Below are positions 1 through 45,176 of a stretch of 45,176 bases of DNA, in pieces. The notes under the pieces are model-generated. The model worked only from the letters and a program-made list of their open reading frames with translations. It did no database searches and was not told the DNA's origin. A program made the position numbers and the translations under genes. Numbering within the stretch: the stretch's first letter is position 1; the number at the start of each line of letters is the position of its first letter. The DNA comes from Escherichia phage vB_EcoS-22664BS2. The DNA lies in the sequence record NC_073324.1. One strand, given 5' to 3'.

Positions 1-51
1 GATTCAGGCCAGGCGCAAAGCGGTCCGCGCCTGTGGATTCCAGAACGGAAA
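1..51. repeat. 51-nt exact repeat of window end (45126..45176); circular-assembly overlap or terminal redundancy
   Basis: First 51 nt are identical to the last 51 nt of the window. Confidence 0.8.
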
Positions 52-190
52 GGCCGTGAATCTAGGAGAGTTTAAAACACAGGAACGCGCGGCAATCGCT
101 AATCGGTTATTTAATTACTGGAAATCGCTCGGATACGATGATATTCCGACTAAACCGCAGAGACGACAATACATCTGGCGTCATAAATAA
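1..190 (+). CDS. C-terminal part of wrap-around small basic protein (continues from 45022..45176); possible AP2-like DNA-binding fold
   Basis: Frame continues across the end/start overlap to TAA at 188-190; segment GKAVNLGEFKTQERAAIA loosely resembles an AP2 domain. Confidence 0.4.
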   Translation, partial: IQARRKAVRACGFQNGKAVNLGEFKTQERAAIANRLFNYWKSLGYDDIPTKPQRRQYIWRHK

Positions 191-265
191 ACCGTTATTA
201 AGATAATTCCTAACCGTGCTATCCTCCAGTTACTGCATACTTAATACGCACCTGGAGGATTCATC

Positions 266-574
266 TTGGATAAATTTACTGAAACAGTGACGGGGTGGCT
301 TCTCGCTGCCGCATTAGCTGGTGGGGTAATAGGCTTACGGCAACACAAAGCCACTATTACCGGCCCTGTCGATGCTCTCTGTTTTCTCGCCACTGGCTTT
401 GCGTGCGCCGTATTCGGTGCGCCTCTCGCCGCTCAATGGTTCGGTATCGCAGGTGAACGCGAAATAGCGGGCCTTGGATTCATCATTGCTATTCTCTGGA
501 TGCCAATTTATTCCCGTCTCTCTGGCATTGTCGCCGGAGAATACATCGCACGTCGCGGAGGTGGTAATGAATGA
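266..574 (+). CDS. holin-like membrane protein (about 3 TM segments), TTG start
   Basis: ORF track; GGAGGA 6 nt upstream of TTG; three hydrophobic segments; immediately upstream of endolysin. Confidence 0.5.
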   Translation: MDKFTETVTGWLLAAALAGGVIGLRQHKATITGPVDALCFLATGFACAVFGAPLAAQWFGIAGEREIAGLGFIIAILWMPIYSRLSGIVAGEYIARRGGGNE

Positions 575-839
575 GTTATTCTGGTTTGGTGGTATGCTCG
601 CAATCGGGAGCACATCGCTGTTTAACGTATACCACCCCAGCGTAGATGATGGCCTGTTCGGGCGTGTGCTTTATATTCTGACTGCTATTGTCTGCGCCGC
701 CGGATGTATCCACCTGTTACAGGGCAGCATGTCACCTACGCTACCTGAGACATTAATCACTTTAGTTGCGCTGCGCCAGATTCGTCAGGCGTGGCTGTCG
801 TACGGAGGACATAAGCGTGTCTCGAAACATTTCAGATAA
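567..839 (+). CDS. second small lysis-cassette membrane protein (holin/antiholin-like)
   Basis: ATG at codon 32 of track ORF 474..839, overlapping upstream stop (ATGAATGA); two or three hydrophobic helices and a charged C-terminal tail. Confidence 0.45.
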   Translation: MNELFWFGGMLAIGSTSLFNVYHPSVDDGLFGRVLYILTAIVCAAGCIHLLQGSMSPTLPETLITLVALRQIRQAWLSYGGHKRVSKHFR

Positions 840-1305
840 TGGGTTGCATTTCACCGCAGCGTTTGAGGGGTTCCGCGGAACTGCGTATCGCGCTACGCCA
901 AATGAGAAGTACCTGACTATTGGGTACGGTCATTATGGGCCAGACGTAACGCCAGGCAAGACCATCACCCCGGGACAAGGCCTCCTGTTACTGAATCGTG
1001 ATATGGCTAAGGCCATAGCTGCGGTTGACGCAGCAGCACACCATTCATTGACACAGGCACAGTTCGACGCAGTGTGCGACCTGGTGTATAACGCGGGTGC
1101 CGGTGTGATTGCGGCTACTACTGGCACAGGTAAGGCACTGCGTTCTGGTGACGTCACGACTCTGCGGGCTAAGCTGGCGCTGTTCATCAACCAGAACGGC
1201 AAACCGATACTTGGACTGCGTCGTCGTACCGCCGGTCGTCTGGCGCTGTTCGACGGTAAACCGTGGCAGGAGGCTGAGGCTATCGGGCGCGCGGTGAAAG
1301 GTTGA
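817..1305 (+). CDS. endolysin, phage lysozyme (GH24-like)
   Basis: GTG start with GGAGGA RBS (codon 18 of track ORF 766..1305); EG...TIGYGH and LGLRRR motifs resemble P22/lambda-type lysozymes. Confidence 0.8.
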   Translation: MSRNISDNGLHFTAAFEGFRGTAYRATPNEKYLTIGYGHYGPDVTPGKTITPGQGLLLLNRDMAKAIAAVDAAAHHSLTQAQFDAVCDLVYNAGAGVIAATTGTGKALRSGDVTTLRAKLALFINQNGKPILGLRRRTAGRLALFDGKPWQEAEAIGRAVKG

Positions 1306-1371
1306 CACATAAGACTAATCCGACGATACTTAAATCACCTCCTGCTCCATCCCTCTGCTCTCCAGTTTTAT

Positions 1372-1401
1372 CCCGGCCCTGACCCAGCCGGGATTTTTTT
1401 T
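1372..1401 (+). terminator. intrinsic terminator after endolysin
   Basis: CCCGGC...GCCGGG hairpin followed by a run of T. Confidence 0.6.
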
Positions 1402-1423
1402 ATCTATTTTCTGTGATGACTAG

Positions 1424-1452
1424 TTGACTATTATCCTCGACCCTATTATATT
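1424..1452 (+). promoter_or_regulatory. sigma70-like promoter (TTGACT-N17-TATATT)
   Basis: Near-consensus -35 and -10 with 17-nt spacer; leader shares the CGACAACGAGA motif with other promoters. Confidence 0.55.
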
Positions 1453-1486
1453 TACTTCATCGACAACGAGAACGGAGTAGAGAGAA

Positions 1487-1687
1487 ATGGGCAACGTATC
1501 GACGATAGAAATAACCGAAGAACTCGAAGTTAAATGTATCGCATCAGCTATAATAGGGAATGGTTCGGTGGAAAAACTACAGATGAGGGCTGCTGCGGGC
1601 TACATACGCAGGGCTAATAGCGCGCAGACTGATGTTTTACGTAAACGTTACCTCGTGAAAGCGTTAGAAATACTGGAGAATAACTAA
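1487..1687 (+). CDS. hypothetical protein
   Basis: ORF track; GAGAGAAATG RBS and start. Confidence 0.5.
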   Translation: MGNVSTIEITEELEVKCIASAIIGNGSVEKLQMRAAAGYIRRANSAQTDVLRKRYLVKALEILENN

Positions 1688-1836
1688 TGAAAATCACAGA
1701 TATCGAAGCATTCAAAGACGCGCAACTGATGGCGCGCATCGCAGTTAGTAACCTGAGCAACAGCATTCCAGCGGACGCGTTCTGGTTCGCTGCGATGCAG
1801 ACACTTAAAGCAGCTTATGCAGGAGAGAAGAAATGA
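1687..1836 (+). CDS. hypothetical small protein (49 aa)
   Basis: Read by eye; TAATG and ATGA overlaps couple it to both neighbours. Confidence 0.35.
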   Translation: MKITDIEAFKDAQLMARIAVSNLSNSIPADAFWFAAMQTLKAAYAGEKK

Positions 1837-2030
1837 AAGTTAAAGCCGCTAAAATTCTCTGGTTAGCCGCCCTTGACTATGTGACAGAGGGTAAAGTGTA
1901 CGATGTGTACAACCCGACAGCTACTGGTTTCGGTTATATAGACTCCGACGACGACTGCTGTATTTTCATAGACTTTGGTAACGATGAAGGTGATGGCTTC
2001 CACGGCGTTAAATGGGAGATTGTAGAATGA
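1833..2030 (+). CDS. hypothetical protein
   Basis: ORF track; translationally coupled. Confidence 0.5.
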   Translation: MKVKAAKILWLAALDYVTEGKVYDVYNPTATGFGYIDSDDDCCIFIDFGNDEGDGFHGVKWEIVE

Positions 2031-2185
2031 GCGAACAAGGTCAAGTAAGCCAACCACTACGGGTAGGCCGTAAAGTCAGCCACACCCCGTTCCCGACACG
2101 CGAGGAACTGATGAAACGTAACAGTTTCCCTGGGCCGGACAAGAACAAGTATCTCAATCGCATGTGGGGAGAGCGTAAAGTATGA
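2027..2185 (+). CDS. hypothetical small protein (52 aa)
   Basis: Read by eye; ATGA overlaps at both ends. Confidence 0.35.
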   Translation: MSEQGQVSQPLRVGRKVSHTPFPTREELMKRNSFPGPDKNKYLNRMWGERKV

Positions 2186-2406
2186 CTAATAACGAATATG
2201 AAAAAGCATGCGTCGAATCCGCGACCGGTGAATCTGAAATAGCGTGGATTGACACCCACATCGAACACCACTTACGGCAGGTGGATAATCTTATGGAACG
2301 CCGCCGTGAGCTGATTAGCCGCTTCAACATGAACAAGGAGCGCGCTATTTCTGACGATTTCGATGGGGATTACCGAAATGGCGATTTTTATGAGGGAGCC
2401 GAATAA
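2182..2406 (+). CDS. hypothetical protein
   Basis: ORF track. Confidence 0.5.
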   Translation: MTNNEYEKACVESATGESEIAWIDTHIEHHLRQVDNLMERRRELISRFNMNKERAISDDFDGDYRNGDFYEGAE

Positions 2407-2696
2407 TGCCTAAAATCACAATCGCGTCACTTGAGCGTCGTATTCTGGTCCTTGAGTCAGAGAAACAGACGTTAGGCGGGCAACTGTCAATTAACGGTGA
2501 GTTTCAACTGGAGGCGTTTAAGGAGTTACTGGCTATTAAGACGCAAGAACCGAACGTGTACGCGGGGTTGTTCGTCGGTGAAGACAGTTCTTCGCTGGCT
2601 TATTACAACACGGCAACCGCAGCTTCAAAGGATGGGGCTGATGTGATAATCCCGCTGTACGACAATGTTGTCGGACCAGAAGATGAAAGCGCCTGA
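2406..2696 (+). CDS. hypothetical protein
   Basis: ORF track; TAATG overlap with upstream gene. Confidence 0.5.
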   Translation: MPKITIASLERRILVLESEKQTLGGQLSINGEFQLEAFKELLAIKTQEPNVYAGLFVGEDSSSLAYYNTATAASKDGADVIIPLYDNVVGPEDESA

Positions 2697-2865
2697 ACCG
2701 GTAGTTATTGATGGCGTCCTGTGGAAACCATACTCGGTTAACCACATCGACGCCGACGGGAAGAAGTTCAGCTTCTACATTTTTGCAATTAGCCGTGAGC
2801 ATGCTGCCTGTGTGGTCGATGATATACGAGAAACGGCGTGGCTCGGTGATGAGATAGTGGGGTAA
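2665..2865 (+). CDS. hypothetical protein (start may be ATG at 2683)
   Basis: ORF track; overlaps upstream gene. Confidence 0.4.
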   Translation: MLSDQKMKAPEPVVIDGVLWKPYSVNHIDADGKKFSFYIFAISREHAACVVDDIRETAWLGDEIVG

Positions 2866-2869
2866 GAGT

Positions 2870-2953
2870 ATGAGTCTTGAGGTTGTTATTGGCCTGGTCG
2901 GTCTTAGTTACTTCATCGGACTATTGGTTGGGTTTCTGTGGGGCAGATACTAA
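2870..2953 (+). CDS. tiny hydrophobic peptide (27 aa, one TM)
   Basis: Read by eye; MSLEVVIGLVGLSYFIGLLVGFLWGRY; stop overlaps next ATG. Confidence 0.25.
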   Translation: MSLEVVIGLVGLSYFIGLLVGFLWGRY

Positions 2954-3123
2954 TGTCCAGTGACATCAACGCAGCAATCGAAGAGGCAATCTGGCGACGC
3001 TACAACGGCGAGCAGCAACGGCACTTCTGCCTGGTGCAACGCGGCAACATGGTCGCCGTAGTGCAGGACCGCGATAACAAATATCCGAATGCGATGTGGA
3101 CGACGAGGAATTTCTTAGGATGA
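2953..3123 (+). CDS. hypothetical protein
   Basis: ATG at codon 6 of track ORF 2938..3123. Confidence 0.45.
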   Translation: MSSDINAAIEEAIWRRYNGEQQRHFCLVQRGNMVAVVQDRDNKYPNAMWTTRNFLG

Positions 3124-3356
3124 TTACCAGCATTCCTAACCTTATTAAAGAATTTGGCACGATGGCGGAGACGTGCCGACAAACAGGCCTCAACGAAATG
3201 ACGATTGCGAAGTACAGCAAAGACGTGAAATGCGAGCGCCATGTAATTTATAATAACCGCCTTATGACGCACGTTAAGACAAGCCCGGTGTTATTCACGC
3301 GCCGTGGTATCACTAAAACAGAGCAACGCATTGCGCGAGAGGAGAGCGGGGAATGA
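3120..3356 (+). CDS. hypothetical protein
   Basis: ATG at codon 9 of track ORF 3096..3356, ATGA overlap with upstream stop. Confidence 0.45.
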   Translation: MITSIPNLIKEFGTMAETCRQTGLNEMTIAKYSKDVKCERHVIYNNRLMTHVKTSPVLFTRRGITKTEQRIAREESGE

Positions 3357-3625
3357 TTGAATATGATAACTACCACATAAACCGGTGTGAGGCACTTGAA
3401 TTTTTGTCCAGAAACTTCCACGATTTCCCAGAACACATGCCTAATGTACGCGAAGTTGCGGAGGGTATTTCCGAGAACATATTCAAAGGCTGGCGATTCG
3501 TCGTTATTGATTCTGGTGAGTTGGTTTTCGCTGATTGCCTTTCACCATGTATTCGTAAAATAGACCTTGAGGAATTTAATGCAACTTTTAGTCTTTCCGA
3601 ATGCCTGGGTTATAGCGGTAGCTAA
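3353..3625 (+). CDS. hypothetical protein
   Basis: ORF track; ATGA coupling. Confidence 0.5.
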   Translation: MIEYDNYHINRCEALEFLSRNFHDFPEHMPNVREVAEGISENIFKGWRFVVIDSGELVFADCLSPCIRKIDLEEFNATFSLSECLGYSGS

Positions 3626-3682
3626 CGACCATTACGGCGGCGACGGTAAACGAGCGCCACGCCACGGCCTATATAACTGATA

Positions 3683-3708
3683 CAAGCCCTCTACGGAGGG
3701 CTTTTCTG
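3683..3708 (+). terminator. intrinsic terminator
   Basis: AGCCCTC-TACG-GAGGGCT hairpin followed by TTTTCT. Confidence 0.55.
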
Positions 3709-3801
3709 TACATCCCGCCCAATCCCCTTATATAATCCCTTTAGACGCGTAGGGCGCGTCTGGTGCGCTCTGATGGTCAGACGCATATGCAAGGGGATTC
3801 T

Positions 3802-4311
3802 ATGAAGCTGAAACTTAAGCAGCCATCGCCAGAGGTGGTACAAGCTGCACATGAAGAAGCTGTTAGCGCAAACCGTCGCCGTAAACGACCGCGCGGTAAA
3901 CAGAGCCTTTATCAATCATCCCGTAATTCCGCCGCGTTGTGGGACCCGGGCTATTGCGATGCACTAATCGAGTTCTTCGACCGCACGTCGTGGGAGCTTG
4001 TGCCTACGTCTAAGGGTGACGAACGCCCGCTGATTCAGGATAAACCACCGTCACTGGCCCGCTTCGCCTTACACATCGGAGTCACTATCCCGATTATTAA
4101 GCTTTGGCTGCGTGAGATTCCCGCATTTGCAGAAGCCTGGGAGACAGCACAGGCGCTGGAAGAGGCATACTTCACTGAAACGGGGGCCGCAGGCATCTCT
4201 GCTACGTTTGCTGCCGCGAAACTGGGCCTGAATAAAACAGTTGTCGCCGAAGAAGTACGCGACGAGCCAATCAGCGAAGTAACAATTAAGGTGGTGTCCG
4301 GTGAACGTTAA
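3802..4311 (+). CDS. terminase small subunit (putative)
   Basis: Immediately upstream of and overlapping the large terminase; HTH-like segment; AGGGGA RBS before ATG 3802 (codon 14 of track ORF). Confidence 0.55.
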   Translation: MKLKLKQPSPEVVQAAHEEAVSANRRRKRPRGKQSLYQSSRNSAALWDPGYCDALIEFFDRTSWELVPTSKGDERPLIQDKPPSLARFALHIGVTIPIIKLWLREIPAFAEAWETAQALEEAYFTETGAAGISATFAAAKLGLNKTVVAEEVRDEPISEVTIKVVSGER

Positions 4312-5572
4312 TATCACGGCAACGGAGCCGCAAGGCGCGTTTCTCGGTATGCATTGCAAGTTTCCGGCATTCGTAGCTGGCTTCGGTACGGGTAAATCCG
4401 AAGTTATGTGCAACTCTGCACTACTCGACAGCATGGAAGGTGGTAGCGATTCTATCATCGCCATGTATGAGCCGACTTATGACCTGGTGCGCCTCATCCT
4501 TGCACCGCGTATGGAAGAAAAGCTCACCGACTGGGGTATCCGGTACAAATACAACAAGTCTGACAACATAATCTATACGTCTTCCGGACAATTTGGGGAT
4601 TTTGTTCTGCGTACACTTGATAATCCAGCACGAATCGTTGGCTACGAATCGTTTCGTGCGAAAATCGACGAGTTGGACACCCTTAACATGGAGCACGCCG
4701 AGCACGCGTGGAACAAAGTCATCGCCCGTAACCGCCAGTTGCCGCGGACATATAAACCTATTACACCGAAACCTGCTAATACCGTTTCCGTGTTCACTAC
4801 CCCGGAAGGATTCCGTTTCGTACATGACCGCTGGGTAGTCAAAAAGAATCCAGGCTACGAGATGATTCAGGCGTCCACCCTGTCTAACCCGTTCCTGCCA
4901 GAAGATTATGTGCAGTCGTTACGCGACACATACCCAGGTCAGTTGATTGACGCCTACATCAACGGCGAGTTCGTCAACCTGACGGCGGGGACTGTCTATT
5001 ACGCCTATGACCGCAGGAAAAACAGCAGCCGCGAAACAATAAAACCAGGCGAGACTCTGTATATCGGGCAGGACTTTAACGTAGGCCACATGGCTAGTAC
5101 AGTTTACGTGCAACGTGGCAAAGTCTGGCATGCAGTCGCCGAGTTGGTGGATATGTTCGATACGCCCGATGTGGTGAGAGCCGTAACAGAGCGCTGGAAA
5201 AGTAAGGGCCACTATATCGTTATGTACCCCGACGCAAGCGGTAAAAACCGTAAAAGTAACAACGCCAGCACATCTGATATTGCCCAGTTACAGCAGGCCG
5301 GCTTCGAAGTGCGCGCTAAATCGACAAACCCACCGGTTAAAGACCGCGTAGCGGCGATGAATAAGGCGCTTGAATCTGGTATGGTCATGATTAATGAACA
5401 GGCCTGCCCAGTTACGGCGCGATGCCTGGAACAGCAAGCCTACGACAAGAACGGCGAACCGGATAAATCCGGGGGCGTGGACCACCAGAATGATGGAACC
5501 ACATACCCTATCGCGTATGAAATGCCGATTCGCAAACCAGTTATTAACGTCCCGGTGACTTTCGCACTTTAA
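4301..5572 (+). CDS. terminase large subunit
   Basis: Walker A GFGTGKS near N-terminus, size and position before portal; GTG start with AAGGTGG RBS. Confidence 0.85.
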   Translation: MNVNITATEPQGAFLGMHCKFPAFVAGFGTGKSEVMCNSALLDSMEGGSDSIIAMYEPTYDLVRLILAPRMEEKLTDWGIRYKYNKSDNIIYTSSGQFGDFVLRTLDNPARIVGYESFRAKIDELDTLNMEHAEHAWNKVIARNRQLPRTYKPITPKPANTVSVFTTPEGFRFVHDRWVVKKNPGYEMIQASTLSNPFLPEDYVQSLRDTYPGQLIDAYINGEFVNLTAGTVYYAYDRRKNSSRETIKPGETLYIGQDFNVGHMASTVYVQRGKVWHAVAELVDMFDTPDVVRAVTERWKSKGHYIVMYPDASGKNRKSNNASTSDIAQLQQAGFEVRAKSTNPPVKDRVAAMNKALESGMVMINEQACPVTARCLEQQAYDKNGEPDKSGGVDHQNDGTTYPIAYEMPIRKPVINVPVTFAL

Positions 5573-5584
5573 GAGGATTATTCA

Positions 5585-7063
5585 ATGTTAACTATGAACG
5601 GTCAGAATCAGGGTGTTAAGACAAAACACCGGGAATGGCTGCATCACTTCAATAAATGGCAGAAGGTACGCCACGCTCTGGAGGGCGACCTTATTCGTTA
5701 TCTGCGCAATGTCGGAAAGAACGAACCTGACCCTACCTACGCGGAACAGCGCCAGGAAGAATATGAGAACGGCGCTATTTGCTACAACTTCACTAAACGC
5801 ACCCTGGCCGGGATGGTTGGTAGCGTCATGCGCAAAGACCCTGAGCAAATTATTCCTCCTGAGCTTGAGTACTTGTTACGTAACGCCGATGGTTCAGGTG
5901 TCGGGCTGTGGCAGCACGCGCAGGACACGCTAATGGAAATCGATTCTGTGGGCCGTGGTGGGTTGCTGGTCGACGCCCCGGAGACAGCTGCGGCAACGGC
6001 AGCCGAACAGAACGCGGGATTATTAAACCCGGTCATCGCATTCTACACCGCGGAGAACATCATCAACTGGCGACTGACACGCATCGGATCCGTTAACCGC
6101 GTGACGATGGTCGTGTTGCGTGAGGTATGGGAATACTCAGAACCTGGCGCAGAGTTCGAAACAAAGTTCGGCGAGCAATATCGTGTCCTCGACCTGATTG
6201 AAGGCCGTTACCGCCAGCGCATTTACCGCTTCGATGCCGAAGGTGGCGCTCAGGATGAAGTAATCGAAATCTTCCCGGAACTCGGCGAACAGTTACGCGG
6301 CAAAATCCCGTTCACGTTCATTGGGGCGAGCAACAACGACGCCACTATAGATGATGCACCTTTGCTGCCGTTGGCCGAGCTAAATATCGGACATTTCCGA
6401 AACAGCGCGGACAATGAGGAGTCCAGCTTCGTTGTAGGTCAGCCCACGCTGTTCATCGCCCCGGGCGAGAACATGAGCATGGAACAGTGGAAAGAAGCCA
6501 ACCCACACGGCGTGCGCATGGGGTCGCGTTCAGGCCATAACATTGGTTACGGCGGTAATGCGTTTCTGGTTCAGGCAGGAGAGAACAACCTTGCCAAGCA
6601 GAACATGCTGGATAAAGAGAATCAGGCCATCCAGATTGGTGCGCAGCTTATCACCCCGACGCAGCAAATCACCGCTGAATCGGCCCGTCTACAACGCGGT
6701 GCTGATACGTCCGTTATGGCAACAATCGCACGTAACGTAAGCATGGCGTATACCAATGCGTTGCGCTGGGTAGCGGCGATGCTGGGGCTGCGTGAAGGCA
6801 CAGAGATTGAGTTCAAGCTGAATATGGAGTTCTTCCTGCAACCAATGACCGCTCAGGAACGCGCTCAGTGGATGGCGGATATTAACGCTGGCCTGTTACC
6901 GGCTACCGCTTACTACGCTGCGTTGCGCAAGGCGGGGATAACTGACTGGACTGACGAGGACATTCAGAACGCTATTGAGGACGCGCCGCTGCCGTTAGGT
7001 GCTGTTGCTCAGGTAGCAGGAGAGATTCCGCAGTCGGCACAGCAGGAAGCGCTGCCTGCGTAA
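5585..7063 (+). CDS. portal protein
   Basis: 492 aa, directly after terminase and before head morphogenesis protein. Confidence 0.8.
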   Translation: MLTMNGQNQGVKTKHREWLHHFNKWQKVRHALEGDLIRYLRNVGKNEPDPTYAEQRQEEYENGAICYNFTKRTLAGMVGSVMRKDPEQIIPPELEYLLRNADGSGVGLWQHAQDTLMEIDSVGRGGLLVDAPETAAATAAEQNAGLLNPVIAFYTAENIINWRLTRIGSVNRVTMVVLREVWEYSEPGAEFETKFGEQYRVLDLIEGRYRQRIYRFDAEGGAQDEVIEIFPELGEQLRGKIPFTFIGASNNDATIDDAPLLPLAELNIGHFRNSADNEESSFVVGQPTLFIAPGENMSMEQWKEANPHGVRMGSRSGHNIGYGGNAFLVQAGENNLAKQNMLDKENQAIQIGAQLITPTQQITAESARLQRGADTSVMATIARNVSMAYTNALRWVAAMLGLREGTEIEFKLNMEFFLQPMTAQERAQWMADINAGLLPATAYYAALRKAGITDWTDEDIQNAIEDAPLPLGAVAQVAGEIPQSAQQEALPA

Positions 7064-7085
7064 GACCAACAACAGAGATAAAATT

Positions 7086-7110
7086 AAGGCCCCATAAGGG
7101 GCCTTTTTAT
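7086..7110. terminator. terminator between portal (+) and a minus-strand small gene
   Basis: GGCCCC-ATAA-GGGGCC hairpin followed by TTTTT; sits between convergent genes. Confidence 0.6.
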
Positions 7111-7392
7111 CTATACAAATGTAAATCCAGTGCTGGTAGCGGTGTAACTGGTGGCGCCGTTTTTCGTTTCGGGCCAACAGATATACGAGCGCCCGCGATA
7201 CTCTACCCACCAAAGTTCCACATCGGAGTCCCCGTTAGGTCTAGTCAACCACCCGTGGTGTAGCCAATACTTGCGCCCTATTTTAAATATATCTTCTTCA
7301 CTGGAAGTCCACTCCTGAGCGACACACTCTACCTGAACGCTATCAACACATACACATGTAAGATATAAATCACTGTTTGAATATTTAGCCAT
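7111..7392 (-). CDS. hypothetical protein (93 aa), moron-like insert in head module
   Basis: Internal ATG at codon 37 of track ORF; own promoter and RBS; opposite orientation to flanking structural genes. Confidence 0.5.
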   Translation of the reverse strand: MAKYSNSDLYLTCVCVDSVQVECVAQEWTSSEEDIFKIGRKYWLHHGWLTRPNGDSDVELWWVEYRGRSYICWPETKNGATSYTATSTGFTFV

Positions 7393-7427
7393 TTCTAAAT
7401 TCCTTATCTCTCGTTTCGATGCAATGA

Positions 7428-7456
7428 ATAGTACCCTATTATGTTGGTGTCTGCAA
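7428..7456 (-). promoter_or_regulatory. sigma70-like promoter (TTGCAG-N17-TACTAT) for 7111..7392
   Basis: Read on minus strand; member of the conserved promoter family. Confidence 0.5.
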
Positions 7457-7500
7457 ATATTATTTTTATGCGTTACACTGGCGATACCACAGGAGGGCAT

Positions 7501-8544
7501 ATGAGCTTACTTACATCGCTAATCAGCCACCAGATATGGCTGCAACGCACCGCATCAGGTGAAGTGAAAGACCTCGCACCGTTCATTCAGGAAATGCGAG
7601 ACGAAATCAAACGGCAGGTGCTGTTATTCGGCGACGACGGGCGAAGCACAGCGCGGCTGAATAAACTGTTACGCGACCTTGAAGAAGCACTGACCGGACT
7701 TACGGGCGACTGGCGGACAAAGCTGACAGAAGACCTTAAGGAACTTGCCGCGTATGAGGCCGAGTGGAATGCAAAGACACTGACGACTAACGTTAACGCG
7801 GAATTTGTTACGCCTACCGCTGAACAGGTGTGGGCCGCCGCCGAGTTTCAACCGCTCTCACTGAGCGACAAACCAGTTGATTTCACCAAGCTGATGTCAG
7901 GCTGGGGTGAAACCGAAGTCGCGCGCCTGGTAACCGGCGTTAAGATGGGTTTTGTACAAGGTCAGACCACACGGCAGATTGTCAAAGAAGTGGTCGGTAA
8001 AGGTGGGCTGGCTGACGTATCAGAGAAATATGCAGCTACAGTAATCCGTACCGCGCTGTCTCACGTATCAAACGAAGCCCGTAACGAGACGTACCGCCAG
8101 AACGACGACATCATTGAGAAATACGAATGGGTGTCGACGCTGGATAGCCGTACCAGTACGATTTGCAGAGCCAGAGATGGAATGACGTGGGCGATTGGAA
8201 AAGGGCCGATGCCCCCAGCACATCCGAACTGTCGAAGTACCACTGCGCCGGTAATCAGTTCAGAGTTCGACTTCCTCGATAAAGGCGCAAAACGAGCGGC
8301 TAAGGGCGCGGACGGCGGTACTCAGGTAAGCGCGGACACCACCTATTACGAGTTCCTTAAACAACAACCGGCATGGTTCGTGGATGAAGCACTCGGCCCG
8401 GTGCGAGGTAAGATTTTCCGTAACAGCGGTATATCGCCGGAAGAGTTTCGCGTAATATCTGTAGATGGTTTCGGGCGTCCGCTGACTATTAAAGAGATGG
8501 CGGAACTCGATAAACGTGTTGCTGATTATCTGAAAGAGGTTTAG
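7501..8544 (+). CDS. head morphogenesis protein (Mu F / SPP1 gp7-like)
   Basis: ATG with AGGAGGG RBS (codon 21 of track ORF); conserved PAHPNCRS segment; follows portal. Confidence 0.75.
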   Translation: MSLLTSLISHQIWLQRTASGEVKDLAPFIQEMRDEIKRQVLLFGDDGRSTARLNKLLRDLEEALTGLTGDWRTKLTEDLKELAAYEAEWNAKTLTTNVNAEFVTPTAEQVWAAAEFQPLSLSDKPVDFTKLMSGWGETEVARLVTGVKMGFVQGQTTRQIVKEVVGKGGLADVSEKYAATVIRTALSHVSNEARNETYRQNDDIIEKYEWVSTLDSRTSTICRARDGMTWAIGKGPMPPAHPNCRSTTAPVISSEFDFLDKGAKRAAKGADGGTQVSADTTYYEFLKQQPAWFVDEALGPVRGKIFRNSGISPEEFRVISVDGFGRPLTIKEMAELDKRVADYLKEV

Positions 8545-8547
8545 TTT

Positions 8548-9006
8548 ATGGGCTTTTTCAAAGTAACTGATGTACCTTCGCGTCGCGTAGTCCAGTACGC
8601 CCGCGTGTCTGGCTCTGGTGAGAACGTGGTGTTTATTGAAGACGAAAGTGTACTTGGTACACCAGTAGACGATATGCCGTTTGCAGACAAGACTGGCATT
8701 GCGCTACCAGCGGCGGGTATGCTTTATGAAATCCCGTATCTGGCTGACGCAGGCGATGTGTATTTCTCTGTACAACCGCAGGACGTTGAACTGGCAGATG
8801 GCAGCGCAACTATCACTGTCGAAGTTAAGGCGGGTAAATCCCCCTATGCACTGGCCTGGTACAAAGACGGCAAGGAAGTAGTAAACGCGCCCGAAGAGGC
8901 TTTGTCTCTGACGGTTAACGCGGTCGGTGAATACTTCGTTAAAGTTACCGATGCTGATGGTGTAGAGGCTGTCAGTAAAGCTGCGAAGGTCACTAAGCCC
9001 GAATGA
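8548..9006 (+). CDS. Ig-like domain protein (possible head decoration protein)
   Basis: C-terminal I-set-like segment ALAWYKDGKEV...GEYFVKVTDADG. Confidence 0.45.
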   Translation: MGFFKVTDVPSRRVVQYARVSGSGENVVFIEDESVLGTPVDDMPFADKTGIALPAAGMLYEIPYLADAGDVYFSVQPQDVELADGSATITVEVKAGKSPYALAWYKDGKEVVNAPEEALSLTVNAVGEYFVKVTDADGVEAVSKAAKVTKPE

Positions 9007-9007
9007 T

Positions 9008-9036
9008 AAAAGGCCCCATTAAGGGGCCTTAGTTTT
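9008..9036. terminator. bidirectional terminator between convergent genes
   Basis: AAAGGCCCC...GGGGCCTT hairpin with T/A runs on both sides. Confidence 0.6.
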
Positions 9037-9239
9037 CAACGGAATCTTGTGTTTAAATCCTGCTCGTGGACGACCCTCAGAACAGTGTCATAATCCCCGT
9101 ATCTTCCAGGTTCAAATATATCTAATGCCTTGTAAGCAGACATTGCGTCAGGGAAAACCTGCAGAACCTTTTTAACACGGCACAAGTCACCGTCGAACTC
9201 TTCATCGAACTCTTGAACTACTTCGCAAATTGCATACAT
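9036..9239 (-). CDS. hypothetical protein (67 aa), moron-like
   Basis: ORF track; own promoter, GGAGGTG RBS and terminator. Confidence 0.5.
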   Translation of the reverse strand: MYAICEVVQEFDEEFDGDLCRVKKVLQVFPDAMSAYKALDIFEPGRYGDYDTVLRVVHEQDLNTRFR

Positions 9240-9266
9240 TTTTCACCTCCTGCTTAAGTTAACTGA

Positions 9267-9295
9267 ATAGTACCCTATTATATTGGGGTGCGCAA
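9267..9295 (-). promoter_or_regulatory. sigma70-like promoter (TTGCGC-N17-TACTAT) for 9036..9239
   Basis: Conserved promoter family. Confidence 0.5.
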
Positions 9296-9361
9296 ACTAT
9301 TTATTCGACTATTCCAGTTATTCCGCTCAATTGTAAATGTTGGAATAAACTATTCGAATAG

Positions 9362-9390
9362 TTGACTTTTCACTGAAAATGTGCTAAGCT
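9362..9390 (+). promoter_or_regulatory. sigma70-like promoter with extended -10 (TTGACT-N17-TGcTAAGCT) driving ncRNA candidate 1
   Basis: Same promoter architecture repeated at 41851-41879. Confidence 0.5.
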
Positions 9391-9393
9391 CCA

Positions 9394-9597
9394 CCTGAGC
9401 TTGTGAAGTATGAACAAGCGACCGCGGCGCGGGCAGGTAACGGAGCGGGACGTAAGTCCTGAGTGTAGTTACGCTGACGCGTTCGGAAGGGCCATAGTCT
9501 ATTGCTTGTGTAAAAAGTAACTGGTTTACTGAGATTACGCCGTTTCTATGTTTAAATGATAAGGACTAGCGCCCCGCTTTATGGCGGGGCTTTACTT
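9394..9597 (+). ncRNA. candidate structured non-coding RNA, copy 1
   Basis: Promoter upstream and hairpin plus T-run terminator at 9569-9597; first 38 nt identical to 41883-41920, rest aligns with indels. Confidence 0.4.
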
Positions 9598-9614
9598 ATC
9601 GAGAAAGGAGAAAC

Positions 9615-10001
9615 ATGAATCTTAAAGCAACTGTCGTAGCGGGAGCATGTTTCATCATCCTGGCTTACACACACGGCATCTACCAGTACCGCATCGGCTG
9701 GAACGAAGGCCGGGCGAATCTCGTTTCTCAGCAACAGCAGAAAGCACAGGCCGAGATGACTAAGAAAACACAACGGCAGCAGCAGGACGAATCAAAGGCC
9801 GCAGCCGCTGACAACGAAGGCAAGACGAAATCAGAGGTGATCACCCGTGAAGTCGTTAAGTACATTAAAACGCCTGGTCGCAGTGTGTGCGCTTTTGACC
9901 CTGAGCGCGTGCAGCTCAAGTCCCGCGCCGTCGCAAACGCCAACTCCATCCCCGGATACGACGATGATGCAGCCGCCGTGCAAACTGGCAGCGCCAAGTA
10001 G
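9615..10001 (+). CDS. i-spanin (Rz-like)
   Basis: N-terminal TM segment, then Gln/Ala-rich coiled coil; AAGGAG RBS. Confidence 0.6.
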   Translation: MNLKATVVAGACFIILAYTHGIYQYRIGWNEGRANLVSQQQQKAQAEMTKKTQRQQQDESKAAAADNEGKTKSEVITREVVKYIKTPGRSVCAFDPERVQLKSRAVANANSIPGYDDDAAAVQTGSAK

Positions 10002-10110
10002 CGACGCGGACGAGGATTTAGCTATCGACGTTCAGAACGCCGAATGCGTACGGCAACTGAGGCTGAAAGTGTTCATGTTGCAGGATTACGTGAGGAATAT
10101 TCTGGAATAG
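9847..10110 (+). CDS. o-spanin (Rz1-like lipoprotein) in +1 frame overlapping the Rz-like gene
   Basis: Signal peptide with lipobox LSAC, Pro-rich mature region; starts inside the Rz-like ORF and ends beyond it. Confidence 0.55.
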   Translation: MKSLSTLKRLVAVCALLTLSACSSSPAPSQTPTPSPDTTMMQPPCKLAAPSSDADEDLAIDVQNAECVRQLRLKVFMLQDYVRNILE

Positions 10111-10192
10111 TTGCCTTGCATGTTGGAATAATTTATTCTTGACATGTAAATCCGGGTGGCCCGGATTCCAACGTCCAGGGGACATACTGACT

Positions 10193-10894
10193 ATGAATCG
10201 TTTTTTACGTTATCCGTTCCAGGAAGAAGCTGGGGCAGAAGATAAAGCTGGTGGCGGTGACGCTCCTAAAATGTACACAGCCGAAGAAGTGCAGGCGCTA
10301 ATTGAGAAAGAAGTCGCCGGGCTTAAGGCCAATCAGGAAGCATTACTGGCGGAGAAGAAAGAAGCCGCTCGTAAAGCAAGAGAGGCCGAAGAAGAACGGC
10401 AGCGCGCACACCAGGAGGCGTTAAAAGCCGCCGGTAAGATGGACGAGTTCGAAAAGACGATTCGTAGCCAGTATGACCCGGTGTTAGCCGAGAAAGACGG
10501 TCGCATCTCCAGAATGGCAGAGCGTATCCTCGGCAGCGAACGTAAAGCGGTGCTAGGCTCTTTCGCGGGTGACTTTATTACCCCAGAAGCAGTGGACATT
10601 CTTGCGCCGTTCGTTAAGACTGAGTTCGAAGGCGATGATGTGGTTACTAAGTTTGTTGGTGCAGACGGTAACGTAATCACGACTGACCCGGAACAGTTCC
10701 GCAAATACCTGCGCGAACACAAGGCGTTTTCGCATTTGATCAAAGCAAATGCAGCTTCCGGCGGCGGGGCTTCCGGTAGCAAAGGCGGCGGGGCCGCACC
10801 AGCGTTTAAAGACATGAGTGAAGCAGAGCGTTTAGCCCTGTATAAATCGAACCCTGCCGAATTTGAACGGCAACTTAAAGCCCTGAGGAAATAA
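10193..10894 (+). CDS. scaffolding protein (putative)
   Basis: ATG at codon 19 of track ORF; charged coiled-coil-rich protein directly upstream of major capsid protein. Confidence 0.65.
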   Translation: MNRFLRYPFQEEAGAEDKAGGGDAPKMYTAEEVQALIEKEVAGLKANQEALLAEKKEAARKAREAEEERQRAHQEALKAAGKMDEFEKTIRSQYDPVLAEKDGRISRMAERILGSERKAVLGSFAGDFITPEAVDILAPFVKTEFEGDDVVTKFVGADGNVITTDPEQFRKYLREHKAFSHLIKANAASGGGASGSKGGGAAPAFKDMSEAERLALYKSNPAEFERQLKALRK

Positions 10895-10896
10895 TA

Positions 10897-11946
10897 ATGG
10901 CAATTACCACTATCGGCGATATCGTAACTGGCAACATCCCGGTCCTGGCGTCTTATATGACCGAGGACCCGGTAGAAAAAACCGCGTTCTTCCAGTCTGG
11001 TATTCTGACCCCGACCCCATACGCCGCCGAGATTGCCCGCGGCCCGTCCAACGTCGCTAATATTCCTTTCTGGAAAGCGATTGATACCTCTATCGAGCCG
11101 AACTACTCGAACGACGTATACCAGGACATCGCCACCCCGCGTAACGTGCAGACCGGCGAGATGATGGCCCGCGTTGCATACCTGAACGAAGGTTTCGGTC
11201 AGGCGGATTTGACTGTCGAACTGACCAGCCAGAACCCGCTGCAATCCGTAGCGTCCCGTCTGGATAACTTCTGGCAGCGCCAGGCACAACGCCGTCTGAT
11301 TGCTACCGCGCTCGGTCTGTACAACGACAACGTAGCTGCTACCGATGCTTACCACGAGCAGAACGACATGGTTATCGACGTGTCTGCTACTCTGGGCTTC
11401 GATGTGGGCGCGTTCATCGACGCTACCCAGACTATGGGCGATGCTCTGATGGGCAACGGCGGTGAAGTGCTGGGGGCTATCGCGATGCATAGCTTCGTTT
11501 ATGCGCAGGCACGTAAGCAGCAGCTTATCGACTTCATCCGTGACGCGGACAACAACACCATGTTCGCCACCTACCAGGGCTACCGCGTGATTGTTGACGA
11601 CAGCATGACCGTAGTCGGCACTGGCCCGACCCGTAAGTTCATCTCCATCATCTTCGGCAACGGCGCTATCGGTTACGGTGAAGGTTCTCCGTCCAACCCG
11701 CTGGAATACGAGCGCGAAGCGTCCCGCGGCAACGGCGGCGGCGTTGAAACCCTGTGGACCCGTAAGACCTGGTTGCTACATCCGTTTGGTTACAGCTTCA
11801 CCAGCGCAGTAATCACCGGTAACGGCACCGAGACTGTCGCACGTTCTGCTTCCTGGCAGGACCTGGCGAACGCCTCTAACTGGAGCCGTGTTGTTGACCG
11901 TAAGCACGTACCGATTGCCTTCCTGGTAACTGGTGTCGGTGCTTAA
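10897..11946 (+). CDS. major capsid protein
   Basis: 349 aa, follows scaffold, followed by a terminator/attenuator. Confidence 0.85.
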   Translation: MAITTIGDIVTGNIPVLASYMTEDPVEKTAFFQSGILTPTPYAAEIARGPSNVANIPFWKAIDTSIEPNYSNDVYQDIATPRNVQTGEMMARVAYLNEGFGQADLTVELTSQNPLQSVASRLDNFWQRQAQRRLIATALGLYNDNVAATDAYHEQNDMVIDVSATLGFDVGAFIDATQTMGDALMGNGGEVLGAIAMHSFVYAQARKQQLIDFIRDADNNTMFATYQGYRVIVDDSMTVVGTGPTRKFISIIFGNGAIGYGEGSPSNPLEYEREASRGNGGGVETLWTRKTWLLHPFGYSFTSAVITGNGTETVARSASWQDLANASNWSRVVDRKHVPIAFLVTGVGA

Positions 11947-11961
11947 GGTTAAGCTATAATC

Positions 11962-11990
11962 GAGAGGGACTTCGGTCCCTCTTTTCATTT
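11962..11990 (+). terminator. terminator/attenuator after major capsid gene
   Basis: GAGAGGGAC-TTCG-GTCCCTCTT hairpin followed by T-rich run. Confidence 0.55.
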
Positions 11991-12005
11991 ACTAAGAGGT
12001 AAATT

Positions 12006-12305
12006 ATGGTCAAGACCGGAAAAGGCTTGCCGCGCAGCCTTCAGAATGTCGATTTCGGCGACTTTGATATCCCAGTCGCGCCTGCTACTACCAGCGTAGT
12101 TGGTGGGGTTAAAAAATCAGCTACTGTAGCCGCACCTGCGGCGGTTACCGCTGGTAAAGGAGCGCAGTCCGCCGCGGCACCGACTAAGGAAGAGTTCGAC
12201 GCCCTTGTAGCGGAGTACAACAAACTCCGAACCGATGTTACCGCGCTGCGCACTACCGTAGCAAATCTGTTGACTGCGCTTAAAAACGCAGGAACCGTAA
12301 GCTAA
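12006..12305 (+). CDS. hypothetical virion protein (Ala-rich)
   Basis: ORF track; position in head module. Confidence 0.4.
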   Translation: MVKTGKGLPRSLQNVDFGDFDIPVAPATTSVVGGVKKSATVAAPAAVTAGKGAQSAAAPTKEEFDALVAEYNKLRTDVTALRTTVANLLTALKNAGTVS

Positions 12306-12317
12306 AGGAGCTTAAAA

Positions 12318-12668
12318 ATGGTTGATGTAATCAAACGTCGTATTACCGGTGTTTCTGATGATTCTCCTGCCGATGGTCAGGTTGAAATCGATATGGCGAA
12401 TATCTCGCCAGCGTCTTTTTCTACCGCGCTTGCGGCTACCACCGCAGTTACGGTGGGGCAGACTATGACTCTTACCGTAGTGGTAACTGGCGGTCTGGAG
12501 CCGTATTCCTACCAGTGGTACAAAGATAACAACGCCATCGACGGAGCCACCGCAGCTACCTATGCGAAGGCGTCCACTACTACCGCAGATTCAGGCACGT
12601 ATAAAGTGGTTGTTCACGATGTGTATGGTAATATTATCTCCAGCAGCACCGTAGCAACTGTGTCTTAA
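12318..12668 (+). CDS. Ig-like domain protein (possible decoration protein)
   Basis: I-set-like segment PYSYQWYKDNNAIDGA...GTYKVVVHD. Confidence 0.5.
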   Translation: MVDVIKRRITGVSDDSPADGQVEIDMANISPASFSTALAATTAVTVGQTMTLTVVVTGGLEPYSYQWYKDNNAIDGATAATYAKASTTTADSGTYKVVVHDVYGNIISSSTVATVS

Positions 12669-12704
12669 TACAACGGCCCTTCGGGGCCGTAATAAGGAAA
12701 GGTC

Positions 12705-12884
12705 ATGGCAGATAATTACGTAATCCGCGAAAAGTATACCCACGTTGATATCGTTGACGGACAGGTGATGCCTGTTCGCGGTGTGGTAGAAGCGGATGAA
12801 CTGGTTGCAACCCAACCAGACAATGAAGAAGCGCACAACAACGGCGGTGGTACTAAGCGTCGTCGCCGTAAGTCAGAGGAATAA
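12705..12884 (+). CDS. hypothetical small protein (59 aa)
   Basis: Read by eye; AAGGAAAGG RBS; basic C-terminus. Confidence 0.3.
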   Translation: MADNYVIREKYTHVDIVDGQVMPVRGVVEADELVATQPDNEEAHNNGGGTKRRRRKSEE

Positions 12885-12887
12885 TTT

Positions 12888-13400
12888 ATGCCGCTAATCG
12901 TGGAAACTGGGGTGATCGTCCCAAATGCCGACAGTTACATTAGTCTGGCTGACGCCCGCGCGTTAGCGGCTAATTATGGCCTTGAGCTGCCGGAAGACGA
13001 TACCGCAGCAGAGGTGGCCTTACGCAACGGTGCTACTTATGTAGGGCTTGCAGAACCGCAGATGTGCGGTCGTCGAGTATCCGCCGAACAGTCTCTTGCA
13101 TACCCCCGCACCGGCGTTACGTTAAACGGGTTCCCGGTGGTCAACAACGCCATTCCGAAACAGGTGATTCTTGCGCAGGTAATCGCTGCCGCTACATATG
13201 GCGAGGGCACCGAAGTCCGGGCTAACTCAGACGGTCGCGCCGTGCAGACTGAGCGTGTCGAGGGTGCAGTAACAGTGACCTACTTCAACAATGGCAACAG
13301 TGGCGCTACGACCGCGATTACCGCTGCTGACGACGCTTTACGCCCGTTATTGTGTGGCGGTCTTAACAATGGTTTCTCGTTTAACGTGTACCGGGGTTAA
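12888..13400 (+). CDS. head-tail joining protein (putative)
   Basis: ORF track; position between capsid and tail genes. Confidence 0.45.
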   Translation: MPLIVETGVIVPNADSYISLADARALAANYGLELPEDDTAAEVALRNGATYVGLAEPQMCGRRVSAEQSLAYPRTGVTLNGFPVVNNAIPKQVILAQVIAAATYGEGTEVRANSDGRAVQTERVEGAVTVTYFNNGNSGATTAITAADDALRPLLCGGLNNGFSFNVYRG

Positions 13401-13402
13401 AA

Positions 13403-14017
13403 ATGGCGAAGACTAAAACAGAGATATTCACTCTAATCGGTTCAGAGCTACCGGACAACACAACCGGGCTTATCACGCCAGCGAAGCTACGCGAGGTAAT
13501 GACTCAGATGGCGGACTCACCTATTTACGCCACCCCCGGTGTTAAGGAGGTTGAAGTTCTCCGCGCTGCGTCGACAGTAGCGCAAGCGCCTACCGCAGTA
13601 GATACGGCATTGCAGGTATCGTTCGGCTCTGCTCAGGGAAGCGCATCTGACCCTGTAATGATTAATGCCGCTGGGCTGGTTACGTTCAACACCGCGGGTA
13701 ACTACGCCGTTCGCATCAAGTTACAGGCCGGTCGCTCCGGCGCTAGCGGAACGTCTATCCTGTTGTCGCGTATCCTCATTAACGGCGCTCAGTACGGCTC
13801 ACCAGCAGCTACGAAACTTGTTAGCTCGGAAACCACCATCCCTATTGAATCCCGTGTAGTGATTAACCCAACCGCCGGGCAAACATTCGCCGTTCAGATT
13901 ATGCGAGATAGCGCCGGGACTAACTTCGGAGGCGTATACCCGCAGGTGGCTACTGTAACTGCATGGGGCACGGCACCGTCCGCGCTACTGGTTATTTCGA
14001 GACTGGAGGCTGCCTGA
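13403..14017 (+). CDS. virion structural protein (putative)
   Basis: ORF track; structural module. Confidence 0.45.
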   Translation: MAKTKTEIFTLIGSELPDNTTGLITPAKLREVMTQMADSPIYATPGVKEVEVLRAASTVAQAPTAVDTALQVSFGSAQGSASDPVMINAAGLVTFNTAGNYAVRIKLQAGRSGASGTSILLSRILINGAQYGSPAATKLVSSETTIPIESRVVINPTAGQTFAVQIMRDSAGTNFGGVYPQVATVTAWGTAPSALLVISRLEAA

Positions 14018-14376
14018 TGAGCACAGCTTTCAGTAAACGTATGCAAGGCGTGGGCACACGCCTGCTAACCAAATTTGGTAGCACGGTATCTTTGGTTCGC
14101 GCTGGCTCGAAAGTGTGGGATGAAGTTCTCGGTGAATACGTCTGGTCTGCGGATGAAGTGTTGCCGTTGAAGGCCGTTCCGGTTCCGGTAAACGCGGGGC
14201 TGGTTAACGGTACGACGATTCAGGCTGGCGACATGATTGTTAAAGCGGATTACAGCGTCGTTCCGAAGATGGAAGACAAGGTGCAATTTGGCGGCGAGCA
14301 ATGGTCTATCGAAGCCATTGAGAAGAAGATAGTTAACGATGATGTCGTGGCATACTTTATTCAGGTGAGAAAATGA
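14017..14376 (+). CDS. head-tail joining protein (putative)
   Basis: ATG at codon 19 of track ORF, overlapping upstream stop. Confidence 0.45.
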   Translation: MSTAFSKRMQGVGTRLLTKFGSTVSLVRAGSKVWDEVLGEYVWSADEVLPLKAVPVPVNAGLVNGTTIQAGDMIVKADYSVVPKMEDKVQFGGEQWSIEAIEKKIVNDDVVAYFIQVRK

Positions 14377-14768
14377 GTTTTGCGCTTGATGTCTCTAAGT
14401 TCGTGGAAAAGGCGAAGAAGAACCCTGAGAAGGTGATGCGTCAGGTGTCTATCAAGCTGTTTTCCGCTATTATAAAGGCGAGTCCGGTAGATACTGGTCG
14501 GTTTCGCATGAACTGGATGGCATCTGGCGGTACTCCTGCTTCCGGGATTACGGATGCTACGGATAAATCAGGAAACACAGCAACCGGAAACGCTACAAGT
14601 TTCGTGCTGAAAGCCACCGACTGGCATGAGTTCACGCTGACAAATAACCTGCCGTATGCACAACGGCTGGAGTATGGCTGGTCGCAACAGGCCCCGCAAG
14701 GATTCGTCAGGACTAACGTGTCCCGCTTCCAGCAACTCATTAACGAAGAAGCTAGCAAGGTGAGATGA
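14373..14768 (+). CDS. tail completion protein (putative)
   Basis: ORF track; ATGA coupling. Confidence 0.45.
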   Translation: MSFALDVSKFVEKAKKNPEKVMRQVSIKLFSAIIKASPVDTGRFRMNWMASGGTPASGITDATDKSGNTATGNATSFVLKATDWHEFTLTNNLPYAQRLEYGWSQQAPQGFVRTNVSRFQQLINEEASKVR

Positions 14769-15181
14769 TGGGCTACTTTGAGGACTTAACAAAAGCGTTT
14801 GATGTGCCGCTGGTAGCCTTCGGAACCACCAACGGCATCAAGGTAGCGCTTGAAAACATCGACGCGCCGACGTCAACAGATACGCCGTATCTGGCAAGTT
14901 ACATGTTGCTGGCGGATACCGAGCAGGCTGACTTATTCTTCACGGAACAACGCGCCGGTGTCTATCAGATAGACATTAACTACGCATCGGTGAAAGGTAG
15001 CGCGCCAATCAATAAAATGGCAGACTTACTTAACACGGCGTTTAAATCAGGTAAGGCATTTTCGCGTAACGACATCTGCGCCGAGGTTCAATCGGTTAGC
15101 CTGGGGCCGCTGATTGTAGAAAACGGATGGGCCAAACGACCATTGTCAATTAACTTTATTGCATTCACCAAGAGGCTGTGA
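14765..15181 (+). CDS. tail terminator/completion protein (putative)
   Basis: ORF track; directly before major tail protein. Confidence 0.45.
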   Translation: MMGYFEDLTKAFDVPLVAFGTTNGIKVALENIDAPTSTDTPYLASYMLLADTEQADLFFTEQRAGVYQIDINYASVKGSAPINKMADLLNTAFKSGKAFSRNDICAEVQSVSLGPLIVENGWAKRPLSINFIAFTKRL

Positions 15182-16350
15182 ATATGGCTACAACTCCTTT
15201 TAAGGGCGCGAATACCGCGCAATTCTATGTGGCGGAAAATACCCCTGGCGTAACACCGACTAACCCGGTATGGTCGCCGTTGCGTAACACGGGCGGCGTT
15301 CCCGCTGTAACCCGCGATGCACTGACTTCCAACGAACTGGACGGCAGCCGTGAAACTACATCCATCCGAACCGGTAACAAACAGGTTAGCGGGGAGTACG
15401 CCATCGAACTTAGCTCTCGTAGCCAGGATGATTTCCTTGCGGGAGCGATGACTTCTACGTGGCAAGCTGGGGTAGAGATTACTGGCGCCAAAATTACGGT
15501 CGCCCCAGCAGGTAAAACATTCACCCGCGCTGCCGGTAGCTTCATTACTGACGGTGTAGAAGTTGGCGACCTTATTGCGTTCACCGACTTAACCGGCGAC
15601 AACGCAAAACCGTTTATCGTGACCGCGGTTTCCGCTCTGGTAGTTACGGGCGCAGGTATTCAGCACACGCTGACAGCAGAGACAGTAACCACTGACGCAA
15701 AAACTGGCGACAAGCTGGAAACCGGTAACGCGTGTAAGACGTTCTCCATCCTGACGTGGTTCAAGGGCCAGTGTGGTAACCCGGACGCGTACATGCTGAC
15801 CAAAGGTGTGGAAATCTCTGGCTTTACCGTAGAGCAGGCGGTTAACGCCATGGTCACCGGCAGCTTCCCGTTCATCGGCCTGAGTCAGGAGATTCTTACC
15901 GCGCCGCCGTCTGGCTCTGATTTCTCTCAGGTTACGTTCACCGATGAGCCGTTCTCGTCGGTAGATGTGTCGGTGTTCGATGGCTCCACGCCGTTGCGTT
16001 GCGATACTCTCACCATCACCAACGACAACGGAGCTTCCGCGCAGTTCGAACTCGGTAACAGTAGCGTGGCGTTCGTCGAACGTGGACGCGCAGCTAACAC
16101 ATTCTCTATCTCTGGCAAGCTGTACGACATGGCGATGATTCAGAAGTTTATCAACGAGCAGCAGGTAGAGATTAACTCTATTCTGGCAGGGGTAAACGGG
16201 GCTATGTCTTTCAGTTTGAAACGTGCAGAGCTTACGGCGGTTACACCTGAGATTGGTGGGCCTGAGTCAATCACTCAGTCCATTGAAGGCCAGGCTACCG
16301 GCAATCAGTACCAGTCGTCTATCGTAATTCAACGTATCACCTACGCATAA
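15178..16350 (+). CDS. major tail protein (putative)
   Basis: 390 aa, last gene of the head-tail block, followed by strong terminator. Confidence 0.6.
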   Translation: MNMATTPFKGANTAQFYVAENTPGVTPTNPVWSPLRNTGGVPAVTRDALTSNELDGSRETTSIRTGNKQVSGEYAIELSSRSQDDFLAGAMTSTWQAGVEITGAKITVAPAGKTFTRAAGSFITDGVEVGDLIAFTDLTGDNAKPFIVTAVSALVVTGAGIQHTLTAETVTTDAKTGDKLETGNACKTFSILTWFKGQCGNPDAYMLTKGVEISGFTVEQAVNAMVTGSFPFIGLSQEILTAPPSGSDFSQVTFTDEPFSSVDVSVFDGSTPLRCDTLTITNDNGASAQFELGNSSVAFVERGRAANTFSISGKLYDMAMIQKFINEQQVEINSILAGVNGAMSFSLKRAELTAVTPEIGGPESITQSIEGQATGNQYQSSIVIQRITYA

Positions 16351-16354
16351 AACT

Positions 16355-16380
16355 AAGGCCCCTTTCGGGGCCTTTTTCTT
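16355..16380. terminator. bidirectional terminator
   Basis: AAGGCCCC-TTTC-GGGGCCTT hairpin plus T-run, between convergent genes. Confidence 0.6.
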
Positions 16381-16933
16381 ACAAACCTAATTTTAAAGCA
16401 ATGTCTATAACGTTCGATTTAACGTCACCCGGTATGATGTAGGTGTCGTAATCTTTTACACCACTAACATCGTACAGATAGCCACGGCTATCGCAGATGA
16501 ACGTATAGCCGTCACGATGGAGGCGGACGATTCGCACGTCATGCCCCGCGGCGACGATAGGGGCAACTTCACTGGCGAATCCACCATCGGACACTACAAA
16601 AACTTCGTCGCCGTCAGGCAAGTTTTCAGCAAGATACTTACCGAAATAATCATCGCCGAATACCGGTTTAATGAATTGCTCAGAAATGGCAATCATTAAC
16701 CGGCGGCGGGACAACCCATTAAGAAAACCCTCGGGTTTTTCTTTCCGCGCCCGGTCGTCGTAGCCGTCGAGAAATTCGTGGTAAGCATCCTGGCCTAACG
16801 CTGCCAAAGCAATATTGAACATTGGATTCTTGAAACTGGTAGTTCCTTTCGCAAAGCCCATTTCTACCAGCGCCATAGCAAGCGTGTCTTTCCCGCAACC
16901 CGCAGGGCCATTAAGAATAATTACCTTAGCCAT
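16379..16933 (-). CDS. P-loop nucleotide kinase, dNMP-kinase-like
   Basis: Walker A GPAGCGKDT and overall layout resemble T4-type deoxynucleoside monophosphate kinase. Confidence 0.55.
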   Translation of the reverse strand: MAKVIILNGPAGCGKDTLAMALVEMGFAKGTTSFKNPMFNIALAALGQDAYHEFLDGYDDRARKEKPEGFLNGLSRRRLMIAISEQFIKPVFGDDYFGKYLAENLPDGDEVFVVSDGGFASEVAPIVAAGHDVRIVRLHRDGYTFICDSRGYLYDVSGVKDYDTYIIPGDVKSNVIDIALKLGL

Positions 16934-17421
16934 TATTTATCGCTCCCGTGTGGTTTTAAGTGTGTAGAGTTCCCGTTACAGTCGTATTCGGTAACTGCGT
17001 GTGCGGTTATGCCGAGGTCACGGAAATGCTTTATTACCGCTGGAGAGTCGTCGAACGCACACAAGATTCTTTCCAGTCCGAAAGCACGCAACACCTCTTC
17101 TTTAATTACGATGTCTTTTCTGTTGTCGTGTTTGCTGCGCATGATTAGCGTGTCAAACCTAACGTTATTCTCTCGTAACCATTCGCGAGTCTCCTCCTCA
17201 GCGTCATCACTTCGCCCGGTAAGGATAATTATAGTAAGTCCGGAATGCCACAGTACGCTACACAAATGGATATTGTCGTATATCGGAGCGTCATCTTTGC
17301 AGGCCATGTTAAATGGCTTCCACGCCCACGTTTCTCCGTAGTTATCTTTTGGTAACAGGTGTAAGCGATGGGTACCGTCGGCCAATGTCCCGTCTAAATC
17401 GAAAATTACAATATCTTTCAT
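16933..17421 (-). CDS. HAD-superfamily phosphatase (nucleotidase or 3'-phosphatase-like)
   Basis: N-terminal FDLDGTL motif (DxDGT); small capless HAD. Confidence 0.6.
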   Translation of the reverse strand: MKDIVIFDLDGTLADGTHRLHLLPKDNYGETWAWKPFNMACKDDAPIYDNIHLCSVLWHSGLTIIILTGRSDDAEEETREWLRENNVRFDTLIMRSKHDNRKDIVIKEEVLRAFGLERILCAFDDSPAVIKHFRDLGITAHAVTEYDCNGNSTHLKPHGSDK

Positions 17422-18548
17422 CCCAGCATCTCCGGTGAAATAGTTAAACGTGCGACCTCGCCATATTCGGCGCTATAAGTAATTACATTTGCACTGCGGC
17501 CCGACATCCATCCGCCGCGAGAGGCGTAGGCGTCTTTAGCCGCTAAGGTGCGGTGTTGCTCAACAATCATGTTACGGCTTTCTACAATCTTCTGGTGGTG
17601 CAGATGGCCTACGTGGGCGTAGCTGTAAACACTCTCGCCGAACGCTTTACGGAACTTGGCAATCATAACCGGTTCGATAGCGTCGAATCGTGCTTTATGC
17701 CCGTGATGGAAGAACAGCGTCGTTTTGCCGTGTTGCACCATCTTGTAAACATCCGGCGACGTATCAACAATCACTCGGCTGTCGTTTGAGTATAAAACCG
17801 TGAACATTTCGGCAAGCCATACGGAGCCAACAGGGTCGTGGTTACCTTGAACGATTAAAAGTTTTACTGTGTGATGCTTAACCAGCGCCATATCAACAAC
17901 ACGGCGGACCATACGAATCATGTAACGTACCAGTTTCTGATAGCGAGTATCCGCATCTAATACATGGCGCGACTCGGGGGTAACGGCATCAAGACTATCG
18001 AAGTGTGCGAAGTCCCCAAGCAGGTTAATAACTCCTGTTCCTGCATCCGGTGCTTTCTGAAACGCCGCGTCGAACCACCGAGAGAACAGGTCTTCTGCAA
18101 TCTTCATGTCCCAGTCGTCGCCGCTCTCATCGGCCCATGCCAGCATACCGAGATGGAAATCAGATACAGTGTAAAGATTGAGTAGCTTGTCGTCACGTTT
18201 GGCGCGCGCCGCTTTAACAGGCGCAACGGGCGTAATCTCTGACTTCATGCCCTCTATTACGGCTTTCATCAATTCAACCTGACGTTCGGCGTCGGTATCA
18301 GTCTTAACCCATTGCAACTTAGTGTTGCCGAACTCGTCCACAAGTGACGACGTTCCTTTAATCTTGTAGCCGTCTGGCACAAGGTGGCTAACGTCGCGCC
18401 CGTGGCCCACGCCTTTCTTAGCCAGCTTCGCTTTACGGATACGAATTACGCGGTCTGAGATGCCGTATTTACGGGCGATATCTACATTCTTCATACCGGC
18501 GTTCAATTCTTCCTGCAACTGTTCGTCGGTTATTTTCTTCCGGGCCAT
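17418..18548 (-). CDS. metallophosphoesterase with N-terminal HTH domain
   Basis: Calcineurin-like motifs DFH, GDFAHFD, GNHD, HHGH, GHLHH; N-terminal segment NVDIARKYGISDRVIRIRK is HTH-like. Confidence 0.6.
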   Translation of the reverse strand: MARKKITDEQLQEELNAGMKNVDIARKYGISDRVIRIRKAKLAKKGVGHGRDVSHLVPDGYKIKGTSSLVDEFGNTKLQWVKTDTDAERQVELMKAVIEGMKSEITPVAPVKAARAKRDDKLLNLYTVSDFHLGMLAWADESGDDWDMKIAEDLFSRWFDAAFQKAPDAGTGVINLLGDFAHFDSLDAVTPESRHVLDADTRYQKLVRYMIRMVRRVVDMALVKHHTVKLLIVQGNHDPVGSVWLAEMFTVLYSNDSRVIVDTSPDVYKMVQHGKTTLFFHHGHKARFDAIEPVMIAKFRKAFGESVYSYAHVGHLHHQKIVESRNMIVEQHRTLAAKDAYASRGGWMSGRSANVITYSAEYGEVARLTISPEMLG

Positions 18549-18585
18549 GTTTATTCCTCGTGCTTAGGATTTGTCCTATACTAGC

Positions 18586-18777
18586 TCACTTCTCTTTGAC
18601 ATTCGAGTTGCAAGCCCAGATTAAAATAAATACCCACGGCAGCAGAACCCATCCAAGAAACAGATTAGCCATGAATATCGCTAATTTCGCTTTATGGTCG
18701 CGCATATGCGCCACGAGAAATGGAATAAAATAAACTAAAACGATAATGATTAAGAAGAACATAGTAATACCCGTCAT
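18586..18777 (-). CDS. small membrane protein, superinfection-immunity-like
   Basis: ATG at codon 47 of track ORF; two TM segments; NLFLGWVLLPWVFILIWA resembles the Imm family signature (from memory). Confidence 0.4.
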   Translation of the reverse strand: MTGITMFFLIIIVLVYFIPFLVAHMRDHKAKLAIFMANLFLGWVLLPWVFILIWACNSNVKEK

Positions 18778-18818
18778 GGTGTAGCTCCTGTTTGGGATAA
18801 CATCGTTGGTGTAAGTGA

Positions 18819-18847
18819 ATAGTACACTATTATATTGGGGTGTGCAA
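18819..18847 (-). promoter_or_regulatory. sigma70-like promoter (TTGCAC-N17-TACTAT) for the minus-strand cassette
   Basis: Conserved promoter family. Confidence 0.5.
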
Positions 18848-18954
18848 GTAATGTGATAGAATAATTTTGCGCCTAGTGTCGCACACGAAAAGCGGGTGGT
18901 TCCCGTCTGGCGCATTAACCTTAACCCGTAACCTCTTAACCAAAGGATTAAAGA

Positions 18955-19371
18955 ATGAAACTTTCTGATTTTTATTACGAAGCTGAGGCAGAAAAAGGCG
19001 CCCGTATGCCGATCCCACTGAAAGACGGCACCGATTCAGGGGAGTGGCTGAACGTTGTTTCACCGGAGGCAGACGTTGCGGTTAAAGCCATGCGTGCATT
19101 TACCCTGGCGTACCGCGCGTCGTTAGGTAAACTGAAGCCGCTTCGTGATAAATGCGAGGAACTGAAAGATTTCTCGGAATATAACATTAAGATGGAAGAC
19201 GCCGCGACGGACCTTAACCGCCAGTTAGCACTTGAACTGGTTAACGGTTGGAGTCTCGACGATGAATTTAATAAAGAGAACCTGAATACTCTTTTTTCAC
19301 AATATAAACGCCTCGCTGAACACGTTGTTGTTTTCCACAACGAACAGCTTCACCAATTGCAGGAAAAGTAG
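18955..19371 (+). CDS. tail assembly chaperone (lambda G-like)
   Basis: 138 aa acidic protein directly upstream of tape measure; a -1 frame ORF is open across its stop. Confidence 0.6.
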   Translation: MKLSDFYYEAEAEKGARMPIPLKDGTDSGEWLNVVSPEADVAVKAMRAFTLAYRASLGKLKPLRDKCEELKDFSEYNIKMEDAATDLNRQLALELVNGWSLDDEFNKENLNTLFSQYKRLAEHVVVFHNEQLHQLQEK

Positions 19372-19736
19372 ACGCGTTGCTCCAGTTTGCCCGTTGGAAC
19401 TTCATAACTCGCCACAAACGGCGGGAGTTTGACAGTATCTCCGACGGGCATAAAGCCGCGCTAATTGCTATGGGGGTTATGCAAGACGCGCCGGAAGCAA
19501 CGCAGGACACCGGGCCAGAATGCCCCCCTGAGCTATTAACCACCTTCGAGAAGTACAGGGAAATCAAATTCACCCGCCGAGTGGACGATGATGGCATCAA
19601 GATGTATCCGCGTGAACAGTTAAGATGGTCGGATTTAGTGGCATATAGCACCGTTTCAGGCCAGAATATAGGCATGTTTGAATCTGACATCATCATGAGC
19701 TTAGACGCTATTTTCGAGGGTAGAAACGATGGCTGA
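18955..19736 (+). other. predicted -1 frameshift fusion product of the tail chaperone (G-T-like)
   Basis: -1 frame is open from before the chaperone stop to 19736; candidate slip site AGGAAAAG at 19361-19368, just before TAG. Confidence 0.4.
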
Positions 19737-22068
19737 TGTAGCTAGTTTAGTTGTAAAAGTATCAGAGCAAGGCGCGAAAGCTACATCAGACCGTCTTGAT
19801 AACCTTTCCAAGTCTGCAAAGGTAGCCGGAGCTGCGGTAGCGGGCCTCGCTTCCATCGTCGCCGCTACCGCTTACAAGGCCGCACAGGAACTGGTAGAAT
19901 CCCAACGGCAACTGGACAAGATGTCCGCCAGCCTGAAAACACTAACCGGAAGCACGCAGGGTGCAAGACAGGCGTTAAGCATCCTGCAAGACTTCGCGCG
20001 CGACACTCCGTATGGCCTTGAACAGGCGGTAGAGGGATTCCGTAAACTTGTGGCGCTTGGTCTTACACCGTCAGAAGAAGCGTTGCGTTCCTACGGAAAC
20101 ACCGCCGCTGCTATGGGTAAAGACCTGAATCAGATGATTGAGGCGGTTGCAGACGCTAGTACTTTTGAATTTGAGCGCCTTAAAGAATTTGGTATCAAGG
20201 CCAAACAGAACAAAAACGATGTTGAATTTACATTCCAGGGTACTACTACGGTAGTTAAGAAGAGCGCTGCCGACATCGAGCAATACCTGCTCAACATCGG
20301 TAACGTAAACTTCGCGGGGGCTATGGCGGACCAGGCCAACACACTTAACGGGGCCATCGCCAGTGCCAGCGACTCATGGTCGCAGTTAAAAATGACACTG
20401 GCTACCAGTCTTGATGTTGGTGCGCTCGCCGAACCTATCCGATACATCGATGATTTAATCCAGGAACTTAACGCACAGGTTGCATCCGGTGAACTTGCCG
20501 CAGAGATGCGTATGTGGGGTGACATCGCGTCGGAAGTAGGAAGCGCAATAGAGATGTCATTCGACGCGGCATTTGGTTTCGTGGGTGATGCGATAAACGG
20601 GCTAAATGAGCTTTGGGATTTTAGTAGCAAAAGTATCACGGATAGCGGCGAACAAACGGCGACAACCATAGCGGAATCAGCCGCCGATGCGCTCGATTTC
20701 ATCGCGGAAGAATTTACCGCGATGGAGCGCTTCTTTGAGGATATGGTTAAAGGGGCGCAGGATGCCGGTCGGCTGGTTAAGGCCGCCTTCACACCAGGGG
20801 AATCCGTAGACGTAGCAAAAAATATTAACTTCCAGCTGGGGATGGCACTGGATACTCAGCGCGACGTTGCGGACCTGACACGTAAAAGTTTCCGCGAACA
20901 GGTGGAGGCTCAGCAAAATATCGTCGCGCTTAAACGCGCAGCGTATGACATCGACAAAGAAGCCGCTAAGGAAGAAGGGCTTAGTAAATTTAAGGTAACT
21001 GGTACCGGCGGCGGATCTGAAGATGATAGCGCGGGTGCAAAAGCCGCTAAGAAAGCAGCGGATGCGTTCGAGCGCCAGAAGAAAGCCGCGGAGGATTTCT
21101 ACTATCAGTCAATTCATCTCAATGATGACGTATTCCAGAAAATAGAAGCCAACCAGGAACAGCAGTTAACCAAGCTACAGGAGTTTTACGGCAATCAGCT
21201 TCTTAGCGACCAGCAGTACGAAAACGCCAAGACGCAGATTATGCTGGAAGCGGACACTGCTCGCCAGGAGGAACTCGCTAAACGAGAGAAAGAACGGCAG
21301 GAAAAGAACCAGAAAGGTGAAGACTTCATGGCTCAGATTATGGGTCAGAACGCCGCTGAGCTTGAGCTTCTCAACATTCAGGAACAGCAGAAACTGTCGG
21401 TAGCAGATAAGTACCGCGAGCAGGGTTTGATTAGTGAGAAGCAGTATCAGGCTGCGCTTAATGCCATCAACGAGCAGTACGCCACGAAGCGTGCCGACGC
21501 AACGGCAACGGCCTTCGGTAACATGGCCTCAAACATCGGTTCGGCTTTGGGCGAGGCTTCTGGCGCGTACAAGGCATTCGCTATCGTGCAGGCCACTATA
21601 GCCACGTACACCGCGGCTATTGAGGCGTATAAGTCAACAGCGGCTATCCCTGTAGTTGGCCCGTTCCTGGCTCCTGTAGCTGCCGCTGCTGCCGTTGGGG
21701 CGGGTATGGCGCAGATTTCCGCTATCAGGTCCGCACGTGAACAGGGCGGACAGTTATCCGCGGGGCAGGCTTCAACCATCGCCGAACGCGGTAAACCAGA
21801 AGTTATCATGCCCGCTGGTGCGTCACGTGTACGCACCGCACAGCAGATGAAAGAAATTATGGGGCAAAACGGGTCTTCTTCCGGACCGTCTAATGTTACT
21901 ATCGTAAACAACACGAGTTCTCAAATCGGCAACGTATCCACTGAGCAAGATGATGAAGGCCGTTTGCGTATCATCATCGAGGAGCAAGTGGCTGCCTCTT
22001 TGCAGAACAGTAACAGTAAGATTAGCAAGGCCCGCAAGGCCACAAGAAATGCGCCGGGGTTTAAATAA
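19729..22068 (+). CDS. tape measure protein
   Basis: 779 aa, Ala/Gln/Glu-rich coiled coil, follows chaperone pair. Confidence 0.85.
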   Translation: MADVASLVVKVSEQGAKATSDRLDNLSKSAKVAGAAVAGLASIVAATAYKAAQELVESQRQLDKMSASLKTLTGSTQGARQALSILQDFARDTPYGLEQAVEGFRKLVALGLTPSEEALRSYGNTAAAMGKDLNQMIEAVADASTFEFERLKEFGIKAKQNKNDVEFTFQGTTTVVKKSAADIEQYLLNIGNVNFAGAMADQANTLNGAIASASDSWSQLKMTLATSLDVGALAEPIRYIDDLIQELNAQVASGELAAEMRMWGDIASEVGSAIEMSFDAAFGFVGDAINGLNELWDFSSKSITDSGEQTATTIAESAADALDFIAEEFTAMERFFEDMVKGAQDAGRLVKAAFTPGESVDVAKNINFQLGMALDTQRDVADLTRKSFREQVEAQQNIVALKRAAYDIDKEAAKEEGLSKFKVTGTGGGSEDDSAGAKAAKKAADAFERQKKAAEDFYYQSIHLNDDVFQKIEANQEQQLTKLQEFYGNQLLSDQQYENAKTQIMLEADTARQEELAKREKERQEKNQKGEDFMAQIMGQNAAELELLNIQEQQKLSVADKYREQGLISEKQYQAALNAINEQYATKRADATATAFGNMASNIGSALGEASGAYKAFAIVQATIATYTAAIEAYKSTAAIPVVGPFLAPVAAAAAVGAGMAQISAIRSAREQGGQLSAGQASTIAERGKPEVIMPAGASRVRTAQQMKEIMGQNGSSSGPSNVTIVNNTSSQIGNVSTEQDDEGRLRIIIEEQVAASLQNSNSKISKARKATRNAPGFK

Positions 22069-23465
22069 TGAGCGACTTATATTTCCCACGTAGCCTTAAG
22101 CCGGTGGTATCGAAAGGCTACTCAATGACCAGACGCAACAACGTCTGGAGTGTAGATTTAGCCGGTGGCGGAGTGCGTCAAGGCCGTGACACGTATTATG
22201 ATGTGTTCCCAATAAGCGTAACCCTGATTACATCCGCAATGGGGCGGCAGGCGTTTCTGTCGTTCCTCGAGAAAGTCGATGGTGGCGCGTCAAGTTTCTG
22301 GATGGCGCACGACTTCGGCATGGGTATTGAGGATTATCAAGTCACCATTACATCCACCGTCGCCGAGTCCACTGAAGACGGGATTAACTGGACAATTACT
22401 TTCACGGCAACCGCTGAGAAATCACCGTTCCAGGACCTCGAGAACCAGTGTCTGATTAACAATCTGCCAGATTTGTATGGCTGTTATGGTGATTGCCTGG
22501 GCAGTTTCCTGAAAATATACGCGAACTATGAGACAACGTTCCCGCGCATCTGGAGCAATGAAGGGCCTGCCGGGTATCCACCGATTAACCTTCTGGCGTC
22601 GACTCTTGATAGCCGCATTGTGTATGGCGCGCCGCAGGTTTATTACATCAACCGCAACGGCAATCTTGTGCAGTCCGCCGCTAATGAATGGCCTCTTACG
22701 TTTATTGATGGGGTTGCTGTTGGACGTGTTCCGCCGGAATCCGCGTCCAGTAATATCCTGATTAAATCGTCGAAATTATCTGACGCATCGTGGGATAAAA
22801 CTAGAACAACAGTGTCGGATGCAGTTGACGGATTTCTAAACGGTGGTACGTTCTCGCTAGTCCCGAACCAGACAAACACCAGCCATCTCGTATATCAATC
22901 GGTGTCTTCCGCTTTTGCGGAGGGTGATGTATACACTCTCAGTTACGTTGCTAAGGCATATGGTTATAATTATGCGAGACTTCGCGCCGCTGATGATGCT
23001 GGGTTTATCGCGGATTGTGTTGCTAACTTATCGACAGGGGTTATTTACGCGGGCGCCCCCGGCAGCGATATAGCAGAGCTTGGCGATGGTTGGTATCGAT
23101 TTACAGAAACGGTAGCTATACGCCAGGGCGGCGCATCTTCTCTGCTTTTAGCGTCATGGGTGTACAACAACTCCGCCGTTGGTTCATTTGTCGGTGACGG
23201 GGTTAGTGGGATATTAGTGTGCGCGATGCAAATAGAAAAATCACCTTTTGCCACGTCGCCAATAGTAACCGAATCGTCACCGGTAACCCGAACGACGGCA
23301 TCGGCAAAAGTAGTAATGAACGGTGCAACAAGCATTGATATTACATATTCAGACGGCTCTGTGGTAAACGTTCCGTCTGTTGACGGTTACGCCGCCATCC
23401 CTCAAGCAGACTCTGCGTGGGGAAGCAAGTACATCACCCGTATTGATTTTAATGTGGACAGTTAA
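22068..23465 (+). CDS. distal tail protein with C-terminal extension (putative)
   Basis: First gene after tape measure; 465 aa. Confidence 0.5.
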   Translation: MSDLYFPRSLKPVVSKGYSMTRRNNVWSVDLAGGGVRQGRDTYYDVFPISVTLITSAMGRQAFLSFLEKVDGGASSFWMAHDFGMGIEDYQVTITSTVAESTEDGINWTITFTATAEKSPFQDLENQCLINNLPDLYGCYGDCLGSFLKIYANYETTFPRIWSNEGPAGYPPINLLASTLDSRIVYGAPQVYYINRNGNLVQSAANEWPLTFIDGVAVGRVPPESASSNILIKSSKLSDASWDKTRTTVSDAVDGFLNGGTFSLVPNQTNTSHLVYQSVSSAFAEGDVYTLSYVAKAYGYNYARLRAADDAGFIADCVANLSTGVIYAGAPGSDIAELGDGWYRFTETVAIRQGGASSLLLASWVYNNSAVGSFVGDGVSGILVCAMQIEKSPFATSPIVTESSPVTRTTASAKVVMNGATSIDITYSDGSVVNVPSVDGYAAIPQADSAWGSKYITRIDFNVDS

Positions 23466-23468
23466 CTT

Positions 23469-23984
23469 ATGAGCCAGGAATCAGTAGAAGCCGCCTATCG
23501 CCGTAAGCTGGCCTCCAACCCCGACGGCGAGATGGACTACATCACGTTGCAAATCAGCCACCCGTTGCTGTCTAAGACGTACTATCTTGTGCGCGGGTTA
23601 CAGGAACTCACGGCAACACTGGAGACAGGCGAAATTATCACGTTCGAGCCAACCCCGATGGAGGCGTCGGGGGCGGCTAACAACAGTGATATGGACCAGA
23701 CGACTACGTTTACTTTACCGGATATTCTCAATCAACTTGACGATGAGATGGATAAAATCCCTATGAGTAACACCGAGTTGCCGAAGTTCGTCTTCCGTCG
23801 TTACGTCAGCACAGACCTGTCTTATCCGGCTGACGGTCCTGTCATGTATGAGTTGCAGGCCATCAACCAGGAGAAGGGCGAGTTCTCCGCGGATGTTGGT
23901 ACACCTATGCTGAACCAGCGAAGCACTGGTATACTGATGACACCTAAAGAGATACCGTTATTACGCGGCCTGTTGACCACATGA
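23469..23984 (+). CDS. minor tail protein (lambda L-like position)
   Basis: Gene order in tail tip block. Confidence 0.45.
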   Translation: MSQESVEAAYRRKLASNPDGEMDYITLQISHPLLSKTYYLVRGLQELTATLETGEIITFEPTPMEASGAANNSDMDQTTTFTLPDILNQLDDEMDKIPMSNTELPKFVFRRYVSTDLSYPADGPVMYELQAINQEKGEFSADVGTPMLNQRSTGILMTPKEIPLLRGLLTT

Positions 23985-24346
23985 ATATTAACGACTACAC
24001 GGGCATACCTTACGACTTTCGCAAGCGCAATTGCTGGCATCACGTGCGCATTGTCCGCGCGGATGCCGGGTTAGAAACCCCTGCGTTCGACGTTACAAGC
24101 CCAACGGCAATTAACGAAGCGTTTGACGAAGGCCACCGTGACACGAAGGGGCTTACAAAAATTGATAAGCCTGAAAACTTCTGCGCGGTGCTTATGGGTT
24201 ATCGCCGCGGGGGTCGTATCGTGTGGCACGCTGGAGTTTACTTCGACGGGATGGTGAGTCATTGCGAGCTTGCATCCCGTCAGGTACGGCTTGACAGGCT
24301 GGTGGACCTCAGAGACACGTACACGGAGATTGAATTTTGGCGATAA
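23981..24346 (+). CDS. tail tip assembly protein, NlpC/P60-like (lambda K-like)
   Basis: Cys in RNCWHH and downstream His in WHAGVYFDGMVSH; gene order. Confidence 0.5.
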   Translation: MNINDYTGIPYDFRKRNCWHHVRIVRADAGLETPAFDVTSPTAINEAFDEGHRDTKGLTKIDKPENFCAVLMGYRRGGRIVWHAGVYFDGMVSHCELASRQVRLDRLVDLRDTYTEIEFWR

Positions 24347-26904
24347 TCCTGCACTACACGCGAAACGCTGAAGGCGCTTTCGACCGTACAAAACACGTCG
24401 GGATGCCGATGGAGTTTGTCGTTAACCGTATTCCCTACGGCGTGCCTGTGCGCGTCTATCTCGGTGAGATTGGCGATGATACAGATGTAACAGACGACTT
24501 CAATGCGCTCAAAGACGAGGACGCCGTGTACCACATTATCGAGGGTGCAGGCGGTGGTATCGGCGACGCTATCGGTAGTGTATTCAGTTTCATCCTTAAG
24601 CCAATTGCCAAATTGTTCGGGCTAAACACAGCAGCTAACGCTAATTATTCCGCTACCAACAATCAGGCTACGTCGCCTAACAACAGTCTTACTGACCGCT
24701 CGAACAAGCCACGTCCTTATGAACGTTCTTATGACATCTGCGGGACAGTGCAGACTATACCCAATGACCTGATGCAGACGTATAAGGTGTTTAACGCCAC
24801 GGGGGCGCTTATTGAATATGCGTACTATGACGCCGGTCGAGGGTATCTGCATATTGAGGAAGACGGTGTAACTGAGGCAGATACCCGAATCAGCGAGATA
24901 ACTGGCTCGTCGGTGACGGTGTATTCTCCTTACACTTCGCCGAATAACACCAGCACACCACAATTGCATATCGGCGACCCTATAGACCAGAAATTGTACG
25001 TTACATTTAAAAACGCCGATGTCGATGGCGCTGTTCTTCCCGCCCCTAATGATATCGCTATAGACGTGCAGGACTACACTGTCCAGCGGCAGGGAACAAC
25101 CGGCGTTGTAGTAGGCGATGACGCTGGTTTCGATGAGTTTTTGGCGGTCGGGGACCTGGCATACTTCGATAACGTATATGCAGATACAACCCCAGGGTCT
25201 TTGGGTAATGAGGTTAACCTGGACGGGAGGTACACGGTTCTTTCTGTTAGTGAAACGACCCTTATTGTGGACGTCAGTACAAATCAATCAATATGGAACC
25301 AGCTAGGAACATCTGTATGGTTTATAGGTGAAGAGGGCAACCATCTTATAGGCCCGGCGGATACTTACGCGGCTTCCCTCTCTGAATGGGCGTACATCAC
25401 CCGCGGAACCGTCGACCGTGTTGTAGCCAATGTGGCTGCCAGCAACGGCATGTACAAATACAACGGCGACTATAACCGCGCTTCAGTGACAGTCGAACTG
25501 CAATACCAGATGGTAGATGAATTGAAACAGCCTGTAGGTGACATATTTACCGTACGAGGAACCGTAACAGGCCGGAACACGGATTACACAGGGATTACTC
25601 TTTACGGAAGTTTACCAACTGCTTCCAGATTCCGCGCCCGTATGCGTCGTGTTTCGGACACCGATAAAGATTTTGAAGGTACTGTTAGCGACGAGGTTAC
25701 TTTCACTAATCTGTATGGGCAGTCGCTGGACACGACCCCCCACTACGGCAACCGTACTACCGTACACTGCGCCCGTAAACAAACCCCACGTGCAGCCGAG
25801 GTGTCCGAACCGGAACTGCGCATGATTGCAACCGAGATGTGCTACAAATACTTAGGTAACGGCGTATTCGATACGGTAATGACACCGAACACTCAGGCCG
25901 TGCAGTCGCTAATCAGGCTGGCGCGTGACCCTGTGGTGGGTAATCTGGAACTGACAACGGCAAATATGGACAAGTTACTTGCCGTGCAGGAAGAAATTGA
26001 GTCGTATTTTGACAGTGAATTAGCCGGGCAGTTCTGCTACACATTCGACGACTACGACACAACCATGCAAGACATCGTTCAGACCATCGCGGAAGCCGTG
26101 TTTTGTACGGCATACCGTAAAGGTGCTGATATTATGCTGCGATTCGACCGTCCTGTTGCGGGGCCTGAGATGGTTTTCACCCACCGCAGCAAAACGACCG
26201 GTACGGAGAAATGGACGCGCACGTTCAACGATTCGACAACCTACGATAGCCTGTCGTTCTCGTACATTGACCCGGATACAAACGTACAGGAGACGATTTA
26301 TATCCCGGAAGAACTCGGCGCGAACACCGAGGAGTACGAATCGAAGGGTGTACGTAACTATCAGCAAGCGTACTGGCTGGCGTGGCGTCGCTACCAGCGC
26401 AACACGTTAAGTAAAGTTGTCGTAGAGTTCGAAGCTACCGAAGAAGGCGCTCTCGCTACTCCCGGCGGCGTAATCAGTGTGGTTAAAGGCTCGCGTATCG
26501 CGCCGCAGGATGGTTATGTTGTTGCCGTCAATGGCCTTACGCTGACGCTGTCTCAGCCTGTTACGTTTACTCCTGGTGATGACCATTCCATCATTCTTAA
26601 GAAGCGCGACGGCTCTGTGCAGAGTATTTCTGTTATCAAAGGAAGCCACGACCGCGAAGTGATTATGCTCTCCGCGCCGGAGGAGGCAATCTACACGGGG
26701 AATAGTGCGCTAAAAACTGAGTTTTCATTCGGCAACGAAGCAAGGCATAATGCTCAGAAGATAGTTGTTTCTTCAATCGACCCCGGCGACGACCGCACGG
26801 TCAAGATTACGGGCTACAACTATGATGACGGATTCTATAAATACGACGGCGTCGCGCCATACGGCAGCGGTTTCTCCGACGGATTCAGCAATGGTTTTAA
26901 TTAA
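24337..26904 (+). CDS. tail tip / central fibre protein (lambda J-like; N-terminus resembles lambda I)
   Basis: 855 aa, TTG start overlapping upstream gene; Gly-rich hydrophobic N-terminal segment. Confidence 0.6.
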   Translation: MAIILHYTRNAEGAFDRTKHVGMPMEFVVNRIPYGVPVRVYLGEIGDDTDVTDDFNALKDEDAVYHIIEGAGGGIGDAIGSVFSFILKPIAKLFGLNTAANANYSATNNQATSPNNSLTDRSNKPRPYERSYDICGTVQTIPNDLMQTYKVFNATGALIEYAYYDAGRGYLHIEEDGVTEADTRISEITGSSVTVYSPYTSPNNTSTPQLHIGDPIDQKLYVTFKNADVDGAVLPAPNDIAIDVQDYTVQRQGTTGVVVGDDAGFDEFLAVGDLAYFDNVYADTTPGSLGNEVNLDGRYTVLSVSETTLIVDVSTNQSIWNQLGTSVWFIGEEGNHLIGPADTYAASLSEWAYITRGTVDRVVANVAASNGMYKYNGDYNRASVTVELQYQMVDELKQPVGDIFTVRGTVTGRNTDYTGITLYGSLPTASRFRARMRRVSDTDKDFEGTVSDEVTFTNLYGQSLDTTPHYGNRTTVHCARKQTPRAAEVSEPELRMIATEMCYKYLGNGVFDTVMTPNTQAVQSLIRLARDPVVGNLELTTANMDKLLAVQEEIESYFDSELAGQFCYTFDDYDTTMQDIVQTIAEAVFCTAYRKGADIMLRFDRPVAGPEMVFTHRSKTTGTEKWTRTFNDSTTYDSLSFSYIDPDTNVQETIYIPEELGANTEEYESKGVRNYQQAYWLAWRRYQRNTLSKVVVEFEATEEGALATPGGVISVVKGSRIAPQDGYVVAVNGLTLTLSQPVTFTPGDDHSIILKKRDGSVQSISVIKGSHDREVIMLSAPEEAIYTGNSALKTEFSFGNEARHNAQKIVVSSIDPGDDRTVKITGYNYDDGFYKYDGVAPYGSGFSDGFSNGFN

Positions 26905-26916
26905 AGAGGACTCTAT

Positions 26917-28902
26917 ATGTCAAGCGGATGCGGTGACGTTTTAAGCCTGGCGGATTTACAAACCGTCAAGAAACACCAAATTTTTGAAGCCGAGGTTATC
27001 ACCGGTAAATCCGGCGGGGTTGCTGGTGGCGCCGATATTGATTACGCGACCAACCCTGTTACCGGGCAGACCCAGAAGACGCTTCCTGCTGTGTTGCGTG
27101 ATGCCGGTTTTTCTCCCGTATCGTGGGACTTTTCCACCGGCGGTACGTTAACAGTTAATGGCCGCGACAAAGTGGTGTATGACCCCGTAAGCAAGACGTG
27201 GTACTCATATGCGGGTACGTTGCCGGTTGTTGTTCCCGCGAGTTTTAATCCAGTCGGTAACGCTAACTGGAAGCCGCAGACAGACCCAAATTTGCGTAAT
27301 GATTTGGCGTCAAGTACCGCCGGTTTAGGGGCTTCACTGGTGTCTTTTTCCAACGGTAACACCGTTGAAACATTATCTGACGCGGAAGGTGCCAAGAACA
27401 TAGGCAGTGGCGAAAGGAGTTTGCTTGCACGTAACAATGATATTAAGCATTCTGGCGACTTTTCTACCCTTCAAGCCGCGGTAGATGCGTCGTTAACTAA
27501 AAACGACTTAATTGTTTCTCCGGGTGAGTATACAGAAGCAATCACTCTGGGTAGTAAGCAGATAAAAGGTGTAGGTGGTGCTGCAATATTAAAACCATCG
27601 GCAAACTATGCAAATACTGTACAGGTTAATTTATCCACCCCGCACTGGCAGTTTCGACACAGCGGTGGTTTTGCCGTAGATGGTACAGGTACAACTGGGG
27701 CCGTAGGTATTAGTTTTGACCCGTCAGACCAATATTCCGGACGTCATAATTTTAGTGATTTATACATCCACAACATCAACAAGGCCATTCAGAAGCCTTC
27801 CGGGAACATCGGTAATACATGGAGAAATATTGGGGTATCTACGTGTGATTGGGGGTATTACGCGATTAGTGGCTCAGAGATGCATTGCGGGGCCGATACC
27901 CTCTACAATATCCACTTCGACGGCATCTCCACCTATGCCGTCTACCTAAACGGCACTGTCGATAACGGCGGGATAGGCGGATGGTGGCTTAAAGACTCCA
28001 TTATTGAGGCTTCCGGAGGCGGCGGGATATATTTAAAAAGCAAATCAGGTGACTGCCCTACATCTCCATGCGGGGTATCCAATGTATGGACGGAAGCGAT
28101 TGCAACATCATCGGCTGTTCAGGTAGACGGCGTGGCGCAAAAACCGCGAGTTCTCAAGTTGGTAGACACCGCGATATTCTTTGCTGAGTATTCTTATCTC
28201 AACAACATCGAGCTATCCAACTCCAACTTAGTAACTTATGGTTGCCGTTTTGACAACGCCGATGGTAATCAGGATATTGTAGTGGATGCACAAAGCACCA
28301 TCGTAGCCCACGACGTGTATTTAAACGGCAGCTCTGGAAAGGACGTTATTGTAGAGTCTGTCGCGTCGCAATCCGCAACGATAGCCACTACAAACTTGTC
28401 TCTACGAGGAAATTTAACAAGGGGACGAGTGTTTAATACGCCTACGGGGAATAAGTTAAAAGCTATCACATTTGACTCAGGTAGCCATAATTTTTCTGGT
28501 AGCGGTACCGTTAACGGTTCGACTGTATCTGACGGACTTCACGCCGCTACATGTACCGAATTTTCATTCCCTGGGTCCGGTTTATATGAAATGGTAGCGT
28601 CAAGAACGACACTTACATCCGGTAGATGGTACGTGTGGGGCGTCAACTCTCGCCTCCAATCAGGAACAGCAGATGTGAGTATAACGTCAGGTATTACTAT
28701 GGGTAGCGTTTATACTAAGTCTGGTGAGTGGATTAGCACATTTGGGGTGGGTAAAGCTTCCGCTAACGGTACTGTAGGTCTGTACGTCTCTACTGGGGGA
28801 GGTTCAGGTGCTGTTATCAGATTTAGTGACTTCTTCATCGCTGAGTTTACGACGCAGGCTCAGGCTTTAGCTTTCGCTAACTCCCGAATGTCGTTGGCTT
28901 AA
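26917..28902 (+). CDS. tailspike / tail fibre receptor-binding protein
   Basis: 661 aa; N-terminal anchor-like domain then Gly/Asn/Ser/Thr-rich repeats suggesting a beta-helix; last tail gene. Confidence 0.6.
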   Translation: MSSGCGDVLSLADLQTVKKHQIFEAEVITGKSGGVAGGADIDYATNPVTGQTQKTLPAVLRDAGFSPVSWDFSTGGTLTVNGRDKVVYDPVSKTWYSYAGTLPVVVPASFNPVGNANWKPQTDPNLRNDLASSTAGLGASLVSFSNGNTVETLSDAEGAKNIGSGERSLLARNNDIKHSGDFSTLQAAVDASLTKNDLIVSPGEYTEAITLGSKQIKGVGGAAILKPSANYANTVQVNLSTPHWQFRHSGGFAVDGTGTTGAVGISFDPSDQYSGRHNFSDLYIHNINKAIQKPSGNIGNTWRNIGVSTCDWGYYAISGSEMHCGADTLYNIHFDGISTYAVYLNGTVDNGGIGGWWLKDSIIEASGGGGIYLKSKSGDCPTSPCGVSNVWTEAIATSSAVQVDGVAQKPRVLKLVDTAIFFAEYSYLNNIELSNSNLVTYGCRFDNADGNQDIVVDAQSTIVAHDVYLNGSSGKDVIVESVASQSATIATTNLSLRGNLTRGRVFNTPTGNKLKAITFDSGSHNFSGSGTVNGSTVSDGLHAATCTEFSFPGSGLYEMVASRTTLTSGRWYVWGVNSRLQSGTADVSITSGITMGSVYTKSGEWISTFGVGKASANGTVGLYVSTGGGSGAVIRFSDFFIAEFTTQAQALAFANSRMSLA

Positions 28903-28905
28903 AAC

Positions 28906-28932
28906 TAAGGCCCCAAACGGGGCCTTTTCTCT
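28906..28932 (+). terminator. intrinsic terminator after tailspike
   Basis: AGGCCCC-AAAC-GGGGCCT hairpin plus TTTT. Confidence 0.6.
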
Positions 28933-29068
28933 ACTCTTCTGATAACTTCTCCAGTACAAACGCCAGTTGCGCATTAGCGGCGTCTCTTTGCTGACGTAGC
29001 CGCAGAACCTCTTCTTCGAGTTCCTTGATACGTTTTTGCAATGCCGGAATTGGGGCTATGATGTTCAT
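28931..29068 (-). CDS. small coiled-coil peptide (45 aa)
   Basis: Read by eye; ATGA-type overlap with upstream stop; MNIIAPIPALQKRIKELEEEVLRLRQQ. Confidence 0.25.
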   Translation of the reverse strand: MNIIAPIPALQKRIKELEEEVLRLRQQRDAANAQLAFVLEKLSEE

Positions 29069-29580
29069 CTGGTAAATTTCCTCGCAAGATACGTTATTTC
29101 TTCTTCACAAAGTTCATCAAGGTCGTTAGATACAAATCCTCTGGTGAATGTTTTGCTGAACTTTAATCCAGCTTTATCATTGTCGCCAGCGCACACCCAG
29201 TCATACGGCAAAAGTGACATTTGCTGCCGTAGGTCTGTTGATATATTTGACCCCAGTGCGCTTACAGCATTGAACCCGCAATTCATCAAGGCTACGGCTT
29301 TGAATATGCTTTCGGTAACAAATACCACCCCGCTTTCCGGCAAATACTCAAGCCCCCATAAACACGGCCTTGTTGTTCTGGTAAAGTACCGCGCGTCTTT
29401 AGGGTTTTTACAGTTCTTTTCGGCATGTGGTTTGTAATGCTGGTATCCGCGAAGCCTACCGTCAAACCCCCACAGGTAAAACGTAGCTACTCCAGGGGCT
29501 AAGACTACCTGGAGACGGTCAGCGTCAAACCCACGCGCCAGCAGATGAGCTTTAAGTAGAAACTCTTCGAAATCCATCAT
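29065..29580 (-). CDS. TOPRIM-domain protein (primase catalytic-domain-like)
   Basis: VFVTESIFKA (Glu) and VCAGDNDKAG (DxD) TOPRIM signatures. Confidence 0.5.
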   Translation of the reverse strand: MMDFEEFLLKAHLLARGFDADRLQVVLAPGVATFYLWGFDGRLRGYQHYKPHAEKNCKNPKDARYFTRTTRPCLWGLEYLPESGVVFVTESIFKAVALMNCGFNAVSALGSNISTDLRQQMSLLPYDWVCAGDNDKAGLKFSKTFTRGFVSNDLDELCEEEITYLARKFTR

Positions 29581-31001
29581 TTCTTACCTCGTCTCTTCAT
29601 GTAATTAAGCAACTCTTCCTGTACCGATTTCTTCTCGTCGGTACGCGCGGCGACAACCTCGTCCAGAGTGTCTTTAGCAACGATGTGATAAAGGAACACC
29701 GGGCGCTCGTGACCCGCCTGTTTCTGGCGGACTGGGCCTATGCGCTCAACAACCTGCAAATAGTGCTCAAGGTTCCAGCCTTGCGAGATGAACGCCAGAT
29801 GATGACCCCCGTCCTGTAAATTCAAACCATGCCCGGCTGACGCAGGATGCACGCATAAAATCTCGATTTCCCCACGGTTCCACGCTTCCATCTGCTTGTT
29901 CCCCCTAGCGCCTTTGGCGAACGCCTGTGCCTGTGGGAATCGCTTAAGGATACGCTCCAGTTCGTGTTTAAACTGATAGGCTACCAGCAACGGCGCACCC
30001 TGCAACTCCTCAACAATCGACTCGAGCGCATCCAGTTTCGTGTCGTGCACTTTCTCCCAGTCTTTGGTCGCTTCGCCATCCGGCCCTGACACATACACGG
30101 AACCAGATGCAATCTGCAAGCACTTTGAGGTCTTCGCCGCAGCGTTAGCCGCTTCAACTTCCCCGCTCTCCAGTTCTGCGAATAACTTCTCCTCCATATC
30201 TATGTACGCCTGACGCGCTTTCTTCGGCAGGTCTATTTCCACCGGTACGATAACAGGCGCTTCACAACCAAACCACTCGGCAGGGTCTATGGTCAGGCTG
30301 ATGTCTTTCATCTTCTGATGAATCTCATTATCCGCACCCGGTCGTGCATGATACTCGCGGGCCATAGCCGATTTACCTTTCTGTACCGAGTTAAACCAGC
30401 GGTCGGTGAATGCTGTGTACGAAGAGCCGAGGCGCTCGCCAGCGTCGATAAACCAGTTCTGACCCCACAAGTCTTTGAGGCCGTTTGGTGACGGTGTGCC
30501 TGTCAGGTTGATGAAACGCTTAACCTTTCCGAACGCAACCTTGCTGAGCGCCTTTGCCCGCTTGCTACCACCCGAACGGCTGCGGAACGATTTAAGCTTC
30601 GTGCTTTCATCGGCAACGATAACCGTAAAAGGCCAGTCGTCTTTGCCGTAGTAGTCAATTAGCCACTCGATAACTTCGTAGTTAGTGCACACCACGTTAG
30701 CATCTGACTCCAGCGCTGCGATGCGGCGCTTCTCCGAACCAGTTGCATCTACGACACGCAGACAAGGGAATTGCCATTTCTCTTGTTCAGCGGGCCACGT
30801 ACCGGACGCAACACGTAACGGGGCAAGGATTAACACGCGGTCCTCTTCCGTAAGCTGCCCGTTGCGGAACAGGCGGTTGAGCACCCACATAGTGGAGGAG
30901 GTTTTACCTCCCCCCATTCCGCACCAGATATTACAGCGCGGGTGTTGCAGCATGAACGAGGTCATGAGCTTCTGGTACTCGCGTCTTTGAAACTTAGACA
31001 T
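29577..31001 (-). CDS. SNF2-like superfamily 2 helicase
   Basis: Walker A GMGGGKT, motif II VIVADEST; ATG at codon 42 of track ORF. Confidence 0.65.
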   Translation of the reverse strand: MSKFQRREYQKLMTSFMLQHPRCNIWCGMGGGKTSSTMWVLNRLFRNGQLTEEDRVLILAPLRVASGTWPAEQEKWQFPCLRVVDATGSEKRRIAALESDANVVCTNYEVIEWLIDYYGKDDWPFTVIVADESTKLKSFRSRSGGSKRAKALSKVAFGKVKRFINLTGTPSPNGLKDLWGQNWFIDAGERLGSSYTAFTDRWFNSVQKGKSAMAREYHARPGADNEIHQKMKDISLTIDPAEWFGCEAPVIVPVEIDLPKKARQAYIDMEEKLFAELESGEVEAANAAAKTSKCLQIASGSVYVSGPDGEATKDWEKVHDTKLDALESIVEELQGAPLLVAYQFKHELERILKRFPQAQAFAKGARGNKQMEAWNRGEIEILCVHPASAGHGLNLQDGGHHLAFISQGWNLEHYLQVVERIGPVRQKQAGHERPVFLYHIVAKDTLDEVVAARTDEKKSVQEELLNYMKRRGKK

Positions 31002-31677
31002 GATTAGCCTCGTAAACTGCTTTTGCGAAACCCCGAGGAGTAAGGCTGCGGATTGTTTTTGTCCGCACTGATTTACCGCCAAGTTTGTTGTGCTGGTCAG
31101 AATACCCATCACCCACGGCAACACCTGACTTAACCGGCATTACGAAACCATTACCCGTCCAAAGACATGTCTTTTTAGGGTACGCGTCTCGGGGTTTTAT
31201 GTATTCAGGGAACATTGGATGCGTATCGTCTTCCGGTAGATAGCCGCCGTATTCGTAAGGATTGAACACATAATCGGGCTTACGCCACAAAGACGAGAGG
31301 ACGCTAACTGGGTTCTCAATCATATAAGGTACGTTATACCTTTTAGCCAGGCGTGCCGCCACTTTGCATGTGATAACAGCCTCTACCTGAAACGTTGGGT
31401 TCTTCTTACGCTTCGTTTCGAAATGCGCCGCACCACTAACGGCTAAATCTGTGCAAGGAGGGAACGCAAAAATAATATCTGGCGAAACCTCGAAGTCGAA
31501 CTTATTATCAATCCACGCGTTTATATAGTGGATGTTCTCGTGTTCAACTTTTGCGCCCAATCGCGCGTAGTCGCCGTGGTCGGCACCGTCGTAGTTGAAA
31601 CAATAGCAAGTATGGCCCGCTTCTGCCCACGGTCGGGCCATAAGGCCCGAACCGTCAAACAATGACCAGACAATCAT
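30994..31677 (-). CDS. compact DNA C5-cytosine methyltransferase-like protein (227 aa)
   Basis: Motif I FDGSG, motif IV FPPC, motif VI ENP in canonical order; too short for a full target-recognition domain. Confidence 0.55.
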   Translation of the reverse strand: MIVWSLFDGSGLMARPWAEAGHTCYCFNYDGADHGDYARLGAKVEHENIHYINAWIDNKFDFEVSPDIIFAFPPCTDLAVSGAAHFETKRKKNPTFQVEAVITCKVAARLAKRYNVPYMIENPVSVLSSLWRKPDYVFNPYEYGGYLPEDDTHPMFPEYIKPRDAYPKKTCLWTGNGFVMPVKSGVAVGDGYSDQHNKLGGKSVRTKTIRSLTPRGFAKAVYEANHV

Positions 31678-31865
31678 TTTGCCACCAGCACCAGCTCTTT
31701 ACGCCCGAACGCCGTAACGTTACCAGTTACATCTTCGATAACCAGTTTACCGTTCGACTCGACGAACACCGTATCAACGGCAACAGGGCGACGTGTCTTA
31801 ACGTTGAAAATCATGTCGCCAGGTACGATGTCACGTGCTGGTTTACGGTCATATTCGTGTTTCAT
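31674..31865 (-). CDS. hypothetical protein
   Basis: ORF track; own promoter and AAGGA RBS. Confidence 0.45.
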   Translation of the reverse strand: MKHEYDRKPARDIVPGDMIFNVKTRRPVAVDTVFVESNGKLVIEDVTGNVTAFGRKELVLVAK

Positions 31866-31895
31866 TTCTCAATTCCTTATATTGTTGGTGTAAGG

Positions 31896-32180
31896 CTAAC
31901 TATAATAGTTCGCTATTAGGTCGTCAACCTGTTTAAACGAACCAACGACAAAAACATTTGCACCGCGTTTACGGAATCTTTCATGCTCGCGTAACTGGTG
32001 GGGGTCAGGCTTCGTGTTTTCGTCTTTCTTAATCTCGACGAACCAGATGATACCGCCGGGGAGAATTACCAGCAGGTCCATGGCGGCTCGCCGGCCTTCA
32101 AATGCCATCTTGCGAACGAGGCCACCAATGGCCTCGAATCGCTCTTTTGCGTATTTCTGAATCTTGCCTTCCGGGGTCAT
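31896..32180 (-). CDS. VRR-NUC nuclease
   Basis: DLLVILPGG...FVEIKK pattern (PD-(D/E)XK core). Confidence 0.6.
   Translation of the reverse strand: MTPEGKIQKYAKERFEAIGGLVRKMAFEGRRAAMDLLVILPGGIIWFVEIKKDENTKPDPHQLREHERFRKRGANVFVVGSFKQVDDLIANYYS
31899..31927 (-). promoter_or_regulatory. sigma70-like promoter (TTGACG-N17-TATAGT)
   Basis: Conserved promoter family; lies in the 3' end of the upstream gene. Confidence 0.45.
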
Positions 32181-32333
32181 GAGCGCAGAACCCAGGTTAT
32201 AAACGCTCCTCCGAGAACGGCAACGCCAACAAACTTAAAGAACAGGCCGTAACAGAACATCGCAGCTATTCCCGCGCCGAGTAACAGTGCGAGCATGGTT
32301 ACTATGGTCCTAAATACAAACATTGTCATAATA
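32181..32333 (-). CDS. small membrane peptide (50 aa)
   Basis: Read by eye; hydrophobic; stop overlaps downstream ATG. Confidence 0.3.
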
Positions 32334-32411
32334 CACACCCCTCACGTTTCGTATGCTCAATCCCGCAGCGCGGACAGATTCGGCAGTCTTCTTCGTATAA
32401 CCAGTAAATTT

Positions 32412-32543
32412 TCATTCCAGCACCCACAGATAAATTGCTACTAACATACCCAATACGGCGACCATCATGCCGTATTGGCCCTCGTGACAATAGACACCGG
32501 CGGCGAATCCCGCCAGTACCGCGATAATCAGTTTACTTAGCAT
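32412..32543 (-). CDS. small membrane peptide (43 aa)
   Basis: Read by eye; hydrophobic; overlaps 3' end of polymerase gene. Confidence 0.3.
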   Translation of the reverse strand: MLSKLIIAVLAGFAAGVYCHEGQYGMMVAVLGMLVAIYLWVLE

Positions 32544-34713
32544 AACGCTTCATCTCCGCACCTTCTGCTACAAGAGGGAACCCCTCAGCCCATTCCGGTA
32601 ATTCGCACATCAACCGCTCAAGCTCTGCAACATTGTATTCTGGTAAATCTGGTGTCTCGCAGATAATCTCATCGTGTACGTGAAGCACAATCGGGTATCC
32701 GTTTGCTTCTACGTTCAGCAGGGCGTTAGCCAGCAAATCACGGCACAGCGCCTGAGTGCAGTTTTCCACCAGTTTACCGGAGTAGGTATACTGGAAGCCC
32801 CACTGCCTGGTTAACTGGTTTTCGCCCTGGTACTTGATGCGCACGTTAGTAGACACCTTCCCGTCTTCGTCTGTCTCTTTTGATACACTTAAACCAACGC
32901 CCGGGTAAGACATAACGCGGCCCGACGGCAACGTCATGCGCAACCACCAGCCCGCGACTTTGTTGCCGTTGGTGTCTGTTTCTACGTTACGCGAAAACTT
33001 AACGCCCCGCGGCCCTGCGGTGAACTCTTTACCTGGGTTGCGGATAGCCGCCATAGCTGCATCTTCAATATCTCGCCAGAAAGCTACTGTTTCCGGGTGA
33101 GACTCGCGCCACATGCGCTTGATAGCGTCACAGGTACGCCACACTTTCTTATCAAGAATATATGATGGTCGGTCATCCTTTTCACCTGGACGTGGTGGTC
33201 GCTTGGCTTCCTGAATACGCGCCCACTCATATCCACGTGCGGTAGCGGCCCATATATGGTCCGGGAAAGTACCGTCCATTGTTTTAGCCATATCAACCAG
33301 GTCAAGGCCGAGGTTTTTAGCGAACTGAACGAAAGCACCGACACCGCCCGCGTATCCGAGGCCCAATTCGCAGGCTTTACCAATCTGGCGTAAGTCTTTA
33401 CGTTCTTTCTTAATGTAATCCGGCTCCATGCCAAACATCTTACCTGCTGTTACGCAGTAAATATCCAGTCCGGCGCGGAACGTATCTAGCGCGGTTTCTT
33501 CGCCTGCCAGCCACGCAAGCCCGCGACCCTCAACGTTAGAGTAATCGGCGACGACAAACTTATGCCCAGCTTCCGGTATAATGCAGCTACGAACGGTAGA
33601 TGCCGTCAGCTTGGCTACGTCAAATCGGCGGTGCGCCCGGCCCTTAAGTAACGCTGAAATGCCTTTATCCAGTTCATCATCGTGATAGTACCCACGCGCC
33701 AGGTTCTGTGGCTGGAAGCCTTTACCCGCGAACCGTAACGTACGCTTTGCCCCACCGTACTGGATACAACCGCGGCGTCGGTCGTCCGACGAGCGGCCTA
33801 ACAGCAGCGGGTTATATTTCGTGGACGCTGTTGACGCGGCCCCGAGGCGCATTTCGATAATCATCCGGGCGTCGTCCGGTAAATCATCATCTGCCAACAG
33901 GTCGTTAAGCGTCGACTTCTGTGCATTGTGTATGCGGTGCGCGGGCGCAAGTTCACGCAGAATCGGAAGGAAGTCTTTACCGGTAAGCGAGCCGCCGTAT
34001 TTACGTTGAGCTTCTTCCTGTAACTGTGCCTTGTGCTTCTCTACGGCTTCAATCGCGGCTTCCGCCAGTGCGACGTCAACCTTAAATCCGCGGTCGTTGA
34101 TTAACTGGTCAAGTTCCAGTACACGGTCTTCGAACTCGGAGTTACCCCAACGCGGCAGCTTATGGAAGACTTCACGCATCGCAGTGATGTCGCTCACGGC
34201 GTACCTGATGAACATCGCCCACTCGTCAGGGTGCGTTTCAGCGGTATATCGGCGTATTTTGTAGTTCTTCGGTGTCGGTTTAGAGAAACGCTTAATCAGA
34301 GCCTTGCCGCGTTTATCTTTCGCGTTGTCTGCAGACACGCCCAGCACTTCGCACAGCGCATCAAGAGAACCCGGCAGCGCGTGACGGAACGCCCAAATCA
34401 TAGTATCAATGGTGTTACTTACCGGAATATCAAAGTCCCAGCAGTGTTTCATGATTAGGCGATCGAAAAGTCCACCGTTGTGCCACACCATCTTGATGCG
34501 GCTGTTGGGCTTAACAAGGCGGCGCAGTGCGCGGTGTAAATCCCCCGGCATGTCGCTGCCGTCGGTGCAATCCCATACCCGCACAGGTTCGTCGTCAAAA
34601 GCATATGTACAGATAAGCACTTCGGTTGACGGGTGTTCGGCGTAAGCGTAAGAACCGACTTTCTTCAAATCGGCTTCTGAGAATGTTTCAAAGTCTAAGA
34701 ACAGGTAACTCAT
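32533..34713 (-). CDS. family A DNA polymerase with 3'-5' exonuclease domain
   Basis: N-terminal Exo motif LDFETFS; 726 aa. Confidence 0.85.
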   Translation of the reverse strand: MSYLFLDFETFSEADLKKVGSYAYAEHPSTEVLICTYAFDDEPVRVWDCTDGSDMPGDLHRALRRLVKPNSRIKMVWHNGGLFDRLIMKHCWDFDIPVSNTIDTMIWAFRHALPGSLDALCEVLGVSADNAKDKRGKALIKRFSKPTPKNYKIRRYTAETHPDEWAMFIRYAVSDITAMREVFHKLPRWGNSEFEDRVLELDQLINDRGFKVDVALAEAAIEAVEKHKAQLQEEAQRKYGGSLTGKDFLPILRELAPAHRIHNAQKSTLNDLLADDDLPDDARMIIEMRLGAASTASTKYNPLLLGRSSDDRRRGCIQYGGAKRTLRFAGKGFQPQNLARGYYHDDELDKGISALLKGRAHRRFDVAKLTASTVRSCIIPEAGHKFVVADYSNVEGRGLAWLAGEETALDTFRAGLDIYCVTAGKMFGMEPDYIKKERKDLRQIGKACELGLGYAGGVGAFVQFAKNLGLDLVDMAKTMDGTFPDHIWAATARGYEWARIQEAKRPPRPGEKDDRPSYILDKKVWRTCDAIKRMWRESHPETVAFWRDIEDAAMAAIRNPGKEFTAGPRGVKFSRNVETDTNGNKVAGWWLRMTLPSGRVMSYPGVGLSVSKETDEDGKVSTNVRIKYQGENQLTRQWGFQYTYSGKLVENCTQALCRDLLANALLNVEANGYPIVLHVHDEIICETPDLPEYNVAELERLMCELPEWAEGFPLVAEGAEMKRYAK

Positions 34714-34727
34714 TATTTTTGACCCCT

Positions 34728-34753
34728 AGTAAAAAGGCCCAATGAAGGGCCTT
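34728..34753 (-). terminator. hairpin terminator/attenuator upstream of polymerase
   Basis: AAGGCCC...GGGCCTT hairpin followed by T-run on minus strand. Confidence 0.5.
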
Positions 34754-34772
34754 AGTTAAATTGATTCAGATA

Positions 34773-35399
34773 TTAGCGGCGGCGACGTTCGCGGCGCGGT
34801 GCTTCATCTTCTTCGTCGTCTTCCAGGTCATTGACGCTCGCAGCGACTTTAGAACCGCCGAACGCTTTGCCTTCGCCAACGTATTTAATCGCCAGCAGGT
34901 TAACGCCGAGGACTTTGTATTTCTGGCTGAACCAGATTTCAACGCTTACGTTAGCTAAGCATCCGCTGTAAACCTGTTCACCTTCAATCTGTTCACCGTC
35001 TACATTGAAGTCCTGTTCTACCTGAGTCTCACCTTTTTTAGAGGTTACAATCAGCGGCTGCTTCTGTGCCTTCGCTTTGAAGTAGAAGCCTTCCGGGAAG
35101 TCTTCAAACGGATTGTCACGCTCGGCAATGTCTTTAATCGCACATTTATCCATGTGCTTACCTTCGCCGTAGTTGGACTTCATCCACTTCTCGGCGGCGG
35201 CTGCACCTAACGCTTCTTCAACTACAGCGTAAACGGTGTCGTAGAGCGCGTCGATTTGCGCGTGGTCGGACGGCAGGATAATAGTCGCGCTGTACTGACC
35301 TTTAGTGATTGAACCATCATCATTTTCACGGTCTTTTTCGCGTTCGAATACGTTAACCCAAGCAGTGTTTACTTTACGCAGATTTAATTTCAGTCCCAT
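34773..35399 (-). CDS. putative ssDNA-binding protein (call from gene context only)
   Basis: Between RecB-like nuclease and polymerase; acidic DDEEDE stretch near C-terminus. Confidence 0.4.
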   Translation of the reverse strand: MGLKLNLRKVNTAWVNVFEREKDRENDDGSITKGQYSATIILPSDHAQIDALYDTVYAVVEEALGAAAAEKWMKSNYGEGKHMDKCAIKDIAERDNPFEDFPEGFYFKAKAQKQPLIVTSKKGETQVEQDFNVDGEQIEGEQVYSGCLANVSVEIWFSQKYKVLGVNLLAIKYVGEGKAFGGSKVAASVNDLEDDEEDEAPRRERRRR

Positions 35400-35454
35400 T
35401 TCTCGATTCCTCAGTTTTCAGTTTACTCCGGGAGCTGCCCGGCCAGTGATTAGA

Positions 35455-35483
35455 ACTATAATAGCTAACTATTCAGGTGTCAA
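35455..35483 (-). promoter_or_regulatory. sigma70-like promoter (TTGACA-N17-TATAGT)
   Basis: Consensus -35, 17-nt spacer. Confidence 0.5.
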
Positions 35484-35672
35484 ATAAAATTTCGCAATAC
35501 GGGCTATGTTCTCGAAATCATTCATATCAACGGGTTCGAATTCATCCTCCACATGGTTGTATCGCACCATCGTGCCGTTCAGGAACGTAAACGATTCCGA
35601 ATGGATATAACCGCCCCAGCGCCATATCATCACAAAATCTTTATCTGTGGGCATTTCATTTACTTGAATCAT
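35469..35672 (-). CDS. hypothetical protein
   Basis: ORF track; start overlaps upstream stop. Confidence 0.4.
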   Translation of the reverse strand: MIQVNEMPTDKDFVMIWRWGGYIHSESFTFLNGTMVRYNHVEDEFEPVDMNDFENIARIAKFYLTPE

Positions 35673-36910
35673 TATAAATCCTCCTCTGTTACCCTATTCC
35701 ACTCAGGACGTTTGTCGTCTGCCGTTGCAACACATGGTGCGCCTGGCTTACGGGTAATGAAGTCTTTCAGTTCTTCTTCCGGTATGACTTTAACCGCTTC
35801 GGTTGGCGTCATGAGCACTTGCTTCATTAGCGCTATGCCATACTTGCCAGCCACTTTCTCTGCATCTTTCCACGCACGATTACCCGGGCGGCCTTCAACC
35901 AGCTTGTACCCCGGCACTTTCTTACCGGAATGCAACGCGGCAGCCATCGCTTTCTCAACCTTGTCGATGTGCTGGCGCAACAACGGCAACTTCTCATACT
36001 CAGCTACGAGTTGCTCCGGCGTAAGTTCCAGGGCAAAGTCGTCCTCCAGTTCTTCCGCCAGCACAGAGTTAACCGTCTTTGTACGCGCGGCGCACTGTTC
36101 AGAGAACCGGCACCACTGACAACCATCAACCGACGGCTTGAAGTCTGACGCTTTCAGGTTCTTCTTGCCACGGTGATAAGCATCAAGCGCTAACAGTGCG
36201 CGTTTCTGTGCGAACTTAGCGAACAGCTCCATACCTTCAACCGAGATGTCCCACTCCGACGCGCCGCCAGTGTACGGCTGGAAGATTACCAGACGAACAA
36301 CTGTTATGTTATAACGTCTCTTGAGTCGGCGATAAACACCGAGAGCGTAAAGCATAAGCTGCTTGTTTTCTTTCGCTTCGACGCGATGCCGCCCGGTTTT
36401 CAGGTCGCCGATAATGAGCATGTGCTCGTCGGTGTTTGCCAGTTCCTGGACAGCAACGAGGTCAGCGGTTCCGAACGTCTCAACGCCTTCATACCCCGGA
36501 TGCAATACCTCAGTAAGATTGACACGCATTTCCAGCTTGGCGTAAGTCGCTACGTCTATAATCGCTTTGCAGTAGTCGGTGTACTTGCGCACCTGCTCAA
36601 TCATGCCCGCCGTAATCAGTACCGCGCCTTTCATCGGGCTGATTAGCGCCTTAATCTGACCTTTGCCTTCATCCAGTACGTAAGCGCCGACTTCACGCTC
36701 CAACGGCAACGCAGTGCCTCGTATATAGGCGTTGAGATGGACCTCAGCTATGGTGTGCATGGCGGTTCCTAATACAGCGGCTTTACCCGACGTGTTAGGG
36801 GTATCTTTTTCACACGCCAGCGACGCAGCGCATGACAGCCACTTTTTAGCGCCTGACGGTGACAGTAAGGCGTGTACATCATTATTGCCGCCTCGTTCTT
36901 TTAGAATCAT
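35672..36910 (-). CDS. Cas4/RecB-family PD-(D/E)XK exonuclease with C-terminal Cys cluster
   Basis: GDLKTG...E.K core, QLMLYAL (QhxxY) motif, C-terminal CQWCRFSEQC. Confidence 0.6.
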   Translation of the reverse strand: MILKERGGNNDVHALLSPSGAKKWLSCAASLACEKDTPNTSGKAAVLGTAMHTIAEVHLNAYIRGTALPLEREVGAYVLDEGKGQIKALISPMKGAVLITAGMIEQVRKYTDYCKAIIDVATYAKLEMRVNLTEVLHPGYEGVETFGTADLVAVQELANTDEHMLIIGDLKTGRHRVEAKENKQLMLYALGVYRRLKRRYNITVVRLVIFQPYTGGASEWDISVEGMELFAKFAQKRALLALDAYHRGKKNLKASDFKPSVDGCQWCRFSEQCAARTKTVNSVLAEELEDDFALELTPEQLVAEYEKLPLLRQHIDKVEKAMAAALHSGKKVPGYKLVEGRPGNRAWKDAEKVAGKYGIALMKQVLMTPTEAVKVIPEEELKDFITRKPGAPCVATADDKRPEWNRVTEEDL

Positions 36911-37167
36911 TATTTAGCCTCCTCCGGTAGTTCTGGTAAATACATCCAGTGTGTTATACCCATCTCGATATACCGTTTCGTATATAACTGATTTCCGTTT
37001 TCATCCAGCCCAGCAGTAATGTCGTCGAAATAGTCCTGTATATGCACAAAATCAATTCCGCCTTCCGGGAACCCATTATCGTCACATTTACTTCCGTCTA
37101 CTGAGCAAACTAAAACAGAATCATCTTTTGACTCTGGTAGTGCTTCGTTTACGCTAACCCAATTCAT
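36910..37167 (-). CDS. hypothetical protein with C-terminal HWMYLPELP motif (DUF551-like)
   Basis: Shares C-terminal motif with 42965..43270. Confidence 0.45.
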   Translation of the reverse strand: MNWVSVNEALPESKDDSVLVCSVDGSKCDDNGFPEGGIDFVHIQDYFDDITAGLDENGNQLYTKRYIEMGITHWMYLPELPEEAK

Positions 37168-37436
37168 ACCCTGTTATCCCACTGGTCAATTAAATGTCGT
37201 GTCTTATGGTCGCAGTGCATGGCCCACCCATACATCGACTCGAAGACATAAAAGTCAGGCTTGGCGAAAGTTGTGCGCTTAATCTGTGACACGTGACGGC
37301 CTATATCTTTAGGCCGTGGTACTTTTCCTAAGTACGCCATCTCTTCCATCTGGTGCGCACCGGACGGAGCACGCAATAGCCATAGCGCCTCTGTGTTATC
37401 CCGCCTGTCGACGGCTCGGTAGAGTTGGTAAATCAT
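37164..37436 (-). CDS. hypothetical protein
   Basis: ORF track. Confidence 0.45.
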   Translation of the reverse strand: MIYQLYRAVDRRDNTEALWLLRAPSGAHQMEEMAYLGKVPRPKDIGRHVSQIKRTTFAKPDFYVFESMYGWAMHCDHKTRHLIDQWDNRV

Positions 37437-37449
37437 AATTCCGACCCTC

Positions 37450-37475
37450 AGTTAAAGCGGCCCGAAGGCCGCGAG
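37450..37475 (-). terminator. hairpin (weak terminator or RNA stability element)
   Basis: GCGGCC-CGAA-GGCCGC perfect stem; weak T-run. Confidence 0.35.
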
Positions 37476-37479
37476 ATAG

Positions 37480-37980
37480 TTATTCTTCTTCGAAATACTT
37501 GTTCTTGATTGCTGTCAGGCGTTCCAGGTACTCAACCAGGTCTTCGTCTTTAATCGCGGCAATCTTCATCTTCTTACCTGTGAACTCTTCCAGCAGTTCA
37601 TCAGAATCATCGCACGCGGCATCGCTAGGACCTTCATTAATTGCATCGTCGATGGCCTGAATCTGGTCACGCAGAGACTTGTAATCGACTTCTTCTTTCT
37701 CTTCTTCCGGTTCTGGCGCAGGTTCCTCTACTTTAGCTTTACGCGGCTTGCGTTTTGGCTTCTCTTCCTCCGCCGGTTTAGTGTCAACTACGTCTTCACC
37801 TTCAACCGGGATTTCTTTTGTTGCTTCTTCAGCGCACTCAGCTACCGCTTCTTTGGTGTACGATACCGTCTCTACTTCCAGCGGCGTGGCAACCTGAACA
37901 ACTTGTTTCGCACTGTTCGCGGCAATCAGTTCGTGCGCAACTACGAAACGTTCCAGTAATACTAAGAATTTCTCTAACAT
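37480..37980 (-). CDS. highly acidic low-complexity protein
   Basis: ORF track; long Glu/Asp/Pro-rich stretch. Confidence 0.5.
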   Translation of the reverse strand: MLEKFLVLLERFVVAHELIAANSAKQVVQVATPLEVETVSYTKEAVAECAEEATKEIPVEGEDVVDTKPAEEEKPKRKPRKAKVEEPAPEPEEEKEEVDYKSLRDQIQAIDDAINEGPSDAACDDSDELLEEFTGKKMKIAAIKDEDLVEYLERLTAIKNKYFEEE

Positions 37981-38004
37981 TATTTATTCTCCTGTTTATT
38001 TGGG

Positions 38005-38232
38005 TTACTCGCCGTCGCCTTCTGTAAGGCTATCGTCTATTAATTCAAATTTACCGTTTGGGTGTTGAATAGCTTCTTGCCCGCAATGGTCGCAGACAAC
38101 AAGTTTATCGAACCCATCAAACTCGTCCCCGACTACGCAAGAAAGTACAAATTTATGTTTTGTGCACACTTCCTGCGATTCTCCGAAAATTGCTAGAAAA
38201 CCTTTAGCTATGGCCCCCGTTATTGTGTTCAT
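38005..38232 (-). CDS. zinc-ribbon protein
   Basis: C-x10-C ... CDHC arrangement. Confidence 0.5.
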   Translation of the reverse strand: MNTITGAIAKGFLAIFGESQEVCTKHKFVLSCVVGDEFDGFDKLVVCDHCGQEAIQHPNGKFELIDDSLTEGDGE

Positions 38233-38260
38233 ATCCGCCCCTCTCGTTTGGTATGGGCTA

Positions 38261-38289
38261 ACTATAATAGCGAACTATTCACATGTCAA
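38261..38289 (-). promoter_or_regulatory. sigma70-like promoter (TTGACA-N17-TATAGT)
   Basis: Consensus elements; divergent from the XRE gene promoter. Confidence 0.5.
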
Positions 38290-38293
38290 TGGG

Positions 38294-38322
38294 CTTTTCT
38301 AAAATAATTAATATGGTACTAT
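38294..38322 (+). promoter_or_regulatory. extended -10 promoter (TGgTACTAT) for XRE regulator
   Basis: TGn plus TACTAT; weak -35. Confidence 0.45.
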
Positions 38323-38353
38323 TCACATATCAACTGACTAAGGAGTAATTGAC

Positions 38354-38569
38354 ATGCAACCATCTGAACTAGGTATCCGTGTAGAACAACGCCGTAAAGA
38401 ACTCGGCATCTCCCAGCGCCGTTTGGCGGCCCTGACCGGCGTTTCCCAGGGCGCGATTAACCAACTGGCACTTGGAGTAACTCAGGACGTCCGCCCGGCA
38501 ACGCTGTTCAAACTGGCGGAAGTTCTGGAAGTAGACGCCAAGTGGCTGGCGTTAGGTGAAGGGGCTTAA
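38354..38569 (+). CDS. XRE-family HTH transcriptional regulator (Cro/CI-like)
   Basis: ELGISQRRLAALTGVSQGAINQL helix-turn-helix signature. Confidence 0.65.
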   Translation: MQPSELGIRVEQRRKELGISQRRLAALTGVSQGAINQLALGVTQDVRPATLFKLAEVLEVDAKWLALGEGA

Positions 38570-38586
38570 AGCCCCTTTCTTTTTAT
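38559..38586. terminator. bidirectional terminator
   Basis: GGGGCT-TAA-AGCCCC hairpin plus TTTCTTTTT; between convergent genes. Confidence 0.55.
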
Positions 38587-38897
38587 AGCAACTTATCGAG
38601 TTCTTCCAAATTCTTAATAGTGTGTTGCACGTTCAGGTACTGAATCCAGGCGAGAAACCACGCACTTACAGGAAAACTTATAACAATAGTTATCGATATA
38701 ATTAATTTGAAAAGGCACTTTATAATCTCTGCCAGCGTCATGTCTAAAATGTCTTTAAACTCCGCAAAAATCCCCGCTGCATACACACAAAAAGTCCACC
38801 AGTGGCCGCTTACCGCGGAAACACATGTCAGGTATGACGGGCGGTATCCCGCCCTCACTGCTTTAAACGGGTTATCTATAAAATCGTAGATGTTCAT
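38583..38897 (-). CDS. small membrane protein
   Basis: ORF track; two hydrophobic segments. Confidence 0.45.
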   Translation of the reverse strand: MNIYDFIDNPFKAVRAGYRPSYLTCVSAVSGHWWTFCVYAAGIFAEFKDILDMTLAEIIKCLFKLIISITIVISFPVSAWFLAWIQYLNVQHTIKNLEELDKLL

Positions 38898-41155
38898 TCC
38901 AAATCCTCCTCTGTCACTATCAGCATCTCATTCGGTTCGTATATTGTCTTCGGAATCTTGTTATCGTTTATGCCCCACGGCAGTCGATATTGCTTAGGTA
39001 TAGGCCTGTTGTTGTTATCCAGCCCAGAGACGATAACTCCCGCCTCGTGCATCTCTTCCAGTTTCTTTCGAAGGTCGTTATTAGCGTTAATTGGTACGCC
39101 GTAACTATCCTCTTTCGCGGCTTTGACGATAGCGGACATAGAAAACCCGCGCTTGTCGTCGCCCTGCTCCTGCAATTTACCCAACGCGTAAATAACCGTA
39201 GCCTCTTTGGTGTCCAGTTTCTCGAACTGACCTACCTTTTCTTTAACGGCTTCCTTCTGTTCGTCGGTCATACCTTCTACTTTCTTCACGAAGACAGAGA
39301 AGGCGTTAAAGTTAACAAAGACATCGATGTGCGGATTTCCCGCGTCAAAATCTCGTACATCGTCACTACTATACCCTTCCGGAAGCCCCATGAAGTTGTG
39401 AGTTGGTTCTTTCTTTTCCGGTGGCTCCGCTATCTGAATCTTCTGTATTACGAATCCTCTGGCTTTCTGCCGTTCTCCGTTTCGGTTCTTTATGTGATAC
39501 AGGTTTATCTCTAAGTTATTGTCGTTGTCCGGCTTATGCAGGAACATCCCATTATCAATGGAGTTGTGAAAGTCGCTTCCACCCTTCGGCATCATGCCGT
39601 TTTCAGACGGCACAGTTTCGTCGATGTTTTTAGTCGGGTGCACCATAGCGCCGACCGCGGCGTTAAGCGTCGACGCTATTTCGTTAAGCGCCTGCGCCGC
39701 TTCTTTCATCGACCTGTTGTCGTTCTCGTCGAAGCCAGGTATGCAAGTTTGTAGGGTATCAAACGTAACCTTTACAATTTTCTCTTCACCGGCAACACGG
39801 CGCATCATTCTTACTGCCCGGCGGCGCCACACCTCATCGAGTAAGTTACACCCATCCGCAACACAATCGATAATGTGCAAGCGGTCAAGGTTGTCACCGA
39901 GGGCGATTTGCAAAGACTTTTTATGACGCTCGAACGACTGTGCACCTTCACCGGCGAAAATGAACGCATGTCCTTCCGCGACCTCCGCCCCACCGAACGC
40001 ATATCTTTTTTCGGAGGCAATAGCGGCGTCAATCGCCATGCTAAATGTTGACTTACCGGTGTGGGACTTTGCGCAAATGTAGAATGATTCGTTAGTCTGC
40101 ACAAGGCCGTCTACGACGGAGTAAGCAGGTTCTTTTTCAACTTCCGGCTCGTCTTCGAGGTCTTCCAGCGTGCAAGTTACAGGCTCCTCGTTCTCTGTGC
40201 GATGCAGTTCTTCAACCTCTTCGTCCGGTAAATCAGGCAAAGCCGCACGAATGCTGTTAATACTGATAGGTTGCTTGTCTACGTTAAGCTCGTCCGGAAG
40301 GCCGCACATACGCAGGGCTAGATGTTGCCGGCGGTTAAGCTCGGTACAAGCGCCATTGTTTGTGTGCTGGCAGACAAAGCGCACTTCTTTACCGTCAAGC
40401 ATGATGCTGGTGGAGCCTTTACCGGTGTGCAGGTGTTCGTTAGGGCAGGGCACTTCGTACCCGCGCCCGGAAGATAAAGCGTCAAGTCCAAGCTCCGCTT
40501 CGCAGAAATGCGCTATATCTGCGTTAAGCCCATGCTCATCAGCGGCAAGTGTCTTAGCTTCACGTTTACGCAACCCCATCTCTTCGGCTTTCTTGATGTA
40601 CCGCTCCGCACGGATAACACGCCCTTCTGTAACCGTTATCTTCGACTCTCTATGCGGCAGGTAGATAAGGCGGTTGCCGTCTTCTGTGCAGTGGTCACGC
40701 AATGCCTCGTCTATTTCTAACTCTGCACAAATAGCCCGTTGCACCATCCACGCATCGTTAGAGTTAAACGGCGTGCGAGCCGGAACCAGAACGCGGAAGG
40801 CGTAATCACCGTTTTTACACGCGTGCTGATGGGATGCCGTTGTGTGTAGAATATTGAAGAACGGCGCGTTCTTGAATTTGCGGGTAAGGTCGCGGTACTG
40901 AGTACGGTTGAGATGGTCGAAGTCAAACTTAACCACACTGTCTTCCAGAATCGCGTTTTTACGGCGACCCCCAACGGGGGCGATAGCCTTCTGCTTAATC
41001 TTGGCAGCGTCGTACTCTTCCTTAGTCCATGACGGGTCTACGGACAGACGCTTCGATGTATCGCAGACATATTCTACGAACTGCTCCAGCGGCATTTCAC
41101 GCGCTACAGGGTTTTTATCGAATGTGTTACGCAGCGTTGCAAAAACAATATTCAT
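38894..41155 (-). CDS. replicative primase/helicase-like protein (CHC2-like zinc finger plus P-loop ATPase)
   Basis: CPNEH...CQHTNNGAC zinc-finger-like segment; Walker A SHTGKST. Confidence 0.6.
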   Translation of the reverse strand: MNIVFATLRNTFDKNPVAREMPLEQFVEYVCDTSKRLSVDPSWTKEEYDAAKIKQKAIAPVGGRRKNAILEDSVVKFDFDHLNRTQYRDLTRKFKNAPFFNILHTTASHQHACKNGDYAFRVLVPARTPFNSNDAWMVQRAICAELEIDEALRDHCTEDGNRLIYLPHRESKITVTEGRVIRAERYIKKAEEMGLRKREAKTLAADEHGLNADIAHFCEAELGLDALSSGRGYEVPCPNEHLHTGKGSTSIMLDGKEVRFVCQHTNNGACTELNRRQHLALRMCGLPDELNVDKQPISINSIRAALPDLPDEEVEELHRTENEEPVTCTLEDLEDEPEVEKEPAYSVVDGLVQTNESFYICAKSHTGKSTFSMAIDAAIASEKRYAFGGAEVAEGHAFIFAGEGAQSFERHKKSLQIALGDNLDRLHIIDCVADGCNLLDEVWRRRAVRMMRRVAGEEKIVKVTFDTLQTCIPGFDENDNRSMKEAAQALNEIASTLNAAVGAMVHPTKNIDETVPSENGMMPKGGSDFHNSIDNGMFLHKPDNDNNLEINLYHIKNRNGERQKARGFVIQKIQIAEPPEKKEPTHNFMGLPEGYSSDDVRDFDAGNPHIDVFVNFNAFSVFVKKVEGMTDEQKEAVKEKVGQFEKLDTKEATVIYALGKLQEQGDDKRGFSMSAIVKAAKEDSYGVPINANNDLRKKLEEMHEAGVIVSGLDNNNRPIPKQYRLPWGINDNKIPKTIYEPNEMLIVTEEDLE

Positions 41156-41280
41156 TTCTTTTTCTCCGCACGTTCTAAAGCTTCCTGCATACGACGCATT
41201 GCGCGGTTCATCTTTACCGGTGCGAAGAAATCAGCGCCATGTTTCTGGCGGCGTAGCTGTGGAACTATTAACTTCGACAT
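41152..41280 (-). CDS. small basic protein (42 aa)
   Basis: Read by eye; stop overlaps primase ATG. Confidence 0.3.
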   Translation of the reverse strand: MSKLIVPQLRRQKHGADFFAPVKMNRAMRRMQEALERAEKKK

Positions 41281-41330
41281 TGTATAATCCTTGTGCTTAC
41301 TTTGATGATTTGTGCTTTAGCCCCGACGTT

Positions 41331-41564
41331 CTAGCGTTGGGGTTTCTTTTGCCTACGTGCCGCATTAATCCACTCTCCTTCGCTCTGGTAGAAACTGCAA
41401 TCAAGAATATCCTCTATAGAAAATTTAACTATTTTAGTGGGTCCACAAAAGTTATAAGGGAAAAGTTCTACATAACACCCATCGTCGGTTATATTCGACG
41501 CAATCTTGAAATAATATTTAATGCTGTCGTCTTCACGGAAGCTACAACCCATACGCCCAATCAT
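41331..41564 (-). CDS. hypothetical protein
   Basis: ORF track. Confidence 0.4.
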   Translation of the reverse strand: MIGRMGCSFREDDSIKYYFKIASNITDDGCYVELFPYNFCGPTKIVKFSIEDILDCSFYQSEGEWINAARRQKKPQR

Positions 41565-41749
41565 TTCACGTTCTCCTTAATCCACGCTTCAACTTTATTA
41601 CGGTCAAATGTTCCTGGTAAACGGCGCCCCATAACTTTAATACAGCAGTCAGGGAATTTACCACTGCGTAGCCAGTTATTAATTGTCTGACGTGTTACCC
41701 CGATACGTTCTGCTACTTCATTCTGGGTCATGTAATGTTGCATTTTCAT
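41561..41749 (-). CDS. small HTH DNA-binding protein (AlpA/excisionase-like)
   Basis: ATG at codon 19 of track ORF with AGGAGA RBS; MTQNEVAERIGVTRQTINNW HTH. Confidence 0.5.
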   Translation of the reverse strand: MKMQHYMTQNEVAERIGVTRQTINNWLRSGKFPDCCIKVMGRRLPGTFDRNKVEAWIKENVK

Positions 41750-41773
41750 ATCTCCTGTTTGTTTGGTGAAAAC

Positions 41774-41803
41774 GAGTATAGGATAGCGGGAATGTAAAAG
41801 CAA
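41774..41803 (-). promoter_or_regulatory. putative promoter (TTGCTT-N18-TATACT) for the HTH gene
   Basis: Divergent from the ncRNA-2 promoter. Confidence 0.4.
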
Positions 41804-41850
41804 CTAAAACACCACACAAAGTTACTAAGATACAAAAGATGCTACTGGTA

Positions 41851-41879
41851 TTGACTTTTACTAAAAAATATGGTAAGCT
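41851..41879 (+). promoter_or_regulatory. sigma70-like promoter with extended -10 (TTGACT-N17-TGgTAAGCT) driving ncRNA candidate 2
   Basis: Same architecture as 9362-9390. Confidence 0.5.
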
Positions 41880-41882
41880 CAG

Positions 41883-42095
41883 CCTGAGCTTGTGAAGTAT
41901 GAACAAGCGACCGCGGCGCGCGGCAGGCGAAACGAGCACGTGTAGCGTGTGGAGTGAGGCTCGCTAGCGCGTTTGGGAGGCCCAAAGTCTATTGTAAATC
42001 CCACCTAAATATCTAAGTTACTGATTTGCCGTAGGTCAGAACCGCAAGCTCACTCACTCACTCTTGGTGCCTTCGGCACCCCGTTCGTTTCGTTT
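41883..42095 (+). ncRNA. candidate structured non-coding RNA, copy 2
   Basis: 38-nt block identical to 9394-9431; ends in GGTGCC-TTCG-GGCACC hairpin with T-rich tail. Confidence 0.4.
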
Positions 42096-42147
42096 CGCTC
42101 GCCATCCCATTAAACAAAAGAATCACAACGGCAACGTAACTATTCTC

Positions 42148-42176
42148 TTGCACACCCCAACATAATAGGATACTAT
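42148..42176 (+). promoter_or_regulatory. sigma70-like promoter (TTGCAC-N17-TACTAT) for early operon
   Basis: Conserved promoter family; leader ATCGAAACGAGACAGAGGAG. Confidence 0.55.
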
Positions 42177-42210
42177 TCACTTATCGAAACGAGACAGAGG
42201 AGTGAGGGTT

Positions 42211-42399
42211 ATGTTTAAGAAGGGTCAGTTGGTTAAAGCCGTAGATTATTATTATGGTATTGTTGAAACAGAGTCTGTCGTTTTTCCCGGAACTTATAGG
42301 GTGCGTTTTCTCGTGAAAAGATTAGGTGCGGTAGATTGGTTCCGTGAAGACGAGCTAACACTCATCGGCAACAATTTTAAATTCAAAGGGGCGGAGTGA
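42211..42399 (+). CDS. hypothetical early protein
   Basis: ATG at codon 4 of track ORF with GAGGAG RBS. Confidence 0.5.
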   Translation: MFKKGQLVKAVDYYYGIVETESVVFPGTYRVRFLVKRLGAVDWFREDELTLIGNNFKFKGAE

Positions 42400-42605
42400 T
42401 GGAAGAATTATTTGAAGAGCTGAAACACTATAAGCTGCTGGAAGTGCATTTCGAGATAAACAGGTACGAGGTTGTTACTTTAGATGGAATAACAATTATC
42501 ACAGCCTCCGCCGGAAGAATGCTTCACAGTTTGCGTTCCATACGAACGGCATCGAATCATGATGCTCGTGCCGACGACTCTGAGGGAGGTTGCCGTGTTA
42601 AGTAA
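42396..42605 (+). CDS. hypothetical early protein
   Basis: ORF track; ATGA coupling. Confidence 0.5.
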   Translation: MMEELFEELKHYKLLEVHFEINRYEVVTLDGITIITASAGRMLHSLRSIRTASNHDARADDSEGGCRVK

Positions 42606-42804
42606 ATACCGCATAGTTAGTGAGGAGTGGGTTACCGCCTTCGGTGAGAAACGAATTACACCCGCCGTGCAGATGCGGGTCGGGTTTTTCTGGTGGGTTA
42701 CTCTGACCCGTTGTGAGAGCGTCAAGCAGGCGCGCTACTACATCGAACATGGTTGCACCAGGCGCGAGAAATCTAAAGTTATCGGAGTTATTAGTTATGA
42801 ATAG
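42595..42804 (+). CDS. hypothetical early protein (GTG start)
   Basis: GTG at codon 13 of track ORF preceded by GAGGGAGG. Confidence 0.4.
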   Translation: MLSKYRIVSEEWVTAFGEKRITPAVQMRVGFFWWVTLTRCESVKQARYYIEHGCTRREKSKVIGVISYE

Positions 42805-42961
42805 CCGCACGTTTATTTTGAGAGAAGCATTCGAACGGTGGGCCGTCGTCGAGGGTTTGCCGGTTAACAAGGGTTCGAAGAAAGAGTACCTGAACGTTAA
42901 GACGCGTCTTGCGTGGCGGGCGTGGAAAGCTGGTGTGTTGTCTGTTAAGAATCCGGGGTGA
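42797..42961 (+). CDS. hypothetical early protein (54 aa)
   Basis: ATG at codon 29 of track ORF. Confidence 0.3.
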   Translation: MNSRTFILREAFERWAVVEGLPVNKGSKKEYLNVKTRLAWRAWKAGVLSVKNPG

Positions 42962-42964
42962 TTT

Positions 42965-43270
42965 ATGGGTGAGTGGATTGAGTGTAGTGAGCAGATGCCG
43001 AAAACAAGCGGTCCGGTTCTGGCGTTTTATGTTAATCGATGTGGCAAGGGCAGAAGAGTCAGAGCTAAATATGTCCACTTTCGGCAAGTAGAGGCAGGTT
43101 GCGAAACTGAAGAAATATGCACTGATTATGATGAAGAAAAGGATATTTATTACTTGTCTGAAGGCTGGTATGAGCTCATCGATAACTGGGACGATTATAG
43201 CAGTATCGTGATTACGGAAGGCAATGTAACACACTGGATGCCATTACCAGAACCACCATCGCTGGTGTAA
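42965..43270 (+). CDS. DUF551-like protein (C-terminal HWMPLPEPP motif)
   Basis: ORF track; motif shared with 36910..37167. Confidence 0.5.
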   Translation: MGEWIECSEQMPKTSGPVLAFYVNRCGKGRRVRAKYVHFRQVEAGCETEEICTDYDEEKDIYYLSEGWYELIDNWDDYSSIVITEGNVTHWMPLPEPPSLV

Positions 43271-43305
43271 CAGGTCAATAGGTTACTATTTGTCTTTGTG
43301 ACTTA

Positions 43306-43335
43306 CGCTGCTGTGTAGCAGCGTATCATTTTTCT
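43306..43335 (+). terminator. intrinsic terminator
   Basis: CGCTGCT-GTGTA-AGCAGCG hairpin followed by T-rich run. Confidence 0.5.
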
Positions 43336-43418
43336 CATTTTTGTTCTATTTCACCAAACGCAACAATCGAAGCGACTATTGCAGGAGATGCAACAATACA
43401 AACACCAATAAAATTTAC

Positions 43419-43447
43419 TTGCACGCTGAGATGGAATAGGCTACTAT
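43419..43447 (+). promoter_or_regulatory. sigma70-like promoter (TTGCAC-N17-TACTAT)
   Basis: Conserved promoter family; leader ACGAGAGGAGAGACAGAG. Confidence 0.5.
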
Positions 43448-43477
43448 TCATTCACACAAACGAGAGGAGAGACAGAG

Positions 43478-43651
43478 ATGAATAAACAATATACATGCAT
43501 ACTACAGCAGAATACGGTACTTGGTAAACTAGCGGAAGAACTGCGTGAGGATATGATCGCCCATTATGAAGCCGAAGGTTACGAGTGTACGGTAGTTCAT
43601 GACGAGATTATCCTTACACGGAAACATGAGGTGGAAGGAGAAACAGAGTGA
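43478..43651 (+). CDS. hypothetical small protein (57 aa)
   Basis: Read by eye; GAGAGGAGAG RBS. Confidence 0.35.
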   Translation: MNKQYTCILQQNTVLGKLAEELREDMIAHYEAEGYECTVVHDEIILTRKHEVEGETE

Positions 43652-43748
43652 ACAGTAAAAACTGTGATTCGTAAGTATCGCCGTCGAGGTAACACCGGGC
43701 TTATAGCAATAACAGGCGCTGTTGAATAAGCGAGAGGAGAGACAGAAT

Positions 43749-43889
43749 ATGGGTTGGTACGGTAGTTGGACCTTGGGTGAACTGGTAGACGCTTACGAAA
43801 TAATGGGTAGCACTTCGGTGTGCAACGGCGACACTAAATCGCTGCTAGTCGGGGTGGACGAGAAAAGGGGCGAAGATGATGACGTTTAA
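43749..43889 (+). CDS. hypothetical small protein (46 aa)
   Basis: Read by eye; same GAGAGGAGAGACAGA leader as 43478. Confidence 0.35.
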   Translation: MGWYGSWTLGELVDAYEIMGSTSVCNGDTKSLLVGVDEKRGEDDDV

Positions 43890-44046
43890 AGAAGCAGTAT
43901 CGTACGGGTACTTACGGCGTAGAGGAAATTATAAAGGTGCTCCGTGGGTGTGCAACGGACGCCAGTTCGATACCTGGAAAGAAGCGCTGGCGGAAGCCAA
44001 CGAAATGTTAAAAAGAGACCGGGAGCAACAGAAAAATGAGCAATAA
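43876..44046 (+). CDS. hypothetical small protein (56 aa)
   Basis: Read by eye; overlaps both neighbours. Confidence 0.35.
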   Translation: MMTFKEAVSYGYLRRRGNYKGAPWVCNGRQFDTWKEALAEANEMLKRDREQQKNEQ

Positions 44047-44638
44047 CAACGATGCAGTAATCGAGTTCCTGCTTAGCCAACTACGGCAGCAGGTAAATAA
44101 CAACCCATACAAGCAACAGTGCGAAGACCTGGCGCACGAGGTGCAGTCACTTAAAAATCAGTTACGTGATGCGTCGGCGCTGGTGGCTGAGTTACATAAA
44201 GAGATTGATAGACTTAATGTGCTTAACAGTGAACTTATATTTTCAGAACACGAGCAATCCGATTGCCGTAAGGAAGATACCCAGCGTTGTCACCATAACT
44301 GGCGATTCGTTAATGGTAAGGCTCCCGCCGTATGTATTAATTGCGGAGTGACTAAATCCAGCGAGTGCGAGCACGAATGGCAATTTTACGGAGTCGGGTT
44401 TCCTCGTATGTGCCTTAAATGCGGGTTAAAGAGCCCTGGCCGTCAAAAAGAAGATGCGCAGGAATGCAACCATGATTGGGTTTTGGATGAAAAAGGGGAC
44501 TATTTCGTTTGCGCTAAATGCGGTAAGCAAGAAGCTGAATTAATTGATTGCCAACACACTAATACCGTTGGTTTGCGTAAGGGCTTTGCGCCGGGGTTTA
44601 CTAAAAAGTGTCTGGATTGCGGGGCTAAACTGAAATGA
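44036..44638 (+). CDS. tandem zinc-ribbon repeat protein with N-terminal coiled coil
   Basis: Four repeats of C-x-H-x-(W/N)...C-x2-C-G after an N-terminal coiled coil. Confidence 0.5.
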   Translation: MSNNNDAVIEFLLSQLRQQVNNNPYKQQCEDLAHEVQSLKNQLRDASALVAELHKEIDRLNVLNSELIFSEHEQSDCRKEDTQRCHHNWRFVNGKAPAVCINCGVTKSSECEHEWQFYGVGFPRMCLKCGLKSPGRQKEDAQECNHDWVLDEKGDYFVCAKCGKQEAELIDCQHTNTVGLRKGFAPGFTKKCLDCGAKLK

Positions 44639-44838
44639 CCAGCATCTTATTTATCTGGGTATTGTCGGCAGGCCAGATGCAACTAGCGGCATCAGAAACG
44701 TTTTACTCGATGGAGGCGTGCCAGTCAGCGGCACGCGCCGCAGAGAACGCGCACTTTCTGTTTCAGGGGGACAAGCCCAACGATTCAGAGGTACGCGCTA
44801 TCTGCTCACCTAAGCGACTTGGTAAACAGGAGAAATAA
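44635..44838 (+). CDS. small secreted protein (signal peptide, two Cys)
   Basis: N-terminal hydrophobic signal-like segment ILFIWVLSAGQMQLAA. Confidence 0.45.
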   Translation: MTSILFIWVLSAGQMQLAASETFYSMEACQSAARAAENAHFLFQGDKPNDSEVRAICSPKRLGKQEK

Positions 44839-44839
44839 C

Positions 44840-45022
44840 ATGGTACAGAGATATACCTACGACCAGATATTCGGGTTTACTCCTGATGTTGAGGGCGTGT
44901 TAGTGCTTTACGAAGATTACGCGAAACTCGAAGCCGAGTTACAGAAATACAAGGACCAGTTTCCTGATTACGTTGAGTGCGCGAACTGTGGGTCAGTTAC
45001 ACATGTGAAGGGGGTGGAGTGA
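44840..45022 (+). CDS. hypothetical protein (60 aa)
   Basis: ATG at codon 8 of track ORF with CAGGAG RBS. Confidence 0.45.
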   Translation: MVQRYTYDQIFGFTPDVEGVLVLYEDYAKLEAELQKYKDQFPDYVECANCGSVTHVKGVE

Positions 45023-45176
45023 TGTCTCTTGCAACTGACATCCTGAAACGAAGCGGCCTTGCGCCGCTGTCACCGAGAGCGAAGACACGTATACACAAGC
45101 GCCGCCGTAACGCGCTGTACCCCGAGATTCAGGCCAGGCGCAAAGCGGTCCGCGCCTGTGGATTCCAGAACGGAAA
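45022..45176 (+). CDS. N-terminal part of wrap-around gene (continues at 1..190)
   Basis: ATG overlapping upstream stop; frame continues through the 51-nt end overlap. Confidence 0.4.
   Translation, partial: MSLATDILKRSGLAPLSPRAKTRIHKRRRNALYPEIQARRKAVRACGFQNG

Follow-up and report, generated by a model that had tools for sequence, protein, structure and literature searches.

A compact DNA cytosine methyltransferase gene of the PHROG 757 family in Escherichia phage vB_EcoS-22664BS2

The methyltransferase gene and its neighbours

The 45,176-nucleotide sequence of Escherichia phage vB_EcoS-22664BS2 (NC_073324.1), which as a whole forms the window of this analysis, contains on its minus strand, at 30994..31677, a gene for a compact C5-cytosine DNA methyltransferase of 227 amino acids belonging to the PHROG 757 family, hereafter called MT. 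The open reading frame is real, and the three methyltransferase motifs can be read directly from the sequence at the positions given by the original prediction, i.e., motif I as F7-D-G-S-G11, motif IV as F72-P-P-C75-T76 and motif VI as E121-N-P123. The protein ends 104 residues past P123, in agreement with the ∼105 residues that had been predicted.

MT is preceded by an open reading frame for a protein of 63 residues (31674..31865, minus strand; phrog_4879, E 2.7e-46) and followed by the gene for a SNF2-family helicase of 474 residues (29577..31001, minus strand; PF00176, E 3.4e-13; phrog_62, E 5e-167). The stop codon TAA of MT (30996..30994) and the start codon ATG of the helicase (31001..30999) both lie within ATGTCTAA, resulting in an overlap of 8 nt, and at the other end the start of MT and the stop of the 63-residue frame overlap as ATGA. 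The helicase start was deduced from the 474-residue annotation in phage SHAK7858 and from the alignment of the junctions; translation from this ATG yields 474 residues, equal to the annotated length. The overlap of the MT reading frame with both flanking genes suggests translational coupling, as had been proposed for the SNF2-like helicase.

The MT gene is absent from SHAK7858, a phage that is 98% identical, and the junction alignment reveals precise boundaries which delimit a gene-sized cassette. The upstream 63-residue frame and the SNF2 helicase gene are both retained in SHAK7858. In a search for MT loci with a profile derived from a 13-sequence alignment, the SNF2 helicase was found to adjoin MT in 14 of 80 viral loci. 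No conserved neighbour gene was detected, since no cluster is common to more than five of the 31 MT lineages. On these neighbourhood statistics, the SNF2 helicase is rejected as an obligate partner of MT.

Conserved motifs and the shortened C-terminus

Residue conservation was evaluated over an alignment of 77 diverse homologues of MT. Motif I (S5-L-F-D-G-S-G11; 31645..31665, minus strand), assigned from the sequence, corresponds to the AdoMet-binding loop after strand β1, and aligns to motif I of DNMT2 and to positions 3-96 of Pfam PF00145. The family consensus of this motif is SLFDx(T/S)G, in which the first glycine of FxGxG is variable. Motif IV (F72-P-P-C75-T-D; 31447..31464, minus strand) is encoded by the reverse complement TTC CCT CCT TGC ACA GAT, with the codon of the catalytic Cys75 at 31453..31455, and lines up with PCQ in M.HhaI and E. 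coli Dcm. Cys75 is kept in 76 of the 77 homologues. The exchange of the usual glutamine after this cysteine for threonine, to which attention had been drawn, is present but is not peculiar to MT; it is a trait of the family, with Thr76 kept in 68/77 homologues and Gln found in 1/77. Motif VI (I120-E121-N-P123; 31309..31320, minus strand) has its counterpart in the ENV of M.HhaI and Dcm. The homologues show no exchange at E121 (77/77) or P123, and 73/77 of them have N122. The retention of Cys75 and Glu121 across the family implies that the motif match is not due to chance.

The canonical motif VIII (QxRxR) is absent from the MT sequence, and its position is occupied by R163-D-A-Y-P-K168-K169-T-C-L-W173 (31159..31191, minus strand), where a conserved lysine replaces QxRxR. 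Residues D164 (72/77), Y166 (77/77), K168 (76/77), T170 (75/77) and W173 (77/77) are all highly conserved, and the motif VIII strand itself is present in the AF2 model, comprising residues 170-175. The departures from the canonical enzymes include Thr for Gln after the catalytic Cys, ENP for ENV and Lys for the motif VIII Arg. The core blocks of the family, WRKPD, EYGGYLP, RDAYxKxTCLW and IRSxTPRGF, are all present in the 227-residue protein.

Residues 176-208 (31054..31152, minus strand) form a vestigial target-recognition region. Across the family the segment from P181 to R210 comprises 20–40 residues (median 28), and the hypervariable loop within it, residues 183-198, shows the highest entropy (3.19 bits) and is the most divergent stretch with respect to the Warwickvirus enzyme of phage SECphi27. 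The distance from K168 to R210 is 42 residues, compared to 107 residues from R165 to R272 in M.HhaI (the sequence used being identical to 10mh_A), such that MT contains no sizeable target-recognition domain (TRD). The following block, I209-R-S-L-T-P-R-G-F-A-K-A-V-Y-E-A-N225 (31003..31053, minus strand), includes the last helix, which in the AF2 model spans residues 215-225, and is well conserved at R210 (75/77), P214 (72/77) and G216 (75/77). The best local alignment of R210-S-L-T-P-R-G-F-A-K-A-V is with motif IX of M.HhaI (263-284) and of E. coli Dcm (399-415), with R215 falling on the motif IX arginine in the local alignment of the C-terminal peptide; the scores were equalled by 21/500 and 44/500 shuffles, which gives modest support. 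As judged from this alignment, a motif-IX-like block appears to be retained at the C-terminus of MT. A GN(S/A)V motif X was not found in the MT sequence, which ends 12 residues after R215. The reduction of the TRD to ∼30 residues, together with the missing motif X, accounts for the ∼100 residues that MT lacks. The earlier suggestion that the protein leaves too little room for a normal TRD and for motifs IX and X thus holds for the TRD and motif X, but probably not for motif IX, to which the C-terminal block aligns best.

Family, fold and characterized relatives

MT matches the profile phrog_757 over its full length (E 2.2e-87), with residues 1-226 covering profile positions 15-219 of 247. Homologues occur in 1,526 phage records, in 1,472 of which at least 80% of MT is covered, and thousands of full-length homologues are found among metagenomic proteins; at 90% identity the family falls into at least 7,780 clusters, and at 50% identity it has 1,294 representatives. 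In some uncultured phages the compact module is fused to long helicase-like proteins. Phage homologues in GenBank are already annotated as DNA cytosine methyltransferase, often as 'Dcm-like'. MT is an ordinary member of this family of small phage enzymes, which is very large and already annotated, and its size, which had been regarded as unusually compact, is standard for the family. Because the homologues are full-length at 210–261 residues (median 237 in the 77-sequence alignment), the small size is normal and not an error. A frameshift or truncation is rejected, since over 1,400 phage genomes share this length and conservation of the C-terminal block extends to the last residues. MT is ∼100 residues shorter than any structurally solved DNA C5-methyltransferase.

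With Pfam PF00145 MT scores 16.1 bits, under the gathering cut-off of 22, and only 3/77 family members are found by PF00145 at E ≤ 0.01. NCBIfam gave no match and holds no model for the PHROG 757 family. Sequence searches against the Protein Data Bank, with MT alone and with the 77-sequence profile, returned nothing significant, the best match being DNMT2 (E 0.21). The AF2 model of MT (pLDDT 95.3, pTM 0.91), a check that the original prediction had proposed, shows a C5-methyltransferase fold, and MT has retained both catalytic residues, Cys and Glu. The closest folds are those of DNA methyltransferases, with DNMT3A/3B as the best structural match. The sequence identity of MT to the catalytic domains of DNMT3A and DNMT3B is only 13–17%, and the DNMT3 domain of ∼280 residues contains a motif X and acts through an oligomer interface, whereas MT has 227 residues and no motif X.

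MT shares with M.HhaI and M.HaeIII (PF00145) the Rossmann core and motifs I, IV and VI, probably followed by motif IX, in canonical order, and the chemistry of these enzymes is predicted to be that of MT. In contrast to them, MT is ∼100 residues shorter, has a Lys in motif VIII and lacks the GN(S/A)V motif X. In hhalign comparisons the family profile aligned to M.HhaI (E ∼0.05) and to E. coli Dcm (E 0.061) over motifs IV-VI only, and no TRD common to MT and Dcm was found. What MT has in common with Dcm, a protein of 472 residues, is its name in annotations and the target site CCWGG that is assumed for it. Virions of T5, BF23 and Bas26 are reported to be without 5mC; T5.047 is not a homologue of MT, and no homologue was found in the scanned region of T5 (1-50,000).

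The closest relative with a characterized activity is the K42/KarlJaspers-type 'Dcm' of Warwickvirus (Drexlerviridae). Over its full length MT shares 57% identity (E 1e-96) with the 236-residue SECphi27 protein of this type, which is encoded by a gene of 711 bp and whose C82, E128, K175 and K176 agree with the residue numbers published for K42 Dcm. In the alignment C75, E121, K168 and K169 of MT correspond to these four residues, which were mutated in K42 Dcm. The two enzymes belong to the same family and have the same architecture (227 versus 236 residues), and their catalytic Cys and Glu, like the KK pair, occupy equivalent positions. They differ in lineage, the K42-type enzyme being of Warwickvirus and MT being Kagunavirus-like, and the loop 183-198 at the TRD position of MT is unrelated in sequence to that of the K42-type enzyme, suggesting that the specificity may differ.

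K42 Dcm expressed alone in E. coli raised the 5mC content of msDNA, as determined by LC-MS, and no such rise was seen with C82A/E128A/K175A/K176A K42 Dcm (bioRxiv 10.1101/2023.08.16.553469). From a plasmid the enzyme triggers retron Ec86/Eco1 (bioRxiv 10.1101/2023.08.16.553469; published as Wang et al., Cell Rep 2024;43:114857). In four escaper phages the Dcm gene was lost or silenced, the K42 deletion escapers being viable, and no Ec86 defence against K42 remained once the CCTGG of the msDNA stem had been mutated (bioRxiv 10.1101/2023.08.16.553469). For K42 Dcm, the preprint took the site CCWGG over from host Dcm as an assumed analogy rather than from mapping; dcm+ MG1655 without the phage enzyme showed little 5mC on msDNA (bioRxiv 10.1101/2023.08.16.553469). 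On msDNA the phage enzyme had an effect that host Dcm did not have, and its action therefore does not simply duplicate that of host Dcm.

Proposed activity and alternative readings

The correspondence of the K42 residues, and the activity of K42 Dcm when expressed alone, suggest by analogy that MT is an autonomous accessory 5mC methyltransferase. With a probability of roughly 0.8, MT, as a compact enzyme of the PHROG 757 family, is active and self-sufficient and uses AdoMet to methylate cytosines in DNA at C5. The Pfam score under the cut-off, the missing NCBIfam model and the departures from the canonical motifs count against this reading. It would be transcribed with the replication module and would methylate duplex DNA after replication by standard C5-methyltransferase chemistry, with AdoMet as the methyl donor. 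The Rossmann core, with its seven strands, is predicted to be complete; it would comprise motifs I, IV and VI, a strand resembling motif VIII, and a putative motif IX. Cys75 would attack C6 of the flipped cytosine while Glu121 holds N3/N4, and Lys168 may substitute for the motif VIII arginine; recognition would be achieved by a loop of ∼30 residues in place of a full TRD. As a dispensable accessory cassette, MT most likely would benefit the phage by shielding its DNA from cytosine-sensitive restriction, possibly at the cost of triggering retron Ec86/Eco1, as seen for the 57%-identical homologue.

The target of MT is probably a short specific site, with CCWGG as the working assumption. The count of CCWGG in the genome is uninformative in this respect, the site being mildly under-represented (83 sites versus 121 expected from a Markov model and 90 from base composition). 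A methyltransferase that targets a site different from CCWGG, or whose specificity is relaxed to, e.g., 2–4 bp as might be expected from so short a recognition loop, must be regarded as a tentative alternative. It would be in keeping with the size and variability of the TRD position, which varies more than any other segment in the family and differs strongly between MT and the K42-type enzyme, with the restriction of the Dcm similarity to motifs IV-VI and the unmapped CCWGG of K42 Dcm, with the failure of host Dcm to reproduce the K42 effect in dcm+ MG1655, and with the preference for GpC among other phage C5-methyltransferase clades. However, the loss of Ec86 defence upon mutation of CCTGG in the msDNA stem points to that site. 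E. coli K-12 MG1655, furthermore, is the recorded host of many phages that carry the family. This strain is mcrBC+, and dense R-5mC methylation would probably be restricted there, although some isolation hosts were restriction-deleted. It is possible, though doubtful, that the PHROG 757 family as a whole represents a minimal natural DNA C5-methyltransferase of ∼230 residues without canonical TRD or motif X, in which the hypervariable loop of 20–40 residues reads the site, possibly in a DNMT3-like dimer, with a specificity that depends on the lineage and is not CCWGG. If true, this would be the smallest known active DNA C5-methyltransferase scaffold, with a recognition loop that can be swapped.

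The original prediction also considered a partner, another base modification and a role in anti-restriction. That MT depends on the SNF2 helicase or the 63-residue protein for DNA binding or activity is very improbable. The overlaps of MT with both genes, the helicase-like fusions in uncultured phages, the analogies of DNMT5 with its SNF2 domain and of DNMT3A with DNMT3L, and the structural match to DNMT3A/3B, which act as oligomers, would fit such a dependence; but plasmid-borne K42 Dcm was active and triggered the retron by itself, the helicase adjoins MT in a minority of loci and no neighbour recurs among the lineages. The 63-residue protein is not a partner of MT, as its gene persists, together with that of the helicase, in SHAK7858, which has no MT. 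Homodimerization of MT is compatible with these observations. Transfer of a group other than methyl, such as a carboxymethyl group, taken from the Cx-SAM that host CmoA makes, to give 5cxmC as phage CmoX does, or the start of a hypermodification, has if anything even lower odds. The phage DNA C5-carboxymethyltransferase CmoX is full-sized, has Arg350 in motif X and usually adjoins cmoA (PMC12783734). CmoX carries SPPC and an Arg at the motif X Asn position, whereas MT has FPPC and no motif X. A cmoA-like gene was not found among the scanned open reading frames, and the product of the MT homologue was 5mC by LC-MS, in an analysis that did not look for 5-carboxymethylcytosine.

It is also unlikely, if less so, that the main role of MT is other than protection of phage DNA, i.e., methylation of host DNA or RNA, regulation, or no role at all as an inactive remnant. 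The gene is dispensable, as seen from its absence in a 98%-identical phage and from the viable K42 deletion escapers, the sole match at sequence level in the PDB is to the tRNA methyltransferase DNMT2, and an anti-restriction phenotype has never been demonstrated for the PHROG 757 family. On the other hand, the strong conservation of the catalytic residues across 77 diverse members shows that MT is not a remnant, its closest folds are DNA methyltransferases, the homologue methylated DNA, and the gene lies within the DNA replication module.

For the phage genome, the reading of MT as an autonomous 5mC methyltransferase amounts to the routine annotation of an accessory DNA cytosine methyltransferase, from a family that is abundant yet missed by Pfam and NCBIfam. 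The virion DNA may carry 5mC, which bears on cloning, restriction mapping and nanopore basecalling, and certain cytosine-sensitive restriction systems may be evaded by the phage. As in the case of K42, MT may be sensed by retron Ec86/Eco1. Such sensing could explain why near-identical phages differ by exactly the MT gene, and would be relevant to the choice of a therapeutic phage for a given host.

Identity of the methyltransferase-like protein

The methyltransferase-like ORF (MT; 30994..31677, minus strand) encodes 227 residues and contains, as read from the sequence, F7-D-G-S-G11, F72-P-P-C75-T76 and E121-N-P123, with 104 residues left after motif VI. The ORF, motif positions and short tail of the original prediction are thereby confirmed. 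The match to Pfam PF00145 (E 0.008, 16.1 bits; cut-off 22) covers motifs I-IV alone, and E-values of 0.01 or lower to this profile are reached by just 3 of 77 diverse homologues. An NCBIfam search with MT gives no match, and PDB sequence searches return nothing better than DNMT2 (E 0.21). PHROG 757, labelled "DNA methyltransferase", matches MT over its full length (E 2e-87). In the 77-member alignment of this family Glu121 and Pro123 are invariant (77/77), Cys75 and Lys168 are each kept in 76 members and Asn122 in 73, a pattern that fits catalysis; the threonine directly after the catalytic cysteine is a family trait (68/77). MT is a genuine C5 DNA methyltransferase and probably active. Neither an anomaly nor new, it belongs to an abundant family already annotated as DNA cytosine methyltransferase, with one functionally characterised member.

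K42 Dcm, a homologue from a Warwickvirus phage, is the trigger of retron Ec86/Eco1 (preprint 10.1101/2023.08.16.553469; published as Wang et al., Cell Rep 2024;43:114857). Phage K42 is 95% identical to KarlJaspers/Bas06, and its 711-bp "Dcm-like" gene is disrupted in all K42 escaper mutants. Expressed alone, K42 Dcm is toxic in retron-carrying cells only; LC-MS reveals increased msDNA 5mC with the wild-type protein and not with C82A/E128A/K175A/K176A. Defence is lost once CCTGG of the msDNA stem is mutated, and a "Dcm-like" protein is encoded by 34 of 35 Ec86-sensitive phages (10.1101/2023.08.16.553469). The homologue from Warwickvirus SECphi27 is also 711 bp long (236 aa) and has Cys 82, Glu 128 and Lys-Lys 175/176 at exactly these positions; BASEL phages carry near-identical copies under the annotation "Dcm-like C5 cytosine methyltransferase". 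MT shares 57% identity with the SECphi27 protein over the full length (E 1e-96), and K42 Dcm C82/E128/K175/K176 align with C75/E121/K168/K169 of MT. Because of this identity and the aligned catalytic residues, the MT gene is, as judged from sequence, an orthologue-level relative of a 5mC-forming enzyme that needs no other phage protein.

Genomic context and autonomy

The window represents a whole, or almost whole, Kagunavirus-type siphophage genome (Guernseyvirinae). The 4 kb surrounding the MT gene have matches in 452 phage records; Escherichia phages SHAK7858 (98%) and JSSK01 (91%) come closest, and records of Kagunavirus and of Raoultella phage RP180 are next. The gene belongs to a minus-strand replication module consisting, in transcription order, of a family-A DNA polymerase (32533..34713), two tiny hydrophobic ORFs of 43 aa (phrog_10404; 32412..32543) and 53 aa (phrog_14925; 32177..32338), a VRR-NUC nuclease (31896..32180), a 63-aa ORF (31674..31865), MT, an SNF2-family helicase (29577..31001) and a Toprim primase-like protein (29065..29580). 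Both tiny ORFs are conserved between the nuclease and polymerase genes. Elsewhere, a three-gene minus-strand cassette (16379..18548) lies within the plus-strand structural region. It encodes a protein of 376 aa that weakly matches calcineurin-like phosphoesterases, a HAD/PNKP-type phosphatase of 162 aa (E 3e-20) and a 184-aa protein without matches, and may serve in nucleic-acid end repair or nucleotide metabolism.

The MT stop codon lies within ATGTCTAA, which also contains the helicase start codon at 31001, and at the other end of the gene an ATGA combines the MT start with the stop of the 63-aa ORF upstream. With overlaps on each side, the arrangement supports translational coupling of MT with both flanking genes, including that predicted with the helicase. 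Initiation at 31001 yields a helicase of 474 aa, the length annotated in a close relative. A mechanical ORF list runs the helicase up to a GTG at 31124, with a 130-nt overlap with the MT 3' end; since relatives annotate the ATG at 31001, this extension (31001..31124) is probably spurious and untranslated.

The requirement for a partner, offered earlier to explain the short protein, is not supported. In its favour, the compact module also occurs as a domain in far longer proteins of uncultured phages (BFVD A0A6J5SE15, 1397 aa; A0A6J5NPY6, 1126 aa), which are helicase-like and recall the SNF2-fused DNMT5, but such fusions are exceptions. Other longer representatives are P0250 (453 aa) and P0261 (414 aa), and one long MT-module protein carries the name helicase/UvrB N-terminal. 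In the 98%-identical SHAK7858 the MT gene is missing precisely, while both neighbours persist (window 30994..31677 versus OR594183.1 2440..2570), the stop of the small ORF being followed directly by the helicase ATG; several further close relatives have no annotated methyltransferase at this locus. Among 80 viral contigs with family members, which represent 31 lineages at 75% identity, only 14 have a relative of the SNF2 helicase next to the methyltransferase gene, all from Guernseyvirinae- or Dhillonvirus-like phages, and no neighbour gene cluster is common to more than 5 lineages. The MT gene has the behaviour of an autonomous, dispensable cassette; this and the activity of K42 Dcm alone speak against an obligate partner. 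By analogy with K42, its presence or absence may plausibly reflect a trade-off between anti-restriction benefit and sensing by the retron. The SHAK7858 record is labelled Autographiviridae/Kayfunavirus and 'vB_EcoM', a taxonomy that looks wrong given the 98% identity between the replication module of SHAK7858 and that of the window, a Kagunavirus-type siphophage.

Target site and type of modification

The CCWGG target of the phage 'Dcm' was taken from host Dcm by analogy, and in dcm+ MG1655 the CCTGG-bearing Ec86 msDNA contains little 5mC and causes no autoactivation until the phage enzyme is expressed (10.1101/2023.08.16.553469). Because this msDNA is so little methylated beforehand, the phage enzyme is unlike host Dcm in site, substrate form or level, and the analogy-based CCWGG assignment is not fully consistent with the data. 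E. coli Dcm shows no specific similarity to the MT family outside motifs IV-VI, and MT and the K42-type enzyme have completely different loops at the target-recognition domain (TRD) position. Minimal recognition or low specificity of MT is possible. There are 83 CCWGG sites in the window, whereas 90 (composition) to 121 (Markov) are expected, neither avoidance nor enrichment being strong enough for interpretation. Another base modification, also proposed originally, finds no support: carboxymethyl transfer, as in the phage DNA C5-carboxymethyltransferase CmoX, is unlikely, as Arg215 of MT falls on the motif IX arginine and not at the motif X asparagine position defining CmoX, is not invariant (55/77), and the scanned window ORFs include no cmoA or hypermodification genes; for the K42 homologue, LC-MS detected 5mC.

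GATC is nearly absent from the window, with 8 sites (6087, 9839, 10738, 12914, 19011, 21014, 34461 and 43555) against ~157 (Markov) or 176 (composition) expected (z ~ -12), a deficit that points to strong selection against Dam-linked processes or GATC-directed restriction; a Dam gene is not seen in the window. CTAG is scarce (27 versus 72 expected), and GGGCCC, CGGCCG and TGGCCA have no sites across the whole window.

Family size and the reduced scaffold

Truncation of MT is ruled out by full-length homologues, family length and the conserved C-terminus. By tblastn, homologues are present in 1,526 phage records, 1,472 of which cover at least 80% of the protein; at least 7,780 family clusters at 90% identity occur in a large protein collection, and an exhaustive HMMER scan yields 1,294 representatives at 50% identity (120 with E < 1e-30). 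Lengths in the 77-member alignment (35-62% identity) are 210-261 aa (median 237), and the C-terminal block is kept almost to the final residues. Small size is the norm of the family; a frameshift is unsupported, and MT, described as unusually compact, is of usual size for a very abundant phage family.

The AF2 model of MT predicts a complete seven-stranded core. In M.HhaI 107 residues separate motif VIII (R165) from motif IX (R272), compared to 42 between K168 and R210 of MT. From the beginning of motif IX, M.HhaI has a further 56 residues, among them motif X (GNSV at 303), whereas MT has 17 beyond R210. Family members have 45-88 residues (median 60) beyond the motif VIII strand and 20-40 in the TRD-position segment; variability within the protein peaks in the centre of this segment (183-198; entropy 3.19 bits). 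The motif VIII position lacks QxRxR and has a conserved D-x-Y-x-K-x-T in the 77-member alignment. The conserved C-terminal block, R210-S-L-T-P-R-G-F-A-K-A-V, aligns best locally with motif IX of M.HhaI (GGYLVNGKT-RKLHPRECARVM; shuffle support modest, 21/500) and of E. coli Dcm (RRLTPRECARLMGFEA; likewise modest, 44/500), and motif IX therefore appears to be retained. No GN(S/A)V motif X is present in the MT sequence. The predicted lack of room thus holds for the TRD and motif X, but apparently not for motif IX. The remaining interest lies at the level of the family, which Pfam and NCBIfam lack and which would be the smallest known DNA C5-methyltransferase scaffold, without motif X or a real TRD.

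Follow-up and report, generated by a model that had tools for sequence, protein, structure and literature searches.

In the genome of Escherichia phage vB_EcoS-22664BS2 one small regulatory gene runs counter to the replication block around it, beside a divergent promoter region, and the locus raises the question of what its product regulates and whether the arrangement is a CI/Cro-type switch. The window (the whole stretch of DNA analysed, 45,176 nucleotides, NC_073324.1) is a complete Kagunavirus (Guernseyvirinae) genome, that of a lytic siphophage. As the original prediction had it, the XRE gene is the sole plus-strand gene inside the minus-strand block at 29065-41749; the annotated relatives Schulenburg, Jersey and fBC-Eco01 show the same, with the homologue as the single CDS on the opposite strand of the corresponding block. 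Here it stands as a lone convergent unit, with the primase-helicase block on the opposite strand. The features of the locus are as follows.

37480-37980, minus strand: gene for a 166-aa acidic protein (phrog_3127), conserved leftward of the XRE gene in all three clades compared (Kagunavirus, Jerseyvirus, St162-like)
38005-38232, minus strand: 75-aa Cys/His accessory ORF (phrog_32657), the first gene after P_L here
38261-38289, minus strand: leftward sigma-70 promoter P_L, TTGACA-17-TATAGT (promoter scan, 11/12 consensus)
38265-38333, no strand: two 25-nt direct repeats, 38265-38289 and 38309-38333 (repeat search)
38266-38279, no strand: perfect dyad O1, AATAGCGAACTATT, filling the P_L spacer
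38310-38323, no strand: dyad O2, AATATGGTACTATT, with one mismatch, overlapping the XRE -10
38314-38322, plus strand: candidate XRE promoter, extended -10 TGgTACTAT (sequence)
38340-38345, plus strand: RBS AAGGAG, 8 nt 5' of the XRE ATG (sequence)
38354-38569, plus strand: XRE/HTH_3 regulator gene, monocistronic, 71 aa, 434-Cro-like (ORF, Pfam, PDB matches, tblastn)
38558-38586, plus strand: intrinsic terminator of the XRE transcript, GAAGGGGCTT-AAAGCCCCTT followed by a T-run (terminator scan)

The XRE-family identity proposed for the product was confirmed by a match to Pfam HTH_3 (PF01381; E 3.9e-13, 49.7 bits against a cut-off of 23, residues 11-65). The best solved matches were 434 Cro and the N-terminal domain of the 434 repressor (PDB, E of about 1e-5), with XRE residues 6-68, that is the whole protein, aligned to residues 4-64 of 434 Cro. 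The protein consists of one domain of about 70 aa and has no C-terminal oligomerisation or peptidase domain, which is the Cro-type architecture. The gene was found by tblastn in 486 phage records of the Kagunavirus, Jerseyvirus and St162-like clades; it is near-universal in the lytic siphophages of the Guernseyvirinae and encodes a small Cro-like DNA-binding regulator. A literature search on Cro-like repressors of virulent phages gave nothing directly relevant.

The XRE gene is a self-contained unit set against the flow of the replication block, with its own promoter, a strong RBS, the 71-aa ORF and a terminator. At the RBS, CTAAGGAGTAA is conserved in the Kagunavirus and Jerseyvirus alignments. 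The extended -10 promoter that had been proposed was also recovered: the candidate has no recognisable -35 (CTTTTC at 38294-38299), and its TGn-TACTAT element is correctly spaced and conserved in 23/23 Kagunavirus loci. The Jerseyvirus promoter differs (TTGCGT-17-TACTAT). The terminator is predicted for the plus strand only, and it is annotated as such in Schulenburg and fBC-Eco01.

The divergent promoters had been taken to overlap and to carry AATAG/CTATT dyads. The dyads are present; the promoters themselves lie back to back (leftward -35 at 38289-38284, XRE -10 at 38317-38322). An alternative candidate XRE promoter, TTCACA(38278)-16-TAAAAT, was noted, and only if the gene uses it do the two overlap. 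P_L is followed by a conserved leader, ...ACCAAACGAGAGG. The 121-bp intergenic region holds both O1 and O2, 44 bp apart, one per divergent promoter and with no three-site array. The half-sites of O1 are invariant in 22/23 Kagunavirus loci, and the 4 bp between them take several forms (CGAA/TGAA/CTAA/CAAA); in O2 the left half-site has a G-to-T mismatch that is invariant among Kagunavirus loci, and this one conserved mismatch is the only hint of a difference in affinity. Each of the 25-nt repeats (84% identical, 44-bp spacing) has one dyad inside it, and the 16-mer ACTATTCACATRTCAA taken from them gave 4 matches at up to 3 mismatches, with 0.5 expected. The two Jerseyvirus counterparts next to the XRE gene are both degenerate, reading AATCG..CTATT and ATTAC..CTATT. 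A 14-bp near-palindrome, ATTCACATGTCAAT at 38277-38290, was considered as an alternative operator and rejected, showing no conservation in Jerseyvirus.

The layout had been likened to a Cro/CI-type switch, which would here mean that the XRE gene and the Cys/His ORF form a bistable pair choosing between two programmes, such as pseudolysogeny or a carrier state. Part of the likeness stood: as in the lambdoid switch, related sites, here two candidate operators with 44-bp spacing, lie in a divergent promoter region, and a gene for a 434-Cro-like protein comes first on one side. In St162-like relatives the gene also takes up a cro-like position, upstream of the primase-helicase gene and on its strand, much like cro at the head of the PR operon, which leaves a central divergent control region. 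The difference is that a second repressor, a RecA-sensitive domain, an integrase and lysogeny are all lacking, to judge by this locus and the annotation of complete relatives. The 75-aa partner has no DNA-binding domain in Pfam and is not conserved at the junction. Two divergent antagonistic repressor genes were not found, the first divergent gene of most relatives being that of the 166-aa acidic protein (73% identity in Jersey, about 40% in St162-like phages) or another small ORF. In most loci the gene of the acidic protein abuts P_L directly. The earlier remark that no integrase is present agrees with the complete relatives Jersey, St162, fBC-Eco01 and EC3-1, in none of which an integrase, a CI-type repressor or a CI with a cleavable C-terminal domain is annotated. 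Relatives of vB_EcoS-22664BS2 have been published as strictly lytic, and lysogeny genes were not reported in the published genome analyses. A bistable switch is thus very improbable, and comparison among the relatives has already largely refuted it.

The Cys/His ORF bears on the same point. It had been called a zinc ribbon, and two CxxC/CxxH knuckles are indeed there (C23-x2-H26 and C47-x2-C50, which together with C32 are invariant in 9 homologues of 61-95% identity); a known family or solved fold was not found. The ORF had no Pfam match, hence no Pfam HTH, and its sole PHROG match was phrog_32657 (E 7e-51). An AlphaFold2 model of low confidence (mean pLDDT 54, pTM 0.38) had four short strands, the CxxC falling between those at 43-47 and 53-56, and a Foldseek search against the PDB gave no significant match (best E-value 0.99). 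The ORF was found in 55 phage records, mostly of T7-like Kayfunavirus podophages. It is at the XRE junction in 7/23 Kagunavirus loci, absent there from 16/23, and at the junction in no Jerseyvirus locus examined; at least four other genes take the first slot after P_L among the relatives, and K1ind1 carries the ORF at a different location. The pairing of the XRE gene with this ORF is accidental, to judge by its absence from most junctions, the swapping of the slot and the occurrence of the gene in podophages and elsewhere in K1ind1. The same ORF is found among the early (class I) genes of Kayfunavirus (92-93% aa identity), for example as gp04 of LM33_P1 (92%), where the cassette is 88% identical over 266 nt with both flanking RBS included. 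LM33_P1 belongs to another virus family, and its gp04 follows an ocr-like gene and precedes the phage RNA polymerase gene. This early setting beside an ocr-like gene hints at a part in host takeover or in countering host defence. From its distribution, the Cys/His ORF is an unrelated mobile accessory cassette occupying the first slot after P_L in this isolate.

The dyads, by comparison with chance, are genuine. Over the whole genome AATAG-N4-CTATT occurs in 9 exact copies against 0.02 expected, and in 13 copies at up to one mismatch against about 0.7-1.0 expected. The region upstream of the XRE gene, which holds two, is the sole place with two copies. The perfect dyads all lie within or adjoining intergenic promoter regions, save the copy at 31904. 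The copies occupy promoter spacers (class L) or -10 regions (class R, in which the right half-site is the -10 itself, TACTAT). Those outside the XRE locus are listed here.

35460-35473, minus strand: class L dyad in the spacer of TTGACA-17-TATAGT, upstream of the SSB gene (ortholog at 32930 in Jersey)
31904-31917, minus strand: class L dyad in the spacer of TTGACG-17-TATAGT, inside the replication block
42164-42177, plus strand: class R dyad over the -10 of TTGCAC-17-TACTAT, heading the rightward small-gene cluster (leader CGAAACGAGA..GGAG, then ATG at 42211)
43435-43448, plus strand: class R dyad over the -10 of TTGCAC-17-TACTAT, upstream of the ORF at 43478-43651
18818-18831, minus strand: class R dyad promoter of the minus-strand accessory cluster, which encodes an Imm superinfection protein (start 18777), a phosphoesterase, a PNKP-type phosphatase and an AAA_18 protein
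9266-9279, minus strand: class R dyad promoter driving a 67-aa minus-strand ORF at 9036-9239
7427-7440, minus strand: class R dyad promoter of a minus-strand ORF that is flanked by the genes for portal and head morphogenesis (equivalent gene and promoter annotated in Jersey)
43277-43290, no strand: orphan perfect dyad with no clear promoter, between a stop codon and a terminator (conserved in EC3-1)

The same motif has been described before. In papers on the Kagunaviruses fBC-Eco01 and Golestan, PHIRE recovered tgAATAGTa-ccTATTat-T seven times in each genome, including once immediately upstream of the XRE gene, and these copies were called 'phage promoters'. The motif was there credited to a phage-encoded RNA polymerase; here the copies are taken for operators lying inside host sigma-70 promoters. 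Its recovery as a repeated promoter-like element, and the use of the right half-site as the -10 in class R promoters, would suit a reading in which the dyads serve as intrinsic promoter elements or are recognised by a non-HTH or host factor, while the XRE protein acts elsewhere (superinfection exclusion, silencing of host or prophage genes). Against it, no phage RNA polymerase is present in the annotation tables of the relatives Jersey, fBC-Eco01 and EC3-1, and in class L the dyad takes up the spacer, which is not read by polymerase. The dyad also sits in three registers relative to the -10 and therefore behaves as a separate module and not as a fixed polymerase contact. Its two-fold symmetry and variable centre, as read from the aligned copies, are the signature of a dimeric DNA-binding protein, and intrinsic elements are accordingly considered unlikely. 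MerR-like activation from the spacer was ruled out because the spacers, at 17 bp, are already optimal and the hexamers of class L come close to consensus. An Rfam scan of 37000-45176 gave two sub-threshold chance matches only, and the folding of the non-coding stretch 41885-42095 was unremarkable (z-score -1.49).

The XRE protein is a sensible candidate regulator of the dyad promoters, since its gene adjoins the divergent region that carries the genome-wide dyad. Our preferred reading, to which we give a probability of roughly 0.5, is that an XRE dimer binds the 14-bp dyads and represses early and middle sigma-70 promoters, its own more weakly. The protein would dimerise on the two-fold symmetric AATAG-N4-CTATT (14 bp), and a dyad occupied in the spacer or over the -10 would exclude RNA polymerase. 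The target set would be some nine sigma-70 promoters: three leftward ones of the replication block, five of small-gene or accessory clusters, and that of the XRE gene. As the protein accumulated, early and middle transcription would be lowered, as by Cro at PL and PR in lambdoid lytic growth. With a perfect O1 in the near-consensus P_L, the leftward operon would be strongly repressed, and with the one-mismatch O2 at its promoter the XRE gene would be autorepressed more weakly and later. The model has no CI partner and no lysogeny decision.

The comparison with phage 434 supports this geometry. Operators of 434 are 14 bp long, with conserved outer bases and a centre that is not contacted. The candidate dyad is likewise 14 bp, of 5-4-5 geometry, with the outer 5 bp conserved and the central 4 bp variable; of the two copies at the XRE gene, one covers its promoter and the other lies in the divergent promoter beside it, as in 434. 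The XRE protein and 434 Cro share the HTH_3 fold family and a length of 71 aa, and 434 Cro is the best solved match over the whole protein. The two differ in overall sequence (about 39% identity), in the recognition helix (SQGAINQ in XRE, KQQSIQL in 434 Cro) and in the half-site (AATAG here, ACAA in 434). Unlike 434, the phage is virulent and has no cI partner and no three-part OR/OL operators, and the candidate sites lie over about nine promoters genome-wide instead of in two operator clusters.

Published transcription data from a related Kagunavirus, K1B4 (BioProject PRJNA939978), bear on the timing. Its RNA-seq time course has poor time resolution, and places only four genes in the early class. 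A 'specific DNA binding' gene beside an 'AAA domain' gene falls in the middle class; this is probably the XRE gene, an assignment made by gene order alone; the supplementary tables list host genes only. The middle-class placing of the probable XRE gene was counted against the repressor model.

A second small HTH protein is encoded in the same block.

41564-41749, minus strand: 62-aa HTH_17 protein, first gene of the leftward primase-helicase operon (Pfam HTH_17, E 1.9e-8)

This protein, and not XRE, could bind the AATAG-N4-CTATT dyads and repress those promoters, the XRE target then being narrower or different (its own region, a host gene, competing phages). HTH_17 was found in 441 phage records, none of them outside Kagunavirus and Jerseyvirus; these are exactly the two clades that use AATAG, and between them it is 80% identical, whereas XRE is only 48% identical. 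It is absent from the St162-like phages, which have no AATAG dyads: in St162, tblastn gave nothing, the best six-frame HMM match had an E of 0.63, and 20 small proteins were without Pfam HTH_17. Its own candidate promoter has no dyad, so that it could be an upstream early regulator, and an HTH-domain gene equated with it by gene order only is among the four early genes of K1B4.

The St162-like phages also supply the evidence to the contrary, since without HTH_17 they keep dyads of the same geometry at 6-8 intergenic promoters. AWTAS-N4-STAWT occurs in 9, 6 and 6 copies in the Kagunavirus, Jerseyvirus and St162-like genomes against about 0.6 expected, and TATTA-N6-TAATA in 3 exact copies in St162 against 0.05 expected, the generalised St162 pattern having been derived after inspection of those same sequences. 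All three clades thus have enriched same-geometry dyads at intergenic promoters, including the promoter beside the XRE gene. In EC3-1, a Kagunavirus, 5/8 positions of the HTH_17 recognition helix are changed, and 8 exact dyads and the XRE helix persist unchanged. The dyad geometry moreover fits 434-type XRE proteins; the usual targets of small proteins of the HTH_17/excisionase type are direct repeats or single sites and not palindromes of 14 bp. An AlpA/Q-like antiterminator role for HTH_17 was ruled out, 62 aa being too short and the dyad being symmetric. Antiterminators of that type carry an RNA-exit-channel ring segment as well as an HTH and recognise an asymmetric element between -35 and -10; AlpA contacts DNA through residues with numbers as high as 142, and a single molecule reads an asymmetric 6-bp element. 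Binding of the dyads by HTH_17 is possible but, on balance, doubtful.

Comparison of the XRE proteins themselves was less decisive. The recognition helices of Kagunavirus (SQGAINQ) and Jerseyvirus (SQSLITH) differ at 4/7 positions, in proteins that are 48% identical overall, yet both clades have AATAG half-sites. The helices of Jerseyvirus and St162-like phages are more alike, and AATAG is never used by the latter. Across the three clades a shared dyad thus goes with different helices and similar helices with different dyads. Because helix likeness and half-site use are mismatched in this way, there is no simple covariation support for the link between XRE and the dyad. The covariation tests appear ambiguous, singling out neither XRE nor HTH_17.

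Repression by XRE, if correct, would offer a testable picture of temporal control through one 14-bp operator inside host-type promoters, and the operator reading corrects the published label of the motif as phage RNA polymerase promoters. Both Kagunaviruses and Jerseyviruses are often put forward as agents of phage therapy and food biocontrol, and questions of safety come up repeatedly where their genomes have genes annotated as 'repressor' or 'Cro'. A regulator of Cro type that stands alone, unaccompanied by a CI partner or an integrase, supports the strictly lytic reading. As a circuit the XRE arrangement is ordinary, of the expected kind and no surprise.

More tentatively, and with the odds leaning against it, the Guernseyvirinae may keep a 'Cro without CI', one 434-type repressor with a regulon of about nine promoters that includes accessory clusters of the structural module. 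Its half-sites would have co-drifted in the St162-like clade (from AATAG to ATTAG/ATTAC/AATAC), and the St162 layout, with its central divergent control region, would be a remnant of lambdoid PL/PR after loss of lysogeny.

The two divergent genes of the original prediction were found at 38005-38232 and 38354-38569. The plus-strand ORF was assigned to the XRE family by Pfam PF01381 (HTH_3; 49.7 bits against a cut-off of 23) and matched several PHROG regulator families. As claimed, it is the sole plus-strand gene of the minus-strand block 29065-41749, and its homologue is the only opposite-strand CDS of the equivalent block in Schulenburg, Jersey and fBC-Eco01. The predicted extended -10 was located at the correct spacing; 17 bp upstream the sequence reads CTTTTC, so the candidate promoter is without a -35. 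The features of the locus are:

38005-38232, minus strand: Cys/His ORF, 75 aa, the predicted 'zinc-ribbon' gene
38261-38289, minus strand: promoter P_L, TTGACA (38289-38284)-17-TATAGT (38266-38261), near-consensus (11/12; promoter scan and own scan)
38266-38279: first dyad, AATAGCGAACTATT, filling the spacer of P_L
38310-38323: second dyad, AATATGGTACTATT, overlapping the XRE -10
38314-38322, plus strand: extended -10 of the XRE gene, TGgTACTAT
8 nt 5' of the ATG, plus strand: XRE RBS, AAGGAG (from the sequence)
38354-38569, plus strand: XRE gene, 71 aa
38558-38586, plus strand: XRE terminator, a stem-loop and T-run overlapping the stop codon (terminator scan, plus strand only)

With its own extended -10, RBS and plus-strand terminator (the latter also annotated in Schulenburg and fBC-Eco01), the XRE gene is a self-contained monocistronic unit. 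It is convergent with the 3' end of the primase-helicase operon, whose stop is at 38583; no minus-strand terminator was found at this junction by the terminator scan. The promoters were predicted to be divergent and overlapping. They are divergent, but the core promoters stand back-to-back with a 4-bp gap, and would overlap only if an alternative plus-strand promoter, TTCACA(38278)-16-TAAAAT, is used. The intergenic region (38233-38353) contains two direct repeats of 25 nt each, 44 bp apart, with one dyad in each. In 22 of 23 Kagunavirus loci the first dyad has unchanged half-sites, while its central four bases vary (CGAA, TGAA, CTAA, CAAA); all 23 retain TGn-TACTAT and, in the second dyad, the left half-site with its one mismatch.

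The dyads are real and highly significant. Nine exact copies of AATAG-N4-CTATT are present in the window (0.02 expected from second-order Markov simulations) and 13 with at most one mismatch (0.7-1.0 expected); it is the stand-out palindrome of the window. Viewed in transcriptional orientation, the sites form two classes of promoter:

Class L, TTGACA-N4-AATAG-N4-CTAT|TATAGT, dyad in the spacer: 38266, 35460 (SSB gene) and 31904, all directed leftward within the replication block
Class R, TTGCAC-N10-AATAG-N2-TACTAT, dyad over the -10, then a conserved leader (...CGAAACGAGAGGAG) and an ATG: 42164 and 43435 (plus strand), rightward small-gene clusters
Class R, same structure: 7427, 9266 and 18818 (minus strand), accessory genes inside the structural module

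The minus-strand class R genes include a superinfection-immunity gene and a phosphoesterase/PNKP-phosphatase/AAA_18 set; the structural late operon itself has no dyad site. The XRE promoter is of class R, with the -35 lost and TGn gained; in Jerseyvirus the corresponding promoter is TTGCGT-17-TACTAT. Relative to the -10 the dyad takes up three registers, its centre being at about -12.5 in class R promoters, -18.5 in those of class L and -15.5 at Jersey 16957. Given these registers, the perfect two-fold symmetry and the free centre, the dyad looks like the operator of a dimeric protein laid over ordinary sigma-70 promoters and positioned for repression.

The same motif was reported in fBC-Eco01 (consensus tgAATAGTa-ccTATTat-T, one copy just 5' of the XRE gene) and in Golestan, where PHIRE detected seven 'phage promoters' each, assigned to a phage-encoded RNA polymerase. 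No gene for such a polymerase is annotated in Jersey, fBC-Eco01 or EC3-1, and the reading of these elements as operator-bearing sigma-70 promoters is new here.

Some further sites were noted. A perfect dyad, AATAGGTTACTATT, at 43277-43290 has no recognisable promoter; it is flanked by the DUF551 stop codon on one side and a terminator (43304-43325) on the other, and is conserved in EC3-1. One-mismatch dyads at 1419-1432 and 9357-9370 overlap the TTGACT -35 of promoter-like sites and may be additional, weaker operators; the promoter-like site at 1424 (TTGACT-17-TATATT) is located downstream of the lysis genes and has a conserved counterpart in Jersey at 42343. The accessory cluster 16379-18853 (minus strand), in the structural module, is driven by the class R promoter at 18818-18853 and encodes a superinfection-immunity protein, whose true start is at 18777, together with a calcineurin-like phosphoesterase, a PNKP-type HAD phosphatase and an AAA_18 protein; it looks like an RNA-repair (polynucleotide kinase-phosphatase-like) set.

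The closest solved relatives of the XRE protein are 434 Cro and the N-terminal domain of 434 repressor (E ~1e-5, residues 6-68), and 434 Cro is of equal length. The 434 operators are 14-bp sites of two-fold symmetry whose outer bases are conserved and whose centre is uncontacted; their 5-4-5 geometry is that of AATAG-N4-CTATT. A second small HTH protein, an HTH_17 protein of 62 aa (41564-41749, minus strand), heads the leftward primase-helicase operon and could bind the dyads instead. Kagunavirus and Jerseyvirus, the two clades with AATAG half-sites in common, share 80% identity in this protein but just 48% in the XRE protein, where 4 of the 7 recognition-helix positions differ (SQGAINQ and SQSLITH); in St162 both HTH_17 and the AATAG dyad are missing. 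In St162-like phages, however, a dyad of the same geometry is still enriched at intergenic promoters, and St162 has no recognised HTH regulator other than XRE. There, TATTA-N6-TAATA occurs in 3 exact copies (0.05 expected) and 8 with at most one mismatch (1.3 expected), 7-8 of them intergenic; AWTAS-N4-STAWT, a generalised pattern derived after viewing those same sequences, occurs 6 times (0.55 expected), all intergenic, one copy being in the leftward promoter adjoining the XRE gene. Moreover, HTH_17 of the Kagunavirus EC3-1 has a heavily altered recognition helix (VSTMTLNRW, against VTRQTINNW), yet the XRE helix and eight exact AATAG dyads are unchanged there. Each protein thus offers one case in which the helix has diverged and the operator has not. 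What tips the balance to the XRE protein is the dyad geometry, the St162 clade and the two dyad copies at its own locus; we give it roughly an even chance of being the dyad binder, and for HTH_17 the role is doubtful.

If the XRE protein is the binder, its dimer would occupy the 14-bp dyads and, bound in the spacer or over the -10, would exclude polymerase. As it accumulates, the replication-block, small-gene and accessory promoters would be turned down, and the conserved mismatch at its own promoter would make autorepression weaker and later. The sole Kagunavirus RNA-seq study, whose gene numbers can be mapped to the window by gene order only, is too coarse here (time points 5-120 min; just four genes classed early). 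The proposed CI/Cro-type switch is unsupported: neither a second repressor nor an integrase is annotated in the complete relatives Jersey, St162, fBC-Eco01 and EC3-1, published genome analyses list no lysogeny genes, and the Cys/His ORF is not a partner of XRE. The original prediction was otherwise largely right, and the locus is that of a lone Cro-type regulator of a lytic phage.

The XRE gene was detected in 486 phage records by tblastn (at least 90% identity in Kagunavirus, ~48% in Jerseyvirus, ~40% in St162-like phages), and in many GenBank records it is already named 'Cro' or 'transcriptional repressor'. In St162 it lies upstream of gp12 and the primase-helicase gene on the same strand, with the replication genes across a divergent control region, a cro-like position. 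The window and Jersey have their primase-helicase block on the other strand, which leaves the XRE gene on its own and convergent with that operon. The replication block is highly mosaic: primase-helicase is 27-29% identical between clades (window against Jersey and St162), and for SSB and exonuclease the window and Jersey share 98% and 91% identity. The primase-helicase gene (38894-41155) has the opposite orientation in St162, and a sharp mosaic boundary and an inversion lie directly beside the XRE gene.

The 'zinc-ribbon' assignment has invariant Cys/His pairs in its favour, but no similarity to a known family or solved fold was found. C23-x2-H26, C32 and C47-x2-C50 are invariant in nine homologues, which makes metal binding plausible. 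The ORF has no Pfam family, its sole PHROG match is a family of unknown function, and its AlphaFold2 model was poor (mean pLDDT 54) and gave no significant Foldseek match. It occupies the junction in 7 of 23 Kagunavirus loci; a conserved 166-aa acidic protein is directly there in 12, and one of three further small ORFs (53, 58 or 49 aa) in the other four. In Jerseyvirus loci this place is taken by the 166-aa gene, by an HNH-like gene or by another ORF. Elsewhere the Cys/His ORF was found in 55 phage records, mostly T7-like Kayfunaviruses (92-93% protein identity). In the Kayfunavirus LM33_P1 it is gp04 of the early region, preceded by an ocr-like gene and followed by the RNA polymerase gene, and the cassette DNA is 88% identical over 266 nt including both flanking RBS (window 37985-38255, LM33_P1 1817-2081); K1ind1 has a 73% homologue elsewhere, in a rightward early cluster. 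The ORF is a gene cassette exchanged between unrelated E. coli sipho- and podophages, and may act in host takeover or anti-defence; its recognition as a mobile early cassette common to T7-like phages is new here. The slot just 3' of P_L (38233-38260 and equivalents) is occupied by at least five different first genes in Kagunaviruses (75, 53, 58, 49 and ~166 aa) and others in Jerseyviruses; these varied genes, and the Cys/His cassette found elsewhere, mark it as a hotspot of exchangeable early-gene cassettes. P_L and its leader are conserved whatever first gene follows.

By megablast, the region and its surroundings matched 464-487 phage records, nearly all Escherichia Kagunavirus and Salmonella Jerseyvirus (Guernseyvirinae), with 90-99% identity to Kagunaviruses such as SHAK7858, Golestan and Schulenburg. 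These relatives are siphophages of ~42-45 kb, published as strictly lytic and without lysogeny genes, and in length and gene order the 45,176-bp window matches a complete genome of such phages. The closest relative, SHAK7858 (OR594183.1), is a Kagunavirus by sequence but is filed under Autographiviridae/Kayfunavirus; in its annotation the XRE gene is missing and a spurious antisense ORF stands in its place.

A gap of ~400 nt (41750-42163) without a convincing ORF separates the HTH_17 gene from the rightward dyad promoter. It gave no Rfam match and a folding z-score of just -1.5. On its plus strand, a promoter-like TTGACT-17-TGgTAAGCT near 41852-41880 and a terminator at 42066-42080 could give an RNA of ~190 nt, and a host promoter and a terminator are annotated at the equivalent position in fBC-Eco01.

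Follow-up and report, generated by a model that had tools for sequence, protein, structure and literature searches.

The put RNAs of phage HK022 act in cis without a protein, binding the zinc-binding domain of the beta' subunit of RNA polymerase and suppressing both pausing and termination. In phage lambda, the late leader PR'-qut-tR', which gives rise to the 194-nt '6S' transcript, works by Q antitermination, and the AlpA system is related to it. The EAR RNA of Bacillus is likewise a structured leader RNA of processive antitermination. Other short phage transcripts, such as lambda oop and P22 sar, are small antisense RNAs that have their own promoter and terminator and obvious overlapping targets, and typical Hfq-dependent sRNAs end in terminators carrying a long U tail. 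HK022 has two related put RNAs, each with two stem-loops; one of them begins at +3 of the PL transcript, and they act on downstream terminators (PMC9378689). Processive antitermination by a leader RNA is also described for conAn2 together with conAn1 of Gram-positive conjugative plasmids (PMC8191782).

Here, we report that the genome of Escherichia phage vB_EcoS-22664BS2 (NC_073324.1), whose 45,176 nt were analysed as one stretch that we refer to as the window, carries two copies of a conserved structured RNA from a family undescribed in Rfam or in the searchable literature. Both copies share a domain of about 110 nt, made up of two hairpins (P1 and P2), from about +3 of the predicted transcript. 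The element resembles put in several respects: the genome contains it as a related pair that heads two operons, with terminators downstream (the start being predicted here); one copy begins within 2-3 nt of the 5' end of its transcript; the two stem-loops contain conserved non-canonical internal loops; and the setting is an E. coli host with its sigma-70 enzyme. Unlike put, the domain is about 110 nt in length as opposed to about 70 nt, P1 is nearly absent from the forms found in Jerseyviruses, and the element belongs to virulent Guernseyvirinae and not to lambdoid temperate phages. We rejected homology to put, as model R1 finds nothing in the HK022 genome and alignment to putL and putR stays within shuffled controls, 10-95% of the shuffles scoring at least as high.

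The copy upstream of the late genes (copy 1) resembles lambda PR'-tR' in that a promoter is followed by a terminated leader of about 200 nt directly upstream of late genes. The lambda leader, however, is not known for a conserved covarying fold, which the present element has, and Q loading in lambda is DNA-based and involves a sigma-dependent pause, whereas no Q homologue was recognised here among ten small early proteins. The scan of these ten proteins returned a generic HTH_17 protein and an XRE HTH protein only, with no Q, N-like, Q-like or Phage_AlpA match, and nothing in the analysis ties either the HTH protein or the XRE protein (38354-38569) to the element. Unlike in the AlpA system, the HTH protein encoded next to the element is the generic HTH_17 protein, without a specific AlpA match, and a PDB sequence search with it gave generic HTH matches only. 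What the element shares with conAn2 is a structured 5' leader of roughly 100-200 nt which comes after the main promoter and before terminators at the head of a long operon; the hosts and the elements themselves are nevertheless unrelated to those of conAn2 and EAR, and there is no Rfam match to EAR or any other family. Like oop and sar, the element is predicted to be a short non-coding transcript with a dedicated promoter and a hairpin end, but no gene runs opposite to it on the other strand, no phage target could be detected for it, and its conserved fold is far more elaborate. Nor does the element match the Hfq-type sRNAs, with their long U tail and a conserved single-stranded seed with targets: the U-tails are short or interrupted and no phage target scored above shuffles.

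Genomic context of the two copies

Both ends of the window carry an identical 51-nt sequence, and the window is 96-97% identical over the copy-2 element to Kagunavirus phages including Golestan, SCS44 and RP180. From the identical ends and the Kagunavirus match we take it to be the complete genome of a virulent siphovirus of the genus Kagunavirus, subfamily Guernseyvirinae, and its gene order is as in annotated relatives (Table 1). The Guernseyvirinae, including Kagunavirus and Jerseyvirus, rank among the E. coli and Salmonella phages isolated most frequently and are used in therapy and engineering. A literature search found no paper on late-gene regulation in this subfamily; the element described here is the best-conserved non-coding sequence in Guernseyvirinae genomes and is placed where late transcription must begin.

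Copy 1 leads straight into the ribosome-binding site (RBS) of the first late gene: the ATG at 9615 of the Rz-like spanin gene, which opens the head operon, lies about 15 nt past the hairpin and tail of copy 1. Between a bidirectional terminator at 9010-9030 and this ATG, the copy-1 promoter is present and no other evident promoter was found, so that copy 1 looks like an operon leader. In every phage examined, copy 1 directly precedes the RBS of the gene that opens the spanin/scaffold/capsid operon, and no other promoter is evident there. The head operon contains an internal terminator-like site at 11962-11983, after the capsid gene, and the rightward operon contains two, at 43304-43325 and 7086-7105. 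No such leader element was found at the tail operon, from 18955 onward.

Copy 2 lies at a divergence point (locus 2), beside the helicase-primase and HTH genes. The original prediction, which concerned this copy, had placed it in an intergenic gap of roughly 460 nt, back-to-back with the promoter of the HTH gene, and both statements hold: the gap measures 461 nt (41750-42210), and a promoter-like TTGCTT-N17-TATACT site points away from the copy-2 unit about 50 bp from its -35. A separate promoter downstream of copy 2 drives the rightward operon (ATG 42211) and forms part of the context of the RNA, lying outside the RNA itself; its palindromic operator is the motif known in the literature as the PHIRE 'phage promoter' (PMC9825357).

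Table 1. Features of the two copies and of their surroundings, with positions in the window
Feature	Position	Strand	Description
Rightward operon	42211 across the window ends to 9006		Small genes, holins and endolysin, nin-like genes, terminase, portal, head morphogenesis
Copy 1 element	9362-9600	+	
Copy 1 promoter	9362-9390	+	TTGACT-N17-TGcTAAGCT
Copy 1 5' domain	9397-9505	+	P1, P2 and conserved tail; model score 134.9 bits
Copy 1 terminator-like hairpin	9571-9599	+	GCCCCGC-UUUAU-GGCGGGGC, tail UUUACUUAU; hairpin 9571-9590
Head operon	9615-16350		Spanin, scaffold and major capsid genes at its start
Short leftward block	between head operon and tail operon		
Tail operon	18955-28902		
T7-like replication module	41749 down to 29065		Leftward
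HTH gene	41561-41749	-	Generic HTH_17 protein
Copy 2 element	41851-42100	+	Promoter, shared block, (CACT)3, GC hairpin
Copy 2 promoter	41851-41879	+	-35 TTGACT 41851-41856, 17-nt spacer, extended -10 TGgTAAGCT 41871-41879
Copy 2 P1 hairpin	41888-41908	+	GCUUGU 41888-41893 pairs with ACAAGC 41903-41908, loop GAAGUAUGA; begins at +3 of the predicted transcript
Copy 2 P2, long irregular hairpin	41911-41976	+	Closing CCG/UGG, then GGCGCG/CGCGUU, mid-stem, asymmetric internal loop, apical hairpin
Copy 2 conserved 3' tail of the domain	41977-41994	+	GAGGCCCAAAGUCUAUUG; apparently unpaired
Copy 2 A/U-rich middle region	41995-42050	+	Short conserved motifs AAGUUACUGAU and UGCCGUAG
Copy 2 (CACT)3 microsatellite	42051-42062	+	Copy number varies between close relatives
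Copy 2 terminal hairpin	42066-42100	+	GGUGCC-UUC-GGCACC (42066-42080), tail CCGUUCGUUUCGUUUCGCUC
Separate downstream promoter	42148-42176	+	TTGCAC-N17-TACTAT, palindromic operator AATAGGATACTATT

Promoters, shared sequence and terminal hairpins

The promoter, the 38-nt 5' block and the (CACT)3 run that had been described for copy 2 are all present. A simple consensus scan missed the copy-2 promoter because its -10 hexamer, TAAGCT, has only three of the six positions of TATAAT. Across phages, both hexamers and the TG of the promoter are invariant or nearly so, the spacer is variable in sequence and constant at 17 nt in length, and the discriminator (positions -6 to -1, the 3-6 nt that follow the -10) differs between phages in sequence and in length, after which conservation restarts at (C)UGAGC. 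This pattern reads as the signature of a strong sigma-70 extended -10 promoter, with predicted transcription starts near G41886 in copy 2 and G9397 in copy 1. An inverted repeat, AAGCTC-N5-GAGCTT, spans the -10 and the transcript start, and in copy 1 a palindrome (ACTATTCGAATAGT, 9349-9362) abuts the -35. By sequence inspection, the AAGTAT found at +10 to +15 agrees with NANNAT except in type F and L097, most variants thus having a match, and no -10-like pause element conserved across the variants was found.

Positions 41883-41920 are identical to 9394-9431, and this 38-mer occurs, with at most one mismatch allowed, at only these two places in the window, where none is expected from 100 shuffles; the repeat is thus not due to chance, as had been argued. 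The direct repeat formed by the copies extends over 70 nt at 87% identity. The region after the 38-nt block had been called a diverged middle, which describes its sequence correctly, but similarity restarts after it at GCGCGTT.GG.AGG.CCA.AGTCTATTG (in RNA letters, GCGCGUU.GG.AGG.CCA.AGUCUAUUG) and the two copies keep one secondary structure in the diverged part.

Within this structure, the asymmetric internal loop of P2 contains the conserved GGAGUGAG, and the apical hairpin of P2 in copy 2 is GCACGU-GUA-GCGUGU (41936-41950). The unpaired tail that follows has the subfamily consensus (UU)CGGAAGGGCC...CUAUUG and is nearly invariant, Jerseyvirus forms included, and the positions that vary have no compensating partner. 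The two motifs of the A/U-rich middle region listed in Table 1 are common to copy 1 and to unrelated units of other phages, and two middle motifs, AAGUNACUGAU and UGCCGU, recur across otherwise unrelated units. On the opposite strand of the middle region, we spotted by eye a putative IHF site, AATCAGTAACTTA, which fits the consensus WATCARNNNNTTR. The CACT microsatellite has four copies in L146 and six in the Golestan contig L005.

Copy 2 had further been proposed to end in a GGTGCC-TTCG-GGCACC hairpin with a T-rich tail. The stem is present, with six pairs (GGTGCC 42066-42071 with GGCACC 42075-42080), whereas the loop consists of the three nucleotides TTC. The tail is present as well (CCGTTCGTTTCGTTTCG, also given as CCGUUCGUUUCGUUUCG), but its T run is broken by C and G and does not make a good terminator U-tract. 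Because of this interruption, the hairpin would be a weak intrinsic terminator at best, and we regard it, tentatively, as a possible weak terminator or attenuator. The view of the element as a promoter-to-terminator RNA unit is therefore retained with respect to the promoter and the structured RNA and is less certain with respect to its being self-contained, given the poor U-tract of copy 2 and the operon-leader-like position of copy 1. The terminal hairpins are nevertheless under selection, because that of copy 1 shows compensatory changes in L001 (CCCUGC/GCAGGG) and in the Jerseyvirus L200 (GCCCGAC/GUCGGGC), and at locus 2 three non-homologous hairpin modules substitute for each other among relatives. 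As a whole, the unit is better conserved from -49 to +225 than any other stretch of its neighbourhood, with a mean pairwise identity of 0.93-0.99 compared to 0.81-0.96 for the downstream gene.

A conserved and covarying RNA fold

For the analysis of structure, IMG/VR, GenBank phages and metagenomes supplied about 100 related sequences. P1, a 2-nt linker, P2 and the unpaired tail are predicted alike by RNAalifold and by folding of single sequences, with P2 following the consensus layout CCG.GGCGCG..mid-stem..internal loop..apical hairpin..GAGUGUAG..CGCGUU.CGG and comprising about 22 bp broken by internal loops. When 39 distinct sequences were aligned with the model, 93.3% of cells were paired, compared to 29-40% with slid partners, and 50 cells were changed on both sides, compared to a shuffled mean of 14.3. 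For instance, pair 38-99 of P2 is seen as CG, UA and AU, and pair 48-88 as UA, AU and GC. The distinct P2 sequences all fold to the same irregular hairpin (27 of 27), even as at least nine different apical stems occur among them, including GGGAC/GUCCU, CGGAC/GUCCG, GGUGC/GCACU, GGGGC/GCCCU, GUGCC/GGCAC, CACGU/ACGUG, GGGCGC/GCGCCC and GGGCGU/ACGCCC. P1 of type F is extended to 8 bp with a GAUA loop, a U-A pair becoming U-G, and the minimum-energy fold of copy 1 is the consensus itself (z = -2.7). Since base changes in both hairpins compensate for one another across phages and leave the pairing intact, the comparison supports the shared part behaving as structured RNA and not merely as a DNA site, in agreement with the original prediction of a duplicated functional RNA.

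The whole window gave 0 matches in Rfam 15 at gathering thresholds, and a search with the two loci in E-value mode returned best E-values of 0.5-1 at 13-18 bits, compared to gathering thresholds of 35-59 bits. Literature searches retrieved predicted terminators and the palindromic 'phage promoter' motif and nothing on this RNA.

In copy 2, the tail past the terminal hairpin (42081-42104) could pair with the 5' strand of P2 (41914-41938) at -31.2 kcal/mol, an energy matched by 1.3% of shuffled tails, and the minimum-energy fold of full-length copy 2 adopts it in place of P2. Pairing of the tail with the P2 5' strand is seen in combinations of type B/D with T1 and of type F with T2 (1-2% of shuffled tails being equal), type F domains with the T2 module having an analogous complement of 9 nt, and it is absent from the C + T2, E + T3 and copy 1 combinations. 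No mutually exclusive terminator/antiterminator pairing was found to be conserved across all variants, and the copy-2 pairing could be a lineage-specific conformational switch or chance.

Distribution and history of the element

Copy 1 is present in 179 GenBank phage records, in all but one of them (178) at an identity of at least 95% over the whole 254 nt. The Jerseyviruses missed by BLAST (Ent3 and 11 IMG/VR genomes) contain a divergent homologue at the same place, with the promoter T(A/T)GACT-N17-TGnTACGCT, a reduced P1, where (UA)CGCU-UUC-AGCG(UA) replaces the usual hairpin, and a P2 with a new mid-stem and apical stem. Invariant across all forms, those of Jerseyviruses included, are ACCGCGGnGCGG, GrAGCGGG, nAGyGUA, CGCnUUCGGAAGGGCC and CUAUAUUGC. 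The pre-gene hairpin of the Jerseyviruses has almost no U-tract (UUAGCGUAU), and as a result the RNA in these phages would most simply be a 5' UTR. As the Jerseyviruses carry a divergent homologue at the same place, copy 1 is the ancestral, subfamily-wide element. A copy-1-like domain at locus 2 is limited to a subset of Kagunaviruses, with roughly 40-47 of the 179 records having two places, and copy 2 is a secondary duplication of the copy-1 domain in some Kagunaviruses. Two copies at two transcriptional boundaries had been described from the outset; the copies stand, and the picture is revised to one of an ancestral copy 1 and a secondary copy 2.

Other relatives have a different arrangement at locus 2. 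In Bas71, K1G and the Jerseyviruses Ent3 and SE-W109, a strong promoter is followed by 200-300 nt of unrelated structured sequence, and the middle region is partly common to these locus-2 units from about GUCUAUU onward. Locus 2 always closes with one of three non-homologous GC hairpin modules, which are closely followed by the conserved promoter of the rightward operon with its operator, and a hairpin is kept there in all relatives whatever the 5' sequence. Bas71 has no domain at locus 2, yet it has the same internal terminator in its rightward operon.

No copy was found in 5,426 complete E. coli genomes. Bacterial and archaeal genomes, one per species, yielded 70 matches, about the number estimated for chance, and the only one of these confirmed by the model was L146, which is a Kagunavirus contig that had been wrongly assigned to a metagenome-assembled genome of Bacillota. 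Metagenomes returned 120 loci, and the 100 of these that were searched with the model gave 28 matches, all to known Kagunavirus types, and no new lineage.

Possible roles of the element

The reading that we favour, tentatively and short of calling it probable, is that the element is a cis-acting 5' leader domain with a weak terminator, functioning as an attenuation or processive-antitermination module. We arrive at it because a conserved fold at the 5' end, followed by a terminator, heads a long operon, which is the layout of HK022 put, nut, EAR and conAn2; what the analysis shows directly is the promoter-like conservation, the covarying RNA structure, where the element stands with respect to genes and terminators, and how it is spread among phages. 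The host sigma-70 RNA polymerase would initiate at the strong extended -10 promoter, and the first 110 nt or so would form the two-hairpin domain, with P1 at +3, followed by P2 with its conserved internal-loop residues and the single-stranded tail. The GC hairpin about 60-90 nt further downstream would be a weak or partial terminator, at which halting polymerases would release an RNA of about 200 nt. Once folded, the 5' domain would make the elongation complex resist this and later terminators of the operon, either by itself or together with a factor from phage or host, and the complex would then transcribe on into the operon. Copy 1 would in this manner feed the head operon and copy 2 the rightward lysis/packaging operon, copy 2 having arisen when the copy-1 domain was later duplicated into a site already occupied by a promoter-to-hairpin unit.

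Such a leader would agree with the compensatory-supported fold beginning 2 nt after the predicted start, and it agrees with the position of copy 1, the conservation from -49 to +225, the selection on the hairpins and the presence of internal terminators in both operons. It agrees less well with locus 2, where the operon has its independent promoter and read-through from copy 2 is not required, with Bas71, which keeps the internal terminator without the locus-2 domain, and with the tail operon, which has no element at all. Neither an antiterminator protein among the ten small proteins nor a universal terminator/antiterminator pairing speaks for it, and a locus-2 hairpin that is kept whatever the 5' sequence would be explained equally well, or better, by a discrete RNA product. 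If the element does prove to be an antiterminator or attenuator leader, it would offer a handle on late-gene timing in these phages and would constitute a second, independent case of RNA-mediated control of E. coli RNA polymerase elongation. A bolder form of the leader reading, in which the 110-nt domain would be a new class of self-sufficient, protein-free antiterminator RNA acting at the RNA exit channel, unrelated to put and switching on the late genes, seems improbable to us; if true, it would be the late-gene switch of a large virulent, therapeutically used group comprising Kagunavirus and Jerseyvirus.

A discrete product is at the centre of another explanation, which we consider a serious rival if a less likely one, namely that the element is a stand-alone, abundant non-coding RNA of about 200 nt that acts in trans and has the hairpin as its true 3' end. 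Its P2 loops and tail would bind or sequester a protein of host or phage, for which the very high conservation of loops and tail would be suitable, or its A/U-rich middle, where the recurring motifs are common to otherwise unrelated units, would pair with host mRNAs. Both loci have the layout of promoter, structured body and GC hairpin, all relatives keep the strong promoter and terminal hairpin at locus 2 despite unrelated 5' sequence, and the operon downstream of that locus has a promoter of its own. Against such a product speaks copy 1, whose hairpin is followed by the first late gene with no promoter in between, and the short or interrupted U-tails are unlike those of typical Hfq-dependent sRNAs. 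Complementarity to phage translation-start regions or transcripts was never above shuffled controls, with RNAduplex run against about 120 translation-start regions and exact 10-12-mer complements yielding nothing above shuffles or chance. A trans-acting role, if true, would mean a new abundant phage RNA.

It is also conceivable, but in our estimation distinctly unlikely, that the element is a 5' UTR stability or processing element without effect on elongation, with P1 blocking 5'-end-dependent RNase E and P2 being an RNase III-type site like the T7 R sites. Stem-loops at the 5' terminus with few unpaired 5' nucleotides stabilise E. coli mRNAs, and P1 does start 2 nt from the predicted 5' end; P2, with its 22 or so base pairs and internal loops, resembles phage RNase III substrates, and copy 1 leads a highly expressed operon. 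P1 is, however, nearly lost in the Jerseyviruses, if transcription there starts at the usual distance from the -10, and the near-invariance of loop and tail residues across the subfamily exceeds what stabilisation or RNase III cleavage would generically need. In addition, copy 2 is separated from its operon by the hairpin and the second promoter.

A role mainly as DNA, either as a site for a regulator or host protein or as a transcription-activated replication origin, is very unlikely. The inverted repeat across the -10 and +1 and the IHF-like match seen by eye could be such sites, but the discriminator within the inverted repeat varies in sequence and length, and compensatory changes at distant positions are expected for RNA or single-strand structure and not for sites bound by protein in duplex form. 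As for an origin, the cumulative GC skew has its minimum at about 41-42 kb and locus 2 is a divergence point next to the T7-like replication module, yet GC skew in this genome simply follows gene orientation, and copy 1 sits inside the structural-gene region.

Lastly, the idea that the element encodes a small arginine-rich peptide (MNKRPRR..., from an ATG at +15, with an ORF of 22 aa in copy 2 and 36 aa in copy 1, annotated as a hypothetical protein in some GenBank records such as Bas71_0007) can be dismissed, as no ORF is conserved across the 61 distinct units: 12 of them are without the ATG, the ORF ranges from 9 to 41 aa through frame-shifting indels and is without a Shine-Dalgarno sequence, the peptide sequence past residue 7 is unrelated between variants, and substitutions track base pairing, not codons. 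We suggest that the element be annotated in GenBank as an RNA, in place of the spurious 'hypothetical proteins' that now lie over it.

The copy-2 locus and its RNA unit

At the position that copy 2 (41851-42100), the second of the two promoter, structured RNA and hairpin units in the window, occupies, other Guernseyvirinae carry unrelated non-coding units of 200-300 nt, each likewise running from a promoter to a hairpin (table). The unit of K1G contains the terminator hairpin of copy 1 (9362-9600) in inverted orientation (AGCCCCGCCATAAAGCGGGGCGCT), and the locus is a mosaic of exchangeable RNA or hairpin modules.

Within the copy-2 unit, the (CACT)n microsatellite has three copies in the window (42051-42062), four in the Kagunavirus contig L146 (about 2299-2318) and six in the Golestan contig (L005). 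Copy number thus differs among close relatives; this part of the RNA is evidently either tolerant of length change or prone to slippage. The tail that follows the copy-2 hairpin (42081-42104) is complementary to the 5' strand (41914-41938) of P2, the long irregular hairpin of the 5' domain, at -31 kcal/mol, and the minimum-energy structure computed for the full-length RNA favors this duplex over P2 itself. An analogous tail complement is carried by units that combine type F, a variant of the 5' domain, with the T2 hairpin module, and is absent from other combinations.

Operator-bearing promoters

Several promoters of sigma-70 type (TTGCAC or TTGACA, N17, TACTAT or TATAGT) form a family in which the spacer holds a palindromic operator, AATAG-N4-CTATT; the site at about 41770-41802(-) is probably a further member. 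The motif has been published as a PHIRE 'phage promoter', tgAATAGTa-ccTATTat-T (PMC9825357), but these sites read better as host promoters controlled by one phage repressor or activator. The half-site words of the operator recur, with their order swapped, in a perfect palindrome that adjoins the -35 element of the copy-1 promoter, centered near -42.5, and that copy 2 lacks. This palindrome is a candidate activator or repressor site, which might place copy 1 under temporal control.

Relative to Bas71, the window has an insert of ~380 nt (7064-7440) between the portal and head-morphogenesis genes. Its minus-strand ORF (7111..7393, about 94 aa) has its own operator-type promoter and terminators on its flanks, and the insert looks like a moron.

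Coordinates of promoters, hairpins and related units (in the window unless a phage is named)
Feature	Coordinates	Sequence
Bidirectional terminators	7086-7105, 9010-9030, 16355-16374, 28903-28928, 34731-34757	AAGGCCCC-N4/5-GGGGCCTT
Strong terminator-like hairpin	11962-11983	GAGAGGGAC-UUCG-GUCCCUCUU, then UUCAUUU
Perfect palindrome	9349-9362	ACTATTCGAATAGT
Operator-type promoters, minus strand	7421-7456, 9260-9295, 18812-18847, 31898-31927, 35454-35483, 38260-38289	
Operator-type promoters, plus strand	38309-38333, 42148-42179	
Near-consensus sigma-70 promoter	1302-1330	TTGACA-N17-GATACT
Near-consensus sigma-70 promoter	1424-1452	TTGACT-N17-TATATT
Unit at copy-2 locus, Bas71 (L110)	24860-25130	
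Unit at copy-2 locus, K1G (L189)	530-850	
Unit at copy-2 locus, Ent3 (L187)	1145-1440	
Unit at copy-2 locus, SE-W109 (L188)	545-845	

Terminators, genome ends and other sites

Five near-identical bidirectional terminators stand at operon ends, and the hairpins of both RNA units look far weaker than these. The strong terminator-like hairpin lies within the head operon, directly 3' of the major capsid gene; expression of the connector and tail-tube genes would need read-through past it.

The first and last 51 nt of the window (1-51 and 45126-45176) are identical. This fits an overlap left by the assembly of a genome that is circularly permuted or has terminal redundancy, so the window is one complete phage genome.

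The leader of the tail operon (18868-18915) includes a GC-rich hairpin of nested stems, GCGCCUAG...CGGG-UGGUU-CCCG...CUGGCGC, that lacks a U-tract; upstream of it, an extended -10-like site (TGaTAGAAT) is back-to-back with the 18812-18847 promoter. The two near-consensus sigma-70 promoters precede a small-gene cluster beginning at 1487, and Bas71 keeps both (29684 and 29806 in L110).

Follow-up and report, generated by a model that had tools for sequence, protein, structure and literature searches.

The best points of comparison for the system described here come from the phages 434 and P22 and from the C proteins of R-M systems. The 434 half-site is ACAA and flanks a 6-bp centre, whereas the repeat that concerns us has AATAG arms around a 4-bp centre; the P22 half-sites, TTAAG/CTTAA, end in AG...CT as this repeat does, and the R-M C proteins combine promoter-overlapping dyads with a time delay and graded autoregulation. 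The 434 operators (PDB 3CRO, 2OR1) resemble the repeat in being 14 bp long, in keeping their outer bases while the centre varies, and in lying over core promoters. The C proteins, such as C.AhdI, C.BclI and C.Esp1396I, are small XRE-only dimers that both activate and repress their own operon alone, through two adjacent dyads. In the case of P22, the C2 dimer holds its site by the outer halves and makes no contact with the four base pairs at the centre (PMC4267663). In the relatives of the phage under study, PHIRE has listed the same elements at the same places, including an imperfect one before the HTH gene, as phage-specific or phage RNA polymerase (RNAP) promoters of fBC-Eco01 and Golestan (PMC9825357 table S2; PMC7203180), with the consensus tgAATAGTa-ccTATTat-T for PP1-PP7 of fBC-Eco01 (PMC9825357 with supplement).

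The window, i.e., the whole stretch of 45,176 nt analysed here, comes from a virulent, Kagunavirus-type phage of E. coli and contains nine exact copies of the inverted repeat AATAG-N4-CTATT (AATAGNNNNCTATT; Table 1) against 0.01 expected from dinucleotide shuffles, none of 100 of which reached nine. With one mismatch allowed, 13 matches are found versus 0.99 expected, and in an unbiased scan of all 5-Nx-5 palindromes this dyad ranks first, the next ranks being taken by terminator hairpins. The motif search thus bears out the sequence-only reading, which had proposed that at least eight promoters share the repeat; the eight promoter spans that it gave were all right, with -35 and -10 hexamers separated by 17-nt spacers. 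Eight of the nine exact copies overlap sigma70-type promoters, the exception being that at 43277. Further, in a window that by our own gene map is 93% coding, with 7% between called genes, seven of the nine are wholly intergenic and the remaining two touch only the 3' ends of genes; the copy at 31904 sits in the nuclease gene upstream, at its 3' end. A search against Rfam gave no match in the window. More than 480 genomes of the phage collection match the window, and in a scan of viral contigs with AATAGNNNNCTATTATAGT those with multiple hits were all Guernseyvirinae-type genomes of 41-45 kb, single hits in other viral contigs being as frequent as chance predicts for 15 specified bases.

Table 1. 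Dyad copies with their predicted promoter hexamers, and the two candidate regulator genes, in the window.
Feature	Coordinates	Strand	Sequence	Class	-35	Spacer (nt)	-10	Context
Degenerate dyad	1419..1432	+	ACTAGTTGACTATT		TTGACT (1424-1429)	17	TATATT (1447-1452)	Overlaps -35
Dyad	7427..7440	-		A	TTGCAG (7456-7451)	17	TACTAT (7433-7428)	Minus-strand 93-aa gene, 7111-7392
Dyad	9266..9279	-		A	TTGCGC (9295-9290)	17	TACTAT (9272-9267)	67-aa minus-strand gene, 9036-9239
Dyad	18818..18831	-		A	TTGCAC (18847-18842)	17	TACTAT (18824-18819)	
Dyad	31904..31917	-		B	TTGACG (31927-31922)	17	TATAGT (31904-31899)	63-aa gene, methylase, helicase, primase
Dyad	35460..35473	-		B	TTGACA (35483-35478)	17	TATAGT (35460-35455)	DUF2815 ssDNA-binding and DNA polymerase genes
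Dyad O1	38266..38279	-	AATAGTTCGCTATT (minus strand)	B	TTGACA (38289-38284)	17	TATAGT (38266-38261)	Leftward recombination/replication operon
Imperfect dyad O2	38310..38323	+	AATATGGTACTATT					30 nt upstream of HTH_3 start codon
HTH_3 gene	38354..38569	+						XRE/Cro-C1 type, 71 aa; leading candidate dyad binder
HTH_17 gene	41564..41749	-						Excisionase/MerR-like, 62 aa; first gene of helicase-primase operon; alternative candidate
Dyad	42164..42177	+	AATAGGATACTATT	A	TTGCAC (42148-42153)	17	TACTAT (42171-42176)	Rightward small-ORF operon from 42212
Exact dyad	43277..43290		AATAGGTTACTATT		None usable			7 nt past stop of ORF 42965-43270; 13 nt before terminator 43304-43325
Dyad	43435..43448	+	AATAGGCTACTATT	A	TTGCAC (43419-43424)	17	TACTAT (43442-43447)	Genes from 43478 onward

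The placement of the dyad relative to the promoter hexamers differs between promoters. First, in the five class A promoters it occupies -19..-6, with its right arm within the -10; this hexamer is the non-consensus TACTAT in all five, and the right arm demands its C and T positions. Class A hexamers are weak (3/6 consensus positions for TTGCAC and 4/6 for TACTAT) and fall below the threshold of a simple sigma70 scan, and a block of about 32 nt (TTGCACACCCCAAYAT...) is common to these promoters. The one at 18818, inside the tail module, reads minus-strand genes for superinfection immunity, a repair exonuclease and PNK; the 93-aa gene downstream of the 7427 copy is an insertion absent from Golestan, and the 42164 copy has an orthologous counterpart in that phage. 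Second, in the three class B promoters, which serve replication and match the consensus at 10-11 of 12 hexamer positions, the dyad lies in the spacer, at -25..-12, and its final T is the one base that it has in common with the -10 TATAGT. Thus, the earlier proposal that the right arm forms part of the -10 (TACTAT, TATAGT or TATTAT) holds for the five class A promoters with TACTAT and fails for class B, where TATTAT is not the -10. Third, the degenerate copy at 1419 lies over a -35; its single mismatch is kept in Kagunaviruses, and Jerseyviruses have AATAGTTGACTAGT. A further register, offset by 7, is seen in a Jerseyvirus as well as in promoters of Cornellviruses; a single exact copy stands free of any promoter. 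In all, there are at least four registers, defined against predicted hexamers and start sites that are predicted rather than mapped.

We then compared about 50 related phages, using alignments anchored on the downstream gene and chosen without reference to the dyad. The pairwise picture is one of arms that differ by 0.00-0.04, on par with the -35 and -10, versus 0.47 for the N4 centre and 0.32 for the adjacent spacer. At the DUF2815 promoter (29 unique Kagunavirus and Jerseyvirus sequences), the values are 0.04 for the left arm, 0.00 for the right arm, 0.47 for N4, 0.32 for the spacer between -35 and dyad and 0.01 for the -35 itself, and a second promoter (22 unique sequences) gives 0.018 for the arms and 0.47 for N4. 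Promoter spacers are 17 nt and occasionally 18 nt long, and insertions between the -35 and the dyad occur with the dyad retained. Since the registers differ among promoters, and since the arms are conserved while N4 and spacer drift, the dyad is, as judged from these alignments, not a by-product of the -10. The sequence-only reading would have been undone by a dyad no more conserved than the -10 consensus predicts; instead, conservation of the arms does not depend on the -10. This pattern argues that the dyad is very probably a protein-binding site under selection.

The same comparison bears on the published label. In the PHIRE papers, repeat and promoter are one and the same, for fBC-Eco01 one read by a phage RNAP, whereas we observe a palindrome that shifts against the -35 and -10. 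Consistent with the listing of these elements as promoters in fBC-Eco01 and Golestan (PMC9825357; PMC7203180), the dyad might be an intrinsic part of a phage-specific promoter recognized by RNAP itself (host, phage-modified or phage) and spread by module duplication, and the common block of the class A promoters fits copied modules. We nevertheless regard this as improbable on several grounds. An RNAP gene was found neither among the 78 annotated genes of Golestan, the closest relative, nor after annotation transfer to the window. The dyad moves by at least 6 nt between promoter classes, and indels shift it relative to the -35. The left arm, when at -25..-21, coincides with no known sigma70 contact, yet it is conserved like the -35. 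Moreover, Cornell-like phages with degenerate arms have the same promoter, which indicates that it works without an exact dyad, and the exact dyad at 43277 stands without any promoter. A phage-RNAP promoter would be expected to hold a fixed register and to replace the -35 and -10, but this element coexists with sigma70 hexamers. The term 'phage RNA-polymerase promoters' in the genome papers is therefore, as far as the sequences go, a mislabelling and a recurrent annotation error.

Across the subfamily, the exact dyad is common to Kagunavirus and Jerseyvirus. Cornellviruses, which keep the HTH_3 protein and lack HTH_17, display a variant, ATTAS-N4-STAWT, at the orthologous positions of six core promoters, although this pattern was defined post hoc from three sites and is only pseudo-symmetric. 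At the DUF2815 promoter the variant is not conserved among Cornell-like contigs; these phages retain the same promoter, -35, -10 and 5'UTR, with degenerate arm positions. An identical dyad occurs in phages that infect E. coli and in phages that infect Salmonella, two hosts with nearly identical regulators, and the phage might be exploiting a site for an enterobacterial factor of its host, be it a transcription factor or a nucleoid protein. We consider this very unlikely: the Salmonella-infecting Cornellviruses carry a different variant on the same promoters, and two suitable HTH proteins are encoded by the phage itself. To our knowledge, no enterobacterial factor has an AATAG-N4-CTATT consensus, and the OxyR pattern, ATAG-N7-CTAT, has a spacing unlike that of the dyad.

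The HTH_3 protein, the product of the only XRE gene in the phage, is on balance the likely dyad binder, as suggested by sequence and structural comparisons. It contains a five-helix Cro/C1-type HTH domain (Pfam HTH_3, E 3.9e-13, over the gathering score) and matches the 434 Cro/repressor over its full length at E about 1e-5 (phmmer 8.5e-6) and P22 C2 at E 0.005. Its AlphaFold model (pLDDT 81) matches HipB, 434 Cro, SinR, P22 C2 and C proteins with TM 0.6-0.7; the Foldseek hits include the P22 C2 structures 2r1j and 3jxb, and the structural neighbours include dimeric XRE DNA binders, among them the three C proteins named above. The similarity to 434 Cro extends to a length of 71 aa in both, an identity of 36-39% in structural alignments, and the setting of the gene, a divergent control region whose sites are graded in quality. 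Here this region spans 121 nt upstream of the HTH_3 gene and holds both O1 and O2, with O1 adjoining the -35 of a candidate rightward HTH_3 promoter. The imperfect copy that had been noted at the XRE gene promoter is indeed present as O2, a weaker site with one mismatch that every Kagunavirus locus retains; in Jerseyviruses, ATTACTNTACTATT takes its place. The layout of a perfect and an imperfect site at this gene recurs in Jerseyvirus and, in a variant form, in Cornellvirus, and the protein itself is found in all three genera. Outside this phage group, homologues that are 45% identical carry TAAAG-N4-CTTTA twice, just 5' of their gene. The free N4 between conserved 5-bp arms matches the uncontacted centre of the P22 C2 site. 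Thus, conserved outer half-sites with a tolerant centre, predicted overlap with core promoters and a regulator gene beside its putative operators, as in Cro/C1-type systems, are all found here.

The recognition helix is less straightforward. It reads SQGAINQL in Kagunavirus and SQSLITHL in Jerseyvirus, with an identical half-site, and TQSAISHL in Cornellvirus, nearer to the Jerseyvirus helix, with a different site. As the helix differs where the site is the same and is similar where the site differs, specificity does not simply track the helix, and comparing helices with half-sites favours neither HTH_3 nor the second candidate, HTH_17, as the binder. A supposed natural swap of the HTH_3 gene (L052) was rejected, as it is merely a frameshifted gene. 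In RNA-seq of the Kagunavirus K1B4, an HTH-domain gene is among the four that peak early in coarse data (PMC12645636), and from gene order we infer that it is the HTH_3 orthologue; the time points, 5-120 min, apparently cover several infection cycles and are too coarse to resolve shut-off.

The alternative binder is HTH_17; expressed from an immediate-early promoter free of the dyad, it would go on to repress, or to regulate in some other way, every promoter that carries one. It is restricted to Kagunavirus and Jerseyvirus, the genera with the exact dyad, and has no hit in Cornellvirus, so that the phyletic pattern of the exact dyad matches HTH_17 and not HTH_3; its conservation in most Kagunavirus and Jerseyvirus loci is also higher (80-100% versus 48%). 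The promoter of its operon, TTGCTT-17-TATACT (41803-41775), lacks the dyad, as that of a first-expressed regulator would. When the ORFs of the window were profiled against Jersey and Shemara, those specific to Kagunavirus and Jerseyvirus were HTH_17, a primase fragment and a 63-aa protein that is 95% identical in Jersey and has no family and no HTH; HTH_17 is hence the sole plausible DNA binder among them. However, the phyletic match amounts to a single evolutionary contrast, and Cornellviruses without HTH_17 still bear a related dyad on the same promoters. Excisionase-type winged helices like HTH_17 typically bind direct repeats or act as monomers or filaments, rather than bind 5-N4-5 palindromes, and a PDB sequence search with HTH_17 gave weak generic matches confined to the HTH motif. 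Further, an allele that is 70% identical and has a changed helix, STMTLNRW, occurs alongside unchanged dyads, and a 'specific DNA binding' gene of K1B4, perhaps HTH_17, is listed as middle and not early (PMC12645636). Taken with both sides of this evidence, a role for HTH_17 as the dyad binder appears unlikely.

Returning to HTH_3, the dyad may well be the operator of a phage-encoded, dimeric Cro-like repressor, a reading drawn from the sequence comparisons above. At the onset of infection, host sigma70 RNAP would fire all dyad-bearing promoters, class A for the minus-strand moron cassettes and the small genes of the early phase, the near-consensus class B for the operons of replication and recombination. 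With rising levels of repressor, a dimer would contact the two 5-bp arms of each 14-bp site, leaving the central 4 bp untouched, and the bound dimer would block RNAP, turning off early and middle genes together. Such exclusion of RNAP and joint shut-off are suggested by the location of every site within the core promoter (-25 to -6, or over the -35). The regulator would be autoregulated last, because its own promoter has the weaker O2 next to the perfect O1. Of the initial suggestion that one phage-encoded dimeric regulator gates the whole set of early and moron promoters, the shared operator stands, on sequence grounds, with the dyad present on nearly all of the early and replication promoters, and the whole set does not, as the HTH_17/helicase-primase promoter lacks the dyad.

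We infer that control by the dyad binder is probably negative. The binder might instead activate the weak class A promoters, given their poor, sub-threshold hexamers, and perhaps its own promoter: the centre of O1 lies about 40 bp upstream of the predicted start of an alternative HTH_3 promoter, TTCACA-16-TAAAAT, which is the position of a class II activator such as lambda CI at OR2. We hold such activation to be quite unlikely: the dyad takes up three or more registers between the -35 and the -10, which no one geometry of activation would accommodate; the spacers of 17-18 nt fall short of the 19-20 nt of MerR-type spacer-binding activators, whose layout is not seen here; and class B promoters, at 10-11 of 12 consensus positions, need no activator.

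The repressor reading also departs from the known systems. In contrast to 434, the phage lacks a CI partner, an integrase and lysogeny functions, and its single sites are dispersed over at least nine promoters of a virulent genome rather than gathered in tripartite OR/OL arrays. The 78 annotated genes of Golestan include neither a CI nor an integrase, and the description of that phage reports no lysogeny genes (PMC7203180). A lambdoid lysis-lysogeny immunity region was accordingly rejected as a description of the locus, in view of the single XRE gene, the lack of an annotated CI or integrase in this closest relative, and the single, dispersed sites. While the P22 sites are 18 bp long and belong to a lysis-lysogeny switch, the protein proposed here would work by itself, as a timer, in a phage that is strictly lytic; and where C proteins act on their own operon, one type of dyad is here found on many unlinked promoters. 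A switch with a shared operator is in itself an ordinary kind of regulation. More speculatively, and with considerable doubt, a CI-less Cro-like protein could be the master clock of the virulent Guernseyvirinae, shutting off essentially every early and middle sigma70 promoter, also those of horizontally acquired moron cassettes that bring the operator with them or gain it later, through one 14-bp operator in four registers, with genus-specific half-sites (AATAG versus ATTAS) that co-evolved with the protein and possibly with self-activation from O1.

Kagunaviruses and Jerseyviruses are among the commonest therapeutic and biocontrol isolates for E. coli and Salmonella. Should a single small repressor and its 14-bp operator indeed govern some ten promoters, one protein and a handful of oligos would suffice to test how the whole subfamily passes from early to late expression, phage engineers would gain a compact orthogonal part in the operator/repressor pair, and the label of phage RNAP promoters could be corrected. 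As the inserted moron cassettes bear the same operator, the pattern also suggests that new genes are recruited into the phage timing circuit.

Finally, the promoter-free copy at 43277 is found in only some Kagunaviruses and may be an auxiliary operator or a roadblock. Looping between 43277 and 43435 was considered and set aside, the spacing being 158, 159 or 169 bp and the site missing in many Kagunaviruses, which leaves too few cases. Half-sites within 60 nt of the dyads are mildly enriched (five versus 1.5 expected), one of them being O2.

The window is an essentially complete genome of a virulent Kagunavirus-type siphovirus (Guernseyvirinae). A megablast search with its 15-kb region 30000-45000 matched 487 phage records, the best being Escherichia phage VB_EcoS-Golestan (~93% identity over 80% of the query), whose annotation was carried over to the window by tblastn; in the resulting gene map the coding share is 93%. 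Structural and lysis genes occupy the plus strand, replication and recombination genes the minus strand at about 29-41.7 kb, and a block of small plus-strand ORFs begins at 42.2 kb. The structural module is interrupted by three short minus-strand cassettes (7111-7392, 9036-9239 and 16379-18777).

Our analysis showed that the 14-bp dyad AATAGNNNNCTATT, two 5-bp arms around a four-base center (N4), is present in nine exact copies in the window compared to 0.01 expected from dinucleotide-preserving shuffles. Allowing one mismatch raises the count to 13, where 0.99 would be expected; AATATGGTACTATT at 38310 is among them. When all 5-Nx-5 palindromes (x = 0-10) in the window and in Golestan were enumerated without bias, the dyad ranked first, ahead of terminator stems. 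Seven of the nine exact copies are wholly intergenic and the other two touch only the 3' ends of genes. The sequence-only reading had listed eight promoters with the repeat; their spans proved exact to the base. Its observation is borne out and extended.

Coordinates of dyads, promoters and associated elements in the window
Feature	Position (strand)	Layout or remark
Class A promoter dyads	7427 (-), 9266 (-), 18818 (-), 42164 (+), 43435 (+)	TTGCRC, 10 nt, then AATAGGnTACTATT
Class B promoter dyads	31904 (-), 35460 (-), 38266 (-)	TTGACA/G, 4 nt, then AATAGnnnnCTATT, ATAGT directly after
Site 1419	1419	One-mismatch dyad ACTAGTTGACTATT containing the -35 of TTGACT-17-TATATT
Site 43277	43277	Exact dyad without -35; stop codon 7 nt before, terminator 13 nt after
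O2	38310	One-mismatch dyad 30 nt 5' of the HTH_3 gene start
HTH_3 gene	38354-38569	71 aa
HTH_17 gene	41564-41749	62 aa
HTH_17/helicase-primase promoter	41775-41803 (-)	TTGCTT-17-TATACT
Class A upstream block	e.g., 42148-42163, 18832-18847, 9280-9295	TTGCRCACCCCAAYAT
Extra half-sites (AATAG/CTATT)	9297, 42140	Just 5' of the -35
Nuclease gene	31896-32180 (-)	Promoter and operator at 31896-31927
63-aa protein gene	31674-31865 (-)	PHROG 4879
Inserted 93-aa gene	7111-7392 (-)	Unit 7086-7456; bidirectional terminator 7086-7105
Paralogous gap blocks	9357-9598 (+), 41852-42095 (+)	Terminators 9571-9590 and 42066-42080
DUF2815 gene leader	35400-35455 (-)	AATCACTGGCCGGGCAGCTCCCGGAGTAAACTGAAAA
(A)AACGAGA(G)	1465, 42188, 43459 (+); 7409, 38242 (-)	Just before the RBS

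The eight promoters with exact dyads display two layouts. In class A, the dyad lies at -19 to -6 relative to a TACTAT -10 with a 17-nt spacer; the hexamers match the sigma70 consensus poorly (3/6 and 4/6), and a longer conserved block, TTGCACACCCCAAYAT..., is common to these promoters. In class B, it occupies the spacer (-25 to -12) and overlaps the -10, TATAGT, by its final T only. The class B promoters are the top three sigma70 matches within 20-40 kb (10-11 of 12) and head replication and recombination operons. One of them contains the perfect dyad O1, which lies 44 bp from O2 (38266 to 38310) within a 121-nt divergent control region.

Several further features of these promoters were observed. 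The block upstream of the dyad is kept among class A promoters, several of which bear an extra half-site; these could bind a second factor or serve as auxiliary half-operators. The 3' end of the nuclease gene wholly contains the class B promoter and operator at 31904, so that this dyad doubles as coding sequence; four contigs of Kagunaviruses (L014, L016, L018 and L020) have unrelated sequence with a terminator-like hairpin in place of this promoter. The HTH_17/helicase-primase operon has the one clear early-region promoter lacking a dyad, and would therefore escape the proposed repression.

The dyad register shifts by 6 nt between the two classes. Relatives show further registers: the offset is 7 in Cornellvirus promoters and in one Jerseyvirus, and 5 where an extra base extends the spacer to 18 nt. 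We then compared dyad-independent alignments of the 110 nt upstream of the DUF2815 gene or the 63-aa-protein gene in each locus, with duplicates removed. The pairwise differences indicate that the arms are constrained like the promoter hexamers and the central four bases are not.

Pairwise difference by promoter segment
Segment	DUF2815 promoter (n = 29 unique, Kagunavirus and Jerseyvirus)	63-aa-gene promoter (n = 22 unique)
20 nt upstream of -35	0.49	0.175
-35	0.01	0.17
Spacer between -35 and dyad	0.32	0.32
Left arm	0.04	0.018
N4	0.47	0.47
Right arm	0.00	0.018
Rest of -10	0.09	0.105

In three Cornellvirus-like contigs, the DUF2815 promoter retains the -35, the -10 and the 5'UTR hairpin, with ATTAG, ACTAT or ATTAT and GTATT, GTAAT or CTATT at the arm positions; this promoter can do without the exact dyad. 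Taken together, the shifting register, the constrained arms and these Cornell-like promoters show that the dyad is more than a by-product of the -10 and is conserved beyond what that element alone would impose.

Next, we investigated 64 loci with 10-kb flanks from a viral contig collection, retrieved with an HTH_3 protein alignment. Exact dyads, 2-6 per locus, are present in all Kagunavirus loci (HTH_3 94-100% identical) and in all those of Jerseyviruses (48-49%), and none was found in the Cornellvirus-like (41-43%) or more distant loci among the 64. Golestan has eight, at orthologous positions; the window's ninth belongs to the class A promoter and operator of the inserted 93-aa gene. In Jerseyvirus jersey, dyads lie at orthologous promoters with a different N4, often extended to TAATAG-N4-CTATTA. 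The Cornellvirus Shemara yielded no exact or one-mismatch dyad; its orthologous class B promoters and HTH_3 promoter bear ATTAG-N4-GTAT(T/A). Of the patterns drawn up post hoc from three sites, ATTASNNNNGTATW occurs 4 times (0.28 expected) and AWTASNNNNSTAWT 5 times (0.67 expected). All six variant sites overlap core promoters, e.g., TTGACA-N7-ATTACTGTTCTAAT-AT and TTGCAA-N7-ATTAGTGTCGTAAT-AT, where the right arm provides the TAATAT -10, and similar sites occur in related Cornell-like contigs. Thus, the dyad-on-core-promoter design is common to three genera with a genus-specific half-site, and AATAG-N4-CTATT is one perfect instance of a degenerate palindrome, AWTAS-N4-STAWT.

The inserted gene, lying between the portal and head-morphogenesis genes, has no family match and is lacking in Golestan. 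With a bidirectional terminator on one side and a class A promoter/operator of its own on the other, it resembles a moron cassette that has been tied into the phage timing circuit.

The window encodes two small HTH proteins. HTH_3, an XRE/Cro-type protein (Pfam E = 3.9e-13), has as its nearest solved relatives 434 Cro (also 71 aa), the 434 repressor DNA-binding domain and P22 C2; its single-sequence AlphaFold model (pLDDT 81) resembles the dimeric XRE DNA binders HipB, C.BclI, 434 Cro, SinR, P22 C2 and C.AhdI (TM 0.6-0.7). The P22 C2 dimer leaves the central four base pairs uncontacted (PMC4267663), the same constraint pattern as in the dyad. Two unrelated contigs (L041 and L042) with 45%-identity HTH_3 homologs carry TAAAG-N4-CTTTA twice, at -84 and -38 of the gene. 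HTH_17 is excisionase/MerR-like, with only generic HTH matches in the PDB. On sequence grounds HTH_3 is the somewhat favored binder, because its family fits the site geometry, its gene lies beside O1 and O2, and it is found in all three genera with the design, including the Cornellviruses, which lack HTH_17. That HTH_17 binds the dyad instead seems unlikely, although it is limited to Kagunavirus and Jerseyvirus, the range of the perfect dyad, and is 80-100% conserved in most loci versus 48% for HTH_3. The recognition helices favor neither protein. That of HTH_3 reads SQGAINQL in Kagunavirus, SQSLITHL in Jerseyvirus and TQSAISHL in Cornellvirus; a 70% HTH_17 allele with an altered helix occurs in phages whose dyads are unchanged. 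In one Jerseyvirus contig (L052, IMGVR_UViG_638275545_000001), a frameshift interrupts HTH_3 (at about 9950-10165) and the dyads are kept; the old record contains a sequencing error, or else the phage is a natural HTH_3 mutant.

All sites fall within the RNA polymerase-occupied region (-40 to -6) of predicted promoters, in several registers. Since steric repression is the sole register-indifferent mechanism, early/middle shut-off is favored. Promoter spacers of 17-18 nt are optimal, MerR-type activation uses 19-20 nt, and the class B promoters, being near consensus, need no activator. As the regulator accumulates, early and middle transcription would be closed by steric repression. In O2, every Kagunavirus has T for G at position 5, and Jerseyviruses have two mismatches; this conserved defect would leave the promoter of the regulator gene as the last to close. 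O1 is centered ~40 bp 5' of the predicted start of an alternative HTH_3 promoter (TTCACA-16-TAAAAT), a class II activator position; a dual role, with activation from O1 besides repression, is possible if speculative. In the coarsely sampled transcriptome of the Kagunavirus K1B4, an HTH-domain gene is among four early-peaking genes (PMC12645636); by gene order, it is presumably the HTH_3 ortholog.

The proposal that one phage regulator acts on a shared operator is supported in its main line, with binding, the sign of control and the binder's identity deduced from sequence. The system would work like a 434/P22-type Cro-operator pair; a lambdoid immunity region was rejected, as CI and integrase are missing from the Golestan annotation and the operators are not tripartite. 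We infer that this strictly virulent phage has a regulon under a Cro-type repressor. Earlier publications already contain the repeat, wrongly labeled: PHIRE recovered it as a phage promoter in the fBC-Eco01 and Golestan genome papers (PMC9825357, PMC7203180). The former lists seven "Phage RNAP promoters" (e.g., TGAATAGTACCCTATTATAT), and its table also includes TGAATAGTACCATATTAATT, which is O2 (supplementary table S2); the latter lists seven promoters. Neither mentions the palindrome, the shifting register or the lack of a gene for a phage RNA polymerase; no such gene is present in the Golestan annotation. The literature searched contained no operator/repressor reading of the repeat or experiments on it.

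Other elements were noted in the window. A paralogous block (76% identity overall, near-identical core of ~60 nt) is found in each of its two largest non-coding gaps, with TTGACT-17-TAAGCT at the start, then ...CCTGAGCTTGTGAAGTATGAACAAGCGACCGCGGCGCGGGCAGG..., and an intrinsic terminator at the end. The pair may represent a duplicated non-coding transcript of roughly 200 nt; neither has an Rfam match, and their folding z-scores reach only -1.2 and -1.7. In the first block, a one-mismatch dyad, AATAGTTGACTTTT, covers the -35. A recurring motif 10-20 nt 3' of dyad promoters is (A)AACGAGA(G), with five of its nine genome-wide copies in their leaders; it is not enriched genome-wide (9 vs 5.6 expected). 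The 63-aa protein, of unknown function and without family assignment, is 95% identical between Kagunavirus and Jerseyvirus, far above neighboring genes, and has no match in Shemara. Finally, the 5'UTR leader of the DUF2815 ssDNA-binding gene is kept across all three genera; in Shemara, CCGGG...CCCGG becomes CCTGG...CCAGG, a compensatory pair that retains a hairpin. The leader could act as an RNA element, translational or autoregulatory.
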